Assembly (NCBI RefSeq): GCF_965363235.1
Contig: NC_134841.1
Location: 74,717,723-74,781,722, forward strand
Direction of reading: 5' to 3'
Source of the DNA: Mytilus galloprovincialis
Lineage: Eukaryota
Length of the DNA: 64,000 bases
Shown: piece by piece, positions 1-64,000 of the stretch
Position numbering within the stretch: the first letter of the stretch is position 1
How the letters are laid out: each line of letters starts with the position of its first letter
Notes under the pieces: generated by a model
What the model saw: the letters and a program-made list of their open reading frames with translations, nothing else
The model's database searches: none
Told to the model about the DNA's origin: nothing
Translations under genes and position numbers: made by a program

Positions 1-11743: not shown

Positions 11744-14015
11744 TTTTTCTACGACCGCAAAAATTTTAATTTTTTGGTCGTATATTGCTATCACGTTGGC
11801 GTCGTCGTCGTCGTCTGCGTCGTCGTCGTCGTCGTCGTCGTCCGAATACTTTTAGTTTTCGCACTCTAACTTTAGTAAAAGTGAATAGAAATCAATGAAA
11901 TTTTAACACAAGGTTTATGACCACAAAAGGAAGGTTGGGATTGATTTTGGGAGTTTTGGTCCCAACATTTTAGGAATTAGGGGCCAAAAAGGGCCCAAAT
12001 AAGCATTTTCTTGGTTTTCGCACTATAACTTTAGTTTAAGTGAATAGAAATCTATGAAATTTTGACACAAGGTTTATGACTACAAAAGGAAGGTTGGGAT
12101 TGATTTTGGGGGTTTTGGTTCCAACAGTTTAGGAATTAAGGGCCAAAAAAAGGGCCCAAATAAGCATTATTCTTGGTTTTCGCACAATAACTTTAGTATA
12201 AGTAAATAGAAATCAATGAAATTTTAGCACAAGGTTTATGACCACAAAAGGAAGGTTGGGATTGATTTTTGGAGTTGAGGTCACAACAGTTTATGAATTA
12301 GGGGCCAAAAAGGGGCCCAAATAAGCATTATTTTTGGTTTTTGCACCATAACTTTAGTATAAGTAAATAGAAATCTATGAAATTTAAACACAAGGTTTAT
12401 GACCATAAAAGGAAGGTTGGGTTTGATTTTGGGAGTTTTGGTCCTAACAGTTTAGGAATAAGGGGCCCAAAGGGTCCAAAATTGAACTTTGTGTGATTTC
12501 ATCAAAAATTGAATAATTGGGGTTCTTTGATATGCCGAATCTAACTATGTATGTAGATTCTTAATTTTTGGTCCCGTTTTCAAATTGGTCTACATTAAGG
12601 TCCAAAGGGTCCAAAATTAAACTGAGTTTGATTTTAACAAAAATTGAATCCTCGGGGTTCTTTGATATGCTGAATTTAAAAATGTACTTAGATTTTTAAT
12701 TATTGGCCTAGTTTTCAAGTTGGTCCAAATGGGGGTCCAAAATTAAACTTTGTTTGATTTCATCAAAAATTGAATAAATGGGTTCTTTGATATGCCAAAT
12801 CTAACTGTGTATGTAGATTCTTAATTTTTGGTCCAGTTTTCAAATTGGTCTACATTAAGGTCCAAAGGGTCCAAAATTAAACTAAGTTTGATTTTAACAA
12901 AAATTAAATTCTTGGGCTTATTTGATATGCTTTATCTAAATATGTACTTTGATTTTTGATTATGGGCCCAGTTTTCAAGTTGGTCCAAATCAGGATTCCA
13001 TATCAAGTATTGTTCAATAGCAAGAAATTTTCAATTGCACAGTATTGCACAATAGCAAGAAATATCTAATTGCACAATATTGTGCAATAGCAATTAATTT
13101 TCAATTGGAGTTATCTTTCTTTGTATAGAATAGTAGTTGATAATATATGTTGGAAATTTGCCAGACATGACTATGATGTCATTTTCTATTTTTATTTGCC
13201 AATAACTTTATGTAAATAACTTCATTGGAAATTTGCCAATATAAAATGTTGCTGATGAAGCTTTTTTTCCTTATCTTATCTAAAATGTTTTTAGATAATG
13301 TATGTTGGAAATTTGCCAGACATGACTATGATGTCATTTTCTATTTTTATTTGCCAATAACTTTATGTAAATAACTTCATTGGAAATTTGCCAATATAAA
13401 ATGTTGCTGATGAAGTTTTTTTTATTGTTTTATACAATAAACAATGTATATTCACTTTTACTACCAACCAATCTTTACCATTCAGTGATAACAAGCACTT
13501 TATTTTACATTTTAATATTTTATGATGTATTTAAAAGAGTAGTTATTGTTGCAAACTCCATTAGAAATTTGAATTGATATCAGTTTTGGAAAAAGGGAAA
13601 CGGGGATGTGAAAAAAGGGGGGGGTTTAAATTTTTCTCATTTCAGATTTCATAAATAAAAAGAAAATTTCTTCAAACATTTTTTTGAGAGGATTAATATT
13701 CAACAGCATAGTGAATTGCTCAAAGGCAAAAAAAAACTTTTAAGTTCATTAGACCACATTCATTCTGTGTCAGAAACCTATGCTGTGTCAACTATTTAAT
13801 TTTAGATTTAAATAAGTTTGAAGAAGAAATCTTTAATTGATTTGTAAAATCTTGACATTTGTTTTGTGTAAAAAAACCCATGTAATGTCAAAAATTTGAT
13901 CACAATCCAAATTCAGAGCTGTATCACGCTTGAATGTTTTGTCCATACTTGCCCCAACTGTTCAGGGTTCGACCTCTGCGGTCGTACAAAGCTGCGCCCT
14001 GCGGAGCACCTGGTT
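11744..14015 (+). mobile_element. Composite non-autonomous element, copy 2 (about 2.27 kb)
   Basis: Same termini and module order as copy 1. It has a longer (GTC)n tract at 11797-11843 and an extra about 240-bp module (aatgttgctgatgaagttttttttattgttttatacaataaacaatg ... gggaaacggggatgtgaaaaaagggggggg) at 13380-13620. Confidence 0.85.
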
Positions 14016-14045
14016 ATAAATTACCACTAATATTTCTATTTTTAG

Positions 14046-14153
14046 GTGACTTCTTCAGTTGATTTCAACTTAAAGGTTTGGGATACTGCCACAGGAACAG
14101 AGAAATCTACACTAACTGGTCACATGGCTGGAATTAATGCTATCTCCTATAGT
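14046..14153 (+). CDS. WD40 gene exon: VTSSVDFNLKVWDTATGTEKSTLTGHMAGINAISYS
   Basis: Acceptor tatttttag ends 14045, immediately 3' of element copy 2. Donor AGT|gtaagt at 14154. 108 nt, phase 0. Confidence 0.85.
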
Positions 14154-14459
14154 GTAAGTCATTAAAATAAGGAATCAAAATATTTAGGGAATTTGTTTGA
14201 ACTCAATCAATACGTTGAGCAAACTAAAATGTTCTTTTTTCTTTTCTTAAGTACTACTGTACAATATGACTTCATATTTAGTCAGTCTGTTAGCAGGTGG
14301 TAAGTTGTTATAACATAAACGGTACCAAGTTTCCTGCACCAGATGCACATTTTGACAATCAATGTCTCTTCAGGGATGCACCAGGTAGGGTGTGAGCCTA
14401 TACCTGTTTTCCAATACTTTAGGAAGAGAGGGGCATGCTTGGCATAGTAAATTTATGCC

Positions 14460-16872
14460 TTTTTATACGACCGCAAAATTTGAAAAATTTTTCGTCGTAT
14501 ATTGCTATCACGTTGGTGTCTGCGTCGTTGTCGTCGTCGTCGTCGTCCGGCGTCCGAATACTTTTAGTTTTCGCACTCTAACTTTAGTAAAAGTGAATGG
14601 AAATCTATGAAATTTTAACACAAGGTTTATGACCACAAAAGGAAGGTTGGTATTGATTTTGGGAGTTTTGGTCCCAACATTTTAGGAATTAGGGGCCAAA
14701 AAGAGCCCAAATAAGCATTTTCTTGGTTTTCGCACTATAACTATAGTTTAAGTGAATAGAAATCTATGAAATTTTGACACAAGGTTTATGACCACAAAAG
14801 GAAGGTTGGGATTGATTTTGGGGGTTTTGGTTCCAACAGTTTAGGAATTAAGGGCCAAAAAAGGGCCCAAATAAGCATTATTCTTGGTTTTCGCACAATA
14901 ACTTTAGTATAAGTAAATAGAAATCAATGAAATTTTAGCACAAGGTTTATGACCACAAAAGGAAAATTGGGATTGATTTTTGGAGTTGAGGTCACAACAG
15001 TTTATGAATTAGGGGCCAAAAAGGGGCCCTATTAAGCATTATTTTTGGTTTTTGCACCATAACTTTAGTATAAGTAAATAGAAATCTATGAAATTTAAAC
15101 ACAAGGTTTATGACCATAAAAGGAAGGTTGGGTTTGATTTTGGGAGTTTTGGTCCTAACAGTTTAGGAATAAGGGGCCCAAAGGGTCCAAAATTGAACTT
15201 TGTGTGATTTCATCAAAAATTGAATAATTAGGGTTCTTTGATATGCCGAATCTAACTATGTATGTAGATTCTTAATTTTTGGTCCCATTTTCAAATTGGT
15301 CTACATTAAGGTCCAAAGGGTCCAAAATTAAACTTAGTTTGATTTTAACAAAAATTGAATCCTTGGGGTTCTTTGATATGCTGAATTTAAAAATGTACTT
15401 AGATTTTTAATTATTGGCCTAGTTTTCAAGTTGGTCCAAATGGGGGTCCAAAATTAAACTTTGTTTGATTTCTTCAAAAATTGAATAAATGGGTTCTTTG
15501 ATATGCCAAATCTAACTGTGTATGTAGATTCTTAATTTTTGGTCCAGTTTTCAAATTGGTCTACATTAAGGTCCAAAGGGTCCAAATTAAACTAAGTTTG
15601 ATTTTAACAAAAATTAAATTCTTGGGCTTATTTGATATGCTTTATCTAAATATGTACTTTGATTTTTGATTATGGGCCCAGTTTTCAAGTTGGTCCAAAT
15701 CAGGATTCCATATCAAGTATTGTGCAATAGCAAGAAATTTTCAATTGCACAGTATTGCACAATAGCAAGAAATATCTAATTGCACAATATTGTGCAATAG
15801 CAATTAATTTTCAATTGGAGTTATCTTTCTTTGTATAGAATAGTAGTTGATAATATATGTTGGAAATTTGCCAGACATGACTATGATGTCATTTTCTATT
15901 TTTATTTGCCAATAACTTTATGTAAATAACTTCATTGGAAATTTGCCAATATAAAATGTTGCTGATGAAGCTTTTTTTCCTTATCTTATCTAAAATGTTT
16001 TAGATAATGTATGTTGGAAATTTGCCAGACATGACTATGATGTCATTTTCTATTTTTATTTGCCAATAACTTTATGTAAATAACTTCATTGGAAATTTGC
16101 CAATATAAAATGTTGCTGATGAAGCTTTTTTTCCTTATCTTATCTAAAATGTTTTAGATAATGTATGTTGGAAATTTGCCAGACATGACTATGATGTCAT
16201 TTTCTATTTTTATTTGCCAATAACTTTATGTAAATAACTTCATTGGAAATTTGCCAATATAAAATGTTGCTGATGAAGTTTTTTTTATTGTTTTATACAA
16301 TAAACAATGTATATTCACTTTTACTACCAACCAATCTTTACCATTCAGTGATAACAAGCACTTTATTTTACATTTTAATATTTTATGATGTATTTAAAAG
16401 AGTAGTTATTGTTGCAAACTCCATTAGAAATTTGAATTGATATCAGTTTTGGAAAAAGGGAAACGGGGATGTGAAAAAAGGGGGGGGGGTTAAATTTTTC
16501 TCATTTCAGATTTCATAAATAAAAAGAAAATTTCTTCAAACATTTTTTTGAGAGGATTAATATTCAACAGCATAGTGAATTGCTCAAAGGCAAAAAAAAA
16601 CTTTTAAGTTCATTAGACCACATTCATTCTGTGTCAGAAACCTATGCTGTGTCAACTATTTAATTTTAGGTTTAAATAAGAAGAAATCTTTAATTGATTT
16701 GTAAAATCTTGACATTTGTTTTGTGTAAAAAAACCCATGTAATGTCAAAAATTTGATCACAATCTAAATTCAGAGCTGTATCACGCTTGAATGTTTTGTC
16801 CATACTTGCCCCAACTGTTCAGGGTTCGACCTCTGCGGTCGTATAAAGCTGCGCCCTGCGGAGCACCTGGTT
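14460..16872 (+). mobile_element. Composite non-autonomous element, copy 3 (about 2.41 kb)
   Basis: Same termini and module order. It has 4 copies of the atgttggaaatttgccagacatgactatg module and the extra 240-bp module (16243-16490, identical to the ORF-track entry 13380..13577). Confidence 0.85.
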
Positions 16873-17089
16873 GATATTTTAACTTGGTTATTGTTCAGCA
16901 AACTATTCAAAAGACAGTTGTGTAATCAACTCATTTTGCAGTTTTCGAACCAGTGAGCAAAAATTAACTTTTTGATATATTTTCACATCCATCGCTCATC
17001 AACTTCCTTTTTACTGAAAACTTTAAATATTGAAAGATTGGGTATTACAAATGAGGAATCATTCATCATTGAACTTGTTTGTCTTACAG

Positions 17090-17246
17090 TATGGTTGTAT
17101 AGTGTCCTGCAGTAGTGATGGAGCAGTTAAAGTATGGTCACAGAAAGGTACAGAGATCACAACTCTGTATGGACATACACAGAGAGTCAATGGATGTGAT
17201 ATGATTGTCAAAACTAGCAAGGATGACACTGAAGAGGAAGAAGATG
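17090..17246 (+). CDS. WD40 gene exon: YGCIVSCSSDGAVKVWSQKGTEITTLYGHTQRVNGCDMIVKTSKDDTEEEED(G)
   Basis: Acceptor tgtcttacag ends 17089, donor GATG|gtaaat at 17247. SSDGAVKVW is a WD motif. Ends in phase 1. Confidence 0.8.
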
Positions 17247-17611
17247 GTAAATATATTAATGCTACTGATTGTCCTGGCCTTGTGGTCATATAACTTTGGA
17301 GCATGATTATTGTACCAAAAACTGAGAAATACTAGATTTAATGTTTTGAGCACATATTTTGTACTGAGTAAAGTTTTATGATCTTAAAGACGTTTTCTTT
17401 CAAAATTCAGGAATCCTTACATTCATTTATTATTAAAATTGTTGAGCAAAAGTGTGTGGTTAATGATTGTGACTTTAGGAAATACTAAATACAAATAATG
17501 TCACCAGTGTTCAAAATACAAGTTTAATTTTTGCAAAACTATAAATCATGTTGCACTTTTTGTAATAACAAAAACATCACACAAATTAATTAACAGTATT
17601 GTAATATAAAT

Positions 17612-18369
17612 GTTCCAGACCGTATGAGTATTTGGACCGTACGCGTACGGTCTGGACCGTATGCGTACTTTTTCAAAATACTCATACGGTCGGACCGTAC
17701 GCGTACGGTCTGATTAATATAATTAAGAAGTTGCTTAAGTTTTTAATTACAAATGCATGTAACAGATCAACATAACTTAACTCTCAAATTAATATGGAAA
17801 AGTTCAATTGTAATTGAAATAAAAACCTTATTTTTCAACTATTTAAAAAATTCACGCTAATTAAATCTGTTACTATCTTGTTTTTAGCATGTCGATCAGT
17901 AATACATTAATTGAATCATTAAATTGACGATATCGGAAGTAAACATAATGTGGGAGGACAATTGTTTTAGAATATTAGAAACTTTACAAAAAAAATACAA
18001 ATGCAAAGGAACATGAATGACCTGCAAGCATGTAATTGTAAAATATATTACATTACTTGTGGTAGCAAGTGTCACCTTGGGCGAGAATACCAAAATAGGA
18101 TTCAGATATACAATTAAACAAATATTTAATTTCAATTGTTCATTTGTTCATTTTATCCATCTAATTGCAATGATAACAATTTATAAAACTAAAAATAAAT
18201 GTTTGTTTAAATTTAACCCATATGATCCACAACATGTATGGTCAGCTCTTACTGGACCATATGCGTATACTCATACGGTCCGACCGTACGCGTATGGTCG
18301 GACCGTACGAGTATACGTATACGGTCCGGACCGTACGCGTACGGTCCAAATACTCATATGGTCTGGAAC
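17612..18369. mobile_element. MITE-like element (about 758 bp) with about 110-bp terminal inverted repeats built from palindromic GACCGTACGCGTACGGTC units
   Basis: The left end gttccagaccgtatgagtatttggaccgtacgcgtacggtctggaccgtatgcgtac matches the reverse complement of the right end at about 18250-18369. The 6-bp direct repeat ATAAAT flanks both ends (17606-17611 and 18370-18375). The AT-rich core has no transposase ORF. Confidence 0.7.
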
Positions 18370-18798
18370 ATAAATAAAAAACAAGATAAAAAGAATTGTA
18401 CTGTACTTTTATTTTTCATTTAGGTATAAATACTTTTTTTCTTCAATTCTTTAAAAACTGCATTTTTCAAATATAACAGTCTATTATTTATGGCACTGAA
18501 TTATGTAAGCACAAATATAGATGTTGTTATGACACAAGTGCAGGCAATATTTTTATAAAGATATAAAGATCATTTGAAATCAATGAATGCTTAATTTCAC
18601 TGAAACCACTTTATCCTGTCACCTGACAGTGTCCAGCTGGACTTATTCAGGGATTTCAACTGCCATCTTGTTACTTCATTTGTGTCACACATTATCAAAA
18701 GAAATCTCATTGAAAACCATCTAACAGAATTCCTTCAAACTTGCCCAAATTCACTACATGACATAAATTGTAATGAATACCAATTTTTTTTTTTAAAG

Positions 18799-18947
18799 AT
18801 GCAAACAAATCCTGGGCAGATATGGTAGAAACAGCAGAGGCTGCTAAGAAGGCTAAGAAATCAAAACCTCCAGGTGTAAAGATGGATGATGTTCTGGTAG
18901 CTACTTGTGGAGATGATGGTACAGTCAGGGTCTGGCAACCATTGCAG
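18799..18947 (+). CDS. WD40 gene exon: (D)ANKSWADMVETAEAAKKAKKSKPPGVKMDDVLVATCGDDGTVRVWQPLQ
   Basis: Acceptor tttttaaag ends 18798, donor CAG|gtaaga at 18948. TCGDDGTVRVW is a WD motif. Confidence 0.8.
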
Positions 18948-19499
18948 GTAAGATAACATGCAATTCGTGTGTTATTGTCGATTTTAAAGATGTTAAGGTT
19001 TCATTAAGCAGAGTTGGTTCCTTATTCAGAATATCAATTGAGATTTGTATCAAAGGTTTATGTCAGGAATATCTTGAATGAGTTGAAAATTGGTGTGGAT
19101 CATCTATTTTTATGGCCACACAACAAAGTTTTCAAGGCAATACAGTTTTACCCTTATCTGTCATTCAGTCATTCTGCAACAAACAGTTATACAGACTTTT
19201 TTCTAAAGGACATCACATATTAAGCTGATTTTTTGGTATGTAAGTATGCTATGATAAGTTACAGATGGAGTTCTGCTCTGCTGATTTTTTCCAAAATTAT
19301 GGGCTTTTGAATTTGAAAATTTCCACTCCCTAAAATCAGCTTCAAGTTTTTATGTCAGCAGGGCCATATGTGTTGTTCAGACATGTTACTTCTCATGGTT
19401 TTGCTTGCGTTTTATATTATCCACAGCTTAGATCAAGTGTTTATTATTTATAATAGCTTGTAACTGTTTGTCTGTACATCTGTATTGTTTGTTTTTTAG

Positions 19500-19711
19500 G
19501 CAAATGAGCTTGCCAGTATGTCAGGACACGATGACAGAGTACTCAGTGTATCATCTGACGCACAGGGAAAATTGTGTACAAGCAGTCTTGACAAGTCTGT
19601 CCGTCTGTGGGCTCCTGAGTTGTCAACAACACCATCAGATGCAGGGCATAATGGTTCAGTTACATTTGTCAGTTGTATAGACAATGGAGCAGGTTTATTG
19701 ACTGGAAGCAG
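19500..19711 (+). CDS. WD40 gene exon: ANELASMSGHDDRVLSVSSDAQGKLCTSSLDKSVRLWAPELSTTPSDAGHNGSVTFVSCIDNGAGLLTGS(R)
   Basis: Acceptor tgttttttag ends 19499, donor AG|gtatga at 19712. GH..RVLSV...SSLDKSVRLW blade. Ends in phase 2. Confidence 0.85.
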
Positions 19712-19837
19712 GTATGAGATCAGCATAGATTGAAATAGAAAAAATAGAATAAATACACAAGACTACAATCCAATAAAATACTTGACTTATTTTTCTCCCA
19801 TTGTTGAGTGCATTATAATACCAGTTGTTTTTATACG

Positions 19838-21792
19838 ACCGCAAAATTTGAAAAATTTTTCGTCGTATATTGCTATCACGTTGGCGTCGTCGTCGTCCGA
19901 ATACTTTTAGTTTTCGCACTCTAACTTTAGTAAAAGTGAATGGAAATCTATGAAATTTTAACACAAGGTTTATGACCACAAAAGGAAGGTTGGTATTGAT
20001 TTTGGGAGTTTTGGTCCCAACATTTTAGGAATTAGGGGCCAAAAAGGGCCCAAATAAGCATTTTCTTGGTTTTCGCACTGTAACTTTGGTTTAAGTTAAT
20101 AGAAATCTATGAAATTTTGACACAAGGTTTATGACCACAAAAGAACGGTTGGGATTGATTTTGGGAGTTTTGGTTTCAACAGTTTAGGAATTAGGGGCCA
20201 AAAAAGGGCCCAAATAAGCATTATTCTTGGTTTTCGCACAATAACTTTAGTTTAAGTAAATAGAAATCAATGAAATTTAAACACAATGTTAATGACTACA
20301 AAAGGAAGGTTGGTATTGATTTTGGGAGTTTAGGTCCCAACAGTTTAGGAATTAGGGGCCAAAAAGGGACCCAAATAAGCATTTTTCTTGGTTTTCGCAC
20401 CATAACGTTAGTATAAGTAAATATAAATCTATGAAATTTAAACACAAGGTTTATGACCATAAAAGGAAGGTTGGTATTGATTTTGGGAGTTTTGGTCCCA
20501 ACAGAATAAGGGGCCCAAAGGGTCCAAAATTAAACTTTGTTTGATTTCATCAAAATTGAATAATTGGGGTTCTTTGATATGCCGAATCTAACTGTCATGA
20601 CTGTGTATGTAGATTCTTAACTTTTGGTCCCGTTTTCAAATTGGTCTACATTAAGGTCCAAAGGGTCCAAAATTAAACTTAGTTTGATTTTGACAAAAAA
20701 TGAATCAGTTAGGTTCTTTGATATGCTGAATCTAAAAATGTACTTAGATTCTTGATTATTGGCCCAGTTTTCAAGTTGGTCCAAATCGGGGTCCAAAATT
20801 AAACTTCGTTTGATTTCATCAAAAATTGAATAAATGGGGTTCTTTGATATACCAAATCTAACTGTGTATGTAGATTCTTCATTTTTGGTCCTGTTTTCAA
20901 ATTGGTCTACACTAAAGTCCAAAGGGTCCAAAATTAAACTTAGTCTGATTTTAACAAAAATTGAAATCTTGGGGTTCTTTGATATGCTGAATCCAAAAAT
21001 GTACTTAGATTTTTTATTATGAGCCTAGTTTTCAAGTTGGTCCAAATCAGGATCTAAAATTATTATATTAAGTATTGTGCAATAGCAAGTCTTTTCAATT
21101 GCACAGTATTGCGCAATGGCAAGAAATATCTAATTGCACAATATTGTGAAATAGCAATTTTTTTTTTTAATTAGAGTTATCTTTCTTTGTCCAGAATAGT
21201 AAGCAAGAAATATCTAATTGCAAAATATTGTGCAATAGCAAGATTTTTTTTTAATTGGAGTTATCTTTCTTTGTCCAGAATCAACTTAAATCTTTGTTAT
21301 ATACAATGTATATTCACTTTTTACTACCAACTGATAAATTAAAATTATCTTTACCATTCAGTGATAACAAGCAGTTTTTTTTACATCTTAATATTTTATG
21401 ATGTATTTAAATGAGTAGTTATTGTTGCAAACTCCATTAGAAATTTTAATTGAGATTAGTTTTGGAATAAGGGAAAGGGGGATGTGATTAAAAAAATTGG
21501 GTTCAATTTTTCTCATTTGAAATTTCATAAATATAAAAGAAAATTTCTTCAAACATTTTTTTGAGAGGATTAATATTCAACAGCATAGTGAATTGCTCTA
21601 AGAGAAAACAAAAATTTTAAGTTCATTAGAACACATTCATTCTGTGTCAGAAACCTATGCTGTGTCAACTATTTAATCACAATCCAAATTTAGAGCTGAA
21701 TCCAGCTTGAATGTTGTGTCCATACTTGCCCCAACCGTTCAGGGTTCAACCTCTGCGGTCGTATAAAGCTACGCCCTGCGGAGCATCTGGTT
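19838..21792 (+). mobile_element. Composite non-autonomous element, copy 4 (about 1.96 kb, most diverged)
   Basis: Same 5' terminus (tttttatacgaccgcaaaatttgaaaaatttttcgtcgtatattgctatcacg then (GTC)n) and 3' terminus (...cagggttcaacctctgcggtcgtataaagctacgccctgcggagcatctggtt). Confidence 0.8.
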
Positions 21793-22091
21793 TTAAATGG
21801 TTTAAGCTCCATTAGTGTAAAAATGTCTTGTGCAAAAAAAGGATTTTCAGGTACTATTATTAAAAGCTCATTCATTATGATAATTCAATATTGGTAGCAC
21901 TATTGTTGACCTCACTGATGACAGGATTCTTTTTACAAAGAAGACTTAAAAGTATATAGAGTTACCATATTTCTATCCTCACAATAATCGCATTGACTGA
22001 CAGTCTCATTTCCTTTATAAAGTAGACAATAATATATAATATTGTGAATGAAGTTTTTCTTTCTGTTTGATATTGTTTATTTCTGTTGAAG

Positions 22092-22155
22092 GGATGGTGT
22101 TGTCAAGTTCTGGAGTGTAAACAATGGTGTATTTGTTTGTGAGAGAACAATGAAG
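22092..22155 (+). CDS. WD40 gene exon: (R)DGVVKFWSVNNGVFVCERTMK
   Basis: Acceptor ttctgttgaag ends 22091, donor AAG|gtaaac at 22156. Completes the R codon from exon 19500-19711. DGVVKFW is the end of a WD blade. Confidence 0.75.
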
Positions 22156-22451
22156 GTAAACTTATCTTATTGTTATCTTTTTTCATGTGCATAAATTACT
22201 TTAACAGGTATAAAACAAAATATCTTAATTGAATAAAGATGCATGTATTTCCAAATATAGCATGGAAAAACTGAAGATAGTTCAAAGGATTCTTTTTTAA
22301 TTTGTGGTTTTTTTTTTAAACGTTGCACATATTTTCTCAAATTTGTTGTGACTGATTTATGAAAAAGTTTAGTCATCTAGTTTAAATGTATGCTGATAAT
22401 GTGTTATGATTTTCATTAGTAATTATATATTATTTCATTTGTCACTGACAG

Positions 22452-22570
22452 GTATCCAAGTATTCTGTTACAGCTGTTTTATTCCAAATTGACAATAATA
22501 TGATAACAGCAGGTGAAGATGGACAAATTGTTTCTTGGTCTGTCACAAAAGAAAGCATGAAGATTAAAAG
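22452..22570 (+). CDS. WD40 gene exon: VSKYSVTAVLFQIDNNMITAGEDGQIVSWSVTKESMKIK(R)
   Basis: Acceptor tgtcactgacag ends 22451, donor AG|gtatgt at 22571. TAGEDGQIVSW is a WD motif. Confidence 0.8.
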
Positions 22571-23357
22571 GTATGTCTAACAATGATGTAATTCTATGTA
22601 GACACCATATCACCAGATTTCTATTTTATCCTAGTCTGTTATTTAGTTATTTCCCTTTGCAATAGTTATACAAGAACATAGGGCCAAGTAAACCATTATC
22701 ACTCCTTTGTGTCAACTGTTTTTTCTGTAATTTAACAATTTAACTTTTCATTGCTTCTGAAGCTACATGGGCAACTTTAACTAAAAGTAGTGAGAAATTT
22801 TTAGAAGGTATTCTAAAAGTATAAAGTATCACTTAATGGAATGAAAATATTTACATCAGAGAAACTCTTTAAATCTAATTAATTACTTTGAAAAATCTTC
22901 TTGTCTAAAACTACATGGTAAAATTTTTTGAAAGCTTAATGAATCAATGAAAAACAAAAACATCTGCAGTTTGAATTAATCCATTATTTTGCCAGACAAG
23001 AAATGCAGCCTCCTAGGAATCCTAAGATTATCATACCTGCATGTGTTGAGCTAGTGTTCATTATGTTGGTATTCAATAGTTAATACTAGTATCATTGTGT
23101 TATGGTTAAAGAATTTGCAATTTCATGAAAATGATATCTGGTTTCACAGATAGAATCATTATCAGCAAACAAAAACTACTATAAAAATCTAGGTGAGAAA
23201 AAAATCCAACATTTCGCTACAACTTTTGTAAATGAATCATATTTTAGAATTAAGAAATATACAGCTTCTATTTGACTGTTCCAGTTTACCTTCATATTGT
23301 GCAAAGAACAAAAGGACTTTGCTATCAATAAAATATAAATTTTGTCTTTTATTTCAG

Positions 23358-23495
23358 AGTTGAGAAATCCACTGTAATAGAAAATGGTTCAACACCTGTG
23401 ACTTGTCTGCTCCAATCTACTTCGGCAGCTCACTTCTTCTCTGGCAATTGGAAAGGGGAAGTAACTGTATATAAGGTCAACAAACTTGTTGACAG
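23358..23495 (+). CDS. WD40 gene exon: (R)VEKSTVIENGSTPVTCLLQSTSAAHFFSGNWKGEVTVYKVNKLVD(R)
   Basis: Acceptor ttttatttcag ends 23357, donor AG|gtaagg at 23496. Phase 2 in and phase 2 out. Confidence 0.75.
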
Positions 23496-24094
23496 GTAAG
23501 GTTATTATTGGTTAAAACGGAAATGTTAATTACACAGTTACCAAACAATAATATACATACCCAAACAAATGAATATTTGATTGTTACAATTTGATAATGC
23601 TTGGTTCCACCACAAAGCTTGATAACTGCTTTTTATAGATATAGGAAGATGTGGTATGAGTGCCAATAAGACAACTCTCCATCCGAGTCAAAATTATAAA
23701 AGTAAACTATTATAGGTCAAGGTACAGTCTTCAACATGGAGCCTTGGCTCACACCGAACAACAAGCTATGGAGGGCCTCAAAACATAACTATTGTAAAAC
23801 CATTCAAATGGGAAATATAACAGTCTAATCTATATATTTATGTCCATTCTTTCTTTTATTATACCATCAAAGTTTTGGGTGAATATATGAATCAGCTAAG
23901 TCCATCTATTTCTCCATCTTCCCTTTTGTCAATCATACATGTGCCTTGTTAGTGCATCTTCCAAGCAGATGGACATATATTGAGGAAAATTTATGTAGTT
24001 GTAAAGTGCTATCAGAAGAACAGCAAAGATTGCAATCTTCCATAATCAAAAGACTACCGTAGTAGTACATATTTCTGTTTTCATTTTACAATGT

Positions 24095-24260
24095 TGGAGC
24101 CTCAGTGGTTTAGAGGTTGTGATTTCTAACCCTGCTTTGGTAAAATGCATTCGACTATAATCTTTATGGATAAGGATTGCCTGTTTTTCCTGCCAAAGTG
24201 ATATTCTATGTGTACTGAGGCTTCCTCAACCAATATAACCAATAGAACAAGCCACCATGA
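24095..24260 (+). mobile_element. Diverged SINE copy
   Basis: ggtttagaggttgtgatttctaaccc ... gcattcgactataatctttatggataaggattgcc aligns with the SINE at 24515-24780. Confidence 0.5.
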
Positions 24261-24332
24261 TATAGTTATGTGTGTTGAAAGTGAAATTTAATCAGCAACT
24301 ACGAATTAATCAATAATTTTATAATGTTACAG

Positions 24333-24456
24333 AAAATGTGTAGTGGATAAAGCCGACTGGATATTAAGTTTGTATCAGACAAAGTCTAAGCCTGGATGTC
24401 TGTATGCTACCACAGCCAGTGGAATGGTGATTGAAATGAAAGTTACAATGGAGAAG
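24333..24456 (+). CDS. WD40 gene exon: (R)KCVVDKADWILSLYQTKSKPGCLYATTASGMVIEMKVTMEK
   Basis: Acceptor tgttacag ends 24332, donor AAG|gtaaag at 24457. Confidence 0.75.
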
Positions 24457-24514
24457 GTAAAGCTTACAAATCACATTCTATTTTCTAAATCATCTACATG
24501 AAGGTTCAAAAAGG

Positions 24515-24780
24515 TACTGGGGACTCTGTGGCGGAGTGGTCTAAGTTCTTACACTAGCCAGTCAACACTGATGTTGTGAGTTTGAATCACACTGGTCCTG
24601 GTGCACTCGACTCCAATCTTAATTGACTAGGATCGTCAGTTTTCTTATAGAAGGTCTGTGGTTTTCTCAAGGCACTCCAGCATCCTCCACCTATAAAAAC
24701 TGACCGCCACAAAATAGCCTAAATGCAGTGCCTAAAAGTGCCGTTAAAACACCAAAAATTAAAATCAAATCAATCAAGTA
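24515..24780 (+). mobile_element. tRNA-derived SINE (about 265 bp)
   Basis: The head gtggcggagtggtctaag ... gttgtgagtttgaatcac resembles tRNA A and B boxes (GTTTGAATC versus the GTTCGAATC consensus). The tail ...ctataaaaactgaccgccacaaaatagcc recurs at 9420-9560 and 62958-63175, and partially at 10185-10270. Confidence 0.65.
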
Positions 24781-25371
24781 TTGTTGTGTAAGCTCACAAG
24801 GAAATTTGTTGTTGTAAATCATGAATGAGATTTACCCATTTTTCCTGCTTATCCAACAACTTTATTTTCTGCAAAGATTTTTGGAAAATATGATAATATT
24901 AACCTGGTATAGTTATGTTCAGTTGATTTTAAATTAAATATAGTCCTTTCTATATTAAATTTTACCAAAAAAGTATTTTAAAATTAGGATCATGCTTAGA
25001 TAGCATTGTATATTATTTTTTATGCCACCGCCTTAGCGGAGGGGGTATTAAGTTTTACTGTTCTATAGGTATGCCGTTTACAAATGGATTTTTTTTTCAT
25101 TTCTGTTCTCTGACTTTAGTTTGCCTCACCAAAATGTTATGAAACTAATACACAATGCGTATTACCACAAAACTCAGATAAAATACAAATTTTGGAAGTG
25201 TCAGCTTTACAGTTCTTGAGTAATGTCCCTATATAACATTATATGCAAGCAGGGGCATCATCTGTGTCCCATGGACACATTAATCATTTATTTTTATATG
25301 GTATTAATTTATAGGTATATTGAAAAACTGATTATAGAACATATAGTATATCAATCTTGCTGTTCTTTCAG

Positions 25372-25542
25372 AAATGCAACATAAAAGTTATTACCAGGAT
25401 TTCAATTCCAAACAGAGTTGACACAGATGTTTTAATGCACAAAAAACAACCAGTTTGGGTACACAGCATGGCTGTTGATGGTAAACATCAGATAATTGGA
25501 GACTCTAAAGGGCAGATAACCAACTCTGAATCTACAACAAGG
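25372..25542 (+). CDS. WD40 gene exon: KCNIKVITRISIPNRVDTDVLMHKKQPVWVHSMAVDGKHQIIGDSKGQITNSESTTR
   Basis: Acceptor tgttctttcag ends 25371, donor AGG|gtaggt at 25543. 171 nt, phase 0. The ORF-track entry 25357..25815 runs past this donor into repeat sequence, and that read-through part was rejected. Confidence 0.7.
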
Positions 25543-25689
25543 GTAGGTGTCAAAATTGAAAAAAATATTCATTGCTCAACACAAGCATTTTCCCAGTTTC
25601 CAGACAAAAACTTGTGTTTAAGTGTATGGGTCTCTCTGAAATTGTACTGTATGGTTCCATACTACAAAGGAAAGGCTGGGATCCAGTGT

Positions 25690-26640
25690 GGGGGTAATTG
25701 CTCCAAGGGGGGATTCAAAAAGTTTGGGGTTCCCTTTTTTTTCCCATCACTTGGCGTCCGGCGTCAATTGTCGTCCGTCGTCGTCGTTAACTTTTACAAA
25801 AATCTTCTCCTCTGAAACTACTGGGCCAAATTTAACCAAACTTGGCCACAATCATCATTGGGGTATCTAGTTTAAAAAATGTGTGGCGTGACCCGGCCAA
25901 CCAACCAAGATGGCCGCCATGGCTAAAAATAAAACATAGGGGTAAAATGCAGTTTTTGGCTTATAACTCAAAAACCAAAGCATTTAGAGCAAATCTGACA
26001 TGGGTAAAATTGTTTATCAGGTCAACATCTATCTGCCCTGAAATTTTCAGATGAATCGGACAACCTGTTGTTGGGTTGCTGCCCCTGAATTGGTAATTTT
26101 ATGGAAATTTTGCTGTTTTTGGTTATTATCTTGCATATTATTAAAGATAGAGATAAACTGTAATTAGCAATAATGTTCAGCAAAGTAAGATTTACAAATA
26201 AGTCAAACATGGCCGAAATGGTCAGTTGACCCCTTTAGGAGTTATTGCCCTTTATAGTCAATTTTTAACCATTTTTCGTAAATCTTAGTAATCTTTTACA
26301 TAAATCTTCTCCTCTGAAACTACAGGGCCAAATTAATCCAAACTTGGCCACAATCATTTTTGGGTTATGTAGTTTAAAAAATGTGTCCGGTGACCCGGCC
26401 ATCCAACGAAGATGGCCGCCATGGCTAAATATAGAACATAGGGGGAAAATGCAGTTTTTGGCTTACAACTCAAAAATCAAAGCATTTAGAGCAAATCTGG
26501 TAGTTAAATTGTTTATCATGTCAACATCTATCTGCCCTGAAATTTTCAGATGGATCCGACAACCGGTTGTTGGGTTGCTGCCCCTAAATTGGTAATTTTA
26601 AGGAAATTTTGCAGTTTTTAACCGGATTTTTGTGACAAAA
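25690..26640 (+). repeat. Two tandem copies of an about 490-bp dispersed repeat unit, with a (GTC)n-bearing leader
   Basis: Unit 1 (25803-26285) and unit 2 (26286-26640) both read cttctcctctgaaactac(t/a)gggccaaatt...ccaagatggccgccatggctaaa...catctatctgccctgaaattttcagatg. An inverted copy lies at 34480-34870. Confidence 0.85.
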
Positions 26641-26654
26641 ATGTCGGTTATTGA

Positions 26655-26690
26655 TTTGGGGATGTACGGCGGGCGGGCGGGCGGGCAGGC
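26655..26690 (+). repeat. G-rich (GGGC)n tract tacggcgggcgggcgggcgggcaggcggc, a G-quadruplex-capable motif
   Basis: At least four consecutive GGG runs separated by single C. It sits at the junction between the 490-bp repeat and the 161-bp satellite. Confidence 0.7.
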
Positions 26691-27660
26691 GGCAATCAAA
26701 TGTTGTCCGTGCATTTGCTCATGAACCGTTCAACCAAAGCTTTTAAAATTTTAATATGTTGTTACTGACAACTAAATGAAGGTCAAGTTCAATAATGGCG
26801 ATTTTGACTTTTACCGTTCAGGAGTTATGGTTCTTGAAAGATTGAAAAATAAAGTTTCCAGTCATGTCCCTGCATTTACGCATGAACTGTTCTACCAAAG
26901 CTTCCCAAATTTTAATATGTTGTTACTGATGACAAAATAAAGGTCAAGTTCAATAATGACGATTTTGACTTTTACCGTTCAGGAGTTATGGTTCTTGAAA
27001 GATTGAAAAATGGAGTTTCCAGTCGTGTCCGTGCATTTACGCATGAACTGTTCTACCAAAGCTTCCCAAATTTTAATATGTTGTTACTGATGACAAAATG
27101 GAGGTCAAGTTCAATAATGACGATTTTGACTTTTACCGTTCAGGAGTTATGGTTCTTGAAAGATTGAAAAATGGAGTTTCCAGTCGTGTCCGTGCATTTA
27201 CACATGAACTGTTCTACCAAAGCTTCCCAAATTTCATTATGTTGTTACTGATGACAAAATAGAGGTCAAGTTTATTAAAGACGATTTTGACTTTTACCGT
27301 TTAGGAGTTATGGTTCTTGAAAGATTGAAAAATGGTGTTTCCAGTCGTGTCCGTGCATTTTCTCATGAACCATTCAACCAAAGCTTTTGAAATTTTTATA
27401 TGTTGTTACTGATGGCAAAATAGAGGTCAAGTTCAATAATGACTATTTTGACTTTTACCGTTCAGGAGTTATGGTTCTTGAAAAATTGTAAAATGGTGTT
27501 TCCATTCACGTTGTTGCATTTACTCATGAACCATTCAATCTAAGCTTTTCAAATTTTAATATGTTGATACTGATGACAAAATGGAGGTCAAATTTGATAT
27601 TGACGATTTTCACTTTCACCATTCATCAGTAATGGTTCTTGTGATATTGCCAGGATACAA
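26690..27660 (+). repeat. Satellite-like tandem array, 6 copies of a 161-bp unit
   Basis: The ttaccgttcaggagttatggttcttgaaagattgaaaaat landmark recurs at 26811, 26972, 27133, 27294 and 27455, with a degenerate copy near 27612. Confidence 0.9.
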
Positions 27661-27689
27661 ATAAATATTAATAAATCCGGTTTGCTGTC

Positions 27690-28090
27690 GTTGTGACAGC
27701 CTCTTGTTTGTTATTATCTTGAATATTATTATAGATAGAGATAAACTGTAAACAGCAAGAATGTACAGCAAAGTAAGACCTAAAAATAAGTCAACATGAC
27801 CAAAATGGTCAATTGACCCCCTAAGGAGTTATTGTCCTTTATAGTCAATTTTTAACAATTTTCATAAAATTTGTAAATTTTACTAACATTTTCCACTGAA
27901 ACTACTTGGCCAAGATCATTATAGATAGAGATAATTGTAAGCAGCAAGAATGTTCAGTAAAGTAAGATGTACAAACACATCACCATCACCAAAACACAAT
28001 TTTGTCATGAATCCATCTGCTTCCTTTGTTTAATATTCACATATACCAAGGTGAGCGACACAGGCTCTTTAGAGCCTCTAGTTTTTTAAA
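27690..28090 (+). repeat. Tail part of the 490-bp repeat family (two partial copies)
   Basis: ttattatcttgaatattattatagatagagataaactgtaaacagcaagaatg... Its reverse complement is present at 34250-34620. Confidence 0.8.
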
Positions 28091-28099
28091 GGGCACAGT

Positions 28100-28270
28100 A
28101 TTGAGCAATAGATTTGAAAGATCTTGACATTTGTTATGTGTCAGAAACGTAAAAACTTGATAAAAATCCAAATTCAGACAGTATCAAGCTTGAATATTGT
28201 GTCCAAATTTGCTCCAACTGTTCAGGGTTCAACCCCTGCGGTTGTATCTGGCTGCGCTCAGCGAAGCATT
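28100..28270 (+). mobile_element. Solo diverged 3'-terminal fragment of the composite element family
   Basis: gatttgaaagatcttgacatttgttatgtgtcagaaacg...ccaactgttcagggttcaacccctgcggttgtatctggctgcgctcagcgaagc aligns with the 3' 170 bp of the four full copies. Confidence 0.7.
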
Positions 28271-28894
28271 TTATTTTTAATATATAAACTAAAGTAGGGG
28301 TTTGACCAGGATATTGTGGTTCAATTGACATGCAAATGTAGTTCTGTAAAACTAAATCTTTTTAGCAAAACAATTTATTTCCCATTCAGGGAAGATCCAT
28401 GTTTTACATATTTACAACAATTCATATTTGTGTTTTTAATTCAATTAGTTAGTCTACACTTCGAACTAGCCAGACATGTTGTTATAGGAACACATTTCCT
28501 TGCAGGCTTAGTATTTTATTACTAGCAAAGTTCGAAATGGATAGGATTGACATGGTCATATATAACAGCTTTTATGATTGGATATAACTTTCCTACCATT
28601 AGATCTCCAGGAGTACTGGACTTTGGAAGGGTTCCCTAAGATTGACTCAATATATCAGCTATTATGACTCTCCAATATAATTTGAATGTCAACATGTCCA
28701 GAGTAGGGCCCTGTTCTACCAGTAATCTAGAGACCTTACTCTTCATTAGTAGTTACTGTTTACATTGAACTTAGTCAGAACTCACCTTCCATTTGAACTT
28801 GGCCACTGTTAAAGGGTATCATTGATATTCAGCTGAGGTTCTTGTCATTTCTTCTTCTTTTTTTTTCATTATTTAATTTTGTTGACATTTCTAG

Positions 28895-28996
28895 GTACAT
28901 GGTGGTGCAGTGATGGCTGTGGATATGACTGATGATCTTATTTTCACTGCTTCTCAAGATAGAACAGTCAAAGTGTGGAGTAAAGATATGAAACAG
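28895..28996 (+). CDS. WD40 gene exon: VHGGAVMAVDMTDDLIFTASQDRTVKVWSKDMKQ
   Basis: Acceptor gacatttctag ends 28894, donor CAG|gtaatt at 28997. TASQDRTVKVW is a WD motif. Confidence 0.8.
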
Positions 28997-29337
28997 GTAA
29001 TTTTATAATTAACAGTTACTAATTGAAGTAAATTTTGTAATGAAAATATTTTGTTAATACTTTTCTGTTTTTTACTGATAAAATGTACTCTTTTTTGTAG
29101 TTAACCTTTACAAACAGTCTTGAAATTCATACATTTTAATACATAAATAACCTCCATGAAATTTTATGAAACTTGGAAAGAAGCTTATTAAAGACAGTAT
29201 TTTTTCTTATTAGAACATGCTTGTCTTTACACTAGAGTCTTACTGGGCAACCTGTTATTATCAATTTCTATCCCAACTGAATATAAACTGTACTTGTTTT
29301 CATTTTTTTAATAATCTATTTTATGATTCTGTTATAG

Positions 29338-29478
29338 GTTGGCTTATTCTTCTGTCCAGCACCAGTAACAACAATGACAATTGTGAAAGTTTTACGCAAT
29401 CCATGCTCAGTAGTCTCCCTTGCTTGTGGTGATGAATTGGGTAACATTCATTACTTGACCTGGAGTGGAGGCAAATGA
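29338..29478 (+). CDS. WD40 gene terminal coding exon: VGLFFCPAPVTTMTIVKVLRNPCSVVSLACGDELGNIHYLTWSGGK then stop
   Basis: Acceptor tgttatag ends 29337, in frame with the preceding exon (phase 0). TGA stop at 29476-29478, followed by an AT-rich 3' UTR. Confidence 0.75.
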   Translation, partial: VGLFFCPAPVTTMTIVKVLRNPCSVVSLACGDELGNIHYLTWSGGK

Positions 29479-29805
29479 ACAGTAGAGAAAAGAGTTTATT
29501 TTCACAGAGAAAGACAAGGGAGAATTCATGATACTTGACTCTGTAAAAAGGGGGAAATGTTATGACTTGTTGAAAAATAGGTTTACTGTAAAGGAGATGG
29601 AGAAAACATATGTGTAAAAATGAAGGAAAAAAAAGAAAATTTGAATATAATTGCATCTTGTGACTATTTTTTAATATTTGATATAAATTTGTTAATGTAT
29701 GCACTGTTTTGTCTAGGTTAGTTATTTTTACATTAAATTTATATGAATAAGAAGTAGTTAGATATGCATTTTCTAGTTTTCATTAATTCAAATATTTTCA
29801 TTTGA

Positions 29806-29811
29806 AATAAA
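29806..29811 (+). promoter_or_regulatory. Candidate polyadenylation signal AATAAA for the WD40 gene
   Basis: The first canonical AATAAA downstream of the stop (about 330 nt into the 3' UTR). An alternative lies near 30355. No EST or RNA evidence is available. Confidence 0.3.
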
Positions 29812-30435
29812 CATAGAACAAATATGCTGTATATATATATAATTTTTGGAAAACATTTTCATCCCATTTAGCATAGAGTTTGTACATTATAAAAACTTTT
29901 ATACCAGTAAATTATGTTTTAGAATTCTAAAAAAAAAATATATATTGTATTTATATGGCTTATGTATTGTGTGTGCAATATCTAACATTTAGACTTATTA
30001 TCTCATTTTCTTTACACACAGAAAATGAATATCCTGTATTATATGTATATTATCTGATAAGTTTTTGTTTGACATTATTAGTACAATTGATATTTGTTAT
30101 GTTATATTTTTATTAGTAGACTTTTTTTCTTTGATATTTTGATTGAAAACAAAAGAAAAACTTTGTACATATTTTTCTTATATCAGTTTTAGAGGTTATC
30201 ATATTGTACATATTGGATTAACATAGTTTTGTAGATGTAAAACCCTGTATAATTAGTGATATACACTATCTTATGTGAGATTTTTCAAATGTTGTTAGCA
30301 TTTAGTAGAAATGTGTGTAGCATACATAGAGTAGTGATGATTTCTAGTGCAATGAATAAAGAAAACACTGAATTAAAGTGTTAAATCAGTCATTATAGTC
30401 CCACTTACAAGTACTGATGATGGGTATATATTTAT

Positions 30436-30535
30436 AGATTATCGTTGATCATCTCAACGAGATTGCTTTTCTCGCTTGAGCTGGTACAGCGAAAGTGAGA
30501 AAAGCAATCGAGTTGAGATGACCAATGATAATCTG
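30436..30535. repeat. About 100-bp near-perfect foldback hairpin (agattatcgttgatcatctcaacgagattgcttttctcgcttgagc / gcgaaagtgagaaaagcaatcgagttgagatgaccaatgataatct)
   Basis: The arms are reverse complements with a few mismatches. A second inverted pair ttatcgcta/tagcgataa (30537-30628) flanks a palindromic CCACGTGG at 30593-30600. Confidence 0.7.
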
Positions 30536-33500
30536 TTTATCGCTATTTTACCTATGACGACGTTGTCAATATCATGTCAATTTCGTTAGCAACGCCACGT
30601 GGCCTCCTTAGTTTCTAGCGATAATTTTTCCATCTCAAGCGAGAAGCATGATATGAAAATTATCACAAAAAAAGATCAAAGGAAAAATGCACAAAATAGC
30701 GATAATGATCAATATCCTCTCACCTACTGGTATTGATGTGGGGGTGTGCAATCATCATTCTCATCGTTTGTCCATTTAGTTGTTCATCTTGCTGTTACTT
30801 CTTATAAACCATTGAATGTCATGTAAAAACATTCAGTGTGTAATGGCATAGTGCACCTTATATACAAAGTTTTTATATCCAAAGATTTTTGTGATATTTC
30901 CCATGATATAAAGTTTGTTATATTGCACTTTTCCCTACCGTTTTTCACAAATGGTGGTACAGATTTATGAACTAAAAGGCCTTACTCAACAGTTTTTACC
31001 ATTAATTGTTTTTGTTTTCTGTTATTTTTGAAATCCTTTAACACTGTTTGTTGTTTTTGTTTAGTAAATCTAAAAAGTTATATAGGATACCTTCTCTTAA
31101 CAATTTTTCATTGAAAAAAGAAAAATGTTTTTTTAACCAACCTAAATAATTGTTACAGTTGAAAAAAATTTCATATAATTGTATATTTATAAAATTTGAT
31201 ACAGATAAATTTTCCCTACACAAGTGTATTGTATATATTCTGGTTAAAAGTATATGCATTAAAACTAGATCAAAGTTTATATCTGAAGAATATATATTTA
31301 ACTTTATTTCTCAGTTTTTGGCCTTGAAATATTTCCCACGATGAAATTATGGTTTTATTGCATCGTTCAAATATACAATTGAAACAAATTTAATTTTGTC
31401 GACGATCTTTTTTTTTTCTTTTTTACCTGTGACAACTTAATGTCTTTCAATTACACTTCACCTTTTTTTTATTTATTGTAACATGCATTAAATATGCAAG
31501 ATGTTGTTGTTTTACTGACCTAGATATAAGTTGGTACCATCGGAACTGAAATTAGATACATGCATGTTGCACGTATGACACATCTTTCTGCATAGGTCGC
31601 TCATTTAAATGTCAACATTGATGATCACTCAAACAGAAAAGTAAATTGTTTTATTGTATACTTTAATAGATTATTTCGCAGGAGGTAAAATTTTATGACT
31701 AATAAATATAAACAAATAGTAGAGTACTTGTCACTTTATTTGGTCCAGTTTTTGGAAGATTCCCATATTTATGTTTAAGAAAACATAAATAATTTTATAA
31801 ACTTTGCTAAATTTTAATTTTCTGCATTTTAAAAAAATATTAGATTTTTTTATTTTTATTTTATTTTTTTTTTAGAGGGGGTCAAATTAAAAAGATAATT
31901 AGTTAAATTTTTCATAAAATTATTGAAGAACATTGAAATTTGGGGGTGGTTAAAAAAATCATTAAAAATACTCATATTTTTTTTTACAAGAATAGGAGCT
32001 GGTACACAAATTTCCTCTATCTGAAAAATTGTGAAAGAGTATTTATAGGTTGTGTGTCAAAGACAAAAGAAAGAAAAAGAAATAAATGAGATGTGAGAAA
32101 ATGTAGGAATGAAAGTTGTTGCTAAAAGAATGTGGAGTATGGTTAACTGTGAAAAGATGATATGCTAGAGTAAAAGAAGAGGAAGGATTGATGAAGTAAG
32201 AAAAATAATGATTGGTAGACTGAAAGATGAAAGCAAGAAAAGTACCGAAAGTGCTGTGTCAGAATGCATGATGCAAGGGAGAAATTTTGAAATGAATGAT
32301 AATCAGAAATCTGAGGAATTCCTAAACAATCTTTTATTTCATTTTATTTACCAAAATGTTTGTAAATTTTGGATAAGTTTTTTTTTTTTTTGGCTCTTTT
32401 AAAATTTGTATGTACCAGTTTTGTGATTTCAGCAATCTTCTATTTAAGAAGCAGTAGAAATCACAGATATTTGTTAACATTTTTGTTGTTATAAATTTGT
32501 TTTTGATATATTTTAAATAAAAATTGTTAATTAAACAATCTGTTGTTGTTGTTCTTTTTTTCCATTATATATGATCACTTTTGATCAGAAGTATGTGTTA
32601 CAACGTATTTCATATTAATGTCTCCTATTAGCTTATGAAGACAGATATTGTTGTATCAGACACTTACTTATAGTTATTTGTATTTACCTAATATCCAGAT
32701 ATAAAGACTAGAGACTGCCAAGTAGTAATGTATATAAAAAATCAAAAAGCAATAAAATTCACAGGACAGTTACAACCCATATATTCTAAGAACAGACACA
32801 TATGAAGTAAAGAGATGTTAGGTAAAACTCATTTAGAAAGTTACCCAGCAACACTCTGTGACTTAAATAAAAGACATTTAAAGGTCACCATACAAGTACA
32901 GCAAAGGTCTTTTGTGTTGGAAACTTTGCCTCCTCAGTCATGGTATTTTTACTTTAAAACAATCACATATCTCTTTGATATTTGGTTTACAGTTGTAAAA
33001 GCATTGGCACATCTCATTTCCTTGAAGAGTATTTGGTCTTGACCCCGCAGTCATTTTACTTTAAAAACAATCACATTGCTCATAATAAGTTAATGATATT
33101 TGGTATGCAGTTATATAAGTGCTGGTACATCTCATTTATTTTCTATTGGCTTTTGCATAGTTTTACATATGAAAGTTTGTGATTAGGTCAGTTTAAAAAG
33201 GGCACTAAAAATGATAAGTCTTTGATATTTGGTATGCAGTTGTATTTCCATGGAAATTATTTAGTCCTGTACCTTCAGTCTTTGTTTATTGAATATTTGG
33301 TATAGTTTAATGTTAAAAGTACAAATATTTTAATTTCAACATTTGCATTTACCTATCAAAATTACATACAGTTGAAACATCTCTTTCCACAGTTTAGTTC
33401 GTTTTTCACAGTCATTTATTTTTAAAAGGCTCCTAACCCTCCCTTGTATTTCTACTTATTTTGGTTCTGGTCAATTGATATAAAGTGGACTTTCACATTC

Positions 33501-34249
33501 CAGAACCTTTTAAATGTCACATTGTTTGTTATTACTTCACATTAAGAGTCCATTGTAAAATGACAGCATTTATGACCTCTGTCAACCCGTCATAACTCAT
33601 TCATAAAGAAACAGAAGTTGGTCTATAGTCAACTTGAAATATTTTGAGGGGAGTTTGTTAAGTTAAATTGCATCTGTTTATCCAAAATATACTTTATTCT
33701 CAATTAGGTCAACAATCAGTGGTTGTTGTGTGTTTTTAGTGTTGAGCAGATATATAGGGAAATCCATATATGACTATATTTCAACCTTTATTTTTTAAGA
33801 GAATGACAGTTTTGAGCATGATCATTAAAAAAAGACAGGATTCAGGTTGTTTCATGAGAGGTTTAATAACAATAAAATTACCCATTGAAAACAGAAAACA
33901 GTTATAACAGATCTTATAATTATCACAATAAATGAGTTGTTTTCAGCAAGTATGAAAACATAACAATGATATATTAAGTATTCCTGATACTAAATTTATA
34001 CATATCAAGATACATTCAGTTCATTAGAAAAAACAAACATGTCCTTTGTCCTCTAGAAGATTTCATTAATTGACTGTTTTAGAACCTACTCCTCTTGGTA
34101 TATAGTACTTTCCTTCAGGTTGCCTGTAATACAAAAAAAACATTAGAAAAATTGCACACATTTAAAAAGACTTATTTTATACTTTCTAAGATCTTATAAC
34201 ATTCCCTTTTCAGGTCTGCTTGCTAATATTAAACATCAGTCCTATATAT

Positions 34250-34870
34250 ATGTGGTTGCTACTTAAACTAGAGGCTCTCAAGAGCCTGTGTCGCTCATCT
34301 TGGTCTATGTGCATATTAAACAATGGATACAGATAAATTCATGACAAAATCTTGTTTTGGTGATGGTGATCTTACTTTACTGAACATTCTTGCTGCTACA
34401 ATTATTTCATCTATAATGAACTTGACCAAGTAATTACAGTTGAAAATATTTTGTAAAAATGTACAAAAAATTTATGAAATTGTTAAAAAATGAGTGTAAA
34501 GGGCAATAACTCCTTAAGGGGTCAACTGACAATTTTGATCGTGTTGACTTATTTGTAGATCTTACTTTGCTGAACATTATTGCTGATTACAGTTTATCTC
34601 TATCTATAATAATATTCAAGATAATAACCAAAAACTGCAAAATTTCCTTAAAATTACTAATTCGGGGGCAGGAACCCAACAACAGGTTGTCCAATTTGTC
34701 TGAAAATTTCAGGGCAGATAGATCTTGACCTCACGCCACACATTTTTTAAACTAGATACCCCAATAATGATTGTGGCCCAATTTGGTTAAATTTGGCCCA
34801 GTAGTTTCAGAGGAGAAGATAAAAGTTTACAGACGCCGACGACGGACAACAGACGCCAAGTGATGAGAAA
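34250..34870 (-). repeat. Inverted partial copy of the 25.7-28.1 kb repeat complex
   Basis: 34250-34330 is the reverse complement of 27900-28080 (aaactagaggctctcaagagcctgtgtcgctcatc...). 34480-34870 is the reverse complement of the 490-bp unit, including the (GTC)n leader (gccgacgacggacaacagacgccaagtgatgag). Confidence 0.8.
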
Positions 34871-36885
34871 AGCTCACTTGACCTTTCAGGTCAGGTGAGC
34901 TAAAAATGGAAAATGTCTAGGTGCATTAAGAAGAATGATATTGGGTCAACAAATAGCAATCCAGAAACAAAAAAAATAAAGACATATGAAAGTTGATCTT
35001 TATCAATAGAGAAGTGTCTGTGTCTTATTTATTTATATTAATTTCTTGCTACAGACAAAATATAGCAATTCTTTCAATGTTCTGAAGTAAAAAAAAATTC
35101 AAAATGGCAGAGAAAACATTTAGAGACAATGAAAGAAACTAGCAAGATTGGTGATTAATTCATGGTAACATTATGCACATTATAATATATGTTAGGGTAT
35201 ACCAGTGTGTGAGTACTCAATCTTTAACCCTAGTATTCCAATACTAACAGACCAAAATAAACTACACAACAAATAGTAATACAAGTATTATCTGTGGAGC
35301 AAAAATTTAACATAATTTCAGCCTATAAAATGCTACTGTGACCTTGAACTTTGACCTGAAGGAGCATATATTGGTAAAGATCTGATTTAGGGATCTAAAG
35401 ATATTGTTCATAAACTATTTTTTTTTCTTCAAATTTGTAATGTATAGAAACCCAAGTTAACTTTACTTTTGACCTACCAATACATGAGTTAAATCAGTAA
35501 ATAGGGTTATTTTCAAAATTAGTTTAGTTATCATGGTTTCTCGTATAAATTAATAAACATATCATACTAAAAAAAATCCATAATTTAGTAGCAATTTTAG
35601 TCAACCAATTGCTGCTGTGGTATTGGCCATTCACCTGGTAACCTAACAATCAATAGGGTAGTTTTTCATCACAATTTGTATGTTACCATAAATTTTATTA
35701 AATGCACATAGGCCTGTGACCTTTAAACTTTGACCTCCTAACCCAATTGTCAATAGAAATCTTCTTCATTCTAAAGGGGCACTTTATAGATAGGCTTGAT
35801 AAAGGAGGACATAAAAGTTTGACATGTAGTACATTTAAAAGAACATTTGGAAACCAAAATTTCCCAAAATGTTGTATCTTTACTATTGTGACCTTGACCT
35901 TTGACAAAGTGACCTCAAAATCACTAAGGGCCATTCTAAATATAAAAATAAAACAATTAATACATTTACATATTATTTTTTTTGTTACAAAGTTTGGTAA
36001 ACCTATTGAACAAACCTTCAGTGCAGCAGATTTGAAGGAAATATTTTAATGTTTTCAGCAACGCTTTCAATACGAAAATACTTAACATACCACATAGCTT
36101 ATCTCGCCTGTCTCGTATTATTTGTAGTTCATTCTTCATCTTGAGTATGGAACACAACACATTTAGTTTTACCTGAAATTGGCAGATGCAACAAAAATTG
36201 CTAAAAAAGTTAAAATCGTGTTTATTTATAAATATCTACAAAAGAATATAATCTAAAGAAAATGTTGACTTACACTCACATTTCAATTCGATCTGCAAGA
36301 ATTTGAGAACTCTTTCATTATAATTATTATTTTAAAGAAATGGGTATAATATTTAAACCTTTACTTGGCTTTAGTAGTAGGATTTTTTTATGGATTTATT
36401 TTTCAATAAATTCAAATTATTCGATTCAACGAATTTCTAACATTATAAAAAAAAGATGGCTGATAATAAAATAATTTATTACAACTAGGCTAGCAAGTTC
36501 TAATTCTTACAAATTGTTAGGTACAGGTCGGTGTTTAGTTCGATATTGTCCATGAGTAGAGCGAAATTGAACTTGATTCAAATAACTTTTTACCAGTATC
36601 CACCAGAACAGTTCGAATTTCTATCACCGCCTGTATCATACCATTGGTATTCCTATTTTATCCATGCCGATAGGCTCGTAGCTCTCATGAGATCGAAACT
36701 CCAAGAAAGCTAGATCAGGAACAAGGAAATTTGGTATCATGTGTATATTTTATATTGTAAATAATCGTCTGATGGTGCTTTGGACATGAAAGAAATAAAT
36801 GATGTTCAGTTCTTATTTGATGTTAGACATATTAGAAATATAAATGTAAGACTGGATGCTGATCTTAACTAACTGTAATAGAATT

Positions 36886-37577
36886 AAGATACATTTCACA
36901 ATAATAAGAGTTGATTAACTATATTTATACACAAGACAAGCTAGGAATATAATTTTATTGCTGCACTACAAAAAAATATTAATTAATACATTTATACAAT
37001 TATATACAATACTTTTTTGGCGTACGGCTGTCTCAGCAATTTAGTGTGCATGGTCACTTTATCCAAATTTTTTGAAAAACAAATAGAAATAGTGTAGTTG
37101 TAGGCAAACTGCGGTTTGCTTGCAAACATAACTTTAAAGTAGTCAGATCGGCTGGTTAGTGCCCAGTGTCTAATCTAGTTTAAAGCTACTACAGAAACAC
37201 TATATTATGCACTATCCGCTCTCCTGGTTCCAAATCATGTGTTTGATAAGCATCTGAACTGTGATTCAGATAAGTAGCCAAAGATATAGTAGAAATCCAG
37301 AGAGAGCCGATCTGCGAAACAATTAGCATAAGCCTTTGTCTGAGATTTCTAGCCAGAAAATATTGGCAAGACTTATGCTAAAGTTAGGATGTAAGTGACC
37401 ACTGAATACCCCTAAATTTGTGATTTGAGTGAAAACTCGAAATGACCCCAAAAACAGATGTTGAAATTTTGATTAGGTCGATGTGACAGATGGACCCCAA
37501 ATTGAAGGGAGTATGAAAAATAAGATTATGATAACTAGAAGATACATTTCACAATAATAAGAGTTGATTAACTATAT
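36886..37577. repeat. About 653-bp segment bounded by a 39-bp perfect direct repeat (aagatacatttcacaataataagagttgattaactatat)
   Basis: The direct repeat sits at 36886-36924 and 37539-37577. The interior is relatively GC-rich with internal inverted repeats (gcaaactgcggtttgc; cagatcggctg...cagccgatctg). Confidence 0.6.
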
Positions 37578-37635
37578 CGAGGCAAGAGGATATTGTCAGC
37601 TCTACATGATTAAATTCTAAAAGATAAAGACATAC

Positions 37636-38160
37636 CTGTCTTTCGGTTGCTGCAGTTTTCCTTGGAATCTTTCCTTTCTTTGGAGAAGGATGCAGATGAC
37701 AAGATTCACGTGCATTCCTATGGGACACAGTAGCAGTTATTTTTGCAGATTCATTCAACCAGGTATCTACGTTGTAGGGTGGGATATATGCAGAATCCTC
37801 AGTTATTTCATAGATTGTGGATATAGGTTTATTTTTCTCTACTATAGCTGGTTGTATCAAATAACGCTTTTCTCTTTTTGAAGTACCTTCATTTTTGATG
37901 ATTTCTGCATTTTCTAACGGTTCTTTGAATATGTAAAGTGTTCTCTTCGGGCTTTTTGGTTGACAATTATTATATCTATTCTCATTCTTGTTCGAATCTC
38001 TTCTTTTCTCTGAAATACTGCTATTGCTGAATTGTTTCTGTATGATTGTTGGGTTTTCTGATAATTTTTTAAAACCGGCCGACAAGGGTGAAATGAAAGG
38101 AGTTGAAAATTTTCTTTTCTGTGATGACTGAGACGACATGAATATTCTGTAAAATTGCAA
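37636..38160 (-). CDS. Candidate first coding exon of an unknown minus-strand gene (175 aa, low complexity, Ser/Lys/Asn-rich; MQFYRIFMSSQSSQKRKFSTPF...IPRKTAATERQ)
   Basis: Longest ORF in the region (ORF track 37549..38160 minus). A strong minus-strand donor CAG|gtatgtc (plus 37629-37638) sits on a codon boundary. There is no recognisable domain, so it could be a spurious ORF. Confidence 0.25.
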
Positions 38161-38648
38161 TATAGAAATATAAAAGATAACCTGATTGATATATATTCTA
38201 GTCTTTCAGAACCGAAACGGAAGGATTTTACATTTTTCTTTAAATGCATTTTTCTTTCTTAAAAAGGCTTTTATTATAAAGTGAATCATGTAAGTTCCAA
38301 CTGAAAACTGTCTACATGATTACACCCATAAAAACGGCTCTATCATTACTTTTTGTCTGCAATCAAAAGAAAAACAAACGAGCAAGTCACCATAAAAAGA
38401 GGTTTATACTGCAATCAGCTATTTTGCTATACAGACAACAGTACCATTTTGGGGTATTTCCCTTTGAGCGTAGTCCAGGCGGTACAAAATTGACATTTTA
38501 AGGGAAAAGACAGGGAAAATGAACTCTAATTAATAACATTTGATAAATCATGGTATATAAATTACCAATTTGAAGACATAACAAGTTTAAATTCATAAAA
38601 GTTTGACCATTGACTTGTTACTATAATATAGTATAAAAACAATATACG

Positions 38649-38773
38649 TATAGTGTCTTGAAATATGAAAATTATTTGTATTCGGCACGAAACGGGAAAA
38701 TGCTCGGTAGAACCTCGCATTTCCCCCGTTTCTAAGCCTCATACAAATACATTTCATATTTCAAGACACTATA
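38649..38773. repeat. About 125-bp nested hairpin (tatagtgtcttgaaatatgaaaattatttgtat ... atacaaatacatttcatatttcaagacactata, with inner gaaacggg...cccgtttc)
   Basis: The outer 33-bp arms are reverse complements with 2 mismatches. The inner GC-rich core is also palindromic. It lies about 500 bp upstream, in minus orientation, of the candidate minus-strand ORF. Confidence 0.7.
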
Positions 38774-40739
38774 CATATATTGTCTAATTAACCTATAGCC
38801 GCACAAGTTCAAAGCGAAAGAGAACATCGTGTTTTCAAAACCCTCTTTTTTTACTTGGCATTCAAAGATGTTGGTCCGAGTGCCAAATTCATGTTAGTTT
38901 TTTTTTCGGATTCCGAACAAATTCTAAGGCTTCTAAAATACATGAAGTATTTGCTATAGTTGGCGTAGGTAAACACCAATGAATGAATTGAATCTGTCAT
39001 ACTTGATTTTGTTCATCAATATTTACAAAAAGGAAAAAGCTCAAGTGGATAAAGAAAGATGTACGATAAGGCTACATATTTGACTAATTAAATAAAGAAA
39101 ATAAAAACACAAGGAATAAGTGATTTATTCCACAACATAATCAAGATGTTGAAAGACATAGTCTATCACTCAGATATCTGTGATAATATATAATTTTGTC
39201 TTTTGTTTCTTCTAAAAAAAACTTCAAATCTCTTAATTGAAGGAAAAACTGCAACAAGTGTGCCCATTTTCAGATCTTCCAATTTAAAATCAGACAATGT
39301 TGCCCAAATAGGACTGCCAAAAAAAATTGTCTTATATATATACAAATATGTTAAAAGAACCAATATCATATCAATAAAAGACCATTTCTCATTCTAATTC
39401 GATATGTGTAAGAATTTATAACATGATGAAGGACATTTCTGTGAGACATTACCAGGCAAATCACCTTGTTAATAAATAAATCAATGAAAAATTAACATAA
39501 TTGAAAAAAAGGGCGAAATGACAATCTATGCAATTTCAGAGGGGGTAAGGAGGGGGGGGGCAAAAAATGACTCTTATTTATTACGTTTTTTACACAATGT
39601 TTGCTTTATACCACTGGGCGATATGAAACCCTCAGATAACTTATGATTATAATATAAAGATATGTGGTACGTGTACGAATGCAAATGAAACAACTATCCA
39701 TGTCATCCATCTGAGTCCAAATGAGGCGGATTTGAGCAATTATAGGTCTTCGTAAGGCCTTCTGTACATAATGAGCAAAACCCATATCTTTCCGTGGAAA
39801 CGCTTTTTTCTACCTTCTTCATGTCCCCTCGATTCAATTGTATGTCACAATTTGAAGAAAAAAAAATATTCACATCCAGCACATTGCAGCATTGCCAGCT
39901 GTCACGTAATACGGCAGCTGTATATATAATCCCTTGCGTTGCAACTTCAATTTGAATTTTTTTTTTTCTTCACATAAATCAATTTCCCCATATCAGTAAC
40001 GTATCAGTCATGGGCCGTGGCGTGGCTGGCGGGCACCAATCCCTGTAACTTGAAAAGCATTGGTTTTCCCAAGCTTAATAAAGGATATTGCATGGAAATA
40101 GGAATAAGTAAATTATTTCGTACATTTTCGAAAATATGCATCTTTTAAATTTCGAATTTAAAAAAAAAACGCATCTAAACAAATTGAGTTTAGAGGTCAG
40201 CTGAATAAAATTATTTCGTACATTTTGTACGCGGATGCGGGATGTTCTTGCTGTGTGAACCTTTTCATGCCCTTTGTTCGGGTTGTTGTCTCTTTGAAAC
40301 ATTCCCCATTTTCATTCTCTATTGTAGCTGGTTTCATTGAAAAAACTGTTACCGTTTAAAAAAAGATATCATAAAGGCGCAATCAAAAATAAATTAGTGG
40401 CAGATGCACGTATAGGGACAACAACATGGTTAAAAAGGAAATAAACAACCTACCACAAAACACTATATACAGGAAAGTAATGAAAATTAATTGTTAAAAG
40501 TCATTATTCATTTAAATTTTACAACATAGGTACATGAAAATTGGACTACCAATATGTTAGCTGACTATAATAAGGAGTCCAGGATTGCCTAAGAAATAAC
40601 GTTTTACGTGGTGACGTATAGTTTTAAATTATAGAAAAAATAAATATAATCATTCAGTCAAGCGAACATGTCTTAAATCAGAGTCATATCTAGACATGTT
40701 TATAAGTCTTTGCTTCAAGTTGTAAATTCGGTTACCATC

Positions 40740-40960
40740 CTTTTTTTAACTTCAATAGACGATGTCTTTGATTGCCGAAATCAATATTTAGAAAACTTTC
40801 AAATTATTGTGCATATGTCTGAAGTAATTTTTTTGTTTGTTCGGTTACCATCTAAAAACACCGCAAAGGACATCCTTTGTGCACAAAGGAGCACTAAGGG
40901 CCCCAAAGAAGTTTGTTAAGAGCACAAAGGACCTGAAATTCCCTTTAAAGCATATAAATA
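40740..40960. repeat. Partial head-to-tail-inverted copy of the 877-bp repeat unit
   Basis: 40740-40850 matches 41940-42045 (ttaacttcaatagacgatgtctttgattgccgaaatcaatatttagaaaactttcaaattattgtgcatatgtctgaagt). 40850-40960 is the reverse complement of 42470-42560 (contains the palindrome cctttgtgcacaaagg). Confidence 0.75.
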
Positions 40961-41939
40961 GTATTATTCCTGAAGCAAAATGTAAAAATAAATCAAACAA
41001 TTTCAATAAAAATTGCGATTTTTATAATGTACGATTTGGTGTTATCACCTGTAGCGGTTCGGAACGGACTTTATATCCGGGCTATGTTCATGTATACATG
41101 TGAATTTTTAAATAGTGATTATATAATGCAAATGAAAGAAAAAGTGAATTATTATTCTTAATATTTTGTTGTTGTAATGTTTTTTTAAGATAAGAGACTT
41201 TACCAAAACTACCAAAATTATGTAAGAATACCGATGTTTCGCTGTTTTTTTTTTTTGTCTCGTATGTCATCATCAGCTTGTTTCCTTATGTATGGTAATA
41301 TGTATTGCCATGACGAAAACGTTTCCAAAGGCACAAAGGGAACGGTATGGCAATAATTCCAAAAGTAGGAAGTTAGTTTGAATATATAGTATTCATATAT
41401 TTCAATAGACACTTTGTTTAATCAAACTTAATTCTGCAAAAACACAAAATATGTACCGAAATTTTCTTACATTGCGATTCTTAGTTGATTTAACAAAAAC
41501 GTTTCTAAGACACAAACTGGGGAACAGTATAGCATTTATTTTTAAGGTAGGGAATTGGTTTGAATTTTTCAATCCGTTTTTCAGAAAATTTATTCTGCAC
41601 AATACAAAGTATGCACCGAAATTTTTTAACTGCCGAATTATATATATTTAGATAATCTATATAAAGCAATCCCTTGTATAAAATAAGAAAAAGTTTTCAA
41701 TTTCCATAGCAATGCTGATGAAAATAAAATATGATAATTAGAAATAAAATGCTCTGATAGTAAAAATAGTTTTAAACAAACTTGAAAGAAAATATACCTG
41801 ATAGATAGACTTGACGTGTAGTTGTATTGAGATTAAATAATGTAGAATTTATATATAGTTTTGAATGTTTCAATGAAGAACTCTCTGATTTTTTATTCTT
41901 TTATAAAATTTTAAGTAAATGGTTTATATTTCTCCTTTT

Positions 41940-43700
41940 TTTAACTTCAATAGACGATGTCTTTGATTGCCGAAATCAATATTTAGAAAACTTTCAAATT
42001 ATTGTGCATATGTCTGAAGTTATTTTTTTGTTTGTTCTTAATATATTAATTAAAAACATATTGTTATTATTTTCTAAATGTCATTGTTTTAAAAGACTGT
42101 CTTTTATGTAACTAACTGTAAAGAATTTATAACAGTTTGTTTTACCCAAGAGCAATCAAGTCCTCATTAAATATTACCTATTTACTCAGTGTCGAGTTCA
42201 AATCTTGACAAACATTGTTTGCTTTATTTTTTTCGTTTTAATGTCCAGTCTGTATTTATATGTTTGTGTTTTCTCAATATTTTTCAATACATGAATGTAT
42301 AACTTAGTAAAAATAATCTTATAGAAAAGGACCGTAATCTTATGCACATCCGTACCGATTACAGACACGGTTTCGTAAATCTTCAACTAATACGAATTTA
42401 ACTCAAGTATTTAAAAAAAAATCATTTTTTCCCGTCAGAAATCCCTTTTATCCCATTTTATAAAAAAATTTCAAGTCCTTTGTGCTCTTATCAAACCTCT
42501 TTGTGGTCCTTAGTGCTCCTTTGTGCACAAAGGAGGTCCTTTGCGGTGTATTTAGAGGCCGTACCATCATAATGGTATATGCTCTTTGTACTCTGTAATC
42601 ATGATACTAGTTTTATCATTTCTTTTGTTCGGTTTATGTAGAATAGTATAATTGTATTGTTTTTGTTACTTTATCGGCTTTATGTCATGCTTGCACTAGG
42701 AAAAAAGATGACATGCTCAGATTTCAAATATTTTTGTTATTTGACATTTTTTTCCTGGAAATATAATTGTCTGTACTGTACTGCTGTTAAAATATGTGAA
42801 TATAATTCTTTTCGTATTGATCGAATCGGATGCAACGATGTCTTTGATTGCCGAAATCAATATTTAGAAAACTTTCAAATTATTGTGCATATGTCTGAAG
42901 TTATTTTTTTGTTTGTTCTTAATATATTAATTAAAAACATATTGTTATTATTTTCTAAATGTCATTGTTTTAAAAGACTGTCTTTTATGTAACTAACTGT
43001 AAAGAATTTATAACGGTTTGTTTTTCCCAAGAGCAATCAAGTCCTCATTAAATATTACCTATTAACTGTCGAGTTCAAATCTTGACAAACATTGTTTGCT
43101 TTATTTTTTTCGTTTTAATGTCCAGTCTGTATTTATATGTTTGTGTTTTCTCAATATTTTTCAATACATGAATGTATAACGTAGTAAAAATAATCTTATA
43201 GAAAAGGACCGTAATCTTATGCACATCCGTACCGATTACAGACACGGTTTCGTAAATCTTCAACTAATACGAATTTAACTCAAGTATTTTAAAAAAAATC
43301 ATTTTTTTCCCGTCAGAAATCCCTTTTATCCCATTTTATAAAAAAATTCAGGTCCTTTGTACTCTTATCAAACTTCTTTGTGGTCCTTAGTGCTCCTTTG
43401 TGCACAAAGGAGGTCCTTTGCGGTGTATTAGAGGCCGTACCATCATAATGGTATATGCTCTTTGTACTCTGTAATCATGATACTAGTTTTATCATTTCTT
43501 TTGTTCGGTTTATGTAGAATAGTATAATTGTATTGTTTTTGTCACTTTATCGGCTTTATGTCATGCTTGCACTAGGAAAAAAGATGACATGCTCAGATTT
43601 CAAATATTTTTGTTATTTGACATTTTTTTCCTGGAAATATAATTGTCTGTACTGTACTGCTGTTAAAATATGTGAATATAATTCTTTTCGTATTGATCGA
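41940..43700 (+). repeat. Tandem duplication, two copies of an about 877-bp unit
   Basis: 41940-42816 aligns near-identically with 42817-43700. Duplicated ORF-track entries 42198..42386 and 43075..43263 are identical, as are 41827..42111 and 42657..42992 over their shared part. Confidence 0.9.
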
Positions 43701-44881
43701 ATCGGATGCAACAGTTGGACAAGTTTCTACTTTTTAAATTTGAATTTCACACGCAACTATTACATGTATAAGTTTGCCATATGTTGATGTTCGTCATGAT
43801 TTTTCATATTTAATGTCGTCATCACTTTATACCATCACAAATATACATATATTATTTTCTTTTAAAATGCGACATCTCGAGTGCGACATTCACCATATAT
43901 GGGTTGTTTACTCGTATTGTATTCTGCTTCAATTAACATCTCGATTAGAGAAAAGTCACTCTACCCGTGTCTGGTTATTAACTTCTGAAATATCACCTAG
44001 CGGCGATTCGCGTATATTCCATCCGCATTTACTTCTACTTAATATACACAACATAAAAATACCGACTTAATCCAGTCAAAATACGATAAACACAATAATC
44101 AAAATGTAATTACACGCAACTACTGACTGTGTGCAAGTAATATTGCGTTTAATATATTATAATAAAGTGAGTTTTTTTGCGATAATGTTTATAATCAAGT
44201 AGTTTTAACAGTAAAAAAACACACTAATTTGAGAAATTCGTTCGAACTTCACAAATCTTTTTGTCAGCATTTCTGATATTCTTCCTAAGTCATAATAGAC
44301 ATAATAATCTTCCATCATTACCGAACTGAACAAAAAAATATCACGACGGGTGCCGTATACGGTGCAGGAAATGCTCACCCTTCCGGAGCACATGATTTCA
44401 CTCCCGGTTTTTAGTGGAGTACGTGTTGTTTCTTATTATTATTTAAAACTGTTGATGTAAATGTCCTTTGGTTTTTCGAGTCTTTGTTTACTCCCTGGTT
44501 TTGATTGTTATAGTCTCTCTAAATTCGACACGGCCCAACCACTTTCGTCCACTACACTTCCCCCTTTTTTCACTCCCATACAACTCATCATTAGCAAGTT
44601 GCTGACACAGATGTAATGATTGTTTTCAGTTGGTCACGAGAAAGGTGTGACAAAAAGATGTGTTTCATAAACAAACTTAGGACGGACGACCTCATGGAAT
44701 GACAGTTAATGCAATATAGCCCTACTTTTACGGAGGGTATAATCATTTTGTTTCTTGTAAACACCACAAAGCTTTATGTTCGATATGTTCTCGGTTTTGG
44801 TTTATATAATTCCTTCTCGGCGTTCAATTTTCCAACAAATTTCTATGTCAAAATCTGAGGCAACATTGACCGTTCCTACAT

Positions 44882-46442
44882 CAGGGATGGGGTAATCGTA
44901 ATCTGTAATCGTAATCGATTGTAATTGATTACATTTTTTCAAGTAATCGACAGTAATCTGTAATCGAAGACATTTTCGATTACATGTAATCGTAATATAA
45001 TCGATTACAGCAAAAAATTGGATGTAATCATCGATTACTTTTCGATTACATTTCGATTACTTTAGTAAAATAGCTTGATGAAAATTTACCTATTTCAGAG
45101 GAAAATATGTATGTTATCACTTTGTAGTACAGATAAAATATCATGCATCAACAATACTTGAGAGTTAAGCAACTGCCTTATTTCTTTCTATTGTCTCAAG
45201 CTGCATTATGAGCAACCAGATCCCCTACCTTTATATCTAGCTTTTGAAACAAATGAATGTATGTGCTTGTCAATAATTCAAGAGCTTTAATATTAAAACA
45301 AGAAAATAGATTTGAAATAATAAAATAGATCTTAAATAAGAAATGTGTCTGTCTTTCGTTAAGTTCTATACTACAGTTTTTAAAAGTAGTAAGCTTATTT
45401 GTATTAAATTTCCTGAAAACATCATTTTCAATCAGAGTTGAAATTAAAGCTTAGAATAGATAAGCAGTTGATTTTGTAAATGTTATGATATACATGTGTA
45501 TAAATTAAATTAAAAGAGAACACAAAATCTTTTTAACAATGAACCAATGGCAATGCATAGCAATTATTTTTAGAAATAGATACAGGTATCCCTTTGACAC
45601 TATAAATATATTTTGTATATATATAATTTGATTGAAGAACTTAACAAATTTTAACAACATTCTTGCCTTTACTAATGAGATGATCAAAGTCTTCTAATCA
45701 ATAACAAAGATACTTTGTTTTTATTTCAATTATCTTATGTTTAATTAAGAAGGAAATTTACAATATTTAGCCCCAGGTTAGAAATTGTACTCCAGTGGCA
45801 GTTAAATAATCTGTAATTAGGGTGGTTATCCAAACAAAAGGTTTAAATCATGCATGTCATAAAAATAAATTTTGATCTTAAAAATTAGCTGAACTAATTA
45901 TTCTACTTTTTTTATATTTCCTTAAACATTATAAATAACTATGCTTAAATAATTTTTTTTAAAGAGTAAAAACAAAAAAGCTAACCTAAGTAAGTAAGAA
46001 AGCTAATTTGTTGAAAAACAATTAGTTATGAATAAGTGATTATTGCAATGCGATGACATCTTTTATTTATGTTGAAAGTCAAAATTTCAAGATTTTTTAA
46101 ATATTTCTAATCTTCATCAAGAGATTTGATTTAAAAAAAACCAGCTATTAACTTATAATTGAGAAATAATGCTTTGAATGATGCATTTGGTAAAGACCTT
46201 AATTGCCACTAAACAAATGTTGAGCAATATAATTGTGTTTACTCATATTATTTTTTGTTGAAATGTTGAAGTATGTAATTGACAGTAATCGAAAAGTAAT
46301 GTAATTACTTTTGATAAAATAATTGATTGTAATCGATTACATACTTAAATTTGAGTAATCGATTATTAATCGATTGCACAAAAATCCCTCATGTAATCGA
46401 TTATTAATCGATTACATTTATCAGTAATCGTGCCCATCCCTG
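44882..46442. mobile_element. Non-autonomous hAT-superfamily DNA transposon (about 1561 bp) with an 8-bp target-site duplication
   Basis: Terminal inverted repeats CAGGGATGGGGTAATCG... (left) and ...CGTGCCCATCCCTG (right, reverse complement CAGGGATGGGCACG). These resemble Ac-type hAT termini (CAGGGATGAAA). A perfect 8-bp direct repeat TCCTACAT sits at 44874-44881 and 46443-46450. Subterminal clusters of TAATCG/CGATTA motifs lie at 44890-45070 and 46290-46430. There is no long ORF. Confidence 0.85.
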
Positions 46443-47986
46443 TCCTACATGTCATTGTCTCGTTTGAAGTTTTATGTCCAGTCACCGTCCTATTACTTAA
46501 ATGGTTTCGCACTTTTAGATATGTTCTTGCATTTGGTGACCGAATGCTTGACCCATGCACATTTAGTCGCCGAGGACATTTGACAGACAAAAAAAAAAAA
46601 AAAACGTATGAAAACCTTGTACACATGCAGTGGTATAGTTGGTCATAAACTGTTTGAGAGTTGTGTGACCATAAACTGGCCAAATTAAACAGAACTTAGC
46701 CAATGTATTATAATTTGGAGGAAGACGATTAGTATACACCCCTGTCCAGTACCAGCTAAGACATCTAATGATCTATAATGCGCATCAAGTATAGTCTACC
46801 ACCTAATATGTCCCGTCTAAAAGTCTGGTGATAATTAAAGGCAGCAGTAATTTTATAAAACATATCCAATCTCATAAATTCCGTTGATTAAGATTGATAA
46901 AGTTGAACCATTCGTCATCTAACTGACCAACATTTTGTAAGCAATTGGTAATATTAAATTGGTTAATATAAGTATTATAATTCAGATTAGTGGACTTCGC
47001 CCCCTTCACATGCAGGTAACGCCTGCCTCATATACTGAAAAATAAATAGAACACTGACTGACATAAAATTGAGAGTGAAAATCGGGAAAGTGTCAAAGAG
47101 ACAACAACCAGACCAAAGAGCAGAAAACAGCACTAGACCAACAATGGGTTTACAACACAGCGAGAGAAATAAAATGTCAGAAGAAAACATATGGTAGTGA
47201 TATAAAGTTTAAGACTGATCTCATTATCTAAATCTCAGTCCTCCACCTTAATTTTCCATTTTCCGATTGCAATCCTCCGCATTTAGAAATTGGATGATAA
47301 AGAATGGACTCGCAAACATACAACGGAAACCAGAAAAGTACAAATATACAACAAAACAAAACAAAATATGAATAATTTCGCATATTTTCGTCGGTAAATT
47401 TTAAATTACAAGTTTTTAATTATTTTTTAATTGCTGTTAATTCGTATTTGTATTGTTTTAATTGTTTTTTTTTATGTTATGGTTTGAAAAATCTTAACAC
47501 TTGAACCCTTTTTTGGCTCCACCTATTTGATATCTGCCACTCCTTTTGTGCGAGCAGACGGCATCCTTGTATTTTGTTGAAGATGCTTTCATTATTTAAA
47601 CATATTGTTTTTTAAATTACTATAAGCCAAATAATCTCAGATTGAAACTTCCTTACCAATATTTTCCAGTGCTGTCAGAAAAAATCAGCAAAAACTCTAC
47701 GGACAAAAGTATTGTCAACTTTGAACTTTCACCTGCATACGGTAAAATCTCTGACGTCATTGAAATATGTGTGGAGTAACCGCTCCGTTTACGACTAGTA
47801 CATTCATAATCAAAATCATGTTATGAAAACAAGGACCAACACAGTGAGAGACAAATCATTGGAAGTGTTTATAAAACTGTGTAATTTTATTGTTTTAGAT
47901 GTGGATGAAACAACATTTTTAATTCAACTATTGTGATTTTTTATTAGAAGTACGTGACGTATGTCAGCTGTTGACTTTTGAAGGAT

Positions 47987-48137
47987 ATGGGTGAAACAAA
48001 GCCCAAAATTGTGATCATCGGTGGAGGGATCTCTGGGATAGCCTTAGGAGACTATCTCGCTAACAATGGATTCAAAGATTACGTTATACTTGAAGCATCA
48101 AATAGAACAGGCGGTAGAATATACACCGTCAATCTTG
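47987..48137 (+). CDS. Polyamine oxidase (PAOX/SMOX-family FAD amine oxidase) exon 1: MGETKPKIVIIGGGISGIALGDYLANNGFKDYVILEASNRTGGRIYTVNL(G)
   Basis: ATG at 47987; the ORF-track start at 47978 is TTG. The upstream ATG at 47961 hits a stop. Rossmann dinucleotide-binding motif GGGISG...LEAS.R.GGRI. Donor TTG|gtaagt at 48138. Ends in phase 1. Confidence 0.8.
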
Positions 48138-48819
48138 GTAAGTTATCCCAGTGTACAAATGTATGCCATGGTTTCATTTCGTGATAGTTCTCGTTTGGAT
48201 AAATTCATAATTGTCACCTTAGCAAAAAGAAAGTAACCCAGTATCATGGTAAAAATACAATATAATAATATAAAAGTGTGTTCAATTGTCATTATTATTA
48301 GGCGATTGGTCATGTCTTTGTATTTTATAAAATTACATTGCCTGAACTCGATGACACATTTTTAGATTTTTGTGAATGATTGTGTGAAGGTCAAAATAGG
48401 ACATATGTACAGAACGTCTGGCAACAAACCAATCAAATTTCTATCTATAAATAGAACCAGTTTTACTACAGGGAAATACTGCTTCACAAGGAAATCATTT
48501 GTTATCAAGAAAATGTTTGGGGTACACATGTATTTTTTATTTCACATGTTCAAAATGTGTATTTGGACCTCTTTCTCAACTTTATAACATTTTTGCAGTT
48601 CAATTATATTCATTCTCTGTACGATTTTGGTATTATTTGAAGAAATAAAGAAGTTGGAACATTGGCCTTTTTGTGGATAATATACCTGGCAAACACTAAT
48701 TAGCCTAATTAACAGAAACTACATATATATATGCATGGAATTGGATTCCTTCTCTTCAGGTTCTGACGTGTACAAAACTCTTGTTTCATTTTACAAAATT
48801 TAATAAATATATAAAAAAA

Positions 48820-49085
48820 GAAGATGTGGTATGATTGCCAATGAGACAACTCTCCACAAGAGACAATAATAACACAGAAATTAACAACTATATCTCACCG
48901 TACGACCTTAAACAATGAGCAAAGCCCATACCGCATAGTCGGATATAAAAGGGCCTGAAATGACAATGTAAAACAATTCAATGAGAAAACTAACAGCATT
49001 ATTAATGTACAGAAAATAAACGAAAAACAAATATGTAACACATAAACAAACAACCACTGAATTACAGGCTCCTGACTTGGGACAG
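48820..49085 (+). mobile_element. Short interspersed element of the aagatgtggtatgattgccaatgagacaactctcc family
   Basis: About 85 percent identical to 56097-56368. Partial or diverged copies lie at 9230-9300, 23640-23800, 39660-39830, 50640-50820 and 58370-58510. It explains the spurious minus ORFs 48908..49282 and 56157..56408 (shared KSGACNSVVV). Confidence 0.75.
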
Positions 49086-51374
49086 GCATATACATACATA
49101 ATGTGGCGGGGGTTAAACATGTTAGCGGGATCCCAACCCTCCCCTAACCTGGGACAGTGGTATAACAGTACAACATAAGAACGAACTATATAAATCAGTT
49201 GAAAAGGGCTTAACTCATCAGATGGACAAAAATACAAGTGGACATGGCCGGGTACTTGTACATCCCAACAACAAAAAGACACTAGTTACAGATCTGAGAT
49301 TTCTCACAGTTAACTGGCAGCTAGTTCAAAGCCACTAACAACTAATAAAAAAAATCATGCATCTAAGACTTATATATATGACTATTAAGCTCATGTGAAT
49401 CCGCCAAACTCAATACTTTATATACATGTACTAACTGACTTTGATTTCATAAAAAAAAATGACTTACATGTACAAGCTGAAAGTTGTTCTGTCTTACAAT
49501 TTCTTTAAATTTCAAAAAGAATTACTGGTCATACTATGTAGGGGTTGTGGTTGTTACAGTGTATTCCTAAAAAAACTGTTCGATTTAGTAATTTATGAAA
49601 TTCAACACAAACTATTCATATAGTCTATGTTCATTCCATTTATGGTCCCTCAAGGGAGTTATATTGACATGTACAAACAATACAGTACAAGATGACCAGT
49701 GAACAAACATGTACTCAGAAGGGCAATAAGTATAATACCAGACCATTTTAAATGTTCAGTACTCTGCTTCGGGGCTCTGTGCAGCAGTGCTACCCTAGGT
49801 GAAGCCAACGTTGGATTGTATAGTACATAGTAATAAAATTGAAAATGGAAATGGGGAATATGTCAAAGACTAAGAGAAAACAACCCGACCACAAAGAGGC
49901 TGAGCAGACAACAGGCGAAAGCTGTAATGTATGCATTTGGATATACATGTATTCACAAAGGATTTAAGTTATTATGCTAAATGTACATGAGATGTGGAGG
50001 ATACACATTGTATTATAATTGTAGCTGAAGACTAGACATTTTTTTAGGTCAAATTGAAGTATTTCAATATTTTTACATGTATATGGCATGCCAAAAGAAA
50101 CACATCATGTACAAAAAATTTACATGTAGAGAAAACTGTATTTTAATACAAAAATGGACAAAATATACATTTCAATATGAATGTTCACTGTTTCTGTTAC
50201 TTGAAAAACAGTTTTCATGATGCACAGTAACCCTCTTGTAGCCAAGATTGTCTACATCTACATGATCTAGATATTTATCATGTTTAATTTACAAACTACT
50301 AAAGACTGAGTGAAGATTATTTGATGGTTTGAAATGCTCTTTGAAATTTCACCATACTAGAATTCAAGATTTGTGCCACATTAGTTTCATCTGGTATTTT
50401 TTAAGCCATATGTACTGAGTATTGCATTTGTAAATGGTAACCTATGTCTTGTCCTTGTTTTTGAACCTATTGAACCAGAAACAGACTAGTACAAGCTATG
50501 CATTGTACCATACACATGTCAGTAGCATACCACAAGACATCATGATGAGATGTCACTACTTTGCACAATGCAGTATCTATTAGTACAATGGAAAAGTGTA
50601 CCCATCATTAAAAAAATGTGACCAACTCAATGTTACATGTATAAATAAGGAAATGCATGTGGTTTGATTGCCAATGTCTATCTGACAGCTGAGTCCAAAT
50701 GAAATGAATATAAAAAGTTATAGGTCAACATATAGCCTTGTAACAAAAATGAGTAAACCCATACTTTTATACATACATAGCTATAGTCGACTGTATAAAA
50801 AGGCCCCAACATGACAAAAAAGTCTGGTAGAAAAATAAGACATTTTCTTAATTGTAACAAGCTTTATAGCTGACTACATGTATGTGGTAAAGGGTATGCA
50901 CAGGGTATGCACTTGTATTCTATACAAAATACTCTTTGGTAACTTAAACTGGATGTCACTGCTTTAGATAGGATCCTGTTGTCATGTTCATAAACATGCA
51001 TGTTTTTTTTTGCACACAAGTTTTTGAAAGTGACCATTCTTGTTAAACTCAATTTATTTACTCATTATATTATTGTACATGTATACTTACATAGTATATA
51101 TATCCATTAAGTCTCCCTTTATTAAACTAGCTGTTACTTATTGTACATTATTGTAAAAACCTCTCATCTGGTTGAATGATTATTATGACTATTTTCACAC
51201 ACTTTCTAAAAATGGCACATTAAAAACTGAACTTATAAAGTTTAAAAACCTAAATATAAATTCTGTACATGTACATGTATATTAAAGCCAAGAAACCGTT
51301 ACCCACTACAAGTAGAAATGATTTTGAAGAAATTAAGAATATAATAAATATTTTTTTTAAATGATATTTTTCAG

Positions 51375-52289
51375 ATGCCGAAGGCCATAAAGCAGAAATG
51401 GGGGCCAATTGGATACATGGCATAGAAAGAAACCCAATTTTTAAAATTGCTGATGACAATAATTTGCTAGAATTGAGACATGGCAATAAAGGTCTTCGTA
51501 ATAAAACATCCTTTAAAATGGAAAATGGAGAGGAAGTAACTGAAAAAATAGTCAATCAAGTAAATTTGAACTATGGGCAACTAATTATGCAAGCAGAGGA
51601 TTTTTATCAAAATGGTATGCCCACAATGGAAGAAAACGATAGTGTTGGGGCATTTCTGGAACGTGAATATGAAGACACTTTGGAACGATATACAAATGGT
51701 GACCGTCATATTAGAGAATTGTTGTTTGATCAGCGAAAAAGGCTAGAGTGTTGTATATCTGGCTGTGATTCATTGTCAGAGGTTTCTTTGAGTGAGTTTG
51801 GAAGTTATGAAGAACTACCAGGTGTTCATTATACAATCCCACCCGGTTTTACTGCAGTTTTAGAAATCCTAAAAAGTAGTATCCCAAAGGAAAATATTTT
51901 ACTCAATCATCCAGTCAAATGTATACGATGGAATAGACAATTTCCAGATCCAGAAAAAAATGTTTATGAATGTTGTGTTGAATGTGAAAACGGTGAAAAA
52001 TTCTATGCAAATCACGTAATATGTACTGTTTCACTAGGTGTTTTAAAAGCTGCATGTGATAGGATGTTTAACCCACCATTGCCTAAAATGAAATTAGATG
52101 CAATAGATGCAGTTGGATTTGGCATTGTAGACAAAGTTATTGTTCAGTTTGATGAACCAGTGACAGAGCCTGAATTGTTCCGTGTAGAACTTGTGTGGGA
52201 CAATGATCTCATTGAAATGAATGATCTGCGACACACATGGTATCGTAAAATATACTCCTTTGAAGTGGTACATGACAATGTTTTAGTTG
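51375..52289 (+). CDS. Polyamine oxidase exon 2 (305 codons): (D)AEGHKAEMGANWIHGIERNPIFKIADDNNLLEL...VVHDNVLV(G)
   Basis: Acceptor atgatatttttcag ends 51374 and completes the exon-1 phase-1 codon. GANWIHG matches the conserved G(A/S)xWIHG motif of PAOX/SMOX/plant PAO. A single long open frame (ORF track 51398..52306). Donor TTG|gtgagt at 52290. Confidence 0.85.
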
Positions 52290-52362
52290 GTGAGTATGAT
52301 AGTTAAAGTGGCATAGGTGCTACATTTGTATCTAGACTGTCTTTTTTCACTTAGATCATATA

Positions 52363-52915
52363 CTGTGAAAGTACTTTTATTCGTGGGGTACCAATTTTCG
52401 TGGTTTTCGTGGATGACTTTATCCTCGAATTTAAGTGTCCAACGAAATAAAAATCAAATTGTTTTTGATCAATGAAAGTCAGATTTCCGGTATTGATATG
52501 CTAGTATGATAAAGTGTTCATTTTATATCCTCATAGTTCTCGTACATATAAGAAATAAAAAAATTATGCTGGTCTTGATTTTGCTCAGAATTATTTGGCA
52601 ATTCATAGCATTTGTTTATGTTACTGTTTTCTTTAGGTGACATGTTAATGGCCTAATTAACACCTTTGATGGTCTTTAATCTGTTGATCACTTTATCATG
52701 GGTTAATTAGTGTTTTCACTACGATTTACACGGGTCAATGTTTACTTTGCAATTTCCTTCAATCTAGACTATTTGTAACCCTCGTTTCTAAAGGCTTCAA
52801 TTTTTCAATTTTTTTTTTTTAGAAAACTAAAATCCACGAATTTAAAAACCCACGAACATGTAAATATTGCTCAAACCACGAAAATTGATACCAACGAATT
52901 AAAGTACTTTCACAG
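52363..52915. mobile_element. Tc1/mariner-like (Stowaway-type) MITE, about 553 bp, in polyamine oxidase intron 2
   Basis: Terminal inverted repeats ctgtgaaagtacttttattcgtggggtaccaattttcgtggttt and aaaccacgaaaattgataccaacgaattaaagtactttcacag (about 45 bp, CAGTG-type). Flanked by TA at 52361-52362 and 52916-52917. Internal ttcgtgg/ccacgaa sub-repeats. Confidence 0.7.
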
Positions 52916-55900
52916 TAAACAATTTAGTAATGAAAATTTTGAAGTTTACAGGGTTCTCACTATACATGTACATGTATCTTTGACACATTCCCCATTTACT
53001 TTTTCAATTTTATAGTACACAAACAAAAAATGTACATAGAAATATTTCATATCATGAGTTGTAAATACACTTTTGGAATTATTAGATATATCCATGAGGG
53101 TGTTATCCCGATTGGCTGTATCTAATATAATTGACACCAAGATATAAAGGTTGATACAAAGATTGATTTTGATACTTAAGTAGATGGATCTTGCAGCAAA
53201 TTCATGGTAAAGCAAGATAAATGCAGGATATCCAATAATATACAACACCTTGGTTTATAATTACCAGAACTTTTTTTACTACTATGAAGTCTTATGTACA
53301 TGAACATATATATATATATTTATATATAGACAATGTAAAATTAGGAGGCCAACATCAATTTGTTTTGGCCAGTTGTATTTACCTTTAATGTTCATGCACA
53401 TGCATACATGTATCTGAGGAAGTGAAGTGTGTTGAACGATTTTTCTTTGTGGAGAGATTTATGTGTAAATATTTCTTTTTCAGATAATATTTATTAAGTA
53501 CTATTATTATCATGATTATTATTTATTTGTTACCATGGTACATTTGTTACAGAACAAAATCAATAGTTCTACAGGTGCTACAAATGTATTTGTACATGTA
53601 CATTGTATATGTATATATATATAGTATGATATAGGCATACAAAAAAAATATTTGTGATTCTACCACCCTAACTCAAGAATTCTGGGCCCTCAAGCGACCT
53701 TTAGTTTACAATTTATACGTAGCAATCAAGAGTAAAGTTGGAGATTGGTGGACTATAACAACTTACAATATCATGATTTAGTATTAATTTTGATAACAAC
53801 CAACCAAACAGGCCAGTGATATTGTTGACTTTTTTCAAAACTACCTCTATCCTTTTTCATTGGGAAAAAATGCATCATTTTCTTCAAATTGGGAAATTTA
53901 AAATAAACCATGAATTTGACTGAAACTTCAATTTACAGACCAATTTTCTCAAGAGTCAAACCCTGCTTTAAAATAAGACCCCATTTTGTCATTTATGATA
54001 CATAAATAGACCCTCAAATGTTCACATATAGTCATTTTACGCAAGAAAATTGTTTAAATGAGTGTTTTTCAGTTTGTATTCATGCACAATTATTACTGAG
54101 ACTGCACTGTTTGGGAAAAAAGTTGTCTTTTTGGGAATAATTTTAAGCCGTTTTTTTTTCCAAATTGGGATTCTTCTCTAGGGGAAAAAGCCTTTATTCT
54201 CCACTAATTCAAGGCAAACAATATCACTAGTACTGCTGGCCCTAATTATTTGTCATTTTTTTAACACAATATTTTAATAAAGTAAAACTTTTGAAACCAG
54301 ATAGTGTAATTGTCTATGTACAGCACTAAATGATTTATGTGTTCTTTTGTTACATACATGTATGTATAACTTTGGCAAGTGTAAATTATTGTAGTTCTAG
54401 CATACTACAATGTAGTACTGTACATGGTCTTCACCCTTGTAATAATGACACATGATTGAATTCAGGGTTTTATGATTTATTACTGTCCAGGTTCAACTGG
54501 TACTTTGATATATCATTATCAGATATCATTCATTTGATTTTCATTCATTGTATACATCCGTCAATAATTACAAAGCCCATCTCGGCCAGGTTTCTGACAA
54601 TTTCAAAGCTGGCTTCCAAATTATATAAAAGAGAAAAAAAGAAGGAAAGGTTGATTGCAGAAAATATGTGAAGCAATGACTCAACAGATTATGTTGATCC
54701 TCTCAGACAGCATGCAGTGAAAACGATTAACTTTTAAGGTGAAGGGATGGTTAGATATGTAAATGTAATACATGTGGAAAGAAAACATATTTGTCTCTCA
54801 GGACAGTAACCTGTGATTTGTCCTTGTTTGACATCATGAAAGCTATGCAGTGTAGCATCAATAAAACTTGTATAAAATATACTGTGTATACTCTCACTCA
54901 GTAAATTTATCTACCTATAATACAATGTAATAGCTACTATCTACTAGGCTTATCCATATTTTCATTTTGTGAAATTGATATTTTTTGTTGAAGTATTGTG
55001 AATTGATCATGTTGGTTGTTTCAAAATCATAAATTTACATTTTTACTTTACAATTGTGTGTTTCAATTTTAAGGGCATCCCCAGTCTAGAATTCAAAAGG
55101 TAAAGAGTTCATTGGCCGGTCAGTTTTCAGTCAATGGGTTAATTCATGTCTTCTGTATCGATTATAATGAAGATTCAGTGTAGCATTTGCCTTCTTTCAA
55201 TTGCAGCGGTCAATAAACTTTCTGCACAATCCTGACCTTGGTTGATATGAACAGTGATGTTGATCATTTTGTGAAGAGAGAGTTGTTTTCTGTCTTGCCC
55301 AAATGCAGTTAATGATTTTTCTATCCCCAATTTACAACAAGTATTTTTCCACTATTATTTGTTAATTAACTTCATCATGAGACACTGAAGAGAGTTTTGG
55401 AAGCTAAGTTTGCTTGTAGCTATAAGCATGGCCACATGCATCTTATTACAATTTATGTGATAAATCTAATATATATACTGTACTGGTGGTATACATGGTA
55501 TATATGTTGTTTGTAAATTTGACTTCTTTTTCCAAATAATTCTTTTGTCATTTCTAATGTGTTTGCTTTGAATTGAAATTTTCACAATTAAATGGTTGAA
55601 TGTTTACAACTTTTGTTGTGTCAAAAGAACTATGTATGCATGTTTCATTTCACGGTCGGTCGTGATGTCACTACAGTCATACATGTACATGTACCTTAGA
55701 AACAAAATTGATGCATTTGACATCAGACATCGTTGCATCTAGGTCATGGCAAATTTGCAAGCAGATCTAGATATATACAACATTTTGGGATTGCTGTTGT
55801 GTATCTCTTGTCTGTTATGAAAATCTATACCTATGTGCAAGTTCTGCTTTGGCAAAAGAAGGTGTGAATTGATAAAAGTCATAGAACATTACAACTAGTA

Positions 55901-56096
55901 CATGTATTCAGCAATTAAAAAAATATATTAATTTTATGACCCTGCTGCTGTGAAGGGGGCATTAAGTGTAACCCTTGGCCTTGTCCATATGTCTCAATAT
56001 TATTTTCTGTTCTCTAAGTAACTTTAGAGATAAATACTTGTGTATGATATTTATTCTATTGGGAATATTGAATGATTGTAAGGTGTACATATAAAA

Positions 56097-56368
56097 AAGA
56101 TGTGGTATGATTGCCAATGAGACAGCTTTCCACAAGACACAAAAATGACACAGAAATTAACAACTATAGGTCACAGTATGGCCTTCAACAAGGAGCAAAG
56201 CCCATACCGCATAGTCAGCTATGAACGGCCTTGAAATGACAATGTAAAACAATTCAAACGAGAAAACTAACAGCCTAATTATATGTACAAAAAATGAATT
56301 AAAAACAAATAGAAAACAAACACATAAATAAATGACAACCACTGAATTACAGGCTCCTGACTTGGGAC
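56097..56368 (+). mobile_element. Second full copy of the aagatgtggtatgattgccaatgagaca short interspersed element
   Basis: Collinear with 48820-49085 from head (aagatgtggtatgattgccaatgagacagctttccacaag) to tail (ccactgaattacaggctcctgacttggga). Confidence 0.75.
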
Positions 56369-57747
56369 TGTCTGTCTTGAAATTGACCTCATTTTCAACG
56401 TTCTTCAATGGTTAATGTACATGTAAATTTTTTGTATGCGAGTCTGTTTCTCAGATACATTTACTATAACTTACTATAAGCAATTATATGGTCACCATAA
56501 TCATAATACAGACTAAAAAATTCTATACAGTGACAGTCTTTATTGTCCCGCAACACATATATTGTTTTCAAATATTTGGCCTGACTCACATTACAAATAT
56601 ATGCTAACTAATATCTGGCAGGTGATCATGGTGATGGGAGACAGATTTGAAAGTACACATGCACTTACATTTATACTTAATAGATGCATTCATCTGCTTT
56701 TAATGAAATACAAAGTATATATTTAATGGTTTTAAAACAAGTTGTATTTTCAGCAGTTGTTCACCAGTACATGCATGTTTCTGTTTGATCTTGCGCATGT
56801 ACATTTTGTAAATTATCATCTTCCTCAGACATCATAGTAAACTGTAAAATATATACATTTCGGGTACACCATCACTACATGTAGTACATGTTCAAATTTA
56901 TCTCTTTATCTTTTTGCTATTAAAAAAGTATGTTTTGTGCTTTTTGGTTTTATTTTAAGAAATGCATGTTTATGTATAACTACAATCATGACAATGTATA
57001 AATAAAAGGAGATAATGAGCAAGGTTAGGCAGCAGTCATATTTGCCTAACATGTTTTATTTTGTTAAAAAATCACTGATTGATAAATATTCCAAACTAAA
57101 ACATCCAGGATATATTGAAAATGCTTCCAAGTTTAGGTTTGGTTTTGTGGTCATATTTTTTCATGCAGCAAGCATTAATAATCTCCTTTTAATTATTAAA
57201 TCACTGGTAGCAGTATAATACATGTATATAATAATAAAACATGTACATGTAGGTTCATTAAAAATTTAAATGGAAGGTTATTTAAGGTAACATGTACATT
57301 TAAAAACACTCTTGTATGAGTGATTTGTTGTGTAACTAACATAATGATGGCTGGGGATTCAAGGTTATAACACTTACAATGTATATATGACCCTGTGTTT
57401 AAGATTAGGGCATACATCAGTCTAATTCTTTAGCAATATGCATAATGCATCTAGCAATATTACAGAGTTAATCACCTACAATCACTAAAAATTCTCTCCA
57501 TGGAGTTATATATGTAACTGAATTAACTTTTGTGTATATATAATACATAGGTACAAAATGTAGTTTTAAATAAAAGCCTACCACGTGCACTCATTTCACA
57601 AAAAGTCTGTTGTAAGTTTTTGTGAAAAGAGCCCCTGTGTTTCAGGATCCCTGTTCAAATTTAAATTTTTGAGGCCATCTTAGACATCAATTAATCTGTT
57701 ATCTGTTTATATTTATACATGTTTCAGGAACTGATATATTTTTTTAG

Positions 57748-57877
57748 GATGGTTAAGTGGTAAAGAAGCACTGTATATGGAGTCATTGACGGAAGAGCAG
57801 ATAGGACAAGACATTGTGGAGGCTCTGAAAAAATTCCTTAGCAAAAAAGACATTCCACAGCCAAGAAAAGTCATCAG
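57748..57877 (+). CDS. Polyamine oxidase exon 3: (G)WLSGKEALYMESLTEEQIGQDIVEALKKFLSKKDIPQPRKVI(R)
   Basis: Acceptor atatatttttttag ends 57747 and completes the phase-1 codon from exon 2. GWLSGKEA...ME.L..E is the conserved PAO segment following the substrate-binding domain. Donor AG|gtagca at 57878. Ends in phase 2; the remaining 3' exons were not found with confidence inside the window. Confidence 0.75.
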
Positions 57878-60800
57878 GTAGCAATATGTTTCAAACAATT
57901 ATTTATGTTAACTTGCACTTTACAAACATTTACATGATCCCATATTACTGTGACCTCTGTTTTTTTTTAATCATGCATAATTTTATTATCATGATTATAT
58001 GTTTATTCAAATTATTGATTAAAGCACTGATTGACATGTCATTTGATTGACATGACAAATACTCCCTCAACCAGAGATTGTATTGACTATAAACATTATC
58101 ATATGGATGGTCATAAGTTTTGATTTCTTTAATTTAAGTGGCGGTACAGGTTGGGGGTTCCAGAGGTTGGATTTTTGTGGGCAATCAATTTTGAATGGGG
58201 ACACATGGTTTGAACCCCCTCCCTTAGCCTTGGTTGAGAACCCCCTTATGAAAATGGTTTTATCCACCCCTGAATTTTGACATCATCTACATGATCTAGA
58301 CTTGTTGTAATCTTTCATAATTTTTTAGTCCTTTCCCATTTGTTCTTATGTTTATATATTTCAGGTATACTTATAAATGGTATGATTGCAAATGAGACAA
58401 CTCTCAGCTACCATAGACTTAGTTGACAACAAAAGGCCACCATATGTCCTTCATAACAATGAACAAAACCAATACCGCATAGTCAGCTCTAAAAGGCCCC
58501 AAATTTGTATATTTGATATCAATTTTAAATTCTACAATCCCTCTCTTTATCTGTCACTAGGGTTGTACGTGACTTGGAACATATACTTTTAATCACGGTT
58601 AAAAGGTCAGATAATACAGTGTGTTGGGTTTTTCTACCTATCTTTTTTGTATCACTCTTTTCCCACACCCCCTTCAATGAATTTTTGTAACATTGTATAA
58701 CCTGTAACAAGTGTTAAACCTGTAGACAGGTAAAAATACTCAGACTTTTGATGTTGTAATGAGATATTTAACAGTTACAAAAGGTATTTCCTGTACAAGC
58801 CTTAAAAATCAGCAGATCAGTAGACAAGCTTGAATGAGATTCATATCCCTGAATCAAGTTTCTCAAATATTCACATATTTTACTCAGGTCTTAGTATTGA
58901 TTGTTGAAAGATTTTTTTCATTTTCAATTGCAAAAAAAAAAGATTAGATGACACAAGATTTAACAAGTGAATCACTAGGAATTAATGATTATTGGGTAAT
59001 AGATTTGTGATTCATGTATATTTTAATCAGATCAGGTTTTAGAATTTGTATGATTCATCTTTTCTTCAAGTGTTGATGAGAGAATTTATTTACCCAAAAG
59101 CATAAATGTACGTCTTTACACAAGCATACATGGTTGTGTTTAAATGTTTTCCAGATATATAGTCAAAGTTTATTAAAATATAAACTGTGGACTTGTTTGC
59201 CTTAGTGAATGATAAATAAATGTAAATACCTTTACAAAGAAGTATTATAATATGAATAAGATATTAAGTATATTTGATAGAGTGCATATGAAACCGCACA
59301 TTATTAAAATTCTGTTGGTTTGTCAAAGTCATCGTAATTAATGCACTCGTTTCGCTCAATGACTTAAAGCATTCGGTTTAAAACAATTTACATCTTACTT
59401 CAATAAGAAACATATAAAAACAAAACAACAATAAACAATGATAAACAACAAACAAACAAAGCAAGAAAAGGAAGACCTAAATTTGTCCTTTAAAAATTAA
59501 AATTAATGATTGTCAATTGGGCAAAAGTGTCAAAATCTATATTGTTCCATAAATAATCAGAAATAATATAACTATAGTATTAATGAATAATAAGATTTGA
59601 TTTTAGGTTTTTTTTTTTGTCATAAGTTTCTAAATACAGCTAAGAAAGAAAAGTTTAGGTTCATATTCTTTATCTTTTTTATTTGTATATACATGTATAT
59701 TGTAACTTTTTGATAATAGACAAAATATGACCAACTAAAAGATAGATATATTTAAATCAATCTCTGACTTAATATACAGCAGGTTTGTTTTATCTTAATG
59801 ATTGAAAACATAATTCATTATAAGCATCATTTGGCTTTCAAAGATCAATAATCCATCATCTTAAAGGCATTATAAGCTGTCAAATTCATTACCAGCAAAT
59901 TGACTAAACTGTAAGGTTGAACAGTTAAAATAAATTATAATGTATATTAAAGCAGAAAAAGACTTAAAAGCCAGGGCAAGGGCAAACAGTGCAATACCCT
60001 CATTGATAGTCAAGGTCGTTAAACACACATGTAGTAATGGTATTCCCAAACCAGGTAGGCCTTACTTTACATTAAATTGTCTATTCTAAGTCAGAAAACT
60101 CTATGGTGGTTATCTCTGTAAATATCTGTGAACCTGGAGCAATTCATATGGACTAACATTATATGTCTGGACCTAAAGCATTTAAAATCTGCCCCATCTG
60201 GACTAATGTTATCCACTTGTCTATTGTTGAATATTGTATAATGACCTTTTGAATTAGATGTCTTATTGCATGGTCATTTAGTCATACTTTACATACATCT
60301 CAGTTCATACATATTAAATCGTAGATATTTCATACATTTAACTTCTCTGGGAGCATATTTCTATGTATAAAGGCAATCTAGATAAAAGACAGAAGACTTG
60401 TAATGTCTTGTAGTTCGTGACAACTAATATTACATTTAAGTGGCTTCTAATGTCCCCATCTTAAGAACTTGGGAAGGCCTTCCTAGACATTCGCCAATTG
60501 CAGCTTGAAGAACATATAATTTTGTATATTCTGGATAGTATGTACTGATTAAACATGTTAAAATGTTTTTTATTGAGTATCATTCTCAAGGCATAATGAC
60601 AAATAATACACCACATTGAATAGAAGGTTTGGTATACATGTACCGAAGGCTATAAATGCATGTTTTTACTAGAGATCTTCAAGGTCACATACTGTAGTTG
60701 CAGCGTACATATTTTTGTGGTAATTTAACAATACGTTAAGTGACTATTATAGCAACACAGTCTATTAGCAGCACAGTATAAGTCTGAGCTTTAGCTGAGT

Positions 60801-62957
60801 TATATATATATATATTTAATATTTACATATATCAGATCTGTTGCCTACATGTGCTGGAATAATAAATATGGTTTTCAATGAGAAAGGATAGAGGTACATT
60901 TTGGAATCTTTTGGATTTAACTAAAAAAAAAAAAAATTGAAGTTGAAATCTGATGTCTAGTTTTGAATTTTTCCATTGTGAAACCTTTTGCTGTACAAGT
61001 TTATTGAAAAATATATATGTAATGCAAGTGTTTTACCATAAGGACAGTATTCAAAGTGCTGTGAATTTTAAGAAAAAAAGGTGTATTTTGATTATGGTTG
61101 TGCAATGTTCAATGCATTTTGCATACAGTGCATGATGTTTGACTTTGAATTGTTAGACATTTAATATATCTCATTTTATTGTCAAGCAAATAATTATCAT
61201 TTAAAAAGAATGTGTTATTTAATTTTACATTTTTGAAGACCTTGAATTTAAATAGAATGTAACATGTTTATTTGCCTTTCAGATATATAACATCTAGACA
61301 GATTTCCTGGCGGCAATCGCTGGAAAATATTTATTCATGATAGTGACCTATACCTTTAGGCTCACAACACTTTTTATAAGCTATCAAAAAATTTCATGTT
61401 AAGAATTTCCCTGAAGTTTTTTGTGACCAACTACCGTAGAAAAATAAACCTTTTTAAATGTCATCAGTTTCATAATATAGTCTGGTGAATTTGTTTTATT
61501 TGCTAAAAATAGCGTAAATATGATATATATTTATGAGACATTAAGCTTTAAGTTATTTGCCAGTAGTGTTAAGAGTTGTAGATATGTACTGGTATCAGAT
61601 TTAAGCTTTCATTTGACAATATTTAGTTGTTTAAAAGAACCACAATGAGTTGGTTCATTGTAAAATATGAAATGAATATGCAGATAAAATGTGTACATGT
61701 GACTGCATGGATATAGGTTTTGGGGAATTGCAAAACAGGGTTGCAAAAAAGGTGGTTTATATCTTTAGATTATAAATCAACGAACAACAGATTTTGTTGA
61801 TTTCAACTTGCTCCTTTGCATATCATGGTATATCTTTTGACAATGAACACTCCAAATTAAGTTCAATTTACCATTTTGTTTCTATATCCTTATTGATTTG
61901 GTATAGTCACATATATATTGGTCATTGCCAAATGTGCAATGAAATCTAAAATGACTGCTTTCAATTTTGTATACAACATTTTATTAGGGCTTTTAGTTGC
62001 GGTTCATTTATAAAATAATATATGTAAATGGCTTAGGGATATATAGTAGTAATTATGCCATAGCACAAAAACTGTCATTTAAATGGAATACATATCTGAT
62101 AATTTCTAATTAGTTACAGTTTTTTTACAGCTTTCAGAGTTTAAACCAATTAATCAGTCTGAATTTAGAAAATCTTGAATCAACATGATATCTTGAGAAG
62201 AAATGTATAATATTTGCCAATATAATCGATTATATATTTACTTGTACTGCTTCGGGGAATGTAGGTATATTGTGCATAAATATTAGTGGTAAAGCTTATC
62301 TTTGTTTACTTTAGAAGTAGTGAAAATTACCTGTCCTATTCAAACTAACTGAATCTGCCAAGTACTTCACATTTGATGCTAGGAGATGCTAGTATTGTAG
62401 TTTGATATCTATATATACTACTAATTTAGGAAGAGACTGATTTCATTAAGCTGCATCTTCTCTGAAACCTTAAAAAGTTGGAAATATTTGTGATATGATG
62501 TATAAATGTAGTGTTTTGTCTTCCTAAATTTATCTTTGAAACAATCTTTGTTCTGCAGAAAATGCCAATATTTGAGAAAATAACCCAATTCCTAAATAGT
62601 TATCAATCCGTGTCTTCAACACTTTCACACATGCTGACAGCTCAGTCCACGTTCTGTCTGAGGAAATCTTCCAGTGGGATCAAATGTTAAGACACAGTTC
62701 TAAGGACATAAGCTTAAAATCAAATTCAAAAAAATATTGTAAAGCTTACTTTGTTTGCTTTATAGAATAGCTAAATATCTAACAGACAAAATCTATCATG
62801 GTCAGTAAAACAGGCAAGACATTTCAATGTGTGCACTCTGCAGAATTATTGCACATTTTGTCACTCAGGTGCCTTTTCTGGATGAAAATATAAATTAAGT
62901 CTTGCTGCCCTTTTCTGCAAATTATTTAGCACCTATCTCTAAACAATAAACTAGCCA

Positions 62958-63175
62958 GTAAACACTGAGGTTGTGAGTTTAAACCCCTTTCAAGTGCACT
63001 CAACTTCAATTGACTAGGATGGTCTGTTTTCCTATTGAAGGTTGGTGGTTTTCTCTGGGCACTCAGGCTTCCTCCACCAATAAAAACTGACCACCACGAA
63101 ATAGTCAAAAAGTGGTGTGCTTAAAGGTTGCATTAAAACACTAAAAAATCAAAATTCAAATCTCTAAACAATACA
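62958..63175 (+). mobile_element. 5'-truncated copy of the tRNA-derived SINE
   Basis: tagccagtaaacactgaggttgtgagtttaaacccc...ccaccaataaaaactgaccaccacgaaatagtc is collinear with 24545-24780. Confidence 0.65.
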
Positions 63176-64000
63176 ACAATATAATATAGTAATAGAGGAA
63201 TATTAAATTTCATAATACAATAATTTTCATGAATCAATATTTATAAATTTCTTAATTTTAAAGAGTTATGAATAGAGTTATTGATGAGAAAAAGTAACTT
63301 AATCTGTAAATCATGTCTATGACAGACTAGAATCAATTCTAACACCTTAACCCTTTCCTCAATAATGACGCTTTTTGACGCCACCCCCTTTACTCCATAA
63401 TGACGCCTTTTGACGCCTGTGTAGTGCTTCAGTTGAAACGTCTTACCAAGGAAAAATCTTTATCAGAACTTATAAAATTTGTATCTAATATAAAAATGAT
63501 ATTCAAGAGAATATTTGACTGGAATTTTATTGATGAAATATTCCTTTTTGCAATGCATTGCTACTTTAAACCTGATGATTTTTTTTAATTGAAAAAATCC
63601 TATGCGAATCAGGTATGTGTAAAAAAAATGTCAATGGAGGAAAGGGTTAAATAAAAGTTTATTCGATTGATGATTTTTGAAGAATACTGTTCTCAATAGT
63701 AAGAACCAGTTCTGTTTGCTGGAAATAGCCAGTTTTGCTTTCTGGAAATGCAATCTTTGTCTTGTACCAATAACTGTTCATGCATTATGTAACATACAAA
63801 CATTTGATTTTAACTTTATTTCCATTGGAAAGTCAATGGTCAATGTGATAAAAAGAATAACTTATCAAAAAATTGAAATACATATAGAAAAGTATTCAAA
63901 TTGTGACCTAACAACATTGTAAATTACTTGATCGCTATTAGAATAGATCAGTCTCATTAAATTTTTTAGGTTTTGATATAAGTTTTTGGATTCTTTGTGA

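Follow-up and report, generated by a model that had tools for sequence, protein, structure and literature searches.

A dense block of palindromes lies within an intron of a bivalve WD40-repeat gene, and it raises the question of whether such a structure is a part of the host gene, a local inverted duplication or a mobile element. The preliminary description of the window (the whole 64-kb stretch of DNA that was analysed) proposed a MITE with very long, internally palindromic terminal inverted repeats (TIRs), placed between two exons of the gene. Both parts of this proposal are borne out. The exons have AG/GT borders and join in one continuous reading frame, and their translations encode WD40 repeats, with matches to the TEP1 beta-propeller (Table 1). 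For a spermine-oxidase exon, the closest relatives with a name are from Mizuhopecten (74%) and Tegillarca (71%), and a further match stands at 91%. The block itself is a real non-coding mobile element, a MITE, in the intron of this gene, with TIRs of ~100-120 nt that fold on themselves, a target-site duplication (TSD) and relatives that bring the family to 12 loci. The element is neatly built but otherwise an ordinary example of an already known transposon kind; it is one copy of a multi-copy, non-autonomous family of cut-and-paste DNA transposons which, judged from its structure, probably belongs to the Ginger2/TDD group.

Table 1. Coordinates of the element, its parts and the neighbouring exons in the window
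Feature	Position	Strand	Length	Description
Upstream exon, host WD40-repeat (TEP1-like) gene	17090-17246	+		Splice borders, translation, Pfam WD40; outside element
Left TSD, most likely TAAA	17607-17610	.	4 bp	Comparison with other copies
Complete non-autonomous element	17611-18370	.	760 bp	Termini 5'-TGTTCCAGACC...GGTCTGGAACA-3'
Left TIR	17611-17713	+	103 nt	Terminus TGTTCCA, 7 half-units, two perfect 18-mers
Perfect palindrome GACCGTACGCGTACGGTC	17635-17652, 17693-17710, 18329-18346	.		1-mismatch copy at 18282-18299
AT-rich non-coding interior	17714-18249	.		26% GC
Right TIR	18250-18370	-	~120 nt	9 half-units, one perfect and one 1-mismatch 18-mer
Right TSD, most likely TAAA	18371-18374	.	4 bp	Comparison with other copies
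Downstream exon, host WD40-repeat (TEP1-like) gene	18799-18947	+		Splice borders, translation, Pfam WD40; outside element

Structure of the element

The element is present once in the 64-kb window. At 760 bp and without coding capacity, it is under the ~800-bp limit for MITEs. Its open reading frames (ORFs) do not exceed 118 aa, and the only database relatives of the 118-aa ORF are spurious ORFs of other copies of the element.

The ends had been described as arrays of a self-complementary 18-mer. The palindrome is certainly there, with three perfect copies and one with a single mismatch (four matches against none expected, and no further ones in the 64 kb), and it contains the predicted MluI site ACGCGT. 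The real unit of the arrays, however, is a 14-nt half-unit, GACCGTAYGMGTAY, which is present in both orientations; the 18-mer consists of two half-units overlapping head to head, and ccgtatgagtat is a TG/A variant of the same half-unit. With up to two mismatches allowed, 16 half-units are found against 0.44 expected, and all are confined to the two ends of the element (seven in 17618-17710 and nine in 18255-18363). The TIRs pair over 63 nt at 92%, or over ~100 nt if the alignment admits an 11-nt indel. A spacer, ACTTTTTCAAAAT, sits in the left TIR and is specific to left ends of the family, whereas the right TIR has no spacer and one unit pair more. A full-text literature search for the core of the 18-mer matched no paper.

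Each end was also expected to fold on itself, and this is the case for both the left TIR (-35.1 kcal/mol, z -8.2) and the right TIR (-40.2 kcal/mol, z -7.8), with a value of -146.5 kcal/mol (z -14.2) for the whole element. The self-complementarity of each end arises because half-sites are present in both orientations, and there is no evidence in this analysis for a function of its own.

In base composition, the ends are CpG-dense within an AT-rich setting, as first noted: they have 50-53% GC and a CpG observed/expected ratio of ~2.0, compared with 26% GC and a ratio of 0.56 in the interior and a ratio of 0.43 across the whole window. The suggestion that these CpGs are a methylation target is unsupported by the substitution patterns. 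Between copies, CpG-to-TpG/CpA changes occur at 0.030 per base and other transitions at 0.027-0.043, with no excess.

Copies at other loci and their divergence

Scanning for a composite motif and searching with the translated spurious ORF brought up 11 further copies (L004-L012, L019 and L020) with unrelated flanks in 10 ENA metagenome assemblies, giving 12 loci with the window included; the host species of the metagenome copies are possibly different. The outcome that the preliminary description named as refuting a MITE, ends that map as a local inverted duplication with no copies elsewhere, is contradicted by these copies. Three other metagenome matches (L001-L003) consist of GC-rich (54-70%) GACCGTACGAGTAC arrays, spaced at 18 nt in L002 and L003, and have no relationship to the element. 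Viral contigs, scanned twice, and prokaryote genomes yielded no match to the motif.

The recovered copies are homologous to the window element across both ends and interior, and this homology ends exactly at 17611 and 18370. Alignment of 15 ends gives the family termini 5'-TGTTCC...GGAACA-3', which shifts the boundary one base outward from the first reading, and TGTTC forms the first five bases in every one of the 15. The 56-nt family terminus is TGTTCCAGACCRTAYGMGTATTTGGACCGTACGCGTACGGTCYGGACCGTATRCGT and the family consensus measures 778 nt.

Divergence is unevenly distributed along the element. Between the window element and other copies the interiors are 76-84% identical and the ends 94-100%, with the exception of L005, whose interior is 93% identical over a common stretch of 135 nt. 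In the comparison with L009, the left end matches at 103/103 positions and the right end at 97.5%, with the interior at 83.1%; L004, L011 and L012 follow the same pattern of ends conserved more than interior, and the right end of the window element is 97-99% identical to those of L009, L012 and L004. The asymmetry between left and right ends (the spacer, and CCGTA versus CCATA) is also kept across copies. Near-invariant ends alongside drifting interiors suggest that the 14-nt repeat modules are probably transposase-binding sites.

These copies bear directly on whether the block is an inverted duplication specific to this locus or a foldback structure of the MULE/FB type. Foldback elements such as Drosophila FB and Galileo resemble it in having long TIRs of short repeated modules with strong hairpin potential, and the copy in L006 has an intact Mutator-domain ORF at a distance of 2.7 kb. 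The local version of this explanation is refuted, because the 11 further copies have flanks unrelated to one another and clean TSDs, and come from 10 independent assemblies. As to the foldback version, the TIRs of such elements extend from hundreds of bp to kilobases, their TSDs are 7-9 bp (9 bp being typical of FB/MULE elements) and their transposases are of the MULE or P type, whereas the TIRs here are ~100 nt and the TSD is 4 bp. The Mutator ORF (4698-6638) was considered as a partner and rejected; it is outside the TSD-bounded L006 copy (9314-10193) and has no half-units near it. A locus-specific or foldback origin is therefore extremely unlikely.

Target-site duplication and target preference

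The preliminary description gave the flanking direct repeat as ATAAAT. This hexamer is indeed present on either side (17606-17611 and 18370-18375), but the true duplication appears to be the inner 4 bp, TAAA, as judged by comparison with other copies. Three complete copies have both flanks, and a 4-bp TSD is perfect in all three (TAAA in the window, TATA in L009 and CATA in L006). Two of these would fit a 6-bp TSD as well (ATAAAT in the window and ATATAT in L009), and this model fails in L006, where GCATAT stands against ACATAC. An 8-bp TSD fails in every copy, and the long copy in L008 shows no TSD under any model. The base preceding GTTCC, at position -1, is T in 15/15 termini, and this invariance points to a base of the element and not of the target. 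The most likely reading of the aligned copies is consequently a 4-bp TAAA duplication with TG...CA termini, rather than a 6-bp ATAAAT duplication. The outer A and T of the hexamers then represent the terminal A/T of the element together with target context, and A 17606, TAAA and T 18375 give an original target of ATAAAT, which is a loose fit to RTATAY.

A preference for such targets is seen across the 15 ends. Purines occupy position -6 in 14/15 (P = 5e-4) and A occupies position -2 in 14/15 (P = 2e-6); between them, T is found at -5 in 11/15, A at -4 in 12/15 and T at -3 in 12/15, each bias having P <= 0.003. An exact RTATA flank occurs at 7 of the 15 ends, compared with a background frequency of 0.007 per position.

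The apparent 6-bp TSD would suit an element of the IS3EU/GingerRoot type, in which TSDs are 6 bp. Fungal IS3EU elements have TIRs of >30 bp that end in TAYGG..CCRTA, and these pentamers occur in the half-unit (PMC12730594). However, TA..TA termini are universal in complete IS3EU families and prevail in GingerRoot, with TG..CA occasionally (PMC10045372), whereas the termini here are TG..CA with a 4-bp TSD, or G..C under the 6-bp model that L006 contradicts. An origin of this type is highly improbable.

Search for a transposase-bearing partner

A longer subfamily, represented by L008 and L010, is ~1.2 kb in size and retains, inside the unit, only the 3' remnant of an ORF, 190 codons long. The interior of the window element is colinear with positions 9794-10170 of L008, and at ~18026-18081 the window holds a decayed trace of the Cys-rich tail of this ORF. 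The restored remnant (186 aa) includes ...SKRCKCKGTCMNKTCKCRKSGVPCSSKCHSGRACENVIQVDN. It gave only a sub-threshold Tesmin-type CXC match in Pfam (E = 0.16) and none in PDB, and no integrase (rve) or other transposase model was matched in either. Among the 12 loci there is no autonomous, transposase-bearing element with these ends, and L008 was the sole candidate.

L008 contains a 3.6-kb unit that is bounded by the family ends and holds a decayed hAT gene. This raises the alternative of a hAT-superfamily MITE, for example of hAT6 with its 6-bp TSDs, in which the transposase binds subterminal repeats as in Ac/Ds and Hermes. The ends of hAT elements carry several short subterminal repeats, in both orientations and within ~100 nt of the end, which serve as recognition sites for the transposase, and the half-units here share this arrangement near each end. 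Families of hAT6 with 6-bp TSDs do exist (PMC12730594), and ATAAAT in the window and ATATAT in L009 would be perfect 6-bp duplications. In addition, L013, an intact relative of the hAT gene, has an 18-nt palindrome adjoining its TIR with the core CGTACGCG in common.

The L008 gene, however, proves to be a nested stranger. Its relatives have DUF4371 and hAT-dimerisation domains (E = 4e-66), and it belongs to an element of its own at 7639-9788, with hAT-type termini (CAGTGGCGTAG... and ...CTACGCCACTG) and a 5-bp TSD, GAACA; L010 represents the empty site for this insertion. A second nested block in L008, of 244 bp (7388-7631), is flanked by a 9-bp repeat, ATGAACAAA. Pfam searches with seven ORF fragments of L008 returned nothing meaningful. 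The intact hAT relatives (L013-L018) were likewise rejected as partners, having no half-units at all, and the L013 palindrome occurs only once. The 6-bp model also conflicts with L006, where the 4-bp TSD is perfect, and with the invariant T at -1 (15/15). TSDs of hAT elements are 8 bp (5, 6 and 7 bp in hAT5, hAT6 and hAT7) versus 4 bp here, and the termini of the family (TGT) are unlike the CAG/TAG of hAT elements, including the CAG... of those found in this analysis. Membership of the hAT superfamily is accordingly unlikely.

Comparison with known superfamilies

Since a transposase-bearing partner was not found, the assignment to Ginger2 is made on structure. Ginger2/TDD transposases are integrase-like DDE proteins with an H2C2 zinc finger, and are without reverse transcriptase or RNase H. 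Ginger2 elements have TGTNR termini, a 4-bp TSD (5 bp in TDD-4 and TDD-5) and an AT-rich RTATAY target; their TIRs measure ~50-180 bp, with a span of 45-297 bp in Table 2 of the describing study, and they occur in a mollusc (PMC2836005). The family described here is similar in its TGT...ACA termini, its 4-bp TSD, the TATA core in RTATAY and its ~100-nt TIRs, the lengths of which (103 and ~120 nt) are within the 45-297 bp of Ginger2. An insect Ginger2 MITE (Ginger2_NA, in Bombyx and Rhodnius) has a TIR that starts TGTTACGGTA... and TATA TSDs (PMC3845634); TGTT and the ACGGT core are found in this TIR, as here. Ginger DDE elements are also reported from bivalve genomes, in which MITEs are abundant and were left unclassified to superfamily in a survey (PMC10294476). 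The present DNA element resembles those MITEs in its small size, its lack of autonomy and its place in a bivalve intron. Tandem-repeat-containing MITEs have been described from Donax (cited in PMC10294476), whereas here there is no internal tandem-repeat core and the repeats are in the TIRs. Two features depart from Ginger2. The first four bases fit TGTNR, but a C takes the place of the purine at the fifth, and the seven to nine CpG-rich 14-nt half-sites per TIR, in both orientations, have no counterpart in the Ginger2 descriptions compared.

The fifth base, together with the lack of a transposase tied to the element, leaves room for a non-autonomous element of another 4-bp-TSD superfamily (Sola or an undescribed group) that mimics the Ginger2 signature. 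An insect Sola1 MITE has a TIR that starts with GGACCGT, like the half-unit, and an AT-rich 4-bp TSD (PMC3845634). Sola1 TSDs are, however, AWWT (PMC3845634), as opposed to TWWA or CATA here, and the element starts with TGT and not GGACCGT. Kolobok and piggyBac require a TTAA TSD, which is not among TAAA, TATA and CATA, and Kolobok elements have RR..YY termini (PMC9587614). The combination of TGT termini, a 4-bp TSD and RTATAY is found in Ginger2 (PMC2836005) and in no other of the superfamilies compared, and another 4-bp superfamily is rather unlikely.

TGT...ACA termini and a 4-bp TSD are also hallmarks of LTRs, and Ginger termini have been described as resembling Gypsy LTRs (PMC2836005), so that the block might be read as the solo LTR of a Gypsy-like retrotransposon. 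Against this, its ends are ~100-nt inverted repeats, which are no feature of LTRs, and the longer subfamily has a 3' ORF remnant inside the unit. A second direct copy is absent within 64 kb in the window, 20 kb in L008 and 10 kb in L006, and an end adjoins retroelement internal sequence in none of the 12 loci. This reading is very improbable, and a Ginger2/TDD MITE remains the preferred one.

Proposed mechanism and significance

A mechanism may be proposed for such a Ginger2 MITE. An integrase-like DDE transposase, encoded by an autonomous Ginger2 element elsewhere, would bind the repeated 14-nt half-sites, with the palindromic 18-mers bound as dimers, and the several sites at each end would assemble a multimeric synaptic complex. 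After processing of the terminal CA-3', the transposase would insert the ends into RTATAY sites with a 4-bp stagger. Re-mobilisation would be limited to copies with the full array of sites, and this would account for the conserved ends as well as for the persistence of CpGs there although the genome is CpG-poor. It is a speculative and fairly improbable proposal that the family is recently or currently active in bivalves, with a Ginger2 transposase reading the half-site array and the 18-mer as a dimer site. If true, it would represent multi-site, bidirectional recognition of transposon ends, which is without description in the Ginger literature compared, and the combination of 97-100% identical ends with interior divergence of ~17-20% would mean that a single live transposase acts on several sublineages. 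Small-RNA pathways might also be supplied by the intronic hairpin.

The result is mainly one of annotation: the palindromic block is an inserted transposon rather than a part of the host gene with a regulatory or structural role. It carries two cautions: a transposase gene between the ends of a MITE can be a nested stranger, as in L008, and a TSD that looks 6 bp long can be one of 4 bp with its target context. The signatures of ends and target are by themselves enough for a tentative placement of this bivalve MITE family in Ginger2. Its conserved ~100-nt ends with their 14-nt motif are a probable transposase recognition module, which could help to find an active integrase-like DNA transposase in molluscs.

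Architecture of the element

The 760-bp element lies in an intron. Both flanking exons have proper AG/GT borders; spliced together they keep the reading frame, and they code for TEP1-like beta-propeller WD40 repeats. On reading the sequence from 17000 to 19000, two GC-rich, CpG-dense ends enclose an AT-rich block, with GC contents of 50-53% in the ends and 26% in the interior (~31% in the window) and CpG observed/expected ratios near 2.0, 0.56 and, for the whole window, 0.43. The perfect palindrome GACCGTACGCGTACGGTC is present three times, with one further copy carrying a single mismatch; all four lie inside the ends, and shuffles of the 64-kb window give an expectation of zero. The preliminary description had presented the ends as arrays of this palindromic 18-mer. 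The 18-mers are indeed located there, but the real repeat unit is the 14-nt half-site GACCGTAYGMGTAY, which is found 16 times in both orientations at two mismatches or fewer (0.44 expected), and the 18-mer consists of two overlapping half-sites placed head-to-head. The ends are mutually inverted over 63 nt at 92%, or over ~100 nt when an 11-nt indel is allowed, and the element as a whole can be folded into one long hairpin (z = -14.2, at -146.5 kcal/mol). Self-folding is seen in each end alone as well (z = -8.2 and -7.8), a consequence of half-sites in both orientations; no sign of a separate role for it was seen in the analysis. The window contains only one copy. Elsewhere in the window, a spermine/polyamine oxidase gene has a long exon of 302 codons whose product is 91% identical to a transcript-derived protein, 74% to a scallop protein and 71% to an ark-clam protein, with a Mytilus or Crassostrea orthologue absent among the matches. 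Together with the ~31% GC, the scallop and ark-clam identities mark the window as DNA of a bivalve mollusc.

Copies at other loci

JGI/ENA metagenome contigs were scanned with a composite motif, which recovered two AT-rich contigs, L004 and L005, which are homologous to the element across ends and interior and have different flanks. A second handle was a spurious 118-aa ORF across the right end, usable because gene callers on metagenome assemblies often call such ORFs; a search of a large protein collection gave ten matches, all from ENA assemblies. Contigs L006 and L009 contain complete copies, L007, L011, L012, L019 and L020 copies interrupted by contig ends, L010 the right end, and L008 a long composite copy. 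The window and 11 loci from 10 assemblies make a set of 12, all with unrelated flanks. A local inverted duplication unique to this locus is therefore rejected and the MITE reading upheld: the element is very probably a transposed, non-autonomous TIR element. It is unlikely to be a solo LTR, given that its ends are ~100-nt inverted repeats and that at three loci a second direct copy is absent from the surrounding 10-64 kb.

Three GC-rich (54-70%) metagenome contigs with GACCGTACGAGTAC arrays, L001-L003, were discarded as relatives, their resemblance to the half-unit being by chance. The arrays, with unit spacing of 18 nt in L002 and L003 and less regular in L001, are possibly prokaryotic coding repeats. 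The L006 copy has an extra ~140 nt that are part of another short interspersed repeat, with four partial window copies at 79-89% identity, and this common repeat suggests that the L006 host is the window's species or near it. In L005 the copy breaks off at position 219, within the right TIR, and gives way to tandem repeats of 78-101 nt; beyond these the opposite strand has a long open stretch. A further nested insertion is the probable explanation.

The left end can be told from the right, and their differences are kept across copies: left ends are marked by CCGTA in their first unit and by a ACTTTTTCAAAAT spacer, and right ends have no spacer, CCATA and one extra unit pair. The ends are far better conserved than the interior. 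Between the window and L009, identity is 103/103 in the left end, 97.5% in the right end and 83.1% in the interior; right end and interior values are 99.2% and 80.6% for L004 and 96.7% and 82.2% for L012, and with L011 the ends are at 95% and 94% and the interior at 76%. The low divergence of the ends suggests that the sampled insertions are fairly young and come from several sublineages with diverged interiors. The idea that the CpGs would be a methylation target found no echo in a decay signal, as CpG-to-TpG/CpA change (0.030 per CpG base) is no commoner than the remaining transitions (0.027 at A/T, 0.043 at C/G outside CpG; consensus CpGs in the ends, 30/36).

Coordinates of features in the window and in the recovered contigs
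Feature	Contig	Position
Left end	window	17611-17713
Interior	window	17714-18249
Right end	window	18250-18370
Half-sites, left (7)	window	17618-17710
Half-sites, right (9)	window	18255-18363
Decayed trace of ORF remnant	window	~18026-18081
Spermine/polyamine oxidase exon	window	51398-52306
Extra segment of copy (interspersed repeat)	L006	9717-9859
Partial copies of that repeat	window	47061-47165, 40273-40326, 49833-49891, 52973-53013
Mutator-domain ORF	L006	4698-6638
Tandem repeats and open stretch past the cut-off copy	L005	219-540 and 700-1700
GACCGTACGAGTAC arrays	L001	345-484
	L002	12664-12731
	L003	1552-1619
Nested hAT element	L008	7639-9788
244-bp insertion	L008	7388-7631
Short ORF overlapping it	L008	7363-7590
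190-codon ORF remnant	L008	6917-7387 + 9796-9882
	L010	1-216
18-nt palindrome	L013	577-594

Termini and target site

Homology among the aligned termini starts at GTTCC, and the preceding base is T at 15/15 ends, as expected of an element base rather than a target base. With the resulting termini, 5'-TGTTCC...GGAACA-3', a perfect 4-bp duplication flanks all three complete copies (TAAA in the window, TATA in L009, CATA in L006). A 6-bp model also gives perfect repeats for the window and L009, but breaks down in L006 (GCATAT vs ACATAC). The ATAAAT reported earlier does flank the element on both sides; as a 6-bp duplication it did not survive the fit to L006. On the left it is made up of target R (= A), duplicated TAAA and the T that opens the element; on the right, the A that closes the element precedes duplicated TAAA and target Y (= T). 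Flank positions -6 to -2 are a purine (14/15 ends), T (11/15), A (12/15), T (12/15) and A (14/15), each with a binomial P <= 0.003 against window composition, and exact RTATA occurs at 7/15 ends against a background of 0.007 per position. No TSD was found for L008 under any model.

A nested hAT element and a longer subfamily

In L008, the family's termini enclose 3.6 kb with several same-strand ORF fragments, which when joined match proteins with DUF4371 and hAT dimerisation domains (E = 4e-66 to 4e-30), and the outer parts of the unit align colinearly with the MITE. This pointed to a hAT parent, a lead that was then dropped. An inverted-repeat scan placed the transposase fragments in an element of their own, with termini CAGTGGCGTAGCTAC... 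/ ...CCTACGCCACTG, a perfect 5-bp TSD (GAACA) that is short and hAT5-like, and a gene decayed through frameshifts and stops; the empty site is found in L010, whose sequence is continuous across it. These termini, the TSD and the empty site thus identify the hAT gene as a nested stranger. The termini around it resemble the 15-nt TIR CAGGGGCGTAGCTAG of L013, an intact hAT relative encoding a 666-aa transposase (P0126). Directly inside the left TIR of L013 is a perfect palindrome, GGCGTACGCGCGTACGCC, occurring once and not at the right end; it has the CGTACGCG core in common with the window 18-mer, a likeness that may be coincidence.

A second L008 insertion, the 244-bp block, has the 9-bp direct repeat ATGAACAAA on either side and is not present in L010. 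The short ORF overlapping it ('WNSLSEKIV...FKNRLDKYW') has no Pfam match and may come from the C-terminal end of an ORF2 of a non-LTR retrotransposon. Once both insertions are taken out, 190 codons are again in one continuous frame, which stops at ...CKCRKSGVPCSSKCHSGRACENVIQVDN* some 330 bp short of the right terminus. L008 and L010 belong to a non-autonomous subfamily of greater length (~1.2 kb) with a 3' gene remnant, of which the window copy keeps a decayed trace. The remnant has a Cys-rich, CXC-like tail (CKCKGTCMNKTCKCRKSGVPCSSKCHSGRAC), matched only CXC in Pfam, below threshold (E = 0.16), and nothing in PDB, and may be the 3' end of the parent element's gene. An uninterrupted 646-aa ORF with Mutator transposase (PF20700) and PML_C domains, 2.7 kb from the L006 copy, was dismissed as a partner as it lies outside the element, and is possibly an intact MULE of that bivalve-like genome.

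Superfamily assignment and proposed mechanism

Metazoan Ginger2/TDD elements have TIRs of ~50-180 bp (45-297 in the published table), 4-bp TSDs and TGTNR termini and prefer to insert at RTATAY, an AT-rich 6-bp target; one family is known from the mollusc Littorina (PMC2836005). In silkworm and Rhodnius, a Ginger2 MITE carries TATA TSDs and the TIR TGTTACGGTAAAAGTA (PMC3845634), and bivalve genomes contain Ginger DDE elements, in a survey that left the MITEs there unclassified (PMC10294476). The window family agrees in TSD, target and TIR length, and its TGTTC fits TGTNR at four of five positions. Other superfamilies each fall short on a feature they need: hAT on an 8-bp TSD (5-7 bp in hAT5/6/7; PMC12730594) and CAG-type termini, IS3EU/GingerRoot on TA..TA termini with a 6-bp TSD (PMC10045372), Kolobok and piggyBac on TTAA (PMC9587614) and Sola1 on AWWT (PMC3845634). 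Among the loci recovered, none is an autonomous copy with these ends, so membership of Ginger2/TDD, the most likely placement at moderate confidence, is drawn from structural signatures only.

An integrase-like transposase would bind the 14-nt half-sites, with the palindromic 18-mers as putative dimer sites. Bound at both ends as a multimeric complex, it would act on the terminal CA-3' and insert the element at RTATAY with a 4-bp stagger. Only copies with the full half-site array would be re-mobilised, in which case the ~100-nt ends would act as a cis-acting recognition module. What takes the element beyond the routine is only the modular, palindromic, CpG-rich architecture of its TIRs and their strong conservation.

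Follow-up and report, generated by a model that had tools for sequence, protein, structure and literature searches.

A long and very stable hairpin lies just beyond the last exon of a TEP1-like WD40 gene, and the question raised by this locus is whether such a structure belongs to the gene, for instance as a precursor of small RNAs or as a regulatory or terminator region, or whether it came to this position as part of a mobile element. The window analyzed here, i.e., the whole stretch of DNA considered, is 64 kb long. The reading that we favor, with a probability of roughly 0.8, is that positions 30428–30706 are one copy of a non-coding, interspersed mobile element of about 270–280 bp that is present in multiple copies in bivalve genomes; its affiliation with the Helentrons is graded separately below. 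The neighboring gene was recognized by tblastn of P0001 (73% identity, last 45 aa) and by Pfam TEP1 beta-propeller matches on P0001. Its stop codon lies 949 nt from the element and 957 nt from the start of the hairpin, and a candidate poly(A) signal is found 67 nt upstream of the element and 75 nt before the hairpin. In protein searches with the WD40 and spermine-oxidase sequences, the best matches reached 80% and 91%, respectively, with Mizuhopecten (73%) and Tegillarca (71%) as the nearest named ones, while Pfam searches with six of the largest open frames of the window gave no matches. The features of the locus are the following:

29338–29478, plus strand: last coding exon and stop codon (TGA, 29476–29478) of the TEP1-like WD40 gene
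30355–30360, plus strand: AATAAA hexamer resembling a poly(A) signal, a candidate read from the sequence
30428–30706, minus strand (the proposed "sense" for a Helentron/HINE-like reading): one probably complete member (about 278 bp) of an interspersed family of non-coding repeats
30428–30435, minus strand: conserved 8-nt tail from the palindrome to the terminus, ATATTTAT on the plus and ATAAATAT on the minus strand
30436–30534, no strand: 99-nt imperfect palindrome, with left arm 30436–30483, spacer 30484–30486 and right arm 30487–30534
30537–30549, minus strand: inner subterminal inverted repeat (subTIR), TTATCGCTATTTT on the plus strand, 2 nt from the palindrome; the 3′ subTIR in the minus-strand reading
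30595–30602, no strand: CCACGTGG, which holds a CACGTG E-box
30612–30628 with 30656–30672, no strand: internal short inverted repeat that includes the third copy of the core TAGCGATAA (30616–30624)
30630–30645, no strand: arm-like fragment CCATCTCAAGCGAGAA, which matches the inner left arm, taken as its reverse complement, at 15 of 16 positions
30693–30705, minus strand: outer subTIR, AAAATAGCGATAA on the plus strand, at the element end; the 5′ subTIR in the minus-strand reading

A long foldback stem had been described in an earlier note at 30436–30535, and this was borne out at 30436–30534 by two arms of 48 nt each that are separated by 3 nt and fold with a z-score of about −15. Watson-Crick pairs are formed at 41 of the 48 arm positions and two more are G:U on the plus strand, while the five unpaired positions consist of one A·C and two tandem G·A/A·G 2×2 loops. 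The minimum free energy (MFE) of the hairpin as RNA is −66.9 to −67.4 kcal/mol on the plus strand (z −14.8) and −57.7 kcal/mol on the minus strand (z −14.3), and folded as DNA it reaches −37.8 (z −12.3). None of the 200 shuffles that served as the control for these z-scores folded as well, and the comparison with shuffled sequences proposed in the earlier note clearly set the hairpin apart (z −12 to −15). The description of the region as a "cluster of long foldback hairpins" was overstated, as the sequence beyond the main hairpin contains short inverted repeats and folds weakly (30535–30725, main hairpin left out, z −3.5 on the plus and −2.1 on the minus strand).

The second inverted pair that had been noticed previously, in which TTATCGCTA at 30537–30545 pairs with TAGCGATAA at 30616–30624 and brackets CCACGTGG at 30595–30602, does exist, but TTATCGCTA has a better partner at 30693–30705 with a perfect 13-bp match. 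Three copies of TAGCGATAA are present in the 64 kb, all of them inside the block, a number that was reached in none of 100 shuffles, and the shorter core TTATC/GATAA is repeated about six times in alternating orientation within the element. Within the internal inverted repeat at 30612–30672, nhmmer also found a self-palindromic match (30620–30666). The 8-mer CCACGTGG alone is within chance for the window (at least one occurrence in 13 of 100 shuffles). Among the fragments of the arms that had been reported further downstream, only the one at 30630–30645 scores above shuffled sequence (31 versus a shuffle maximum of 28, n = 200), whereas "aaatagcgataatgatcaat" matches 30537–30549 rather than the arms. 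A degenerate tandem duplication of the arm of about 143 bp was considered and dropped, as every other arm-like alignment downstream scores within the shuffle range.

The origin of the block became apparent from its copies elsewhere. A HMMER search whose query was the 46-aa peptide obtained by translating through the hairpin returned 12 genuine cluster matches, and 11 further copies, 72–90% identical to the window copy, were recovered on 10 contigs that are unrelated and belong to four public datasets (one contig, L127, holds two), with every fetched contig matching the window at about 30427–30706. The family set thus comprises 12 copies on 11 sequences, i.e., the window and ten contigs from the four datasets, from which a consensus of 267 nt was built. 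The flanks of the copies are mutually unrelated, and the 3.1 kb upstream of the L122 copy lack a TEP1-like exon. Identity to the consensus ranges from 77 to 93% among the copies and is 90.6% for the window copy (K2P 0.10). No additional copies were found in the 64-kb window by a 20-mer search with 3 mismatches, sensitive BLASTN or nhmmer. Some candidate matches were rejected: those of the 17-mer GATTGCTTTTCTCRCTT in metagenomes (at least 120) never extend past about 20–30 nt and are ascribed to chance, and the match of P0127 (5266 aa) to the hairpin peptide is built up from dozens of weak alignments with the protein's own repeats of about 98 aa. A full-text literature search with the arm and subTIR sequences returned one irrelevant primer match only.

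The element has sharp limits. The BLAST and nhmmer matches of the 11 other copies start at window positions 30426–30430 and mostly end at 30705–30707, and in an alignment that includes the flanks the similarity between copies drops sharply on both sides. The eight positions directly preceding AGATTATCG (−8 to −1) are conserved in 9–11 of the 11 copies, whereas position −9 and those beyond look random; at the outer end, the copies remain similar up to GATAA or GATAAT. Read on the minus strand, similarity starts 0–2 nt before TTATCGCTATTTT, this boundary is good to about ±2 nt, and the ends can be written as TTATCG... and ...ATAAWTAT on the minus strand or as ATAWTTAT... and ...GCGATAA on the plus strand. 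A target-site duplication consistent across the 11 copies was not found. The number of Ts at the minus-strand 5′ boundary varies (2, 3, or 7), a T follows the 3′ end in some copies, and the copies are flanked by mixed bases, with no evident TT target. All six frames of the window copy hold stops, the longest open stretch being 46 codons, and the element contains no central tandem repeats or microsatellite.

Everything that made this block conspicuous lies between these limits, namely the hairpin, the TTATCGCTA/TAGCGATAA pair, the CACGTG, and the arm fragment. The palindrome is found in all 12 copies, with internal deletions in two, and the tandem G·A loops, both G:U sites, and CACGTG are common across copies and present in the consensus. 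CACGTG occurs in 8 of the 12 copies, the full 8-mer CCACGTGG only in the window and L129, and CCATCTCAAGCGAGAA is specific to a subfamily, as it is common only to the window, L123, and L125, while the other copies carry CATATCACTCGACTCC at that place. The two subTIRs are perfectly complementary over 13 bp in the window and over 15 bp (15/16) in the 12-copy consensus, the pair is conserved in most copies, and the inner one sits in the best-conserved stretch of the family (0.91–0.93). The hairpin, the TTATCGCTA/TAGCGATAA motifs, and CACGTG are features inherited from the family consensus and did not evolve at this locus. Because the hairpin is a built-in palindrome of a scattered family, the block is to be regarded as an ordinary transposon insertion rather than as a gene-specific structure. 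The earlier note had itself named many genomic copies as the outcome that would point to an ordinary MITE rather than a locus-specific structure, and the family was found at 11 other places with unrelated flanks.

Base composition is explained by the same insertion. The block has a GC content of 0.33–0.43 and a CpG observed/expected ratio of 1.42, compared with a GC content of 0.18–0.29 in the flanks and not a single CpG in the 957 nt upstream. Since the consensus of the inserted element is itself CpG-rich (16 CpG, observed/expected 1.74), of which the window copy keeps 13, an island of high CpG and GC content stands beside a 3′ UTR without CpG.

Alternative explanations place the origin or the function of the hairpin at the locus itself. 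An inverted duplication made in place, e.g., by replication template switching, would be immobile and would fit the single copy in the 64-kb window as well as two GA-to-TC dinucleotide differences between the arms that resemble template switching or arm-to-arm correction, but it is refuted by the 11 other places with unrelated flanks at which this palindrome recurs together with its arm differences, which leaves it virtually no probability. It is very unlikely that the hairpin is transcribed, for instance by read-through from the 3′ end of the TEP1-like gene, and processed to small RNAs, which would make it a miRNA-like or hairpin-RNA locus of transposon origin. On the strand of the gene the RNA stem is indeed very stable (about −67 kcal/mol) and lies just past the candidate poly(A) signal, several miRNA hairpin models were matched below threshold in Rfam, and the window copy pairs better than the family consensus: the MFE of the hairpin ranges from −32 to −68 kcal/mol over the copies and is −61.7 for the consensus on the plus strand, with a weaker value of −52.5 on the minus strand. 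Rfam searches of the whole window, however, gave nothing at gathering score, and a permissive search of 30200–30950 returned only generic sub-threshold matches to miRNA hairpins and snoRNAs, the best with 31.6 bits against a cut-off of 83. Animal pri-miRNAs have a stem of about 35 bp and a loop of at least 10 nt, a shape that a 48-bp stem with a 3–7-nt loop does not fit. Mutations among the copies break pairs without compensation, and there is no excess covariation (81.8% paired cells across copies versus 82.0% in shuffles). The two G:U sites, which had been considered as a sign of selection on a plus-strand RNA, are CpG-to-TpG transitions already present in the consensus, and this idea was dropped. 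In addition, a dedicated endogenous siRNA pathway able to dice long hairpins was not found in a survey of 32 mollusks (PMC12479628). The pre-miRNA-like reading of the earlier note is not supported, in view of the absence of an Rfam match at gathering score, a geometry unsuited to Drosha, and the lack of compensatory changes. Co-option of the block as a cis-regulatory region, either as a CACGTG E-box enhancer or insulator or as a structure that aids transcription termination of the WD40 gene, appears very unlikely. The CACGTG does lie in a CpG-rich, GC-richer island just beyond the gene end, and 13 of the 16 consensus CpGs are kept; yet both the motif and the CpG richness belong to the transposon consensus and recur in copies of unrelated context, the 8-mer CCACGTGG is within chance for the window, and hairpins are not known to terminate transcription of RNA polymerase II genes. 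The regulatory or terminator reading thus found no support, as the CACGTG simply belongs to the family consensus.

The type of mobile element is a further question. The earlier suggestion of a foldback or MITE-type insertion holds in substance, as the block is an interspersed repeat, but the element is neither a strict foldback element nor a MITE with terminal inverted repeats, because the palindrome makes up 99 of 278 bp at one end and neither terminal inverted repeats nor target-site duplications were found. Two long inverted arms do not make up the element, its termini (ATAWTTATAG... and ...AGCGATAA) show no complementarity, and the inverted repeat reaches the terminus at just one of the two ends. 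The family resembles MITEs and MITE-derived miRNA precursors in being a short non-autonomous element with a long, near-perfect hairpin near a gene, although this hairpin is not built from the two element termini. MITE-derived miRNA precursors have mostly been described in plants, and hairpins of this kind are known to give rise to miRNA annotations that are false or young. A non-autonomous, MITE-like cut-and-paste DNA transposon of another superfamily, in which TTATCG/CGATAA would be subterminal transposase-binding sites and the palindrome an internal foldback rather than a rolling-circle terminator, is a possible but doubtful alternative. It would agree with a short, non-coding, multi-copy, and sharp-ended element, with the roughly six alternating TTATC/GATAA cores, with a stem that far exceeds known HINE palindromes, and with the lack of an evident TT target. 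Against it stand termini that are not inverted repeats of each other, the lack of a consistent target-site duplication (n = 11 copies), and an asymmetric layout, with one repeat terminal and its internal partner next to an end-proximal palindrome, which is the pattern of Helentrons/Helitron2.

By analogy with this pattern, the family would be a non-autonomous Helentron derivative (rolling-circle, Helitron superfamily, HINE/DINE-1-like), an assignment that we consider somewhat better than an even bet. HINEs are characterized by subTIRs, a 3′ palindrome, no target-site duplication, and a variable number of terminal Ts (PMC4067079, PMC7492417); their 3′ subTIR is followed by a short palindrome 8–35 bp from the 3′ terminus, and they insert at TT (PMC4067079). 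The family is likewise non-coding, interspersed, and multi-copy, with paired subTIRs of 13–15 bp, within the 11–15 bp of HINEs (12–15 bp for the elements of Thomas et al. 2014, PMC4067079). One of them lies within a few nt of the 5′ terminus (about 2–4 nt in HINEs) and the other precedes a palindrome near the 3′ end, and the T-rich termini vary in T number, with no consistent target-site duplication seen in 11 copies. On the minus strand, the palindrome at 30436–30534 becomes the 3′ palindrome of the element, following the inner subTIR after 2 nt and ending 8 nt from the 3′ terminus. It differs in the length of its stem, 48 bp compared with 5–10 bp in described mite families, i.e., about five to ten times longer, and because the stem is so long the inner subTIR lies about 110 nt from the terminus instead of 38–60 nt (PMC4067079). 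The family also lacks a clear TT target, central tandem repeats or microsatellite, and an inverted repeat beside the 5′ subTIR. A further point against the assignment is that the consensus hairpin folds less stably on the minus strand, the one proposed to be transposed, than on the plus strand (−52.5 versus −61.7). With the bivalve HINEs, such as Cg_HINE of Crassostrea gigas and pearl/MgE/DTC84 (PMC7492417), it shares the type of host and a modular layout, with a left flank that holds a subTIR and a right flank that holds a subTIR and the palindrome, whereas the satellite-like central repeats and the 60-bp right flank of those elements are absent. Elsewhere in the 64-kb window, interspersed elements with short satellite-like arrays of about 160 bp, typical of bivalve HINEs, were observed. 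The subTIR motif and its 8-nt core are absent from the supplements of PMC4067079 and PMC7492417, in which the 6-mers TTATCG and CGATAA gave two chance matches inside unrelated oyster satellite sequence, and the oyster Cg170 monomer matches the window weakly over about 30–40 nt. Canonical Helitrons have a hairpin of 16–20 nt compared with 99 nt here, and their 5′-TC and 3′-CTRR ends and insertion between A and T were not found in the family.

If the family is indeed Helentron-derived, the minus-strand order of 5′ end, 13–15-bp subTIR, variable interior, complementary subTIR, 2 nt, palindrome, 8 nt, and 3′ end suggests how it might move. The Rep/helicase of an autonomous element would act in trans and recognize the subterminal repeats, and the 3′ palindrome would fold in the displaced single strand and mark the stop of rolling-circle transposition. 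The Helitron 3′ hairpin acts as a transposition terminator, as experiments with Helraiser have shown (PMC4778049), and it lies about 11 nt from the 3′ end, compared with 8 nt here; a terminator role of the family palindrome is presumed from this likeness. Each inserted copy would then decay neutrally, in line with the lack of excess covariation and the wide spread of hairpin MFE over the copies, with the window copy happening to rank among the best preserved.

In repeat-rich bivalve genomes, a striking gene-side hairpin (z about −15) can therefore be the mere end of a transposon, and if copy number is left unchecked, such a hairpin would be mistaken for a miRNA or a regulatory structure. Locally, the insertion accounts for the abrupt CpG- and GC-rich island beside the CpG-free 3′ UTR. 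It is an unlikely, speculative extension that the family represents an undescribed bivalve Helentron-type lineage with a 3′ terminator palindrome enlarged to about 100 nt, and in which well-preserved copies past gene ends are read through, with hairpin transcripts entering the miRNA pathway, or stall replication or transcription; if true, hairpins and CACGTG boxes would be distributed around genes by the element. For work on transposons, the family contributes a bivalve element that combines Helentron-like subterminal repeats with an unusually long end palindrome, and it could help to test how hairpin length influences the termination of rolling-circle transposition.

The hairpin lies downstream of the stop codon of a TEP1-like WD40 gene on the + strand, the last exons of which were placed using P0001, a WD40 homologue mapped on the window:

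29338-29478, + strand: last exon of the TEP1-like WD40 gene, with the stop codon TGA at 29476-29478
30436-30534: imperfect palindrome with 48-nt arms and a 3-nt spacer

The long foldback described in the earlier note is indeed present, with Watson-Crick pairs at 41 of the 48 arm positions, and base-by-base comparison of the arms revealed two G:U sites on the + strand, a single A.C mismatch and two 2x2 loops, each a tandem G.A/A.G. Folding gave -67.4 kcal/mol for + strand RNA (z -14.8 versus shuffles), -57.7 kcal/mol for - strand RNA (z -14.3) and -37.8 for DNA (z -12.3), and none of the shuffled sequences came near this stability. The proposed cluster of long hairpins reduces to this single one, as the downstream remainder consists of several short inverted motifs that fold weakly without it (z -3.5 and -2.1). 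The second inverted pair is also real (TTATCGCTA at 30537-30545 and TAGCGATAA at 30616-30624, flanking CCACGTGG at 30595-30602), and 30537-30549 has a stronger partner in its perfect 13-bp complement at 30693-30705. All three occurrences of TAGCGATAA in the 64 kb fall inside 170 nt at the element, while of the arm fragments reported downstream only that at 30630-30645 beats shuffles.

The stop codon precedes the hairpin start by 957 nt (29479-30435), an interval with zero CpG, and an AATAAA at 30355-30360 lies 75 nt before the hairpin. CpG o/e is 1.42 at 30436-30720 versus 0.43 for the whole window (GC about 31%, an animal genome), and GC is 0.33-0.43 there versus 0.18-0.29 in the flanks; so abrupt a change in composition hinted at foreign, inserted DNA. 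Other CpG-rich 300-nt windows occur at 11.5-11.8 kb, 17.5-18.3 kb and 43-45 kb, containing or adjoining repeats at 17.7-18.3 kb and 11.9 kb, a pattern that fits mosaic germline methylation plus younger repeat insertions. The window also holds a long single exon of a spermine oxidase-like gene (51365-52303, + strand, 313 codons), with top matches up to 91% and best named matches in Mizuhopecten (73%) and Tegillarca (71%), which marks the host as a bivalve mollusc.

Neither BLASTN, nhmmer nor a 20-mer search with mismatches found a second copy of the element in the 64-kb window, and scanning metagenome contigs with a 17-mer yielded chance matches only. Public gene callers frequently output spurious open reading frames across repeats, and relatives were therefore sought with peptides translated from the hairpin. 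The concatenated six frames recovered the protein hit P0125, and a full HMMER scan with a 46-aa plus-frame peptide recovered 12 genuine clusters; a thirteenth (P0127) was rejected because its score came from repeats within the protein itself. All ten encoding contigs compared (L122-L131; seven from ENA assembly ERZ6864376, three from different Logan runs) carry a family copy matching window positions ~30427-30706 at 72-90% identity. L127 holds two in opposite orientation, at 312-606 (+) and 719-980 (-), which are separated by 113 nt and jointly form a far larger inverted repeat. In a 12-sequence alignment with flanks, similarity sets in at 30428 (ATAWTTATAGATTATCG...) and stops at 30705/6 (...AAAATAGCGATAA[T]), with unrelated sequence beyond both ends, and no TEP1-like exon lies within 3.1 kb upstream of the L122 copy. 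These sharp ends and differing surroundings make it a dispersed repeat of about 278 bp rather than an orthologous conserved element. All features in the earlier note fall inside it.

The repeat is very probably (about 0.9 or higher) a copy of a non-autonomous mobile element. Its two termini do not form inverted repeats with each other, and no consistent target-site duplication appears among 11 copies; both points speak against a classical TIR-type MITE. A foldback element is disfavoured because the palindrome makes up only one third of the sequence, and the ends are not the 5'-TC and 3'-CTRR of a canonical Helitron. On the minus strand the parts follow one another as:

5' side: 5' terminus, 0-2 nt, TTATCGCTATTTT(AC), variable interior
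3' side: (GT)AAAATAGCGATAA, 2 nt, 99-nt palindrome, 8 nt (ATAAWTAT), 3' terminus

In order and position the parts match Helentrons and their HINE/DINE-1-like derivatives, which have 12-15-bp subterminal inverted repeats (subTIRs), the 5' one within 2-4 nt of its terminus and the 3' one preceding a palindrome that lies 8-35 bp from the other terminus; they make no duplication and have T-rich ends with a variable number of Ts (PMC4067079). The same layout is found in oyster Cg_HINE, pearl, MgE and DTC84 (PMC7492417), and in the present family the T count at the 5' boundary likewise varies (2, 3 or 7). However, the stem is 48 bp versus 5-10 bp in HINEs (PMC4067079), and unlike in HINEs the inner subTIR is set back ~110 nt from the end, no TT target is apparent and a central array is lacking; searches of supplementary material from PMC4067079 and PMC7492417 did not return the subTIR sequence. 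A Helentron-type, non-autonomous origin is therefore favoured only slightly over even odds. If it holds, the palindrome would fold in the displaced single strand and, once folded, would mark the end of rolling-circle transposition, a role shown for the Helraiser 3' hairpin (PMC4778049).

In the 267-nt family consensus the palindrome already has the two tandem G.A loops and the two G:U sites seen in the window copy, so the arm differences are older than the insertion. They represent the same GA versus TC dinucleotide flip twice (window 30459-30460 and 30478-30479; columns 26-27/83-84 and 45-46/64-65 of the hairpin alignment), and in one copy (L127a) the left arm is flipped to TC, closing one loop. 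Because the same flip recurs, it suggests arm-templated correction or template switching inside the palindrome. Identity to the consensus is 77-93% across copies and 90.6% (K2P 0.10) for the window copy, whose hairpin (-66.9 kcal/mol; consensus -61.7, copies -32 to -68) belongs to the best-preserved ones. At 30468 the window copy alone carries a C, which turns an A.G mismatch of the consensus into a pair, and the two sides of one pair near the loop both show CpG transitions. An arm-like fragment (30630-30645) and an 11-12-nt duplication (~30561-30571) common to the window copy, L123 and L125 mark a subfamily. The CpG island at the element follows from the CpG-rich consensus (16 sites, o/e 1.74), with no function needed; the window copy retains 13 of the 16, the three lost being TG/CA. 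Conservation is highest in the right arm and adjoining TTATCGCTATTTT (0.90-0.93) and lowest in the interior (30553-30605 and 30627-30664, 0.75-0.82), which would fit a role of the ends in mobility.

The mobile element was thus right in substance among the three readings offered earlier. A small-RNA precursor, for which a stable hairpin might speak, is unlikely: the hairpin has no Rfam family and a non-canonical geometry, a 32-species survey reports no dedicated endo-siRNA pathway in mollusks (PMC12479628), and covariation measures in ten full-length hairpins are no higher than in shuffles. Standard pairs fill 81.8% of pair cells versus 82.0% with partners shuffled among copies; the hairpin structure thus appears to be under no selection, individual copies simply shedding pairs. 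Nothing speaks for a co-opted E-box or terminator except the presence of a motif that the transposon takes with it everywhere; CACGTG is in the consensus and in 8 of 12 copies. Among the 12 copies compared, the 8-mer CCACGTGG is confined to the window copy and L129, and alone it is within chance expectation for the window. The other family copies rule out a purely local inverted duplication.

Further long inverted repeats, probably small transposons, lie at 38639-38783 (48-nt arms at 90%, 49-nt spacer), 18254-18327 (37-nt arms, CpG-rich GGTCCGACCGTACG-type repeat) and 52352-52926 (36-nt arms, 503 nt apart), so foldbacks are not rare in this genome. Introns of the WD40 gene contain four copies of a composite interspersed element (~6965-8385, 11855-13423, 14567-16289 and 19910-21281), each copy with arrays of 161 nt x ~3.8, 125-135 nt x ~3.9, 35 nt x 2.9 and ~155 nt x 1.9; the element's short ~160-bp and ~130-bp arrays have a satellite-like organisation as in bivalve HINE/pearl elements (PMC7492417). 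A separate 161-nt x 5.8 array lies at 26704-27641, and the oyster Cg170 monomer has weak matches only (25799-25828 and 26290-26330). The tandem array at 2199-3160 (122-nt unit, 7.9 copies, 92% matches), each unit with an acceptor-like tttttag ahead of a WD40 exon piece (ELNTFRGHANAITSVCFVGQSMLCSAGLDN), has the appearance of a stretch of exon plus intron that was tandemly amplified inside the TEP1-like gene.

The most apt description of the element at 30428-30706 is an apparently new bivalve non-autonomous DNA transposon with Helentron-like ends, whose sole notable feature is its unusually long end palindrome.

Follow-up and report, generated by a model that had tools for sequence, protein, structure and literature searches.

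A Ds-like hAT element with allelic variation at its insertion site upstream of a spermine-oxidase gene in Mytilus galloprovincialis

The transposases of hAT elements combine an RNase-H-like DDE core carrying an insertion domain with a C-terminal hATC domain and, often, an N-terminal BED finger. The maize Ac/Ds system creates 8-bp target-site duplications, gives rise to internal-deletion derivatives and leaves footprints that keep both duplicated copies, while the ~200-bp subterminal regions of Ac are dense in the transposase-bound motif AAACGG. In the housefly element Hermes, the hairpin forms on the flanking DNA and BED domains bind subterminal repeats, including a quasi-palindromic pair. BED proteins are also found outside transposons: DREF binds TATCGATA and BEAF binds CGATA (PMC7471704). 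In bivalves, hAT is among the commonest DNA-transposon superfamilies (PMC10294476), and Martelossi et al. (2023, BMC Biol, PMC10294476 supplement) list a hAT-Ac consensus, hAT_A.kagoshimensis_16, in their curated library for bivalves.

We analysed a 64-kb stretch of Mytilus galloprovincialis DNA, hereafter the window, in which a 1561-bp feature is very probably a Ds-like internally deleted hAT element (probably Ac family, bivalve lineage) inserted at TCCTACAT upstream of the spermine-oxidase gene SMOX. This element is new; its kind is already known, as is the related consensus hAT_A.kagoshimensis_16. In that consensus, CAGGCATGGGG tips precede arrays of GTAATCG / TAATCGATTA; its protein is a transposase with BED and hATC domains, and it matches the window element at 88.7% over the left 183 bp (88.5% over 180 bp) and 80.6% over the right 157 bp. 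It differs in being an autonomous, 3030-bp element from another bivalve order, with a 609-aa two-exon ORF and a transposase about 64% identical to that of Mytilus, and in having C rather than G as tip base 5.

With Ac/Ds, the mussel element shares the 8-bp duplication, the hexamer-packed subterminal regions, the CG in its hexamer, the status of deletion derivative and 8 of the 11 bases of the maize termini (CAGGGATGAAA). In contrast to Ac/Ds, its hexamer is TAATCG, often palindromic, its host is an animal and it is known here from sequence; the N-terminal BED finger of the mussel transposase recalls the ZBED and Hermes group rather than Ac. Hermes resembles the mussel system in its asymmetric ends and subterminal repeats, and its transposase (PDB 6DWW, 2BW3, 4D1Q, 8EDG) is matched by the ORF of a full-length M. 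coruscus relative (described below) at E about 1e-17, whereas its repeat is AAGT/AAGC and its terminal repeats are 17 bp long and start with CAGAGAAC. A possible analogy extends to the domesticated Ac-family hAT and BED proteins DREF, ZBED1 and BEAF-32, which recognise ATCGAT-type sites, an ATCGAT core being present in TAATCGATTA as well. These are immobile single-copy host genes, whereas the mussel protein sits in a transposon with repeats and duplications.

Anatomy of the element

The sequence-only reading had placed a non-autonomous hAT element with perfect 8-bp duplications at 44874-46450. These coordinates are right throughout: the element spans 44882-46442 (1561 bp, window coordinates) and is organised as follows.

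44874..44881, unstranded: left target-site duplication TCCTACAT; one copy in empty alleles
44882..44892, + strand: left terminal inverted repeat CAGGGATGGGG, 10 bp perfect plus 1
44882..45061, + strand: left subterminal region with 12 TAATCG/CGATTA, core GTAATCG
45062..46166, unstranded: non-coding AT-rich interior, ~25% G+C, CpG observed/expected 0.11
45128-45280, 45495-45540 and 45696-45838: weak collinear remnants of the autonomous element within the interior
46167..46442, + strand: right end, with homology (80-84% across about 245-275 bp) to the autonomous element
46432..46442, - strand: right terminal inverted repeat GCCCATCCCTG, reading inward CAGGGATGGGC
46443..46450, unstranded: right target-site duplication TCCTACAT, borne out by comparison with the empty allele

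The 64-kb window contains two forward copies of TCCTACAT, both at the element edges. The 10-bp perfect inverted terminus, CAGGGATGGG, follows the hAT pattern 5'-YARNG and is succeeded by a G/C mismatch at position 11. In simulated windows, an 8-bp repeat immediately adjoining a perfect inverted repeat (10 bp or longer) turned up about 0.075 times per window, so that this geometry is no more than suggestive by itself; the case for an element is made by motif clustering and by external evidence.

Clustering is pronounced at both ends. Of the 34 copies of TAATCG or its complement CGATTA in the window, the element contains 23, against an expectation of about 0.06 in 2 x 180 bp. Twelve are confined to the outermost 178 bp on the left, beginning at element position 12; the other 11 occupy the outermost 157 bp on the right (46286-46430), where four take the form TAATCGATTA. 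All 11 window copies of the 7-mer GTAATCG are inside the element. The ratio of observed to expected CpG reaches 2.0-2.6 in the subterminal regions, while the interior stands at 0.11 and the whole window at 0.43. The dense subterminal packing described by the sequence-only reading is therefore borne out, within about 180 bp of the ends, but its statement that the hexamer often forms the palindrome GTAATCGATTAC was too strong: this exact 12-mer is found once, and the 10-mer palindrome TAATCGATTA five times.

The longest ORF within the element has 60 aa, in keeping with a non-autonomous element. Exact look-ups of three window ORFs lying inside or across the element ends returned nothing on record, and Rfam gave no match to the element. 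Self-BLAST of the element against the window revealed no second copy there. A protein query concatenated from the six-frame segments of the element found no match among the 8000 candidates listed, a result that is uninformative on copies. Searches of the main texts of the literature for CAGGGATGGG and TAATCGATTA matched only primers and unrelated sequences.

Alleles at the insertion site

By exon mapping, the SMOX mRNA has its 5' end 1.36 kb downstream of the insertion site, and its exon at 51398-52306 matches the M. galloprovincialis proteins XP_076104235.1 and VDI18548.1 at 100% identity. A regular-expression scan of the Mytilus loci analysed found no hATC-like SERxFS motif near SMOX.

Another M. 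galloprovincialis contig (L001), 98-99% collinear with the window, carries the empty site CCGTTCCTACATGTCATTG and reads CCGT-TCCTACAT-GTCATTG. An empty site with a single TCCTACAT is what had been predicted from the window, and because this allele has only one copy, the 8-mer is a true target-site duplication. Two M. edulis assemblies likewise are without the element and have one TCCTACAT each. The sequences flanking the site are unalignable in M. coruscus, whose locus contains only a diverged 250-bp end fragment, at another position. Variation for the insertion within M. galloprovincialis, together with the lone TCCTACAT in either M. edulis assembly, supports a recent insertion, as the sequence-only reading had proposed.

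A further allele is found in the 'Lola' reference assembly (GCA_900618805.1), which reads CCGT-TCCTAC-GA-CCTACAT-GTCATTG and thus has a 15-bp allele, TCCTACGACCTACAT, at the site. The Lola allele carries the local haplotype markers of the window, including a 37-bp segment (44806-44842) that L001 is without. Its TCCTAC-GA-CCTACAT resembles the hAT excision pattern. Read as its reverse complement, GA gives the TC with which the right duplication opens, but one T is additionally missing. The allele, observed once and in one assembly, corresponds to no simple palindromic-nucleotide product. We consider it a probable excision scar, in which case the transposase would have been active within the lifetime of present-day haplotypes, and the site would segregate as three alleles, namely occupied, never occupied and probable excision footprint (TCCTAC-GA-CCTACAT).

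Full-length relatives and classification

Among the loci examined, two copies plus one fragment were seen. The second copy (L012) lies in an unrelated flank; over 1097 aligned bp its identity to the window element is 95.35%, and the alignment ends at terminal base 1, at 44882 of the window. A full-length element of 3391 bp is present in M. coruscus (CACVKT020006736.1; L063 6254-9644, protein CAC5403295.1), with termini identical to both 11-bp ends of the window element (right end ...GTAATCGTGCCCATCCCTG) and an 8-bp duplication, CTATGAAG. Compared to the window element, its left 180 bp are 94.0% and its right 160 bp 90.7% identical. The two-exon ORF of the M. coruscus element is uninterrupted and encodes 615 aa with a zf-BED domain (Pfam, E = 3.5e-7) and a Dimer_Tnp_hAT domain (E = 4e-18). 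Its alignment to Hermes spans the DLW, TDxxAN, RWNS-like and SERxFS motifs, including two catalytic Asp motifs; in the conserved RWNS motif, L replaces R. Precomputed ZBED1_RNase-like domains are listed for Mytilus relatives.

A full-length copy in M. galloprovincialis (UYJE01009947.1; L064 35005-38346, part of VDI78192.1) is 95.3% identical to the M. coruscus element and 92.3% identical to the window element at the left end. This copy is degenerate: its tips are mutated, a His of the BED finger is replaced by Pro, and exon 2 is disrupted at its start. In the one M. galloprovincialis copy sampled, an intact transposase of this closest subfamily was not found.

Full-length Mytilus elements differ from the window element in having both transposase exons. 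Five homology blocks are collinear between the autonomous and the window element, from which both exons are missing. The relatives thus answer to what had been expected from the window, that is, further copies sharing the termini and elements that encode BED plus hATC between such termini, with Hermes-like catalytic motifs in the protein. The autonomous partner had also been predicted to be undescribed; a partner of the predicted type exists, but hAT_A.kagoshimensis_16 had already been published.

Pattern scans set the chance level for the motif combination: 15 prokaryotic and 27 metagenomic matches, each with only 2-3 motifs, and, as a chance baseline, 0 matches in viral contigs.

In the databases, the Mytilus relatives go under 'ZBED4-like', 'HAT C-terminal dimerisation domain-containing' or hypothetical, with no named transposon family; automatic annotation of Mytilus transposases is ZBED1- or ZBED4-like.

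The comparisons establish the element's anatomy, a true target-site duplication, polymorphism of the insertion and a family of several copies, with autonomous relatives that encode a hAT transposase. The 8-bp duplication of hAT elements is found here as TCCTACAT and in family members as CTATGAAG and CTTGTGAT; a fourth, ATATATAC, is seen on the left side only. Over these four sites, the Ac-type target consensus nTnnnnAn (bioRxiv 10.1101/2022.09.16.508221) has T at position 2 in three and A at position 7 in all four, the exception at position 2 being the window's own TCCTACAT. Placement in the Ac family is suggested by the four duplications and by the hAT-Ac label of the related consensus. The Buster family, prompted by TA at positions 4-5 of TCCTACAT, was set aside in view of the additional duplications (its pattern nnnTAnnn fits two of the same four sites) and the curated hAT-Ac label.

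MITEs are usually under about 800 bp with high, homogeneous copy number, and the window element, at 1561 bp, was not assigned to them. P-superfamily elements have a THAP-domain transposase, longer terminal repeats and footprints keeping repeat remnants; a P element was rejected on the BED plus hATC partner protein and on a footprint allele without repeat remnants. The partner protein also rules out Mutator-like and Merlin elements.

Proposed mobilisation, alternative readings and implications

In the mechanism we propose, full-length relatives would supply a BED-finger hAT transposase in trans, which would recognise the CAGGGATGGG tips and the GTAATCG / TAATCGATTA subterminal arrays and bring both ends together. 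Excision would leave hairpins on the flanking DNA, and integration would proceed with an 8-bp stagger. The window element has lost both transposase exons and keeps cis ends of roughly 200 bp on the left and roughly 250 bp on the right. We infer that GTAATCG is a BED/transposase-binding site from its positional clustering, from the conservation of the arrays across subfamilies and by analogy with Hermes and Ac. The identity of the mobilising transposase is likewise a proposal drawn from sequence comparison.

Two readings would deny the element its hAT identity. A chance combination of direct and inverted repeats in AT-rich DNA, with no mobile element, could account for the repeat geometry taken alone at the simulated rate, yet it is hardly credible given the excess of motifs over expectation (23 versus 0.06), the precise presence/absence polymorphism with the 8-mer single in the empty allele and the second copy (L012) in a different flank. 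An origin in another superfamily with ~8-bp duplications (P, Mutator-like, Merlin or Zisupton) starts from the fact that such a duplication is not unique to hAT. It is nevertheless very improbable, because the full-length elements that share the 11-bp termini, and whose ends are 91-94% identical, code for BED and hATC domains and a Hermes-like catalytic core; moreover, the tips fit YARNG, and the footprint allele is free of the terminal-repeat remnants usual after P-element excision.

Two further readings accept a hAT element and concern its history. The mobilising transposase may have come not from the subfamily with identical termini but from a sister subfamily, that of the ak12-like 'ZBED4-like' 610-aa transposases, which we regard as unlikely while giving it some weight. 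An apparently full-length 610-aa M. galloprovincialis protein, XP_076088266.1, falls in the cluster of the M. trossulus protein P0146 (clustering threshold 90% identity), and the M. trossulus sister element (L062) has CAGGGATGGGG at one end, contains GTAATCG motifs and is flanked by a perfect 8-bp duplication, CTTGTGAT, while the sole M. galloprovincialis copy seen of the closest subfamily is the degenerate one. The sister-subfamily ends, however, match the window element less well (83% on the left, 74.5% on the right) than do those of the closest subfamily (92-94% and 91%); many of their repeats are GTAATCA rather than GTAATCG; and the closest subfamily is represented by a single sampled M. 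galloprovincialis copy. The other reading allows for a single insertion and no later movement, the Lola TCCTACGACCTACAT being an independent microduplication (of 7 bp) or an assembly error. It draws on the origin of TCCTACGACCTACAT in one assembly, on its dissimilarity to any single simple hairpin-opening product and on the frequent small indels nearby, such as the 37-bp indel at 44806-44842. We judge this reading improbable, since TCCTACGACCTACAT consists of two near-complete copies of the duplicated 8-mer changed at the junction only, lies exactly at the insertion point, shares its local haplotype with the occupied allele and shows a junctional insertion complementary to the flank, a reported signature of hAT footprints (PMC3499496).

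It is possible, though we hold it with considerable reserve, that this hAT lineage is mobile in living M. galloprovincialis and that its cis ends are under unusually strong constraint. If so, the three alleles of this one locus (occupied, empty and footprint) would capture insertion and excision in progress, and the transposase would come from an intact BED-hAT of the closest or the sister subfamily. Between Mytilus and Anadara, the left ~180 bp are 85-89% identical, compared to about 67% (nucleotide) and about 64% (amino acid) for the transposase coding sequence; under constraint, this conservation of the left end would indicate a rigid multi-site BED-DNA assembly. In the sister subfamily, the Mytilus protein is 81% identical to that of an Anadara-type element, a value suggestive of horizontal transfer across bivalve orders. 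If the lineage is indeed active, a self-contained hAT whose ends are defined would be a candidate vector for bivalve transgenesis.

In itself, the element is a matter of routine repeat annotation, and its value is that of a clean, documented example. One locus offers occupied, empty and probable scar alleles, with both the cis ends and the transposase type identified, and gives direct sequence evidence that cut-and-paste transposons add to the extreme presence/absence variation of mussel genomes. The BED finger and GTAATCG / TAATCGATTA form a testable candidate recognition pair, and the system is a candidate for transposon vectors in molluscs, for which genetic tools are few. Given its position 1.36 kb upstream of a polyamine-oxidase gene, the insertion may have an allele-specific effect on expression.

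Anatomy of the element

The duplication, tips and element lie exactly where the sequence-only reading had placed them, with the same coordinates and sequence:

44874–44881: target-site duplication, left copy, TCCTACAT
44882–46442: element, 1561 bp, between both copies of TCCTACAT
46443–46450: target-site duplication, right copy, TCCTACAT

These two copies are the only forward occurrences of TCCTACAT in the whole window (n = 2), and the tips, CAGGGATGGGG on the left and CAGGGATGGGC on the right, read inward, form a 10-bp perfect inverted repeat. In simulations, an 8-bp direct repeat with an abutting inverted repeat of 10 bp or more turns up ~0.075 times per window, and this geometry by itself is not decisive for the element. 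At ~40800–43950, ~880-bp repeats provide a palindromic TGTGCACA context that imitates the same signature.

Dense subterminal packing of TAATCG and CGATTA, as originally described, was confirmed: 23 of the 34 hexamers in the 64-kb window are inside the element, 12 of them in the 178 bp next to the left tip and 11 in the 157 bp next to the right one, while ~0.06 would be expected by chance in 2 × 180 bp. All 11 window copies of the heptamer GTAATCG are likewise internal. The motifs had been said to occur often as the palindrome GTAATCGATTAC, which overstates the case, the exact 12-mer being found once and the 10-mer TAATCGATTA five times. At either tip the first motif is at position 12 in identical absolute orientation, which makes the element's ends asymmetric. 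Almost every CpG in the element falls within these motifs, with an observed/expected CpG ratio of 2.0–2.6 subterminally, 0.11 in the interior and 0.43 in the window. The interior (25% G+C) contains no ORF longer than 60 aa and has no RNA-family match; the 64-kb window holds no second copy. Classification as a miniature element was rejected (1.56 kb).

Alleles at the insertion site

The loci compared are contigs bearing the same exon of SMOX, the spermine-oxidase gene downstream of the element.

Alleles at the insertion site
Window, M. galloprovincialis: TCCTACAT-element-TCCTACAT; occupied
L001, ENA assembly ERZ6864376, 98–99% collinear: ...GACCGT-TCCTACAT-GTCATTG...; empty
L036, M. galloprovincialis 'Lola' reference GCA_900618805.1: ...GACCGT-TCCTAC-GA-CCTACAT-GTCATTG...; probable excision footprint
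L043 and L044, two M. edulis assemblies: single TCCTACAT, then an unrelated ~1.05-kb replacement 2–3 bp on; empty
L037, M. coruscus: site flanks did not align; element not seen in this locus, which has a diverged 250-bp end fragment elsewhere

The empty site that had been predicted is present in L001, with a single TCCTACAT. The element is absent from M. edulis, relative to which the insertion is derived, and it is polymorphic in M. galloprovincialis; the insertion is therefore young, in agreement with the recent insertion first proposed.

The 15 bp of the Lola allele consist of two near-complete copies of the duplicated 8-mer changed at the junction only, where the GA reverse-complements the opening TC of the right-hand copy. 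Short insertions at the junction, complementary to flanking sequence, have been reported for hAT footprints and ascribed to donor-end hairpins (PMC3499496; bioRxiv 10.1101/2022.09.16.508221). By its form, the Lola allele is probably such a hAT excision footprint. A 37-bp indel (44806–44842), 40 bp to the left of the insertion, is shared by the window and Lola and missing from L001. Lola bears the window's local haplotype markers, this segment among them, and the indel is a useful marker joining the occupied and footprint alleles. The element has probably excised at least once.

The M. edulis replacement (L043 ~7097–8148, L044 ~7270–8318) contains inverted repeats, GGTAACGGACTTATCG... / ...CGATAAGTCCGTTGCC, and is a distinct insertion at nearly the same spot. 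Upstream of SMOX in M. coruscus, the 250-bp fragment (L037 ~7330–7585) is 74% similar to the element's left end, in reversed orientation with tip CATGGATGGGG; non-orthologous and a few kb from the site, it is an older, truncated member of the family.

Full-length relatives and derivation

The curated Anadara consensus hAT_A.kagoshimensis_16 (hAT-Ac; Martelossi et al. 2023, PMC10294476) has ends CAGGCATGGGGTAATCGTAATCG... and ...GTAATTGTGCCCATGCCTG, 88.7% (183 bp) and 80.6% (157 bp) identical to those of the window element, and a two-exon, 609-aa ORF with a BED finger and hATC domain. Mytilus homologues were found with this protein as query and their loci fetched.

Full-length relatives in Mytilus
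M. coruscus, L063 6254–9644: 3391 bp, both termini identical to the window element's
M. galloprovincialis, L064 35005–38346: 95.3% identical to the M. coruscus element, degenerate
M. trossulus, L062 5400–8612: sister subfamily, resembling hAT_A.kagoshimensis_12 (ak12)

Flanked by a perfect 8-bp duplication, CTATGAAG, the M. coruscus element carries an uninterrupted two-exon ORF of 615 aa with Pfam matches to zf-BED (E = 3.5e-7) and Dimer_Tnp_hAT (E = 4e-18). Every PDB match is Hermes transposase (E ~1e-17), in an alignment covering the DLW and TDxxAN aspartate motifs, an RWNS-like motif and, at the C-terminus, SERxFS. At its two ends the M. coruscus element matches the window element with 94.0% (terminal 180 bp) and 90.7% (terminal 160 bp) identity. 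The M. galloprovincialis relative has mutated tips, a lost BED histidine and a disrupted exon 2 start. In M. trossulus, the element encodes a 610-aa BED-hAT protein, whose 90%-identity cluster contains a 610-aa M. galloprovincialis protein, and is flanked by CTTGTGAT.

Five collinear blocks of homology join the window element to the autonomous M. coruscus element:

Homology blocks (window element; M. coruscus element; identity)
Block 1: 1–202; 1–201; 91%
Block 2: 247–399; 265–424; 67–72%
Block 3: 614–659; 1069–1114; 70%
Block 4: 815–957; 1161–1301; 71%
Block 5: 1286–1561; 3113–3391; 80–84%

Both autonomous exons (667–801 and ~1397–3106) are gone, which makes the window element an old derivative by internal deletion, comparable to Ds.

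Further copies with these termini had been anticipated, and besides the M. coruscus element a second copy, L012, was found (95.35% identity over 1097 aligned bp), its alignment ending at terminal base 1 and its flank unrelated. A scan of metagenome contigs for the tip accompanied by two hexamers returned 29 loci, 27 of which have just 2–3 hexamers near tip sequence, mostly at high G+C, and look like chance matches. L027 (contig Ga0209452_1005028, ~850–2481) is a different non-autonomous element of ~1.6 kb from a eukaryote, with ends CAGGGATGGGCAACTAATCGATTAG... (CAGGGATGGGCAACTAATCGATTAGCAACTAATCGATTAG... and ...CCCATCACTG); its tip and ATCGAT-core palindrome are those of the mussel element, and its flanking 8-mers, AATTATAC / GTATAATT, match in reverse-complement rather than direct orientation. 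A Tc1/mariner-like element adjoins it. Applied to prokaryotic genomes (596 Gb), the same tip and hexamer pattern gave 15 matches with three motifs at most; in viral contigs it gave 0.

Between Mytilus and Anadara, the noncoding left end (L063 6254–6433, L064 35005–35184, hAT_A.kagoshimensis_16 1–180) is 85–89% identical, and the transposase coding region only ~67% (nucleotide) and ~64% (amino acid). Spacers between GTAATCG motifs are conserved equally with the motifs; this left-end conservation suggests strong constraint across the entire array. The ends of L061 (Logan DRR846126) equal the Anadara ak12 consensus over ~110 bp left and ~90 bp right, and its host is therefore probably Anadara. 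The transposases of L061 and M. trossulus L062 share 81% identity, and the conserved host SMOX exon just 71% between Mytilus and an ark shell; L062 and the L061/ak12 lineage are a candidate case of horizontal transfer between bivalve orders.

Proposed mechanism, placement and genomic setting

The locus has a true 8-bp target-site duplication, hAT-type tips, membership of a multi-copy family and presence/absence alleles of cut-and-paste style. The full-length relatives encode the BED-hAT transposase that had been expected of elements with these termini. Transposase would be supplied in trans to the window element and would recognise the tips and the GTAATCG / TAATCGATTA arrays as putative binding sites. 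The BED domains of Hermes bind repeats in the subterminal regions, a quasi-palindromic pair among them, and Ac, Tol2 and Hermes require ~150–200 bp per end in cis (bioRxiv 10.1101/2022.09.16.508221). DREF and BEAF, both domesticated BED proteins, bind TATCGATA and CGATA (PMC7471704), sites that share the ATCGAT core of the mussel palindrome and offer an analogy. A related hAT-Ac consensus, hAT_A.kagoshimensis_9 (PMC10294476 supplementary file 12, part 13), has GTAATTG / TAATTAATTA instead of GTAATCG / TAATCGATTA, a difference that may reflect either CpG-to-TpG decay or shifted binding specificity. The supplementary file captioned as a LINE library also contains class II consensus sequences.

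Among four family duplication sites, too small a number for a decision, nTnnnnAn (Ac-type) fits better than nnnTAnnn (Buster-type). The element is probably an Ac-family hAT, of a kind already known; its autonomous partner had been called undescribed, but a close autonomous relative is curated from Anadara and Mytilus proteins are deposited in databases under generic names. Added here are the three-allele locus, a defined repeat motif and, for Mytilus, the pairing of this non-autonomous element with the type of its autonomous partner.

A 302-aa ORF (51398–52306) is an amine-oxidase exon, 100% identical to M. galloprovincialis spermine oxidase XP_076104235.1 and VDI18548.1. SMOX exons were mapped from an mRNA contig:

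47803–48137: exon 1, ATG at 47987
51374–52290: exon 2
~57738–57878: exon 3

The element is therefore intergenic, 1.36 kb upstream of the known transcript 5' end. About 70 bp downstream of exon 2 lies a second polymorphic DNA transposon (52363–52915, 553 bp), with inverted ends CTGTGAAAGTACTTTTATTCGTGG... / ...CCAACGAATTAAAGTACTTTCACAG and a TA duplication (52361–52362 and 52916–52917); it looks like a Tc1/mariner-type miniature element. Each of the six other M. galloprovincialis contigs lacks it and has one TA at the site. A ~420-bp stretch (53815–54235) is missing from L001 and L036. Composite tandem arrays of 161-, 125–135-, 35- and 155-bp units, with a higher-order block repeated four times, occupy 6965–21281; separate 122-bp and 161-bp satellites also occur, with arrays at 2199–3160 and 26704–27641. 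Units resembling these arrays are found at 33.8–36 kb of the M. coruscus locus L037.
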